DNA from: Cladosporium halotolerans
Taxonomy: Eukaryota
Direction: 5' to 3'
Length of the DNA stretch: 20,000 bases
Assembly (NCBI RefSeq): GCF_011745625.1
Contig: NW_027191507.1
Coordinates: 55,565 to 75,564 of the forward strand
Positions within the stretch are counted from its first letter, which is position 1. Every line of letters begins with the position of its first letter. Under the pieces are notes generated by a model that ran no database searches, was not told the origin of the DNA, and saw only the letters and a program-made list of their open reading frames with translations. This document shows positions 1 through 20,000 of the stretch, piece after piece. The position numbers and the translations under genes were made by a program.

Positions 1-71
1 CAAAGCTCTCTGGATTTCCCAGCCCGCTTCTACTCGCACGAAATCCACACTGGACAGCAGCCATATTTAAC

Positions 72-1301
72 ATGGTCAAAGCCCCCATCCTCCACTTACC
101 TCGAAGCCCCCACATCTATCACATCCCGCTTAAAATCTTGCCGATATTCAATACCAGTCGCCGACCTAGTGCGTACGTCTTTGCGGAAAGGATCAGTCCT
201 TCATTCACGCCTCGGACTCTTCATTTACAGAGTTACCAGAGGCAGATTGATCAACAACAACCAAAGTCCACGTTCTTACCAAGACGGCCAATCCCAAGAC
301 GGGCGCTACATCACACACCCAACAGCGTACATACCGAAGTCATGTCCCAAACAGTCACCGTCGACAGCATGCATGATTCAGCCACTGGTACGTGGCAATA
401 CATTGTCGCCGATCCGCACACCCTTGACGCCGTCATCATCGACCCAGTCTTAGATTACGACATTTCAACACATACCATCAGCACCCACACCGCCGATGGC
501 CTCAAGTCTTTGATTGAAGACAAGGGTTACAAAATCATCAGGATCCTCGAGACACATGCGCACGCAGACCATCTGACAGCCGCCTCATACTTGCAAACCG
601 TCCTAGAGCGGGACCATGGTTCTAAGCCGCCTATCTGCATTGGAAAGCGGATCCGTGAGGTGCAGCGCGTGTTCGGACAGAGATACGGTGTTTACGACTC
701 CGAGCTGAATGCGGCGTTCGATCAGCTCATGGATGACGATGAGGAGTTTTGTATTGGCCAGCTAAAAGCCAAAACAATTCATCTTCCGGGCCACACACCA
801 GATCACGTCGGTTACCTCGTCGAAGGTAAGCAATGTCAGCAGCAAAACAAACGACTTTGGAATTTGCTAATACAAGGCCTCGCAGACAACATCTTTTGCG
901 GCGATTCGGTGTTCAACGCCGACCTAGGCACCGCGCGCTGCGACTTTCCCGGCGGCAGTGCAAAAGATTTATACCACTCGACTCGCAAGTTGCTGAGCCT
1001 GCCCGACAACTACAAGATTTGGACCGGCCATGACTACCCGTCTAACGGCCGGATGTGTCCAGTCCCGTACATGAGCGTGGCTGACCAGAAGCAGCGCAAT
1101 CGCTACCTTTCAGACATTGTATCGGAGCAGGATTTTCTGCACATGCGCACCCAACGTGATGCACAACTGAAGGAGCCGAAAATGCTACACCCGTCGTTGC
1201 AAATCAATATTCGCGGAGGACGGCTACCCGCTCCGATGCCATCTGGTGAACGAACCTTAACATTTCCTATTCGACTGGAGACCGAGCACTGGGGAGTTTG
1301 A
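72..1301 (+). CDS. Persulfide (sulfur) dioxygenase-like metallo-beta-lactamase-fold protein (ETHE1/Blh/SdoA family); exons 72-825 and 886-1301; alternative start at ATG 342
   Basis: Motifs TWQYIVAD..DPVLDYD, ILETHAHADH (HxHxDH), PGHTPDH, GDSVF, GTARCDFPGG, GHDYP and PSLQINIRGGRLP. Removing the in-frame 60-nt intron joins VGYLVE-DNIFCGDS. Length is 389 aa from ATG72 or 299 aa from ATG342. The N-terminal extension is R/S/P-rich and acid-poor. Confidence 0.92.
   Translation: MVKAPILHLPRSPHIYHIPLKILPIFNTSRRPSAYVFAERISPSFTPRTLHLQSYQRQIDQQQPKSTFLPRRPIPRRALHHTPNSVHTEVMSQTVTVDSMHDSATGTWQYIVADPHTLDAVIIDPVLDYDISTHTISTHTADGLKSLIEDKGYKIIRILETHAHADHLTAASYLQTVLERDHGSKPPICIGKRIREVQRVFGQRYGVYDSELNAAFDQLMDDDEEFCIGQLKAKTIHLPGHTPDHVGYLVEGKQCQQQNKRLWNLLIQGLADNIFCGDSVFNADLGTARCDFPGGSAKDLYHSTRKLLSLPDNYKIWTGHDYPSNGRMCPVPYMSVADQKQRNRYLSDIVSEQDFLHMRTQRDAQLKEPKMLHPSLQINIRGGRLPAPMPSGERTLTFPIRLETEHWGV
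826..885 (+). other. 60-nt in-frame spliceosomal intron in the dioxygenase gene
   Basis: GTAAGC donor at 826, GCTAAT branch site at 866-871, CAG acceptor at 883-885. The read-through peptide GKQCQQQNKRLWNLLIQGLA interrupts the conserved motif. Confidence 0.9.
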
Positions 1302-1537
1302 ATAGCATCGCAAGTTTTGCCATTTCAACAATATGCGCATAGCCAGCATTTATCCATCAACTAGCAATGAACACTGTATGAGTATCACCAACTTCATAAT
1401 TGTGCGCCATGCTTGTCTTTTGCCACTGGGAGAAGTTGTTCTGAACTGTTAAGAATGAACTCTCGGGAAACATGCCACAAAGGAAGGAACATAGTGTAAT
1501 TTGATCTGCAGTAGTCAACAAAGATAATAGTATTTGA

Positions 1538-2532
1538 TCACAACGACAGCCACGACCCTAGGCGAGGTTTCCAACCACCGCCTGCATGCGGATCTGTCTG
1601 GTCCAATCGCCACAACGTGGTCTGCACTCGCAAATCTGCGAGAAATTCTGCTTCTGTGGATTTTGCGTGCTTATTGAGAGCCGCACATTCGGCGACAGAG
1701 TCGCGCGGCTTAGATGAGGTCGACGGGCTACCATCTCCCTGCTCTCGCCAGACGCGGGTGTTGGCAGGGAGGGACAAGACCCGTTGCATAGAGTTCCAAG
1801 CGTCACGATGGTGTGATGAGTCTTTCGACGGATCATCGGCAGCGCGGAAAGCGACGCTCTCGAGGTCTGCATGCGCCAAGTCCTCTCTCAGAGTCGCGAT
1901 TGAGTGTGCGCCAAAAACATCGTTGCCCACTACATAAGCGCGGCGATGGGGTTTACCAAAGCCTGGCATGTGCATGCATTCCAGAGAGAGCCAGCCCAAA
2001 ATGATTTCGCCATCATTAAGGCCAGCGCGGAATGTTGTCTAGAATGAGCTACTAGCACCGTATTTGCGCTGCCACAAAAGGTCGAGGCCAGAGACGGTAG
2101 CTTCGTTACAGAGCTGCGGTGCATATCCTGCATTCTGAGATACCAAGCGGCGGATAGGCAGTGAGGGTTCGCAACATGTGTCTCCAGGATGTAGTCGACA
2201 ATAGAGCTGCGCTCTTTCATTACAGTAATGATGGCGTCGGCGGCGCTTGTTGACATGGCAGCCGGGTCAGCACAGGTCAGCACAGCGGTCGCGGACGGGA
2301 TCGAGCACTACACAGTGCATTGTAGTAGCATCAGCTACAATGTATTGCCATGTGTCTGTAGATGCTGCGTATACGTTATGGACAACCGACGAAGTATCGA
2401 AGGCCGCGGTCGGCAATTCTGAAGGTACGCCGGATGTCGTCAGCTTGGAGAAATGGTCGAACAACAAGACTTGATAAGCCTTTTGGCCGTGGATGAGGGG
2501 TATACAAAGGTCTTGATCAGGCCCAGAATCAT
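1538..2532 (-). pseudogene. Disrupted, catalytically degenerate paralog of the persulfide dioxygenase (start uncertain, ATG 2532 or upstream)
   Basis: Pieces across frames align to gene 1: TDTWQYIVADATTMHCVVLDPVRD; YILETHVANPHCLSAAWYL; GYAPQLCNEATVSGLDLLWQRKYG; HMPGFGKPHRRAYVVGNDVFGAHS; NSMQRVLSLPANTRVW; SVAECAALNKH..EAEFL. Lesions are a 10-bp tandem duplication (2265-2284), a frameshift at ~2128 and an in-frame TAG at 2041-2039. Confidence 0.85.
2265..2284. repeat. 10-bp tandem duplication GGTCAGCACA x2 causing a frameshift in the paralog
   Basis: Seen directly. Removing one copy restores ...DRCADPAAMSTSAAD... Confidence 0.9.
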
Positions 2533-2927
2533 TTGCAAGAAATGAATTTTGTCGCGTGATGTGAAGGGGGAAGAGAAAACGACGAGGAGACGGGAGCGAT
2601 GCAGAATGAAGAGTACAAACATTGACGAGCGAGCCCCCGCGTGCATGTAGTCGCCGATGTTTCCGAGTCCCCGGCCACTCGAGTCCGTGCTTCATGATAT
2701 TGATCGGTATAGCTCCCTCCCGGGACCCATTGCAAATCGTTGCGTTGACGGAAGATTCCATAATTGAACTTCAAGACGAATGTATCTGTTGGCCCCGTAC
2801 GCCTTTCTCGCTTAGTCATGTTCATGCACCAGGTTGCATAGGCTGCACACACATAGATGCGAGAAGGGAGGTCACGAGTACGTACGGCGATTTAGTTAGA
2901 TATCCAGCGTTACTATACAGATAGCTG

Positions 2928-4760
2928 CTAGAGTATGTTGTTTGAAAAAAAATTACTTGACATTTCATCTGTCAAAAAAAGATCGAACCAAAATGGGTTA
3001 TTGCCCATGCTGTCGCTGTCGGCCATGGCACTGTCTCGGAAAGAAGTAGCGTGAGGCGACAAGGCATGCGTCGAGAAAATGGTCTCGGCAACGACTTTGA
3101 GACAACGCGCTGAATTTTGAGCGAGCGTGTATCGCTCACCTAGCCTTTGCAGTGCACCGAGCATCAGAACGACTCTGTCTCTATGCTGTTGGAGGCAGTC
3201 TAGCCCGCCACGGGGTACATGGATGGATCCTGCCGCGAGTTGAATAACGCATCCTAACACCAGGCCACAAATGAAAAAGGGCGAATTTCTGTCTAAACGC
3301 CATGGCACAGTAGCGAGGTTCGCCAAATCCTTTGAAGCGGCGATAGCTTTGACAGTGTGGTGTCTGGAAGTAGGCGCCAATTGTATATAGCCGTTCGCAC
3401 AGGCGATGTCTTTTGCAGACGGCACCGTGTCGGGCAGGTCGCTCCTGGGGAAATGAAGGAAGATGGTAGCGCACGCAATGATGCAGCGTGCTTCGAAAAG
3501 CATCAAATCGACATCTCCCGAAGGACCAACGACGTCTCTATATAAGAACGGGAGATTGTAATCCCAACCTGCAAGCGCGTTATTTAGTGCCTGGATGTTG
3601 TCAGGAAGAGCATCGTCCTGGGAAGCAATAGTCAGAACTCGGCTGACAAGCGGATCGCATCTATGCGAAAGCACAAAGTTGAGAAGCTGGCTTGCGGCTC
3701 CGGTGAAAAAACTCGATTCTCAAACGCTCGGAGTATAGGAGGGCTTGGATCACATTCACCTGCTTCATAGGGCCTGGGCACATGGTAGAAAGGGGAGCGT
3801 CTTTGCGCAGGCGGTTTGGAAAATCGGACGGCGGTGTATCGCCGCGAAATAGATGTCGACGGTGTACAGCTCCCACCATGTCCTTCGGAGACTCTCTTCC
3901 ACCAAAGAGGAACAAGCTGAATTTTCTCGCGCGAAGGTCGGCTCCTGCATGCCCAAATCCAACACGATGCTGGCAGCACGAGTGACACACGCGGCGGCCT
4001 CTGTGGGCTGCTGACGGGCGTGAAAAATGATAGCGTACAAAACCAGTGCTTGGACCCTAGAGGGCTTCTGCTCGTGAGGCTCCAACATGGCAGAAGAAAC
4101 TGCCTCTTGGAGCCCTAAGTCTCCAGGCATGGACGTCGCATAGTGCTGTCCAGCGAAGCATACGACCAGATCGAGGTAGTGCGGATACTGTTGCGCCGCG
4201 TAAAAAGGCCTAGGCACAAGGAAGGGATGTGCGGCAAAGAAATGGATATAGAAGAGGTTGAGCGGGCGGTCGTGGTCGGAAGGATTGAGTGCCCACGTCG
4301 ACGGCACGGCGGGAGTTAAGGATGGCAAAGGCAGTTGTGGATTGCTGAGGCATCCTGGGACAGTGGATGTTGACGAACAAGAAGCGGCAAGGGCCGGACA
4401 GGCGGCGAGGGCGGTATGGGAGGTGTTGCTGCTGGCGGACCGTGCAGATGCGGCTGTGGGCGGCGTCGGTGGCGCGGTGGTGTCTGCAGCGGGACCAGCT
4501 CCTGCCGCAGCAGGCAAAGGTCGGTGATTGCGAGGTCGATGTGGAGAAGCATTTGCATGTGCCGGATCGCCTCGCCTGCCGCGGCGGCCAAGTCCACGGC
4601 GGGAAGCGGTGTAAGAGCAGGCAACAGCGTCGACAAGGCAGCGGCCACAGGTGGGCGACGCGCCGTCGCACTTGAGATGTTTGCGTCGACACCCATCACA
4701 CGCCAGCGGCGCCGGGCGAGCGGTGGCGTCAGAGTTGGCAGCGGCGGTGGCGGTGGCCAT
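2928..4760 (-). pseudogene. Zn(II)2Cys6 transcription factor with fungal middle-homology region, interrupted by two frameshifts (~3768 and ~3650); alternative ATG at 4787
   Basis: ACDGCRRKHLKCDGASPTCGRCLVDAVAC binuclear cluster, LNLFYIHFFAAHPFL and EESLRRTWWELYTVD. The protein continues LPCAQAL / YEAGECDPSPP..FENRVF..SFSTLCFRIDAIR / LVSRVLTIAS only by switching frames. TGA at 3767-3765 ends the first frame. About 610 aa if repaired. Confidence 0.85.
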
Positions 4761-6091
4761 GAAGGAGAAGATATCGATAAATTGCATGTCCAGCCTTTGA
4801 GAACTCCAGCTTGTCGCCGGTCTTGTGTTGTGAGAGGACAGCCCTGAGCAAGAATTCGGCGACTGGGACTCGGCGACTACAAGTCTCCACAAGCGGTGGC
4901 GTCAGCTCATCGCCCGTTGAGGAACAGACCCCGAGAAAGATCGCCGACAGCAACCTTCAGTCCCGAAGACGCCGGATGGCTAAGATCAATCAATTTACAT
5001 CTCGTGCTTCAGCTCCTGCAACTCCCGCACTCGCGTCGCAGCAACTAATTACCTCTTGGGAGCGCACACATACCATCGAGCCTCCAAACCAAGCCACGCA
5101 TCATCCCTCGCGAAAATGTGCAAAAAGGCAACCTGTGACACGTGCGGTCGGTCTCTCCTACCTACTCTTCACTCCGCCCGATTCTAACGCCTTTTGTGTC
5201 GCAGGCAAGCGATCCTGGTGGGGATGCGGCAATGTATTACTGCTGCCAACTCTCTACGCGACAAGCATAAACTAACGTGTCGGCAAGCACATCCCAAGCA
5301 TCATGGATTCCGTGCAGGAGCAAGACAGATGCAAATGCGGGCCCAGGGTCTTTGCGGAGGGCAAGGAGTATCCTCCGAAGGCCGCTCAAGCCGATTGACT
5401 GTAAGGAGGAGGATAGAACGTTTGGGAGGCTCCGATAGAGCATCTACGTACCACTTTCCCACCCACGTCTGTTGCCATTTGGAGTCCAGATCATACCTGT
5501 ACACCCTTCAATCGTCTCCTTCATAGACATGGAACCAACCTTGGCTATCGCCATCAAATCACCAGCGTTTCGAATCATGCTTGCACAAGCTCTGCTAGAT
5601 GAAGCGAACCAACCCAATCCTTCATTCTGTTCTATCGCAGGTCAGGTTTGCTCGTCGCAGAATTCACATACGCGCGGCAACTGGCCGGAATGTTACACAG
5701 CTAGTCCGGACACACACTCTTGGAGCCATTAGCCATTAGGAATGGTCGGGCGACAATGAGTGCACACTGAACTTTCGCCTTACCTCGGCGAGCTCAACAT
5801 TAATATTCTGTAATCGCCGTCGAAGTCGGCGATCAAACCCAAGGTCTTGACCTTGCCTTAGGGAGGTAGACTGTGACATGGGTCGTGCAAGACAAGGTCT
5901 TCGATTACAAAGATGGTTCGCCACCGGCACTATATGAACGACGAGTTCCGTCCGCAGCGTTTCCAAGTCCCCCTATCCGCCACAGAAACCGTAACATTAA
6001 CAAAGCCAGCGCGAATTGTGCCTGTTAGAAACGCCGCCACTACCGAGCCGTTGTCACAGCGTGTTGACGCGATCTTCCTAAATCATTCAAC

Positions 6092-7165
6092 ATGCTATCC
6101 GGATCCATATCCGCCGCTTGCACAGGAGCAATCTTCGGCGCCTCACTCACAGCATCGGGTGTCTATCTCCCTTTTGTGATAATCGGTCAATTCCGGCTGG
6201 CAGACTTCCACATGTTCCACGTCTTTGCAACAGCCATGGGCTCAAGCGCGTAAGTAGCAAGTCAAACCGTCGCCACGAGCTCGCAAACGTTGTTTGCGCG
6301 TGCGCTAATTTTTCACTGCTCCAGTATCGTCATGCTCGCATTGGATAAACTCGACATCATCAAGCGGCCGGTACGAATGAACTCGACGCTAGATCTTTGG
6401 TCACCATACGACGCAAATCTGGCTGGCGGCGTTCTAGTCGGAATCGGAATGGCGCTGTCAGGGGCATGTCCTGGCACGGTCCTGGTTCAACTTGTCCAAG
6501 GAATACCATCTGCAAAGGCCACAGCCTCCGGAGCCTTGCTAGGTGCTGCACTTTACATATGGTTCAAAGAGCGGCGCAAGAAGGCTCAACTTGGGGCTGA
6601 AGGGGAACGAAACACCTGCAGAAAGACGATATCTGACGTGTCCAAAGTCCCTGAATTTGCCGTATACTCATTATTTGGGGTGGCGATCGCGGTGATTTTG
6701 CGATTTACACGAGCTGGGAGCGAGCAATCTTTGGCATTGCCCGTGGCCGGTGGCTTTCTGATCGGCTGCGCGCAAGCCGTGTCGCTGCTACTCACTCGCA
6801 GCCCTCTCGGTGTCTCGACCGCCTACGAACACCTTAGCCGACACATCCTCAATGCATTGCGCGGAGAGATTGGAGCAAGGCCAAGCCTTCCCTCGAAACC
6901 CATCATCTTTTCCCTTGGTATCGTTGCCGGAAGCATTGCCTTGCTTGCGAGCAATCCCAGCTTCGGCAACTCAGCACACGAGTCTGCTGTACCGGCATGG
7001 CAGGCTTTCATTGGGGGTGTTGTCATGACTTTCGGCGCCAGGCTGGGGGATGGCTGCACTTCTGGACATGGATTGTCTGGCCTCAGTGCCATGTCTGCTT
7101 CAAGTCTTGTGACAGTGGCTGCGATGTTTGGTGCTGGTATCTCGACCAGGGCGTTGATGGCATGA
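6092..7165 (+). CDS. YeeE/YedE (thiosulfate/sulfur-compound transporter, TsuA/PmpAB-like) integral membrane protein; exons 6092-6249 and 6325-7165, 332 aa
   Basis: ATG 6092 opens MLSGSISAACTGAIFGASLTASGVY... The intron is 6250-6324 (GTAAGT, GCTAAT at 6304, CAG). Family motifs GGVLVGIGMALSGACPGT and GGVVMTFGARLGDGCTSGHGLSG are present, with many Gly-rich hydrophobic segments. The spliced frame is intact. Confidence 0.9.
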
Positions 7166-7847
7166 TGCAGAAGAGGCTACCGATGCAAGATCATCGAACC
7201 CTTCGATTGCAGAACTCATCTCCTCCTTCCAGACACTTGCGCGGCACTCGACATTACATGGCCAGAAGCCAAACACATATGCAGTCTTGCTGGTTTCCAG
7301 CAGTCTCAGATCGAGGACAGTGAAGACATTCGCATGTGGGTGGGTCCGCTACTTAACTCTTGCAAGTATACTTATTTCTTCTCGTGCAGTCACCGAGCCA
7401 ATTTCATGACCTCCGTCTCTTGATATGCTCCATGACTCGATGTGGTCCTTGCTCTAAAGGTACTCCTTACCCTAACGAGGATCGCCTCTTCACATGCGCT
7501 GTGCCCAAATTTTCTCCAATCTTTATCACAGCTTCGCCCCGCAAGTCACTTGTATATCTCAATCCTCAGCTTCCTCTACCCCCTTGAATACTGTGATCGG
7601 GCAACAAGCCAAGAGGCTTCCTGCAATTTCAGACATTCAATACACCATGATGCTGGCCAGACATTGATACAATGTCCTGCAATTGTTCCTTTCGCATTTG
7701 GCAGGAAGCATTTATCCAGTAGCTCAACAATAAATCTTGAGCCTTCCTCAGAACTCTAGCGTGATTGTGTTCCACTCCTGATTCTGTGGCCATGTTGTGA
7801 TGGTGTAAGAGATCTTTGATTTTGAGTGAACTATTGAAGAGGCAAAA

Positions 7848-9171
7848 TCATCTACATACACAAGTGAAGCGGAAAGTATCGTTCGCCTCGAGCCGGAATT
7901 CTTGGCAATTTGCCACCCGTAGCTCGAACGCCATTACTCTTGCTTCGCCCGCGGCGTGCCACTGTACACCACTCCGGGATATCTCCTCACTCACTGCATC
8001 CTCATCGGCTGGTCGCCGTTTCACATTCATGCATTATTGACTCGGGTGGCTGTATGCCATTCGTTCGTTCGCTTGCGACTCGACCTCCTCGGCCTTGCTG
8101 TCGACTTTCGTCGCGCCCGGTCTTTCGATGTGAGTTGCAAAGAGCGCTTTCGCTCTTCTGGTAGCCCGCTGCTCGACCTCGGCCACGATTGACATTTGTC
8201 GCAGGTTTTCCGAACGTCTGAGACGCGAGGGGTTGTTGCTGCTCGTCACTGAGGACCTTGGGATCGACTTTCATCATACCTGGCCCAGAGATTCGAGTTG
8301 CTCGTGCTGGCTGCATGCTTGCCACTCCTGGTCGGTGCATCGACTTGTATCGTGCCCGGTTTAGACGTGCGTGCCGCGAGGTTTGCCCGCTGCTTATCAA
8401 CCATGACTTGGCCCTTGGGCATTGCCTTGGGATGCTCCTGGTTTAGGTCTGCGACTTGCAAGATTGGCTTTTCTTGGTAGAGTTTGCCTAATCCTCATCG
8501 TCCATGACCTGGGCTTGTAGTCCGGTCTGGGTCTGACCAGTGCAACGCTTGCCTTTTTCCGTGTGGTTGGCCTGCTCTCGTCATCCACCCCTCGGTTTAA
8601 TGCTCGGTCTAGGTCTGACAGGATACAAGGCTTGCGTTTATGTTGCGAGGTTCCATCGGCTTTCATCATCCACGCCTCGGCCTGATGCCCGGTCTGAGTC
8701 TGACAAATGCAAGGCTCGCTGATTTTGGGAGTTAGGTTTGCTTGTTCTCGTCATTCATTCCTTGGCTTGATGCCCAGTCTAGGTCTGACAACTGCAAAGC
8801 TTGCGGGTCCTTCGCGTGGGGTTCGCCTGCTGCTCATCATCCATCGCCTTGGCCTGTCGCCCGGTCTAGGTATGGGAGCTTCAAGGCTTGTCATTTTTGG
8901 TGTGAGGTCCCGGTGGACTCGTGGCAGGGGTGGAGAGCGATTGCTGCATTGCTCGCGGAGCTGGATAAGCGCGGTCTCCCGATTGTCGAGCAAGAGGGAT
9001 TCCTCATCCATGAGTGTCTCGACAGTCAATGCCTTTACCCGGTCGGCCTGTGCTGTTTGCTTGTCAGTGTGCGGCCGGTGTGAGCTCAGAATGATTTGGT
9101 GGGCGTACCCATCCTGCGGTCTTGGGAATTGGAGTTGTGGGATCTCGTAAAGGGCGCGTTCTTGGCGCCAT
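7848..9171 (-). pseudogene. Degenerate gene of unknown function with an internal repeat array
   Basis: ATG 9171 (MAPRTRPLRDPTTPIPKTAGW) and a plausible intron 9108-9048 (GTACGC..CTGAC..CAG) splice in frame to ADRVKALTVETLMDEESLLLDNRE. ORFs 8034-8249 and 7848-8030 share a frame, separated by a single TAA. The repeat region is frameshifted. No recognisable family. Confidence 0.4.
8430..8892. repeat. Degenerate tandem array, six units of ~82-87 bp
   Basis: The core CGGTCTAGGTCTGAC...TGCAAGGCTTGC recurs at 8439, 8523, 8605, 8690, 8775 and 8862 (spacings 84, 82, 85, 85, 87). A TC(A/G)TC(A/C)(T/A)-like ..TCATCCA..CCTTGGCC motif lies between the cores. Confidence 0.8.
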
Positions 9172-9432
9172 CTGGGGTGTAGTCTAGTCAGCTGGTATTT
9201 GCGATGCGAAGGGAATTAGGAGGGGATCCGGGGGGGGGTGGGAAAGTGGTGTGAAGCGGCAAGAAAGTCGCGAAGTCAGCTTGCTTGTGCACTTTGATAT
9301 TGCTACTGCTTACGGGAGGTGCGGGATCTACGCCAAGTACCGCAATATGCAAGCTGGGAAGGTGCGTTCCGTGTAACTCACTTCACTTTCCGCCAGTTAA
9401 TCTGAAGGTCGTCAGAGCTTCCATCCGTTTTC

Positions 9433-9605
9433 TTTGTCAGACTGGCAGTCTGTCTCGTTCTTCGGATATAAGGGCCGGGTGAGGTGTTGGCTAATCTCTC
9501 GGGTCTTGAGTGCAAGGCGACATTCGTTGTAGTGTTAGGCAGCGTTTAGGGACGGCTCATACGGTCTTCGTGCATGGCGTGAATGAGAATCATCATCATC
9601 ATCAT
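9433..9605 (+). repeat. Left arm of a long inverted repeat (partner 19828-20000)
   Basis: Ungapped manual alignment to the reverse complement of 19828-20000 gives about 17 mismatches in 173 nt (~90%). The inner end falls in a (CAT)n run. Confidence 0.92.
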
Positions 9606-9883
9606 CGACCGGGGGGTCGGCATAACTTACAGGTAAGGGACGGCAGGTCACGCGTCAACATAGATCCGAGGCTAGAACTAACGCGAGCGCAACACGAGTG
9701 CCCCCGCGTCTTGCGTTTTGAGGTGTTCACGCGTGAGACATGTTGATTTATATACAGCGCATGAGCAGAAAATCACGAATATTTATTTCGAATGGTGAAG
9801 AACACCACTTGTGATCTCTCAGTGTCATTTATGAAGTTCATATCTCGCCTCGAACTGATGGCCGATGTAAGCTCACTCGCAAG

Positions 9884-12225
9884 TTGGGGCCTCGAAGTGG
9901 CGACGCCCGTTATTACAGACAACGGTCGTGGAGTCTGGCACACAGCAGCCCGTACACAGCAGATAGTACATTCGCATCTGACAGCGCGATCGGCCACGAA
10001 GACGGATTGGAGATCGCTGCAACGAACGCTAACGAATTGTTTCACTACGATCCGCATTACAGAGTGCTAGTCTGCCGGTATCATGGGTATGCCGTCAGGA
10101 ATCTGACAATGCATCTTAGGCTGCAACACAAAGTCCGCAGCTCTCAGAGGCCAGCAATAGAGAAGGATTTCCGGGATTGTGAACTACTGGAGCCGGCACA
10201 GGTCTCAATACCGCCGCCGCTGCACGCACCGCTTAACTGGCTCGTTGCGCCGACCCGCGGATATCAGTGCGACGAAGCCGGATATACCAAGATCTTGAAG
10301 AGCCGAGATGGAATCAGGAAGCACTGTTATAAGGAGCATGCATAGAGGTCGACCGCCGACGATCCGGAACACTGGCACGTACAAACGATATTTCAATCCA
10401 AAGCACATCGTCGGTCTTCCGTCGTCGATTATCACGACAAGGTCGTACGGGAACTAGAGCAGTCGACGAAAGGCATTAGCCCGCAGAATCAGCAAATTCT
10501 AGAGTAGTGGGATCGTCGCCTAGAAGAGCAAGAAGAGGTATCGCAGCTCGCAGAAGCCGTAGTAGCAAAAACCGATCATATACGGTGGTTCAGATGCAAT
10601 AAATGGCCGTATCATCTGGCAGAGAGCAATTTGCGGCAGTTGAGTCGAGCGTGTCGCATGCCGAAACGGGATGAAGAAACGCTTAGAGACGTACTACCGA
10701 AGAAGGCGGAAGCTTTAGTTGAGGAGTGTGTGAAAGGATTGCCGATACTTAGGCACGTTATCAGACGGTGGTTACGAAGCGTAAAAGCATCCGAGCCGGA
10801 CGTACGGCCGTTGGCAAAACTGCAGAACGAAGACAGTCAGAAGCGGTATGCCGTCTATATAACCCGATTCATTTGCTATACGCTACGAAGATGGAAAAGC
10901 CGCGAAGAAGTCGAAAATGCGGGCTATAGAGGGCCAGTGGAGGTGAAGGGGTTGGCGAGAATGAAGATGAGGATGAAGACGAAGATGAGGTCGGGGACGG
11001 GATTGAAGATGATGTCGAAGACGCAATAACGGTCAATCTGACAGGCGGACCGGCAAGTGGCGGCATACGAGAGGCCGACACGATGAAAGAAGCTCGAAGG
11101 CTACATCCGTGGCCGAACGGCTTACACGCGATCGTTGGTCGGCTTTGGAGAGCACTATCTCCGTCGTGTTACTTAGAGTCACCGGAAATGGTCATACTGT
11201 AACTCTTCAGGCACGTTCTATTTAGCACGTAGGAGTTAATGTCTTCGAACGCCCGTTACTGCATTTATAGCTATACTAGGCCTCGTTAAAGACATATATA
11301 GGCTACGAGAAGGGAACGATTTTTCGTTTATACTAGCGGGAATCGTCTACTATTATCGAGTGCTAGGCGTTAAGATTATTCTCCTAAAGACGTTTCGTAG
11401 GGGAGAGACGGCGGAAGACGACGAACGCTTTCTTAAGTGCGACTTAAGTATCTAGCTAACGGAGTATTTAGTCCGATAGCGGAAATTATTAGCTTATTAT
11501 TATATAGTCGATACTATACGTTTAATTACGCGAACGCCGGTACGATATCTTAATCCCTAGACGCTAGTATAATTATATATAGAGGGTAGAATATCCCGCT
11601 CGCGAGATTTAAGAAGCTTATCTACGTAGTAGTAATAGAGGCCGAGAATATACTATAATAAGAGGTACTCTAGTAGGTCGATACTAAGCGATTTAAACTC
11701 CCTATAGATATATTAAGGGACGACGTAACGTATAATTATAGAGACTAATCGTTTCTATTCGTTTCTAAATAATACGCGTAATAGACTCGATATACGTATA
11801 TAGGTACCCGTATAGATATTAGCGTACGTTAACGGTAGAAAGCTTCTATAGGGAGAGCGCTAGTAACGTTAGGAGATACGTAAGTATCTACGATAGATAA
11901 AGTATTTTCGAGAACTACTATTACTCTACGTATACTAGACTAGAAGATAGCTAGTATAAGGTACCTAGATATCCGTCCGGTCTAAAAACGGTTATATATA
12001 GGACCGAAACGTTTTTACGATATATAGGTATATAGCGGTCGTAATACGATATTATAAAAGCGTATCGTAGTACGATTAACTAAAGGTCGTCTCGCGTTTT
12101 CTCGCGTAGCGAGTCGGATAGCTAATAGCTAGGTATTTAGTATACGTACGTCCGCTATAAGAGTTACTTTCTCTTTAATCGTAGCGATAAATATATTATA
12201 CCCGTAGTAACTATATTTATAATAG
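9884..12225 (+). pseudogene. DUF3505 (OrsD-like) N-terminus plus the conserved middle domain of fungal telomere-linked/RecQ-helicase-associated mobile genes; RIP-mutated and 3'-truncated
   Basis: ELFHYDPHYRVLVCRYHGYAVRNL..HLRLQH and GYQC..IRKHCYKEH Zn-finger-like motifs, then IRRWLRS..RPLAKLQNEDSQKRY and an acidic tract. RIP-damaged reads follow: PLLH.IAILG, YLANG.FSP, DRNVF..AVV.RYYKS....KVV.RFL..RVG.L...YLVYVRP. Stops are TAG/TAA at expected W/Q codons. No helicase motifs were seen. Confidence 0.75.
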
Positions 12226-14034
12226 GCGTTTAAAGGAACCTCCTTTATTTGGATTTCTTATAGTACTATACGGCGGTTAGAAAAGCGGGGATCGGTACTA
12301 ACGTTTTGGGAATATATTTAGATCGTAGATAGGCGAGAAGGTATATTATAATAGTTTCGGTAGTAATCGCTCTAGAATATAATCGTCGAGCTAGCCTAGT
12401 TAGTAGTCGGGTTATACTTCTTAAGCTAAGGTATACTAAGTACGATTAGGTAGTATACTAAGCGGGTAAGAAAAAGGGGTACTCCCTTTTCTATATAGTA
12501 TCTGGTTTCTAGGTCGTAGCGGATATAGTAATAGATAATCTAAGCGTCTTCGCTCTTATCGGCGAAGCTATATAGCTTAAACGGACGGCGGAGGGTATAG
12601 ATTAGTAGACGATACTCTTTTACCTACGTTTAATCTATAAAGGCGTCTCCCTTATAACTAGTATCGAGGAGGGAATAAGTTTTAATAGAATAGTATTCGG
12701 AGGTTATAGTAATAAATAACTTTAGTAAACGGGCTCGTTAATACTTAGCTTTAACGGGTATCTTAAAAATCGATATTCTTAAGATCTTAATAAACGGGTA
12801 GTATTACGGGTTAGGATAGGGTATAGTAACGGGTATAGAAGTACGTAATAATAATCTACGTTATCCTAGCGCCTAGAGACGACTTTAGCTAGGCTTATTT
12901 CGTTTTCCGAATACGACGTAGGCGAGGAGTATTAGTCGCGAGCGATATTATATAGGCTAATTAGAGAAGGCGATAATTCGGACTCCTCTTATGAATTAAT
13001 AAATTAATAGATAGATAGTACACTAATTAATTATTATCTTAGAGACTATATAACTTAATCAAAAATTATACTAATTACTTATACCTTTAGGTTTAGCTAA
13101 TTCTAGACTTTAAATCGATAGTATACTTTATAATATTAAAACGTCGATATTTATTAGTCTATTTAAGTAGCTTATAGAATCTTCTTAGAAAACTTTTATA
13201 ATACTATATCTTAAGCGCTTTTTATTTAAAAGGCTACTATTTATATTTTCCTTTAAATTAACTATATCGATATTAGTACTATAGAATATAGACTCGGATA
13301 AAATATCTATACTATAAGTCCGATAGTATAGTATTATAGTTATACTAGATATAGTAAGGCTTACTTAGGCTTTATATTAGATCGCTCTATATAAGTTTTT
13401 ATCTTCTTAGTATTATAGGGAATAATTAATATAGTTATCTAAAGCGTTCTTCTAATTAGCTACGCTCTATATACTACTACTAAGTACCTAATAGACTATA
13501 GTTAAAAATACTACTATACTTAGTAGTAGCTAGATAGATACTTATAGAAGGTAATAGACCTTAGATAGTTACTTTTCTTTAGATTATCTTTTATAGTACG
13601 TTAGTATAGATATATAGTAGCCTCCGTAGGTAATAATAATATAAAAAGTTACTTAAATCTCTTCTCTATCCTACTTAGTAAAGTATTAACCTAATAATAT
13701 CTTTAGGTTTATATTTATCCTATCTCCTATCTACCTTCTATACTAGTAGATAGTTCTAACCTTAGCCTACTTTACTACTACCCTACTACTAAAAGGTAGT
13801 TATCTAGATAGCCTCTAGCTTTATATAAGTTTCCTATAAGAGAACCGTTATATATTTAGTATAGCCTCTATAGATAAATAACTACCTTTAGATACGATAG
13901 CCTAAATCGAACTCTTAAATAAACGCGATTCCTAAAAATTAAACTTTAGTTTAACCTCTATTAGCTTTAGTAAATTTCTACTAAGAGTAAAGATTATAAT
14001 TATATAGAGTATATACGTAAAGTTATATAGTAAA

Positions 14035-14245
14035 TATTATCTATAAAAATATAGTGGTAAGTTCCTATAAAAGGTAATAAAGGATTATCTTAAAGACTAA
14101 TCGCTACTTTATAAGCTAATCCTCTACGCTTTATAGGTAAACTATATATAGCTACTAAGCGCCCCTTAGGCGCGGCGTTATAGGTTACGTAATTAGGTTA
14201 CGTAGCCTAGGTCCTAACTTTACTTCCTTATACTCTTCTATAATA
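14035..14245 (-). repeat. Putative 3' LTR (~210 bp), preceded on the minus strand by a polypurine tract at 14260-14246
   Basis: The minus strand reads AGGAGAGGAGGTAAT then TATTATAG (RIP form of TGTTA...). The plus-strand end reads TATTAT at 14035. A duplicated GGTTACGTA motif (RIP form of GGTCACGTG) and a TATA-like run lie inside. Boundaries are inferred without a second copy. Confidence 0.45.
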
Positions 14246-14569
14246 ATTACCTCCTCTCCTAGATAGATATCCTAGCTACCTAATAGGTACTTTTATAGCG
14301 CCTCTTTATCGCCTTAAATACGCTTCGTACTTCTATACGTTTCCGCCTAGTTACTAGGTAGTATTATATAGTTACTTAGAGTCCTTAACTAGCGCTCCTT
14401 CCTTAGGTAGGTAAATATTATTATTAGGGGTAATAAAGGTAGGTATAATAGTATCGCGAGTTCTCCTTACTAGTACTTCTCTTTCTCTCCCTATATATAT
14501 ATATATACTAAGCGCCTCCCCTCCGCGCCGCCTTTAGCTTATTAGCGCCGCGCCTACTTACCGTATTAT

Positions 14570-15409
14570 CTACGTAAGCTTCTTTTTCTATCTATAGTAG
14601 TAGTATACGCGCTACTATACCTATTTATAATAAGTATATTCTATACCTTAACGACGACCTTACTAGTAAGTTTATAAAACGCGCTCCGCGCGCGTAGCGC
14701 TAGTACTTCCCTTACTCTAAGCTAGCTAACTATCTTTATAGCTAACCTATACGATAGTATTTTTAGTCTTATAGCTAAAAAGTACTCCCGCTACGCCTTA
14801 TCCTATAAGGCCTATATAGCGGTTAAGCCGCCCTACTTTCCTACGCTTATATACGCCGTATACGCTTATAAGGCGTATACGCGTACCTTAGATAACGACG
14901 ATAACGACCTAGCGGCCCGCGTATAGGCCGCTATTAACGCTAGCGAGGCCGTCTATAAGGACTTACGGTCTTTTAACTATAACCGTAATAAGGTCGCTAG
15001 CGACTACCCTACGCTACGTAAGGTACGTACTACTACTACGCCGGTAGATAGTAATAGTATCCTCTTACTAAAGGTATAGAGCTTACGCCGCGGCGTCCTA
15101 GCGTTTATTAAAGTCGGTAAGACTATAAGTACTTTCCTTACTCTCTCTTCGCTTCTTAAGCGCTTTATATACTTACTACTTTCGTAGATCGTTTAGGATC
15201 GCCTAATCCCTAATAAGGCCTCTAAGGCTATTAACGCTATTAACGAGGCTCTTAGGCCGGACGCCCTAATAGGGGCCTTCCGGCGTAAGTCCTTATTACT
15301 ACTACTACGCCGTCGCTATACCTACGCTTTATTAGAGGGCGAGGATAAAGAGGATAAGGATAAGAATAAGGGAAGAGAGGAGGGTAGTAAGAAGGAGATA
15401 GAAGAGTAA
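14570..15409 (+). pseudogene. Antisense accessory gene inside the retrotransposon: three exons (..14665, 14742-15124, 15188-15409), inferred six-Cys motif and acidic tail; start not resolved
   Basis: Intron 14666-14741 has GTAAGT, GCTAAC at 14725 and TAG. Intron 15125-15187 has ATAAGT (RIP form of GTAAGT) and TAG. The spliced frame is continuous except for RIP-type TAG/TAA codons and ends EGEDKEDKDKNKGREEGSKKEIEE-TAA (15407-15409). Confidence 0.65.
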
Positions 15410-15589
15410 TACTTTCTATCTCTCTCGCCTACTACGCGCCTTTATAGCGCCTTTATTTTTTATATAGCGTATCTACGCCTTAGCTACGCCGCGCTTTTAG
15501 CGGTTTTCCTCTTTTTTCATTTTCCTATTAGGCCTTAGCCTATAAAAAATAAATAAGCGATTTTCCCTTTTTTTATCTTTATTTTCGTC

Positions 15590-18500
15590 TTCTTACTTAC
15601 GTTTCGCCTATATATTATATACGCTTATTAGCTATTTCGTATTTTTATAGTTCTCTATAGGCTTCTAGCTTAAGTACTCCTCTAGCTAGCCTTTCTACTA
15701 TACTAAATACTATAGCTATTCTTTTCTTTTACGTAAATCTTTAATTACCTCTACTCTCTATTTATCTACTACCTCTATAAAGAATATAAGATACGTTAGT
15801 TCTTCGCCTACTCGCTACTACTATAGCTTTAATAGCGAGATATAGAATACGTTATAGATCTTATAGGAGCTTAGGAGTACTAGTCGGTACGCCTATAAGC
15901 CGACTACGTCTTTTGCTTAAAACGGTCTAATATACTAAGCCCTTAGCTTCCTTTTTACGCTTAGTAGATATAGATTTTTCGTTAGTAGAAGTACCTTCTC
16001 CCTAATCTTAAAGTATATTAGCTTTAAACGCTAGTTCTAATACTTCTTCTATATCTCTTAAGCGTCTTACTAACGTAACGCTAGCGTCTTATACGTTTTA
16101 TATAATTATCTTATACGCTTTATAGCTACTTATACCTTCTCCTCCTATAGTTTATCCTAAATTAGCGCCGTTCTAATCTCTAGCGACTAGCTATAAAGGA
16201 GCTCGAAAGGGCTTATATAAGTCGCCTAGTATACGCCGTTATTTGCCGCGAACTCCGCCTACGCTAGTATATCTAGCTATATCTCCTACTTTTCTAAGTA
16301 ATAGTAACGTAGGTATTACTTAAGCGTTTAGTTTATCCGCTTAGTCTACCTATCTATCTAAGGATAAAACGCTATACTTAGTCTATATTTTACCCTCGCT
16401 TTTGAAGCGAAGTTACTCTAATACTAGCTTATAAAGAGCGATTCCCTATAAAAAAGGATTCCTTTTAGTATATTAAATCTTTAGACGATATTATCTATTA
16501 GTAGCTTCGTAAGCTCTACGCTATCGTAGCGCTTAGTAGTCGCTATATATACGTTTATCTTTATATATCGATCGATAATTACTAGTATTATATCTACTAC
16601 CTAGTTCGCTATCTTTCCTAGTAGAAGATTAGTAATAAAGTCTAGCGTAATTTCCTCCTAAGGATAGGAGGGTAGTACTAATACCTACGCCTTACTATAG
16701 GGCCGGTATTACCGCGACTTTACTACTTAATATATCTAGTAAGATACTACGCGCTCTATAATATCCTTCCTTAGGGACGGCTACTAGTACTTACGGTATA
16801 GTAATACCTTCGTTTTATCTCGACTAAAGTACCCTATAAGCGGGTTATCGTAGTAGATTCGCATAAGCTCTATTCGCGCCGCGCTATCGTCGGGTATAAA
16901 TAGCGCTCCCTTATAATACTAAAGGGCGTTATATTTTACCTACGCTTATACGTCCTTTACGCGTCGACTACTTTCCTATAGCTCCGCGAGTTTATACTAG
17001 CTTCTACTCTATAAAATCTATAATACCTCTATTAGGCCGCGGTCCGGATCGTTAAACGGATCCTTATATTATACCGCTAAGTTAACGACTCGCCTTATAA
17101 TTAAGATACGGTCCTATATAGTAGAGTTACTAGCGTTATACTAGAGACTCTCTTACGCGTACGCTCTATATACTAGGGATACTACGGCCTCCTCTTTCTC
17201 CTATACTATTAGCTTCTTCTATAAGGTCGGGAGTAAGTTATAAGGCGCCTACTCTTTACTATTATAGACTAGACGCCTTAATAGGACGTCTACTAGATTC
17301 GACGGGCCGCTTTAGTATTCGATTACGAAATTAAAGGAAGCTAGGAACGTTACCTACCTAGCTTAATAGCTATTAAATTATTTTATACCTATAAAACCCC
17401 TTAGGTTATTATAGTCTATAAGTACTTATATCCTATACGTAGCGCCTTAAAGGTACTAGTAAGACTACTTAAATCCTTCTACGATCGCGAGTAACTTACT
17501 ATCGTACGTCTTATAGTTATACTTAGCCGGATTTAACTTTCTTAACTAGAAAGTAATAGGGTACTAAGTCGTATACTATTTACTAGCGGGGAGTAGTTAT
17601 AATAGTATCGCGACGATTACGAACTACGAGGCGTCCGTCTCTATCTAGAGTTTCGCCTTAGGCTTACAATACCTAAGGATAGGCGCTTCTATAAAGGCCG
17701 CTTTTACCTCCTAAAACGCCTCCTCTTCGCTTATACCCTACTAGAGCGGACCCGACTTTTTACCCTATTTCGCCTCTTTCGTAAGCGCTATTAGCGGCGC
17801 TACGATCTTAGAGTAGTTCTTAATAAATCTTCGATAGAAATTAGTAAATCCTAAGGATACCTATACGTCCTAGAAGCTCTACGGTATCGGCTATTCTTTA
17901 ATAGTAGCTACCCGGCGCCTATCTATTAAGACGCTAGTTATACCTACGATATACCCTAGGAACTCTACTTCTATCGTAAAGAAATAGTATTTCTTTTAGT
18001 TCGTATAGAGGGCGAGTTTCCGGAGTCTCTTTAGTACTATACCTAGGTCTCGCTAATACTACTCTTTCGTATCGCTATAGATAAGGATATTATCTAGGTA
18101 GACTACGTAGTAAATATCGATAAGCCCTACTATAGCCCGATTAATATATACTTAAAACGTTACCGGAGTATTAGTTAGCCTAAAAGGTATTACCTTATAT
18201 TTAAAGTAGCCGTAGCGTATACGAAACGCCGTCTTCTACTTATCGCCGCGCTTAATCGGGATTCTATAGTAAGTATCCTTAAGGTCTAATACTAAGAAGT
18301 ATATAGCTCGCCTAAGCCTATTTAGCGTTTTACTAATTAGAGGTAAGAGATACCGATTCTTCCTTATAATAGCGTTTAGCCTTTAGTAATCTATATAGAG
18401 ACGTATAAAACTATCTTTCTTTAGTATAAAGAGGATAGGCGCCCCTACTTTACTAGCGCTCCGCTAGATCTACCCGTTCTTAAGCGCCTACTTAAGGTAC

Positions 18501-19100
18501 TAGTAAAGGACCTCTAACTCTCTTATAGATAGGTTATAGAGAAGCTAGAAGGGTAGCTTCTACCTTAGCTCTAAGTTAATCGTATACTCTATACCTTTAG
18601 GGAGTAGGAGGCCTACTATATCCCCTTTAGTAAAGACGTCGCTAAATTACTAGATCTCTACTAGTAGCTCTATAGCCTCTAGTAGCGAATCCGTCCTTAT
18701 AGTATAGACGTAGGGGGCTCCCTTAAAGTCTTACTAGAACGCGCGTATATTCCCGTACGCGTATCGCCGGTATCTTACCTAGTTATATAAATTACTATAG
18801 GTCTCTCTTACTATCTACGGCAACTTTATACTTCCGTCGCTATAGCTAGCTAAAGAGGACCTTAGCCCCCTTTAACTTATAGCTAAAGAATATATCGTCT
18901 ATTAGGTACTATATATCTATAGAGTCTACGATTTATATATATAGCTTATATATACTATAGTATAGCCCCTTCTCGCCTCTAAATTCCTCTATACTTAGTA
19001 GAGGTACTTCGACCTTCTATAGGTTATATTATAACGTTAGGCGCTATAAGACGATATTTATCTCTACTACGTTATCTAGGATATAAGTAGCTTCTATACG
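15590..19100 (-). pseudogene. pol: pol polyprotein (protease, RT, RNase H, integrase, chromodomain), RIP-inactivated
   Basis: Protease-like ILDNVVEINIV at ~19050-19085. RT: GAPILFILKKD..RLYIDY, KTAFRIRYGYFKYKVIPF.LTNTP and VYLDNILIYS (YLDD at 18100-18089). RNase H: IETDAS, RKLNPAKYNYKTYDSKLLAIVE. Integrase: ITLDFIT, SIAFYP*IDR*TKRIN. Chromodomain: YLV**KG*LEEYLS*KP at ~15620-15760. Confidence 0.92.
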
Positions 19101-19189
19101 CTATCCTTACGAGTCGACTTCTCCGCGTAGGGTCTTTATAGGCTAGGAGCTTCCCGCCGTCTATATAGACTCCTAGCGAACCGCCCTAA

Positions 19190-19660
19190 CGCTAGCTAGT
19201 TAAGCTTAGGTTAGTACCTATAACGGCTTCGCTTAGGGCGCGATAGCGGTTACCTTTTATATCGCTATCTACTTAGCTCCTACCTACTTATAGTAGTTAG
19301 GATAGCTACTCCTAATATAGCCCTACTCCCGATAGCCGTAGTATTTAACGCCCTTCTACGGTTAAATCTTCCCGGCGGCTCCTTTAGGGGTAGCCTACGC
19401 TACTAGTATATTACTTAGGCGCGTAGAGAATAAATCCCTTTTCTAGAACCTAGGTAGTAGTACCTCGCCGGCGTCTTTCTTAAGGGGCCGGTTATTATAG
19501 GGGAGTAACGTCTATACTAAGGCTCTATATAGTATTAAATAAGTTCGATACCGTAAGGAGGAGGTTTACTATTTAAGTCCGCTTAGAAGGAGATAAAGAG
19601 CTAAGGCCGTTCTACTATACGCGGGCCTAGCCCGCGTATACTCCTAGGGCTTACCCTTTT
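19190..19660 (-). pseudogene. gag: gag C-terminal fragment with zinc knuckle
   Basis: 19343-19302 reads Y-Y-G-Y-R-E-*-G-Y-I-R-S-S-Y, the RIP product of C-x2-C-x4-H-x4-C. Confidence 0.75.
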
Positions 19661-19827
19661 ATACTATAATAATGCTTTAAGAAGATACCCTTATAAATAA
19701 TAGTCTTATATTTCTAAAACTTAGATATAATACTATTTATTATTTAAAATTAATAGTAGTAAGCTTTTAGCTTGATTTTACCCTACTAATCTAGTAAATT
19801 ATAAGGTTCACTTTAAACCTACTAATA

Positions 19828-20000
19828 ATGATAATAATGATGATTTTCATTCAGGCTATGCACGGAGACCGTATGAGCCGTCCCTAATCGCTACCTAACA
19901 TTACAACGAAAGTCGCCTTGCACTCATGACCCGAGAGATTAGCCAACACCTCACCCGACCCTCATGTCCGAAGAACGAGACAGTCTGCCAGTCTGGTAAA
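19828..20000 (-). repeat. Right arm of the long inverted repeat (partner 9433-9605); runs off the window edge
   Basis: Its reverse complement matches 9433-9605 at ~90%. It lies just outside the RIP-saturated block. Confidence 0.92.

Follow-up and report, generated by a model that had tools for sequence, protein, structure and literature searches.

We found that a 20,000-nucleotide stretch of Cladosporium halotolerans DNA (the window) carries, at 342-7165, all four features that an earlier, sequence-only reading had described there: a persulfide dioxygenase (PDO) gene and a YeeE/YedE gene, both intact, and a Zn2Cys6 regulator and a second PDO-like copy, both broken. On balance, we think that the locus represents a fungal sulfur module, conserved and lineage-restricted, with a predicted role in uptake and oxidation, and that in C. 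halotolerans its two effectors are intact, the regulator is truncated and a dead paralogue has been pseudogenised. The earlier observation was thus confirmed in part, with every feature in its place but two of them broken, and its interpretation of the locus as a whole was partly supported. The features are as follows.

342..825, + strand: exon 1 of the predicted type II PDO, with the HxHxDH motif (H72, H74, D76, H77) and H151
826..885, + strand: PDO intron, 60 nt, GT..AG, in frame and stop-free
886..1301, + strand: PDO exon 2, with D168, the ARCDFPGG loop (R179) and H210; stop codon 1299-1301
1538..2443, - strand: PDO paralogue of a catalytically dead family, now a pseudogene (tblastn with the 304-aa relative P0333)
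2039..2041, - strand: in-frame TAG where P0333 has Ser
2266..2285, - strand: 10-nt unit and its tandem duplicate, shifting the frame, with a stop immediately after
2441..2443, - strand: CTG at the start-methionine position of P0333 (start codon lost)
2928..4787, - strand: interrupted Zn2Cys6 transcription factor (Pfam Zn_clus and Fungal_trans)
3647..3769, - strand: 41 conserved regulator codons in frame -2, with both flanks in frame -1 (tblastn)
5116..5398, + strand: small gene for a Cys-rich product of 56 aa, with three exons at 5116-5146, 5205-5233 and 5288-5398, from a spliced contig
6092..6249, + strand: exon 1 of the YeeE/YedE-family membrane protein, aligned to the N-terminal ends of full-length homologues from fungi
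6250..6324, + strand: YeeE intron, 75 nt, GTAAGT..AG, coinciding with the gap in the P0154 alignment
6325..7165, + strand: YeeE/YedE exon 2, with Cys101 (GACPG) and Cys297 (GCTSGHG); stop codon 7163-7165

The spliced product of gene 1 has 299 aa and is identical to the annotated protein WHR41_09234. Its profile matched the solved bacterial type II PDOs over the full length (9g8t, 4.1e-63; 4efz, 2.6e-61; 4ysk, 4.9e-61), whereas the type I enzyme ETHE1 (4chl) gave a partial match (7.6e-17). Residues 5-290 aligned with 7-291 of 4ysk, the catalytic motifs (HxHxDH, PGHTP, GD, ARCDFPG and HDY) were all kept, and there were 0 deviations at the 97 columns that are ≥95% conserved among 120 homologues. 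In the 423-position NCBIfam Blh model, gene 1 matched positions 140-420, which are its dioxygenase part, at 274 bits against a cut-off of 625, with the rhodanese domain absent. The earlier assignment to the persulfide dioxygenases therefore held, and gene 1 is, by sequence, an intact PDO of the Blh/SdoA (type II) group. Among prokaryotes, type II PDOs are reported in Proteobacteria only (PMC5702731); unlike Pseudomonas putida PDO2 and the solved type II enzymes (4YSK/4YSL, 4EFZ, 9G8T), which it otherwise resembles, gene 1 has a eukaryotic host and a predicted activity. The PDO family is common across Pezizomycotina without a listed YeeE, and therefore each gene can work alone.

The identification of the transporter gene was likewise borne out. 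The membrane protein matched Pfam PF04143 Sulf_transp (2.2e-29, 103 bits, cut-off 27), matches to its exon 1 precede exon 2 in related loci, and it had 0 deviations at 45 conserved columns. Cys101 and Cys297, kept in 111 of 111 sequences, correspond by alignment to C91 and C293 in the YeeE structure 6LEO, within shared GxC motifs; these two are the cysteines described as indispensable (PMC7449682; PMC11582611). Gene 4 is accordingly an intact YeeE/YedE-family membrane protein. It resembles the TsuA/YeeE thiosulfate importers of E. coli and Spirochaeta thermophila in Pfam family, length and profile match (4.3e-15). It differs from them in that the 6LEO alignment showed no equivalent of C22, a residue that E. 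coli YeeE requires (PMC7449682), its score falls below the NCBIfam TsuA cut-off (28 bits versus 400), and no TusA/YeeD (TsuB) partner gene was found in the window or in related clusters. Identity to the best prokaryotic loci was at most about 37%, apart from one short segment at 56%.

The other two genes are interrupted. A second PDO homologue is present, as had been proposed (24% identity to gene 1, tblastn E 2e-13), but it is a pseudogene from a conserved paralogue family that lacks the catalytic motifs, with HVANPH for HxHxDH, PGFGKPH for PGHTPDH and FGAHS for CGDS. P0333 matched it in frames -2 (2443..2276), -3 (2274..2128) and -2 (2128..1973); besides the lost ATG and the tandem duplication, a frame-changing deletion of ~16 nt is located at about 2128, upstream of the TAG. 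The regulator does carry the Zn_clus and Fungal_trans domains, but two frameshifts break its coding frame: the open frame stops at 3765-3767, so that the product has 331-340 aa, and orthologues have 596-653 aa (about 600 aa). Six of six orthologues matched frame -2 of 3647..3769 at 61-83% identity, and the frame change implies deletions of 2 nt and 1 nt at its two ends. The proposal that a fungal regulator stands in for BigR is supported as to synteny, with a homologue beside the same genes in other fungi, and is not supported for this genome. Since the regulator is broken, co-regulation cannot hold in C. halotolerans; with effectors intact and regulator and paralogue broken, the module has partly decayed or now lacks its own regulator. 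A promoter motif common to the cluster genes was searched for and not found.

Synteny, which the earlier reading had proposed to examine, is seen in other fungi. One 856-kb contig of Neophaeotheca triangularis carries the PDO (g3837), the homologous Zn2Cys6 factor (g3839) and YeeE (g3841); regulator and YeeE are neighbours in C. fusiforme (Q7P37_006286 and Q7P37_006287) and close in E. elasticus (LTS10_010843 and LTS10_010847), so that their tags lie ≤4 gene numbers apart in 3 of 3 comparable assemblies. In three of ten long fungal metagenome loci (L004, L016, L017), YeeE, a PDO and a homologue of the regulator stand within about 9 kb, although L004 and L017 look closely related to each other, which may leave two independent metagenome clusters, not three. 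The PDO lies downstream of YeeE in L004 and L017 and is divergent in L016; order and orientation differ among the clusters, so linkage has outlasted rearrangement. Other genes of the three clusters continue the sulfur theme: L016 has a SulP sulfate permease separating the regulator from the PDO, L017 a cysteine dioxygenase adjoining YeeE, and L004 a PQ-loop protein. The other seven long YeeE loci lack both the PDO and this regulator and have only housekeeping or unrelated neighbours, and the cluster is therefore lineage-restricted. In these comparisons, the same gene families are linked in other fungi beyond chance.

The suggested mirroring of bacterial operons was also upheld: among 80 YeeE-like loci from prokaryotes, 23 had an MBL/PDO-like gene no more than 6 kb away, 3 of these 23 neighbours being full-length type II PDOs. 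The BigR-Blh and yedE1-yedE2-pdo2 operons of Xylella, Agrobacterium, Acinetobacter and Cupriavidus similarly link a type II (Blh/SdoA-group) PDO to two-cysteine YeeE/YedE proteins, next to a dedicated regulator, and their membrane proteins are reported to import zero-valent sulfur and supply GSSH to the PDO (PMC10812762; PMC9774590). The fungal locus differs in having one fused, intron-containing polypeptide of 332 aa in place of two proteins of about 130 aa, a PDO without the rhodanese domain of Blh, and separate transcription units; the dead paralogue is an addition of the fungal lineage. Its regulator is a Zn2Cys6 factor, presumably an activator, and that of the bacterial operon is an ArsR-type persulfide-sensing repressor. 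In Candida albicans, the zinc-cluster factor Zcf2 induces the Cdg1 dioxygenase and the sulfur-oxyanion transporter Ssu1 against excess reduced sulfur (PMC13170222). That circuit likewise combines a zinc-cluster factor, a sulfur-oxidising dioxygenase and a transporter, and L017 has a cysteine dioxygenase too, but its enzyme and transporter belong to other families, the one being a cysteine dioxygenase and the other the efflux pump Ssu1. The mitochondrial SQR-ETHE1-rhodanese pathway shares the PDO step from GSSH to sulfite; in contrast, gene 1 is of type II, its protein has no N-terminal extension, and the window and the 10-kb flanks of the three related clusters yielded neither an SQR nor a rhodanese domain. 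Our literature search, in agreement with the earlier reading, found no description of a fungal cluster of such composition, apart from a brief remark in one paper on STRING co-occurrence "in bacteria and fungi" (PMC10812762).

The analysis shows the gene identities, motifs, lesions and synteny; substrate, transport direction, regulation and physiological role we infer. The fused two-cysteine channel would let zero-valent sulfur (polysulfide, S8) or thiosulfate cross the membrane, and the imported sulfur would become glutathione persulfide inside the cell. The cytosolic type II PDO would convert this to sulfite and glutathione, the sulfite then passing to assimilation or export, and the dedicated Zn2Cys6 factor would turn the genes on. 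In bacteria, YedE1E2 is reported to import zero-valent sulfur, with GSSH formation and faster oxidation by PDO2 (PMC10812762); in the same paper, full-length YedE3 proteins showed no such import in a bacterial test. The latter result counts against the scheme, as do the lack of a C22 equivalent and the low TsuA score, the failure to find an SQR, rhodanese or TusA/YeeD partner in the window or related clusters, the seven long YeeE loci without the partners, the PDOs of Pezizomycotina without a listed YeeE, the broken regulator, the absence of a common promoter motif and the likeness of L004 to L017. H2S detoxification and fungicide tolerance, which had been suggested as roles of the cluster, are putative.

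A module serving nutrition and not protection is possible but rather unlikely. In it, YeeE would take up thiosulfate as a source of sulfur, like TsuA, glutathione would receive the thiosulfate sulfur, and the PDO would convert the GSSH to sulfite, to be assimilated into cysteine. Among NCBIfam models, the YeeE exon matched a TsuA model best (1.1e-06), yet the score is far under the cut-offs, the C22 equivalent is missing and no YeeD/TsuB partner was found in the window or related clusters. Thiosulfate uptake is reported for long YeeE proteins only (PMC7449682; PMC10812762), and the permease in L016 and the lack of an SQR in the window and related clusters, which makes sulfide a less obvious input, fit the same view; against it, the cysteine dioxygenase next to the L017 cluster is a catabolic enzyme, and bacterial PDO-YedE pairs have been interpreted as detoxification or sulfane-sulfur handling (PMC10812762). 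It is improbable that PDO, regulator and YeeE are functionally unrelated neighbours whose linkage is inherited synteny within a single fungal lineage. The named genomes with linkage are indeed all Dothideomycetes related to Cladosporium, the partners are missing from most long YeeE loci, and C. halotolerans dispenses with the regulator. However, the genes of the three metagenome clusters have diverged widely from those of the window (identity 40-44% for YeeE, 48-50% for PDO and about 31-34% for the regulator), the linkage persists despite changed gene order, PDO-YeeE pairing recurs among bacteria, and related clusters contain additional sulfur genes.

We consider it very improbable that the lesions stem from faulty assembly or are circumvented, leaving the whole cluster functional, regulator and second homologue included. 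In both genes the frame changes sum to a multiple of three (+10/about -16 nt; -2/-1 nt), restoring the downstream frame, and a run that includes spliced, RNA-derived sequence has contigs over parts of the two genes. Yet stops directly follow the first shift in each gene, the shifted stretches retain the ancestral protein sequence in the wrong frame only, gene 2 additionally has the TAG and no ATG, and no GT..AG pair read from the sequence could excise the regulator lesions in frame. Contigs from four other runs (X2, X3, X4 and X5), one differing by 9 SNPs, shared the regulator lesions and were gap-free against the window there; this independent support concerns the regulator, for which the reading is largely refuted, the gene 2 lesions being covered by the probable source run only. 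Still more remote is a YedE/FdhT-like protein handling selenium or another chalcogen, with the PDO acting on a related selenium/sulfur adduct: the NCBIfam selenium YedE matches (6.7e-05 and 0.0021) are weak and far under their cut-offs (22 versus 350 bits; 17 versus 200 bits), and related loci have sulfur enzymes and transporters as neighbours. The preferred reading remains that of the partly decayed uptake-oxidation module.

Regulator and YeeE lie on opposite strands and point apart, as had been noted, with the small Cys-rich gene in between. In one contig of run X5, gaps of 58 and 54 nt, each bounded by GT..AG, fall precisely at the exon borders of this gene; as a small expressed gene thus separates the two, they have no single common intergenic region. 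Relatives of this gene adjoin YeeE in two other loci (L013 and L015).

The genes of interest in the window are arranged as follows.

342-825 and 886-1301, plus strand: exons of gene 1, a persulfide dioxygenase (PDO) gene, with a 60-nt in-frame intron between them
2443..1538, minus strand: gene 2, an interrupted PDO paralogue, 24% identical to gene 1 (E 2e-13)
4787..2928, minus strand: gene 3, a Zn2Cys6 regulator (Pfam Zn_clus, 2e-09; Fungal_trans, 9.7e-10)
5116-5146, 5205-5233 and 5288-5398, plus strand: exons of a small Cys-rich gene, from the splicing of a contig of public sequencing run X5
6092-6249 and 6325-7165, plus strand: exons of gene 4, a YeeE/YedE membrane protein gene, with a 75-nt GTAAGT..AG intron

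The sequence-only reading had proposed a persulfide-dioxygenase-type gene, and gene 1 bears this out with full-length matches to type II PDOs and all of their motifs kept. The homologue search used the unspliced 319-aa translation, with the intron kept in frame, and its top match, WHR41_09234 of C. halotolerans (299 aa), was identical to the intron-free model. A total of 22 distinct PDB sequences matched at E ≤ 0.001. Solved type II PDOs aligned over the full length (9g8t, 4.1e-63; 4efz, 2.6e-61; 4ysk, 4.9e-61, residues 5-290 against 7-291), type I PDOs gave weaker, partial alignments (4ysb, 4.3e-25; human ETHE1 4chl, 7.6e-17), and glyoxalase II entries reached 1e-07 or worse. The iron-site motif residues H72, H74, D76 and H77 (HxHxDH), H151 (PGHTPDH) and D168 (CGDS) are all kept and align with the same residues in 4ysk; as in ETHE1, HxHxDH together with the GHT histidine and the GD aspartate would make up the mononuclear iron site. 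R179 (ARCDFPGG) and H210 (GHDYP) are kept in all ten PDO rows of an alignment of fungal PDOs and dead paralogues, as well as in the three PDB matches; an ARCDFPGG-type loop and an HDY motif are common to type II PDOs and presumably bind substrate. Furthermore, gene 1 never deviates at the 97 alignment columns where conservation across 120 homologues reaches 95% or more. The NCBIfam Blh model (NF040641) gave 274 bits against a cut-off of 625, covering only profile positions 140-420 of 423, because gene 1 lacks the rhodanese domain that the Blh equivalog has fused to the dioxygenase. By similarity and motifs, gene 1 is a type II (SdoA/Blh group) PDO with predicted enzymatic activity. The family is widespread in Pezizomycotina, with at least 8000 candidates at E ≤ 0.001, the best 120 of which were fungal named proteins or metagenome/Logan proteins. 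Among the matches listed (P0002-P0120) the homologues fell into two length classes, ~295-320 aa and ~360-434 aa, and the longer form may reflect an N-terminal targeting extension or differing gene models. Type II PDOs among prokaryotes are reported from Proteobacteria only, according to the available portion of PMC5702731.

The YeeE/YedE transporter gene named by the same reading was also confirmed as a family member, transport itself being predicted. Exon 2 alone scored 103.4 bits against Pfam PF04143 (Sulf_transp; gathering score 27), compared with 117.7 bits for a full-length homologue (P0154), and exon 1 aligned to the N-termini of full-length fungal homologues. When a profile of 21 fungal sequences was compared with Spirochaeta thermophila YeeE (6LEO; 4.3e-15), the cysteines of the fungal GACPG and GCTSGHG motifs aligned to C91 and C293, and all 111 aligned sequences kept Cys101 and Cys297. 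The S. thermophila protein requires both C91 and C293, and its C22A variant is functional whereas the equivalent cysteine is essential in E. coli (both from the available text of PMC7449682); no cysteine stands at the C22-equivalent position of the fungal profile aligned to 6LEO. The half-size proteins PmpB and PmpA have one apiece of the two indispensable cysteines, as described in the part of PMC11582611 available. The two NCBIfam TsuA cut-offs were not reached by exon 2, which encodes 279 of the 332 aa (28.3 versus 400 bits and 17.2 versus 645 bits), and no YeeD/TsuB (TusA-like) partner gave a Pfam hit among the 87 open frames of at least 65 aa in the window, a scan that a short or split gene could escape. 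Gene 4 showed zero deviations at 45 conserved columns; its Asp at residue 295 is unusual yet not unique (Gly in 103 of 111). We found 841 homologues at E ≤ 0.001. Among the best 120 of these, named proteins came mostly from Dothideomycetes, many of them in rock-inhabiting or halotolerant genera, and others from Chaetothyriales, Verruconis, a lichen fungus and Umbelopsis, and this mixed list of hosts therefore indicates a patchy distribution.

We then looked at linkage of these genes in other fungi. Locus tags placed PDO g3837, regulator g3839 and YeeE g3841 of N. triangularis on one 856-kb contig, regulator Q7P37_006286 next to YeeE Q7P37_006287 in C. fusiforme, and regulator LTS10_010843 near YeeE LTS10_010847 in E. 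elasticus. Tags of regulator and YeeE could be compared in three assemblies, all linked, and those of PDO and YeeE in one; four further regulator/YeeE pairs have identical longest-contig figures (63554, 5646, 9862 and 18326), which suggests that each pair shares a contig. Scanning metagenomes with the YeeE alignment gave 80 loci, of which PDO tblastn matched 18. Three matches were full-length at 48-50% identity (loci L004, L017 and L016); the other 15 were at 23-32%, mostly at loci matching the YeeE C-terminal half only, like half-size bacterial proteins. The window regulator matched L004, L016 and L017 only, with both its N- and C-terminal parts, and these three loci bear the YeeE intron and fungal domains. 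Their gene orders are as follows.

L004 and L017: YeeE, PDO, regulator on the other strand
L016: regulator, PDO, YeeE divergent from PDO

L004 and L017 are alike and hence perhaps not independent. Linkage was judged on the 10 long fungal loci, short ones being uninformative, and in seven of the 10 (L005, L006, L007, L012, L014, L018 and L039) YeeE sits amid unrelated genes, with neither a PDO nor a homologue of the window regulator found at these loci. Linkage of PDO, regulator and YeeE recurs in N. triangularis and at three metagenome loci, and that of regulator and YeeE also in C. fusiforme and E. elasticus; seven of the 10 long loci lack it. On this comparison of sequences, linkage of the same gene families is conserved across species, as is expected of a fungal co-regulated metabolic gene cluster, and synteny supports the idea that bacterial pdo-yeeE modules have a conserved counterpart in fungi.

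Further genes accompany the cluster elsewhere. A SulP sulfate permease sits between regulator and PDO in L016, a cysteine dioxygenase lies directly upstream of YeeE in L017, L004 and L017 both carry DUF1275 and ABC-G transporter genes, and L004 also has a PQ-loop protein. The DUF1275 membrane protein, absent from the window, lies beside PDO or YeeE in three of the 10 long fungal loci (L004, 13152-14282; L017, 12654-13391; L007, 7526-8398) and is possibly a further module member. At two similar loci, L005 and L006, YeeE adjoins a DUF1264 protein near a polyketide synthase, away from sulfur genes. No SQR or rhodanese domain was found in 125 open frames of at least 110 aa from the L004, L016 and L017 clusters, nor in the window, where an OrsD-like hit was the only one among the 87 open frames besides PDO, regulator and YeeE. 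That SQR is missing speaks against the cluster encoding a complete H2S pathway.

What is known of reactive sulfur handling in fungi comes mainly from the SQR/ETHE1 route of mitochondria and from Zcf2-Cdg1-Ssu1 of Candida. Among prokaryotes, the 80 loci closest to the fungal YeeE came mostly from Alphaproteobacteria, with identities of 27-37% and, in one short segment, 56%. An MBL/PDO-like gene lay within 6 kb in 23 of them, and in three of those 23 (L083, L107 and L160) it was a full-length type II PDO at 37-40% identity. The available sections of PMC10812762 describe the YedE1E2 of Cupriavidus and Sinorhizobium as importing zero-valent sulfur, promoting GSSH (glutathione persulfide) formation and speeding oxidation by PDO2, an activity that the full-length YedE3 lacks; they also place yedE1E2 upstream of blh in Agrobacterium and remark in one line on STRING co-occurrence "in bacteria and fungi". 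The bacterial BigR is an ArsR-type repressor responding to sulfide (available text of PMC9774590). Among fungi, C. albicans Zcf2-Cdg1-Ssu1 offers a precedent in which a zinc-cluster factor drives both a sulfur dioxygenase and a transporter, as presented in the part of PMC13170222 available. The sequence-only reading knew of no characterised fungal cluster of this composition, and a full-text literature search agreed, turning up no PDO-YeeE-regulator cluster apart from the STRING remark; the STRING neighbourhoods in Supplementary Figure S2 of PMC10812762 may include a fungal one.

The Zn2Cys6 regulator of the earlier reading is present with both of its domains, but two frameshifts break its reading frame. 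Orthologues are 596-653 aa long, the closest being P0242 at 74% identity. Against six of six orthologues (61-83% identity), 41 codons at 3769..3647 are in frame -2 while the flanks are in frame -1, and frame -1 has four stops across this stretch, the first at 3765-3767. The alignment implies that 2 nt were lost at one junction, in a CTATAT context, and 1 nt at the other. No one intact frame holds both domains; the break falls past residue ~331-340 of ~600, and the regulator gene can yield a product of only 331-340 aa, as seen in the database protein P0241. Contigs from four other sequencing runs span one or both lesion sites with zero gaps relative to the window, and the lesions are therefore real. 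Run X2 differed from the window by 9 substitutions over 3054-4194 and therefore represents another strain. The contig of this strain (~0.8% divergent) departs from the window left of 3054, within the 3' part of the regulator, and its PDO side may not adjoin the regulator.

Gene 2, read earlier as a second homologue of the dioxygenase, is homologous sequence but has decayed. When its C-terminal 166 residues were compared by HMMER with 1.84 billion representatives, 23 proteins reached E ≤ 0.001, led by the 304-aa P0333 with 78% identity across all 166 query residues. P0333 maps onto the window in alternating frames.

2443..2276, frame -2: P0333 residues 1-56
2274..2128, frame -3: P0333 residues 54-102
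2128..1973, frame -2 again: P0333 from residue 108

The first frame shift is a 10-nt unit tandemly doubled at 2266-2285, with a stop directly after it, and the second is a deletion of ~16 nt; a TAG stands at 2039-2041, and CTG occupies the position of the P0333 start. All run contigs compared lie outside these sites. HxHxDH and GH[TS] occur in 0 of the 23 family members, FGAH replaces the PDO GD in 16 of 23, and the iron ligands are missing in five of five dead-paralogue members of the PDO alignment and kept in 10 of 10 PDOs. Pfam no longer recognises the proteins of this family. The lesions, with the loss of catalytic motifs across the family, therefore identify gene 2 from its sequence as a pseudogene of a conserved, predicted catalytically dead pseudoenzyme family, and not as a second dioxygenase. 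In Meristemomyces frigidus the dead paralogue LTR62_003585 does not adjoin that species' YeeE, LTR62_000889, and the metagenome loci contained no separate dead paralogue, every match sitting on the PDO gene itself. By Atlas features, P0333 falls among ascomycete MBL clusters, which is a lead only.

Several alternatives were considered. An intron bypassing the regulator frameshifts was looked for, but no GT..AG pair read from the sequence fits the frame. G+C is ~52-54% over bases 1-11,200, and bases 11,201-20,000 form an AT-rich block of ~9 kb, almost without open frames, with a strong RIP signature (TpA/ApT 1.98; (CpA+TpG)/(ApC+GpT) 0.05), which is a RIP-degraded repeat ~4 kb from the cluster. 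RIP was rejected as the cause of the gene 2 and regulator lesions, since these are mainly indels and the RIP indices are normal in the cluster region. Relaxed constraint on PDO and YeeE was likewise rejected, both being free of deviations at conserved columns. The regulator and the dead paralogue are broken while PDO and YeeE seem fully constrained, and therefore either PDO and YeeE run without their own regulator in C. halotolerans or the module is being lost.

The mechanism that we consider most likely, by analogy with the functions of the families, is import followed by PDO oxidation under a Zn2Cys6 factor. Sulfane sulfur or thiosulfate would enter through the two-Cys YeeE channel, GSSH would then be oxidised to sulfite in a PDO-dependent step, and the Zn2Cys6 factor would control the channel and PDO genes. 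A far more extended history, which we think improbable as a whole, would start from a single uptake of a proteobacterial pdo-yeeE sulfane-sulfur module by a forebear of stress-tolerant ascomycetes, in which it was remodelled into a eukaryotic cluster. The two half-size channel proteins would have merged into one and acquired an intron, a Zn2Cys6 activator would have taken the place of an ArsR-type persulfide sensor, and a duplicated PDO would have lost its iron site and become a persulfide- or glutathione-binding pseudoenzyme acting as sensor together with the regulator; the cluster would determine how well elemental sulfur, polysulfide and thiosulfate are tolerated, and would be in the course of loss in lineages such as C. 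halotolerans. Under the preferred import and oxidation mechanism, a conserved type II PDO, YeeE/YedE channel and zinc-cluster factor would mean a second fungal route for sulfane sulfur or thiosulfate, probably cytosolic, and eukaryotic YeeE/YedE proteins would gain a testable role. This names a candidate regulator, makes the dead-enzyme paralogue family candidate sensors, and bears on tolerance of elemental-sulfur fungicides and on sulfur-rich and saline habitats, with the decayed copy in the window offering a natural regulator-null comparison.

The regulator and transporter genes had been described as divergently transcribed. They do lie on opposite strands, but the small gene at 5116-5398 intervenes, and thus the divergent neighbour of the regulator is the small gene. 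The X5 contig joins 5000-5145, 5204-5233 and 5288-5465, two GT..AG skips confirming the three exons, so that a public run bears out both expression and splicing of the gene. YeeE (6092-7165) and most of PDO lie outside the X4 and X5 contigs, and the contigs give no expression levels. The product has 56 aa with six cysteines and no Pfam family (best DUF7324, E 0.12); relatives adjoin YeeE in metagenome loci L013 and L015 and are absent from L004, L016 and L017. It may be a metal- or sulfur-binding component of the module. When eight promoter regions of the window, L004, L016 and L017 were scanned for CGG/CCG pairs and common 8-mers, no 8-mer was common to at least five of the eight. Direct repeats of the CGG-N5-CGG type recurred, with CGGRGACTCGG in L004 (~9558) and L017 (~9566), and a similar repeat, GGGACTCGG, lies at 4857-4873 in the intergenic region between regulator and small gene. 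These are candidate zinc-cluster binding sites, which we do not count as evidence.

To the right of the cluster, 8001-9000 has a strong AT skew (-0.368), and both of its strands carry long, overlapping open frames with zero Pfam hits. It is followed on the plus strand by an OrsD-like domain (PF12013, 1.9e-11) at 9815-10345 and a charged open frame at 10508-11029, and this pair, lying between the cluster and the RIP-degraded block, may be the remnant of a mobile element.

Follow-up and report, generated by a model that had tools for sequence, protein, structure and literature searches.

A broken gene copy on the reverse strand of the window (the whole 20,000-nucleotide stretch of Cladosporium halotolerans DNA analysed here) very probably represents a recently disabled member of a family of approximately 300-amino-acid proteins from Cladosporium-like Dothideomycete fungi, which descended from type II persulfide dioxygenases (PDOs); we hold this identity and history with high confidence. 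Intact members of the family lack the iron ligands of these enzymes, evolve under purifying selection and are encoded next to a Zn2Cys6 transcription factor, which is also broken in the window.

The broken copy and its lesions

The features of the copy are as follows.

1538..2443, reverse strand: pseudogene of a ligand-less protein of the PDO fold (metallo-beta-lactamase fold), delimited by tblastn and ortholog comparison
1538-1540, reverse strand: stop codon of the pseudogene
2443-2276, 2262-2128, 2125-2042 and 2038-1541, reverse strand: coding pieces of the pseudogene
2441..2443, reverse strand: lost start codon, CTG instead of the ATG present in 8/8 loci covering the region
2265..2284, reverse strand: 10-bp tandem duplication (GGTCAGCACA twice on the forward strand), absent from 9/9 orthologous loci
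2126..2128, reverse strand: site of a 16-bp deletion (approximately 2127/2128), the 16 bases being present in 9/9 orthologous loci
2039..2041, reverse strand: nonsense codon TAG at an invariant Ser (FSTTIR), encoded by TCN in 9/9 loci

Homology to the neighbouring PDO gene (gene 1) had been proposed along the whole domain in a first-pass annotation, and the spliced gene 1 does produce a single collinear tblastn match against positions 1301-3000 (E 5e-15, 24% identity over 258 residues). The invariant residues of the family likewise identify the window copy as a collinear member of approximately 300 amino acids, without an ATG-started open frame. Alignment with the orthologs raises the number of disabling lesions between 1538 and 2443 from the three originally claimed to four, namely loss of the start, the 10-bp insertion, the 16-bp deletion and the nonsense codon, and none of these is present in the aligned orthologous loci. 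The two copies of the duplication occupy 2265-2274 and 2275-2284, and the resulting frame shift leads to a TGA at 2267-2269. The deletion, immediately after RMQ, removes the codons for 'xSIxQ' and introduces a second frameshift that restores the first frame. Taken together, the +10 and -16 changes restore the reading phase, so that the first and last parts of the pseudogene lie in one frame and the ETHVANPH segment in another. In addition, the 'GEIILGW' of the copy is one residue shorter than the 'IIT(L/F)GW' of its relatives.

The gene had also been drawn as far as position 2532, an extent that must be shortened to 1538-2443. Being out of frame with the gene, the ATG at 2530-2532 was rejected as a start codon, and the relatives begin at the position of the CTG at 2441-2443; for the same reason, the upstream in-frame ATGs at 2761 and 2695 were discarded. 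The N-terminal M-TTSGVP of the relatives aligns with K-L-TTSGVP in the window. Introns were rejected as the cause of the frame changes because the insertion is only 10 bp long and the missing 16 bases are coding in 9/9 orthologs. Repeat-induced point mutation (RIP) was rejected as the origin of the nonsense codon, as the change from TCG to TAG is a C to A substitution and the GC content of the gene region is approximately 50-54%.

An independent assembly (Logan contig, depth 28), made from what is probably the source run of the deposited sequence, is identical to the window over positions 300-2800, with 0 differences and 0 gaps, and the lesions are therefore not errors of the deposited assembly. 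A third sequencing run contributed two 151-base contigs, covering 2165-2281 and 2320-2470, and another run only short identical pieces. Neither an RNA run nor a close but different strain was present among the sequencing runs searched for positions 300-2800.

The intact dioxygenase and transporter genes

Two apparently undamaged genes related to sulfur metabolism are present in the window.

342..1301, forward strand: gene 1, type II PDO-like, apparently intact, 299 amino acids (exons 342-825 and 886-1301, intron 826-885)
6092..7165, forward strand: Sulf_transp (YeeE/YedE-type) gene, seemingly intact, with one GTAAGT...CAG intron at approximately 6250-6322

Gene 1 contains a 60-bp intron (GTAAGC...CAG) and carries the motifs HAHADH, PGHTPDH, CGDS, ARCDFPGG and GHDY. 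Its first exon matches Pfam Lactamase_B (PF00753) with 28.7 bits and is identical to P0295, a 299-amino-acid hypothetical protein of C. halotolerans in NCBI. The nearest solved relatives, with E values from 3e-27 to 3e-24, are 4ysk (the best, E 3e-27), 4efz and 9g8t; by their titles, 4ysk is SdoA of Pseudomonas putida and 9g8t is the persulfide dioxygenase PA2915. SdoA and Blh proteins are classed together as type II PDOs, with glutathione persulfide as their substrate (PMC5702731).

Loss of the iron ligands

In human ETHE1 (hETHE1), the iron ligands are His79, His135 and Asp154 (PMC4383860). The rewriting of the corresponding motifs in the window copy, as first proposed, largely stands. ETHAHADH of gene 1 corresponds to ETHVANPHC, with a one-residue insertion in the copy, PGHTPDH to PGFGKPH and WTGHDY to WREQGD, and an unalignable stretch is found in place of ARCDFPGG. 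The proposed change of GDS to GAH needs qualification: the motif is indeed altered, but the Asp is not deleted, as the best alignment pairs FCGDS with FGAHS and thus replaces Asp by His.

These changes are shared by the whole family. When 26 relatives were aligned with the window copy, the column of the first His ligand contained His in 21/27 sequences, Asn in 5 and Tyr in 1, the column of the PGH His (the second ligand) contained Phe in 25/27 and Ser in 2/27, and that of the GD Asp contained His in 26/27 and Tyr in 1/27. HxHxDH, the PGH His and the GD Asp were each found in 0/26 of the aligned relatives. The 2-His-1-carboxylate iron triad is consequently absent from the alignment of 27 sequences, as are the second-sphere residues of the HxHxDH motif (His, Asp and His) and the His of GHD. 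The region matching ARCDFPGG is variable and is poorly modelled in the AlphaFold2 (AF2) prediction for the relative P0002 (pLDDT <50 at residues 191-207). No Pfam match at E <=0.01, PF00753 Lactamase_B included, was obtained with the four window pieces, and precomputed Pfam assignments were lacking for 34/34 relatives. Judged at the level of sequence, the family is not a PDO member in the enzymatic sense, since ligands, loop and Pfam match are all absent, and from the loss of the ligands we infer that the intact protein is non-catalytic.

Compared with type II PDOs (SdoA/Blh; 4ysk/4ysl, 9g8t PA2915 and 4efz), the family has the same fold, a similar length (approximately 295 amino acids) and the same core strands (TxTxQY..D, DPV.D, LET and PG). 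It differs in retaining no more than one His of HxHxDH, in having Phe for the PGH His and His for the GD Asp, and in lacking the GHD His, ARCDFPGG and the Pfam Lactamase_B match.

Other residues are conserved at the former active-site positions. C44, R51 and C54 (within DPVRDRC, which replaces DPVLDYD), F165 and R170-R171 (PGFGxPHRR), H183, in the place of the Asp ligand, and R100, R128, K129 and C114 are all specific to the family and invariant or nearly invariant in it. A nearly invariant His in the place of Asp, together with invariant Cys and Arg residues, would be compatible with an altered metal site or with novel chemistry. The family could thus be a re-purposed enzyme or a sulfur carrier (a persulfide relay, or a sulfite/thiosulfate binder) acting through these Cys, His and Arg residues, a proposal to which both the family-specific conservation at the former active site and the sulfur-metabolism genomic context lend weight. 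However, no known catalytic constellation was recognised among the residues, no Pfam family was assigned to the window pieces or to the 34 relatives, and the strictest genomic linkage is with a transcription factor and not with an enzyme or transporter. We consider this explanation rather unlikely.

Intact relatives, fold and selection

A read-through of the broken frame, with X at the two stops, was used as the query for relatives. At E <=0.001, 34 proteins were retrieved, the best being 303-304 amino acids long with E values from 1e-128 to 4e-111. The 26 aligned relatives are 49-82% identical to the first member, P0002, and share 44 invariant columns; segments characteristic of the family are WQY, HC..DPVRDRC, YILET, LSAAW..R, PQLC, RKYGA, FST.IR, PGF, RRAY, FGAHS and TRVW. 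A scan of metagenome contigs revealed 15 family loci (L001-L015), with open frames over the covered part in 15/15. Intact orthologs sharing the ligand losses, on which the first-pass annotation had staked its interpretation, therefore exist as 26 proteins and 15/15 open loci, and no protein among the 26 retains the His of PGH or the Asp of GD.

The AF2 model of P0002, built on the alignment of 26 sequences, has a pLDDT of 74.6 and a pTM of 0.75. Its best Foldseek matches are 4ysk SdoA, 9g8t and 4efz (E approximately 5e-15, TM approximately 0.6), followed by hETHE1 and PDO-rhodanese fusions, and a family profile searched against the PDB returned the same PDO entries with E values from 7e-19 to 5e-15. 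In the predicted structure, the family keeps the alpha-beta-beta-alpha metallo-beta-lactamase fold and its nearest solved structures are PDOs. Matches in the ESM Atlas were confined to canonical clusters of this fold from fungi and bacteria.

The dN/dS ratios of the intact loci were estimated by the Nei-Gojobori method for the 46/105 locus pairs with dS between 0.02 and 1.5. Values of 0.10-0.28 were obtained for 45 pairs (dS 0.16-1.31), and one near-identical pair gave 0.38 at a dS of 0.024. The ligand-less family is under purifying selection, and the dN/dS below 1 anticipated for intact relatives is thus confirmed at 0.10-0.28. Between the window copy and its DNA-bearing relatives, synonymous sites are saturated (pS 0.72-0.80), and the closest relatives, P0002-P0004, were compared as proteins only. 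The window copy nests with these three, with 77-80% identity over the aligned residues, and its terminal branch, at 0.147, is comparable in length with those of its sisters (0.113, 0.191 and 0.132), so that the breakage is recent relative to the age of the family. At columns conserved in at least 90% of sequences, the copy differs at 5/85 positions, one of them a stop, and each sister at 2/86-87. The suggestion of long selection before a recent inactivation agrees with the purifying dN/dS and the unlengthened branch, the 'non-catalytic' part of that suggestion being drawn from ligand loss.

The loss of ligands appears to extend beyond these closest relatives. A profile search of 1.84 billion representatives (50% identity) produced 1291 matches at E <=0.001, 49 of them at <=1e-30. 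Among the best 70 of the 1291 matches, the HxHxDH string is absent in 44, which include all 26 ranked after P0004 and some of which are fragments; two of the 44 come from named species, Meristemomyces frigidus and Baudoinia panamericana. In a FastTree phylogeny of 68 sequences with an assumed root, a long branch separates all ligand-poor proteins from the canonical H-H-D-H/H/D forms, and partly degenerate forms branch earlier. A wider ligand-poor clade therefore appears to be present among the 50%-identity representatives.

Linkage to a Zn2Cys6 transcription factor

Upstream of the pseudogene, a second gene of the window is broken.

2928..4760, reverse strand: Zn2Cys6 transcription factor, broken by two compensating frameshifts at approximately 3765-3770 and approximately 3650

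Orthologs of the factor are single open frames of 581-602 amino acids. The window sequence leaves this frame after ...LPCAQAL (approximately 3765-3770) and re-enters it at ...IDAIR|LVSRVL (approximately 3650), and the intervening 46 codons align to the orthologs in the shifted frame. An intron was rejected as the cause, because the segment between the two shifts, when read in another frame, matches coding sequence of the orthologs. The gene model of the genome itself, P0116 (331 amino acids), ends at the first frameshift. The species also has an annotated paralog of the factor, 52% identical, on a different contig, and redundancy could explain the loss of the factor.

In 10/10 informative loci, as in the window, the factor precedes the family gene in the same orientation. 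A full factor gene is present in 7/7 loci with room for it (L006-L011 and L013), and its C-terminal tail is found at the edge of L002, L012 and L015; the spacers between factor and family gene measure 336-747 bp. Consecutive locus tags place family gene and factor side by side in two named genomes, Neophaeotheca triangularis (g3838/g3839) and Cladosporium fusiforme (Q7P37_006285/006286). As an indirect sign of the pairing, 10 pairs of family protein and factor agree in the length of their longest contig. In the window, both the factor and the family gene are broken and the PDO and transporter genes remain open, which suggests that the pair works as a losable unit. The window also borders a 9-kb AT-rich repeat tract, in which there is no open reading frame of at least 60 amino acids, and the co-loss of both neighbours may reflect decay beside this tract.

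Linkage to the enzyme is looser. The gene-1 ortholog is arranged tail-to-tail with the family gene in the window, L001 and L005, and is beside it in 2/6 loci with at least 1 kb of downstream sequence; it is not beside the family gene in L009, L011, L012 and L013, which also have at least 1 kb downstream. In N. triangularis, PDO, family gene and factor follow in a row (g3837, g3838 and g3839). The Sulf_transp gene is close by in the window, L006 and L008, and the remaining neighbours of the family loci vary (PhyH, Mito_carr, DUF1275 and a second Zn2Cys6 gene). Where cluster linkage of the intact orthologs had been foreseen, it holds for the regulator wherever it could be checked, but for the PDO gene only in a subset of loci.

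These arrangements bear on the possibility that the intact protein is a non-catalytic subunit forming a heterodimer with the true PDO encoded by gene 1. PDOs are dimeric, as an excerpt on hETHE1 indicates (PMC4383860). Catalytically dead subunits with this fold have precedents, and the pairing would resemble that of CPSF100 with CPSF73 or of INTS9 with INTS11. The two genes not only lie tail-to-tail in the window, L001 and L005 but also bear consecutive tags (g3837/g3838) in one named genome and have the 8-mer CGGCGACT in both promoters. Against such a subunit, the gene-1 ortholog is not adjacent in 4/6 loci with at least 1 kb downstream, and the two proteins are only 24-29% identical. Moreover, the PDO gene is open and its paralog dead in the window, which implies that the enzyme is not obligately dependent on it. 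A heterodimer is regarded as quite improbable. Gene 1 and its fungal orthologs do resemble the family in whole-domain homology, in adjacency (the window, two metagenome loci and one named genome) and in the common CGGCGACT element; at 24-29% identity, they differ in that gene 1 has all ligands and an intron and the paralog has neither.

A shared promoter element

Copies of the 8-mer CGGCGACT occur at the following positions.

156..163, reverse strand: CGGCGACT, approximately 180 bp upstream of gene 1
2649..2656, reverse strand: CGGCGACT, approximately 210 bp upstream of the pseudogene start position
4857-4864 and 4871-4878, forward strand: two copies of CGGCGACT in the upstream region of the factor

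The four copies in the window compare with an expectation of 0.70, and only 1/200 shuffles reaches four. All of them (4/4) precede cluster genes, with one copy each for gene 1 and the pseudogene and two for the factor. Across the 15 related loci, 21 copies were counted in 92 kb against approximately 3 by a rough expectation for an 8-mer on both strands, and most are located upstream of the family gene or the factor. In L001-L004, L007, L008 and L013, the element precedes the family gene by 183-231 bp. In L007, L008, L009, L010 and L011, it is present upstream of the factor, and one copy falls inside gene 1 of L001. This distribution suggests co-regulation of gene 1, the family gene and the factor.

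Co-regulation raises the possibility that the family protein is a mere target of the factor with a non-regulatory role, and that the joint breakage reflects regional decay or redundancy. The promoter motifs indicate co-regulation and not binding, a 9-kb AT-rich tract borders the window, and the species has a paralog of the factor at another locus, all of which is consistent with this explanation. It accounts less readily for a tandem pairing maintained in 10/10 informative loci and two named genomes among proteins that are 49-82% identical to P0002, when other neighbours (PhyH, Mito_carr, DUF1275 and a second Zn2Cys6 gene) vary, or for the unbroken state of gene 1 and the transporter gene in the same region. 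A plain target gene is considered unlikely.

Possible roles of the intact protein

The intact protein is tentatively proposed, at somewhat less than even confidence, to be a non-catalytic regulatory partner of the adjacent factor, either as a co-activator/anti-activator or as a sensor of sulfur species. Strict tandem linkage, the shared promoter motif, joint inactivation and the pattern of AflS/AflR together point by analogy to such a partner. The family protein would act on the Zn2Cys6 factor in one of these capacities, expression of the PDO and transporter genes would be tuned through the shared CGGCGACT element, and breakage of one member of the pair would release the other from selection. 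Adjacency and co-regulation nevertheless fit a plain target gene of the factor equally well, and the first His is replaced by Asn, Tyr or another residue in 6/27 sequences; both observations speak against a regulatory partner.

In a more specific form of the regulatory proposal, the dead PDO would be the sensing half of a fungal sulfide/persulfide switch controlling the adjacent factor, which is possible but doubtful. The remodelled pocket (invariant Cys44/Cys54, His183 and the Arg cluster) might detect reactive or oxidised sulfur species, and CGGCGACT sites might then allow the factor to drive its own gene together with those of the PDO, the transporter and the sensor. Retained substrate contacts cannot be used to argue for a glutathione-persulfide sensor, because the ARCDFPGG loop is gone and the region is poorly modelled. 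If true, the sensor would be a eukaryotic counterpart of the bacterial persulfide regulators of the CstR/SqrR/BigR type, derived from the fold of the enzyme itself.

Relation to known systems

Dead-enzyme partners of Zn2Cys6 factors include Gal80 and Gal3, which act with Gal4, and QutR/qa-1S, which act with QutA/qa-1F. Among metallo-beta-lactamase/beta-CASP proteins, the dead subunits CPSF100 and INTS9 are paired with their active paralogs CPSF73 and INTS11, respectively. CPSF100 and INTS9 resemble the family in their superfamily fold, their degenerate metal ligands and their maintenance under selection. However, they are beta-CASP subunits involved in RNA processing, whereas the family is PDO-derived and single-domain, and its tightest link is to a transcription factor.

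A further parallel is found in AflS (AflJ), which resembles a methyltransferase and acts through AflR (PMC8395729). AflS/AflR and the family have in common an enzyme-derived protein that lacks the catalytic motif and whose gene, within a cluster, neighbours that of a Zn2Cys6 factor specific to the pathway. AflS, Gal80/Gal3 and QutR have other folds, and the family is placed in sulfur detoxification rather than in secondary metabolism or sugar use.

The open-access papers and preprints on fungal PDOs and dead metallo-beta-lactamase enzymes that were searched do not describe a ligand-less PDO family, and those open-access papers and preprints contain nothing on how filamentous fungi sense sulfide or persulfide species. 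Precedents exist both for dead enzymes with this fold and for partners of Zn2Cys6 factors that derive from enzymes; a PDO-derived dead enzyme tied to a Zn2Cys6 factor appears to be new, and the family would enlarge the small set of dead metallo-beta-lactamase-fold enzymes by one that descends from PDOs. The detoxification of sulfide and persulfides is well mapped in bacteria and mitochondria. The combination of a ligand-less PDO paralog, a dedicated factor and a shared promoter element constitutes a candidate circuit for the sensing of these species in fungi. The window itself offers a natural experiment, in which the pair of factor and family gene is broken and the enzyme and transporter persist.

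The transcription factor gene and its relatives

The cluster's own Zn2Cys6 transcription factor gene (window 2928-4760, minus strand) is, as judged from its reading frame, itself a pseudogene. Two frameshifts, which compensate for each other, are present in this minus-strand gene:

~3765-3770, minus strand, frameshift
~3650, minus strand, frameshift

The orthologs of the factor have uninterrupted frames of 581-602 aa, and the model annotated in the genome (P0116) is 331 aa in length and terminates at the first frameshift. A paralog of the factor is annotated in the same species outside the window, on a 1.16-Mb contig; this protein (P0075) is 538 aa long and shares 52% identity with the window's copy.

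In relatives, the genes neighbouring the pair formed by the factor and the family gene, the intact counterpart of the persulfide dioxygenase (PDO)-fold pseudogene, differ and include those for a mitochondrial carrier, a DUF1275 protein, a PhyH-like dioxygenase and a RasGAP. These variable neighbours lie in metagenome loci as follows:

L008, 2428-6337
L013, 4576-5626
L011 and L013, downstream

A second Zn2Cys6 gene is found near the pair in L009.

A shared promoter motif

The 8-mer CGGCGACT, of which TCGGCGACT is a longer version, is a recurrent promoter element in the window, present ahead of gene 1 (the apparently intact PDO-like enzyme), the pseudogene and the factor:

156-163, copy of the 8-mer
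2649-2656, copy of the 8-mer
4857-4864, copy of the 8-mer
4871-4878, copy of the 8-mer

In the related loci (L001-L013) it occurs at conserved distances upstream of both the family gene and the factor, and is a candidate factor-binding site.

Evidence from sequencing runs

At least one additional canonical PDO-like paralog is encoded elsewhere in the genome, since a second contig of 6.1 kb (record 2) in run X1, the probable source of the window, has matches at ~80% to two short conserved stretches of gene 1:

393-449, matched part of gene 1
1065-1103, matched part of gene 1

In run X3, from another study, a 151-base contig (record 7; depth 2) matches window 2165-2281 exactly and continues past 2165 with 34 unrelated bases. 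The match covers 7 bases of the second copy in the pseudogene's 10-bp duplication. This contig may be chimeric or rearranged, or may represent a different allele.

Remaining parts of the window

Two other open frames were observed:

~5116-5400, plus strand, small Cys-rich frame (MCKKATCDTCG...) between the factor and the Sulf_transp transporter gene
9884-10345, plus strand, OrsD-like frame (Pfam PF12013, E 1e-11) beyond the transporter

None of the listed ORFs of at least 60 aa lies past 11081. From ~11000 to 20000 the GC content drops to 25-44%, and this tract looks like RIP-degraded repeats.

Follow-up and report, generated by a model that had tools for sequence, protein, structure and literature searches.

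Here, we report that positions 14605-15409 (plus strand) of a 20,000-nt stretch of the Cladosporium halotolerans genome (contig NW_027191507.1; the whole stretch is hereafter called the window) hold a conserved accessory gene of a chromodomain-bearing Ty3/gypsy retrotransposon lineage in Dothideomycetes, here in a copy that repeat-induced point mutation (RIP) has killed. The family to which this gene belongs, which is characterized by six Cys residues, is real, conserved and previously undescribed, and its function is inferred only. The explanation as a whole, which joins the identity of the feature as a RIP-killed accessory gene to a putative mechanism with an antisense promoter and a nuclear metal-binding product, appeared to us very likely to hold.

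The first part of the window (1-11300) is ordinary fungal DNA with a GC content of ~52%, in which host genes for a metallo-beta-lactamase-fold protein, a Zn2Cys6 transcription factor, a sulphur-transport protein and an OrsD-like protein were found. A RIP-saturated block follows at 11300-19800 (no strand assigned), delimited by normal DNA of ~52% GC on its flanks and by dinucleotide ratios: (CA+TG)/(AC+GT) was ~0.01 in the block (0.01-0.04 over 12001-19000), and TA/AT was 1.6-2.3 in the block (1.7-2.3 over 12001-19000). RIP converts former Cys and His codons to Tyr codons, former Gln and Trp codons to stops and former Met codons to Ile codons. The depletion of CpA/TpG and the enrichment of TpA were restricted to the repeat, and the changes relative to related sequences were mostly G>A or C>T; among 349 exon columns in which four unmutated copies of the locus (L001-L004) were unanimous, the window deviated at 148, of which 80 were G>A or C>T. 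Within 11361-19773, 18 CA/TG dinucleotides were left, and within 14056-15517 there were none; therefore, codons for Cys, His, Gln, Trp and Met are impossible in the candidate gene, in any frame.

The block contains the pol region of a Ty3/gypsy element (15593-19800, minus strand), which comprises protease, RT, RNaseH, integrase, SH3 and chromodomain parts and was delimited by Pfam matches and collinear alignment. It corresponds to one minus-strand frame (19999 down to 15401) riddled with RIP stops (113 of 1170 codons). Frames were translated straight through stops (X at stops) for Pfam and homology searches. The pol frame matched RVT_1 (1.1e-22), RT_RNaseH_2 (4.1e-17), SH3_Tf2-1 (2.5e-07) and Integrase_H2C2 (7.2e-04), whereas Pfam found nothing in eight further translations and no family in the six read-through frames of 11201-15700. 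The stop of pol was set at 15593-15595, where the pol stop of L001 aligns, and the element is 5' truncated near 19800. A chromodomain remnant in which Trp codons are now stops (15617-15760, minus strand) was recognized on visual reading and aligns to the ORFs of pol in L001, L002 and L004; Pfam Chromo was found in these three ORFs at 1e-12 to 9e-14, and the window's own remnant gave no Pfam match. The element thus shows the chromovirus order of RT, RNaseH and integrase followed by a C-terminal chromodomain, the latter detected by alignment in the window and by Pfam in the relatives. A repeat search of 11000-20000 returned short chance-level repeats only, with no LTR pair in the window. A pure purine run at 14476-14492 (minus strand, the sense of the element) can be proposed tentatively as a candidate polypurine tract; it is followed by a (TA)8 run (14492-14507), whose counterpart in L001 is a CA repeat.

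On the strand opposite to pol, the plus frame of 14570 contains 7 stops in 280 codons, compared with 13-40 in the five other frames. We scanned 1536 sliding segments of 280 codons in the six frames of 11500-20000 and found a median of 27 stops per segment and a first percentile of 10, and every segment with eight stops or fewer belonged to the plus frame of 14570, between 14411 and 15670. No other frame in the 8.5-kb RIP block is as open as that of 14570-15409 on the plus strand. It should be noted that the Tyr pattern and splice motifs discussed below are not rare in RIPed DNA and are therefore weak evidence alone, so that outside evidence was needed. Tyr accounted for 7-12% of the codons of every frame in the block, a relaxed form of the six-Tyr pattern had one additional chance match in its 16998 codons, and five intron-like GT..CTRAY..YAG patterns occurred in 17 kb on both strands. 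Such figures suit a reading in which TA-rich RIPed DNA mimics an open frame, six Tyr codons and splice motifs and was never a gene. However, 25 homologs were identified, with E-values down to 3.9e-25, the six Tyr codons are Cys codons in all four unmutated loci, and the synteny with pol is conserved; chance has already been refuted and retains a negligible probability. It is homology together with codon-level alignment that makes the observation solid.

The gene model in the window comprises three exons on the plus strand. Exon 1 (~14605-14665) carries Tyr codons at 14626 and 14635 (former Cys 1 and 2), and its start is uncertain, the candidates being ATA at 14605 or 14617 (formerly ATG) and a lost start near 14566. 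Intron 1 (14666-14741; 76 nt, phase 1) has a GTAAGT donor, a GCTAAC branch site at 14725-14730 and a TAG acceptor, all of which align with L001-L004. Exon 2 (14742-15124) encodes former Cys 3-6 (Tyr codons at 14750, 14783, 14792 and 14813), a helical region and a conserved basic patch, and its two RIP stops at 14921 and 15077 both align to CAG in the intact loci. Intron 2 (15125-15187; 63 nt) has the donor ATAAGT and the acceptor TAG. Exon 3 (15188-15406), which was placed with its stop codon TAA (15407-15409) by alignment to L001-L004, carries an in-frame TAG at 15194 that is an Arg codon in relatives, a conserved I-N/D-x-x-L-G-P-D-A motif and an acidic tail. The final TAA corresponds to TGA in L001 and L002, and the stop of L003 and L004 is a TAG that lies 3 nt upstream by alignment. 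The spliced frame is 666 nt long and has three internal stops (14921, 15077 and 15194), and its six Tyr codons are spaced x2-x12-x10-x2-x6, which reproduces exactly the spacing across the first splice junction that an earlier note on this DNA, made from the sequence alone, had described. The window copy is dead: RIP has cost it all six Cys codons, its start codon, one of the splice donors and three sense codons.

With the read-through translation as query, phmmer returned 25 matches at E<=1e-3 (six of them at E<=1e-10) among 1.84 billion representative proteins; the top match (E 3.9e-25) was 48% identical, and the matches spanned query residues 45-192, all over the exon 2 part. Those from named fungi are annotated as hypothetical proteins and belong to Meristemomyces frigidus, Oleoguttula sp., Friedmanniomyces simplex and Cladosporium inversicolor, four species (three genera plus Oleoguttula sp.) that are all Dothideomycetes, and the others are metagenome or Logan ORFs. 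A profile search gave 32 matches, more of the same kind. No Pfam family was found in 11 full-length relatives, and the ESM Atlas returned Ascomycota clusters only, with scores of at most 0.90. All six Cys are present in five distinct annotated full-length relatives (P0002, P0011, P0015, P0021 and P0045). Three of these (P0021, P0002 and P0011) share the pattern I-C-N-R-C, 12 residues, C, 10 residues and C-x2-C-x6-C, and thereby the spacing seen in the window; the first loop is x13 in P0015 and x11 in P0045. Cys 3-6 were invariant in 15 out of 15 chosen domain pieces, an alignment from which P0010 (Tyr at Cys 3) and RIP-like copies had been left out, and Cys 1-2 were found in all eight aligned sequences that cover exon 1. 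Two relatives, P0005 and P0012, are further RIPed copies. In another, P0024 (342 aa), the N-terminal part is long and unrelated and the first CxxC is missing, so that this protein may be a host or fused form.

Evidence at the DNA level came from the four unmutated copies L001-L004, which stem from one metagenome and lie on loci of 1-2 kb. The six TAT/TAC codons of the window align to TGC/TGT in all four, which agrees with the proposal of the earlier note that these Tyr residues were once Cys. Both introns occur at aligned places in all four loci, with GT..AG ends and a GCTAAC branch site. Introns of 52 and 53 nt are not divisible by three, so that splicing is needed to hold the frame. The spliced frames are open in 4 out of 4 loci (195-203 codons), and the open frame that had been expected of a consensus freed of RIP was thus obtained, with intact relatives used in place of such a consensus. 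Intron-blind ORF calls of relatives begin with 'MLT' (ATG-CTAAC, the branch site of intron 1) and, at the end of VEVGK, continue as 'GK-x-VS' (GTAAGT or GTGAGT, the donor of intron 2), and, as far as sequence can tell, these two kinds of calls mark both junctions independently. In addition, the annotated proteins of the four named species are spliced at both places, in gene models that may be purely computational. A counterpoint is that aligned identity was 64-72% for introns versus 68-70% for exons, so the introns were not less conserved and the comparison did not separate them from exons. A less mutated copy (run X3) differs from the window by A>G at 15125, among the 40 of 231 differences listed, and the donor is GTAAGT in this copy and GTAAGT or GTGAGT in L001-L004, as would follow from the G predicted for this site. 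No X3 difference fell on the six Tyr sites among the same 40 of 231 listed differences. With homologs, aligned introns and pol synteny in hand, the antisense two-intron gene downstream of the chromodomain that the earlier note had proposed is supported.

The position of the gene relative to pol appears to be an old feature. In L001, L002 and L004, the opposite strand bears an ORF whose end lies 118-127 nt past the accessory gene (3 out of 3 informative loci); these ORFs contain SH3_Tf2-1 and Chromo, and that of L004 also rve, whereas L003 was too short. Collinearity of the window with the same three loci extends over 14380-15700 and thus takes in 200 nt ahead of the gene start, and the distance between the pol stop and the accessory-gene stop is 183 nt in the window and 126 nt in L001. 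In the window as well as in L001, L002 and L004, the accessory gene is located downstream of pol on the opposite strand, in a tail-to-tail arrangement. The accessory proteins of the two locus groups are ~50% identical, and the linkage to pol is therefore old. That the gene lies inside the element is inferred from this conserved linkage rather than from element boundaries. As for its presence in copies, the gene is intact in 4 out of 4 loci, contigs of runs X2-X4 cover it and one genome holds four identical copies, although this is a small sample.

Since LTR boundaries are undefined in the window and P0024 is possibly a host or fused form, one might suppose that the sequence is a host gene, or a gene of some other element, that adjoins certain copies or was once captured by them and is no standing part of the element. 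However, the tail-to-tail arrangement with pol is found in the window and in all three informative loci even with proteins only ~50% identical between groups, the sequence of P0021 is encoded identically on four contigs of a single C. inversicolor genome, and P0005 and P0012 have been subject to RIP. A host or captured gene is thus quite improbable.

We also estimated the selection acting on the gene. The dN/dS values of the accessory gene were 0.30-0.75 (6 pairs), versus 0.07-0.13 for the neighbouring integrase-chromodomain segment (3 pairs). These values are below 1 yet far above those of pol, and therefore the accessory protein is constrained but fast-evolving, which is common among accessory proteins. 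Fast evolution of the protein might be taken to mean that the antisense RNA is the product that matters, which would pair with genomic RNA and feed small-RNA control, the ORF being secondary; a review raises this idea for antisense additional ORFs (aORFs) generally, in the part that concerns them (PMC7264820). On the other hand, the ORFs are intact in 4 out of 4 loci, neither the Cys residues nor the ELQSxRRG motif vary, all 6 pairs have a dN/dS below 1 and the conserved introns restore the frame. A role of the RNA as the main product is accordingly unlikely.

In intact copies, this protein has ~195-210 residues and carries the N-terminal module C-x2-C-x12-C-x10-C-x2-C-x6-C. Past this module, a confidently predicted hairpin of two alpha helices is followed by a basic PRK(R)R patch, by a third helix, in which the motif ELQSxRRGxLALVEVGK is near-invariant, and by an acidic tail. 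An AlphaFold2 model of P0021 (36 sequences) contained helices at 59-80 and 85-113 (pLDDT 86-96) as well as a third one, and its acidic tail was disordered, in line with the helical middle that had been suspected from the window; the acidic tail that had likewise been suspected is carried by the relatives. The Cys module was modelled, with no metal, at moderate confidence (pLDDT 58-75 overall, 58-68 in the full-length model and 69 when folded alone). A search of PDB sequences with the family profile gave no match at E<=10. With the full model, Foldseek found none at E<=0.001, and VIA-align found generic helical hairpins only (Z<=8.8, a range common for helical models). With the model of the Cys domain, VIA-align found no match at Z>=2 and Foldseek gave six rows, all at E>=6. 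Two finer points of the earlier note need revision. First, an additional Tyr codon at 14804, read as a former His, aligns to Arg (CGC), and at the site where His is usual, two positions ahead of the last Cys, this sublineage has Lys, as seen both in the window and in P0001, the relative nearest to it. Second, the basic patch that had been given as RRKS..RRR does exist at ~15269-15334, but this is a lineage-specific basic insert of 66 nt in exon 3 that is missing from L001-L004, and the conserved basic patch is the one in exon 2 (PRK.R).

The canonical spacing of Zn2Cys6 clusters is C-x2-C-x6-C-x5-12-C-x2-C-x6-8-C. The earlier note regarded the module as a variant of this cluster, and it is conceivable that it is a true, diverged binuclear cluster of the Gal4 type in a DNA-binding transcription factor. 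There are six conserved Cys, the second half (C-x10-C-x2-C-x6-C) fits the canonical C-x5-12-C-x2-C-x6-8-C, and the basic K/R-C-x-R-C motif, the helical region and the acidic tail recall the Gal4-type layout. Moreover, 1 out of 15 domain pieces touched the Pfam family Zn_clus at E 0.022, which is under the curated cut-off. However, the first loop is x11-13 and not x6, Zn_clus was absent from 11 out of 11 full-length relatives at E<=1 while the same library, as a positive control, detected this family (2e-09) in the host gene that spans 3765-4901, hhalign of the module against the window's host Zn2Cys6 domain gave a probability of 0.25%, and there was no sequence match in the PDB. Thus, as compared with PF00172, which is also a fungal family, the present module shares six Cys and the spacing of the second half, whereas its first loop is twice as long and HMM, profile and fold searches gave no match to it. 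The variant Zn2Cys6 assignment found no support in sequence, and we consider a Gal4-type factor rather doubtful. For the module, either a binuclear cluster that has diverged or an arrangement in two sites (for example C1,C2+C4,C5) is conceivable.

With regard to mechanism, layout and analogy suggest that a separate antisense-strand promoter, located in or beside the 3' LTR, would drive transcription of the gene. Its introns would survive retrotransposition, since the genomic RNA represents the other strand, from which splicing never removes them. The protein would most likely bind metal via the Cys module, enter the nucleus and act in trans on the expression or integration of the element, as is thought for antisense accessory proteins of other retroelements. 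It is possible, though this is a tentative view by analogy, that one lineage of fungal chromoviruses encodes a zinc-binding nuclear regulator in an antisense intron-bearing gene, as a counterpart of HBZ that drives expression or counters silencing, in which case the module might either have a novel metal-binding fold or have branched off from the Zn2Cys6 cluster and diverged far from it. HBZ of HTLV-1 is the product of a spliced transcript and a nuclear regulator with an activation domain. The likeness is that HBZ is a minus-strand gene with an antisense promoter in the 3' LTR, as a passage of PMC7264820 has it, whereas HBZ belongs to an animal retrovirus, is a bZIP protein without a Cys module and has no sequence relation to the present family.

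Antisense aORFs between pol and the 3' LTR have been described in plant elements and in Boty, according to the relevant passages of two papers (PMC7264820, PMC8365987). For a fungal gypsy element with a chromodomain, one antisense gene has been published before, namely brtn, the additional antisense gene of Boty-like Ty3/gypsy elements in Botrytis cinerea (Zhao et al. 2011, Virology 417:248, as cited in parts of PMC7264820 and PMC8365987), relatives of which have been reported in Sclerotinia and Monilinia (passages in PMC7264820, PMC8365987, PMC4227169 and PMC5987419). As described there, brtn resembles the present gene in being antisense, located between pol and the 3' LTR and carried by a fungal gypsy element with a chromodomain in pol, whereas its hosts are Leotiomycetes and those of the present family are Dothideomycetes; this comparison is one of descriptions, not of sequences. 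No protein named BRTN occurred among the 20 looked-up of the 25 phmmer matches, nor among the 32 profile matches. Plant aORFs, in the accounts that passages of PMC7264820 and PMC11963269 give of them, have the same position and orientation and are kept in most copies; some of their products are nuclear or predicted to bind DNA, and at least gene23 of Grande has its own promoter. In contrast, they belong to plants and mostly to non-chromovirus lineages and have domains such as TRP28 and SMC, whereas the present family is without a Pfam family. The word 'intron' has no occurrence in PMC7264820 and PMC11963269 on plant aORFs. A full-text literature search returned no paper on the present six-Cys family.

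LTR retrotransposons have few accessory genes, and what these genes do is not known even in plants. In the literature searched, brtn was the only fungal case, and the present family is a second, well-defined one with a clear protein architecture. The 'hypothetical proteins' of this family in Dothideomycetes are transposon genes and should be annotated so. A RIP-aware reading, in which Tyr is taken for Cys and a stop for Gln or Trp, recovers a gene that is invisible to ORF finders and Pfam. Engineered retrotransposition reporters use an antisense-intron arrangement, and the conserved antisense introns of this family are a natural version of that design. Finally, intact and apparently recent copies are present in culturable non-model fungi, which makes the role of antisense retrotransposon genes testable.

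Comparison of window 15028-15320 with the less mutated related copy from sequencing run X3 revealed that many of the differences were paired, the window having TA where the X3 copy has CG (for example, at 15028-29, 15034-35, 15124-25, 15300-01 and 15317-20). Such pairs accounted for 10 among the 40 window-versus-X3 difference rows listed. This pattern suggests that CpG, besides CpA, was a target of mutation and that the same dinucleotide was altered on both strands. Arg codons (CGY) would thus be a further possible source of the Tyr codons observed here.

The four unmutated copies of the accessory-gene locus from one metagenome (L001-L004) all lacked a 66-nt in-frame segment of exon 3 (window 15269-15334), which is thus a lineage-specific insert. 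The Arg-rich patch pointed out in the earlier note is encoded by this very segment. In two of these copies, L001 and L002, a CA-repeat was aligned with the (TA)8 run at 14492-14507, which looks like a microsatellite rewritten by repeat-induced point mutation (RIP).

On the far side of the accessory gene lay approximately 3 kb of RIP-saturated DNA (11300-14400), in which a Pfam search of all frames returned no matches; this region may contain the 3' LTR and other repeat debris. A 70-nt piece within it (14093-14162) matched a high-depth contig of sequencing run X1 that was unlike the window on either side of the piece. At the opposite end, RIP stopped sharply near 19800 (window 19800-20000), approximately 1.4 kb upstream of the RT domain, and the element is therefore 5' truncated or interrupted. 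Its gag and 5' LTR were not within the window.

Four host genes adjoined the RIP block, encoding a metallo-beta-lactamase-fold protein (3-1301, + strand), a canonical Zn2Cys6/Fungal_trans transcription factor (3765-4901, - strand), a sulphur-transport protein (6254-7165, + strand) and an OrsD-like protein (9815-10345, + strand). The transcription factor and the OrsD-like protein hint at a secondary-metabolite neighbourhood.

Among the protein relatives of the accessory gene, P0024 from Meristemomyces frigidus (342 aa) had an unrelated N-terminal part of 150 residues and no first CxxC, and may represent either a fused gene model or a protein derived from the accessory gene and kept by the host. 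Two others, P0005 and P0012, were further RIP-mutated copies, Asn/Lys-rich and with Tyr in place of Cys, that had been called as ORFs in public assemblies. Thus, protein databases list dead copies of the accessory gene as real proteins.
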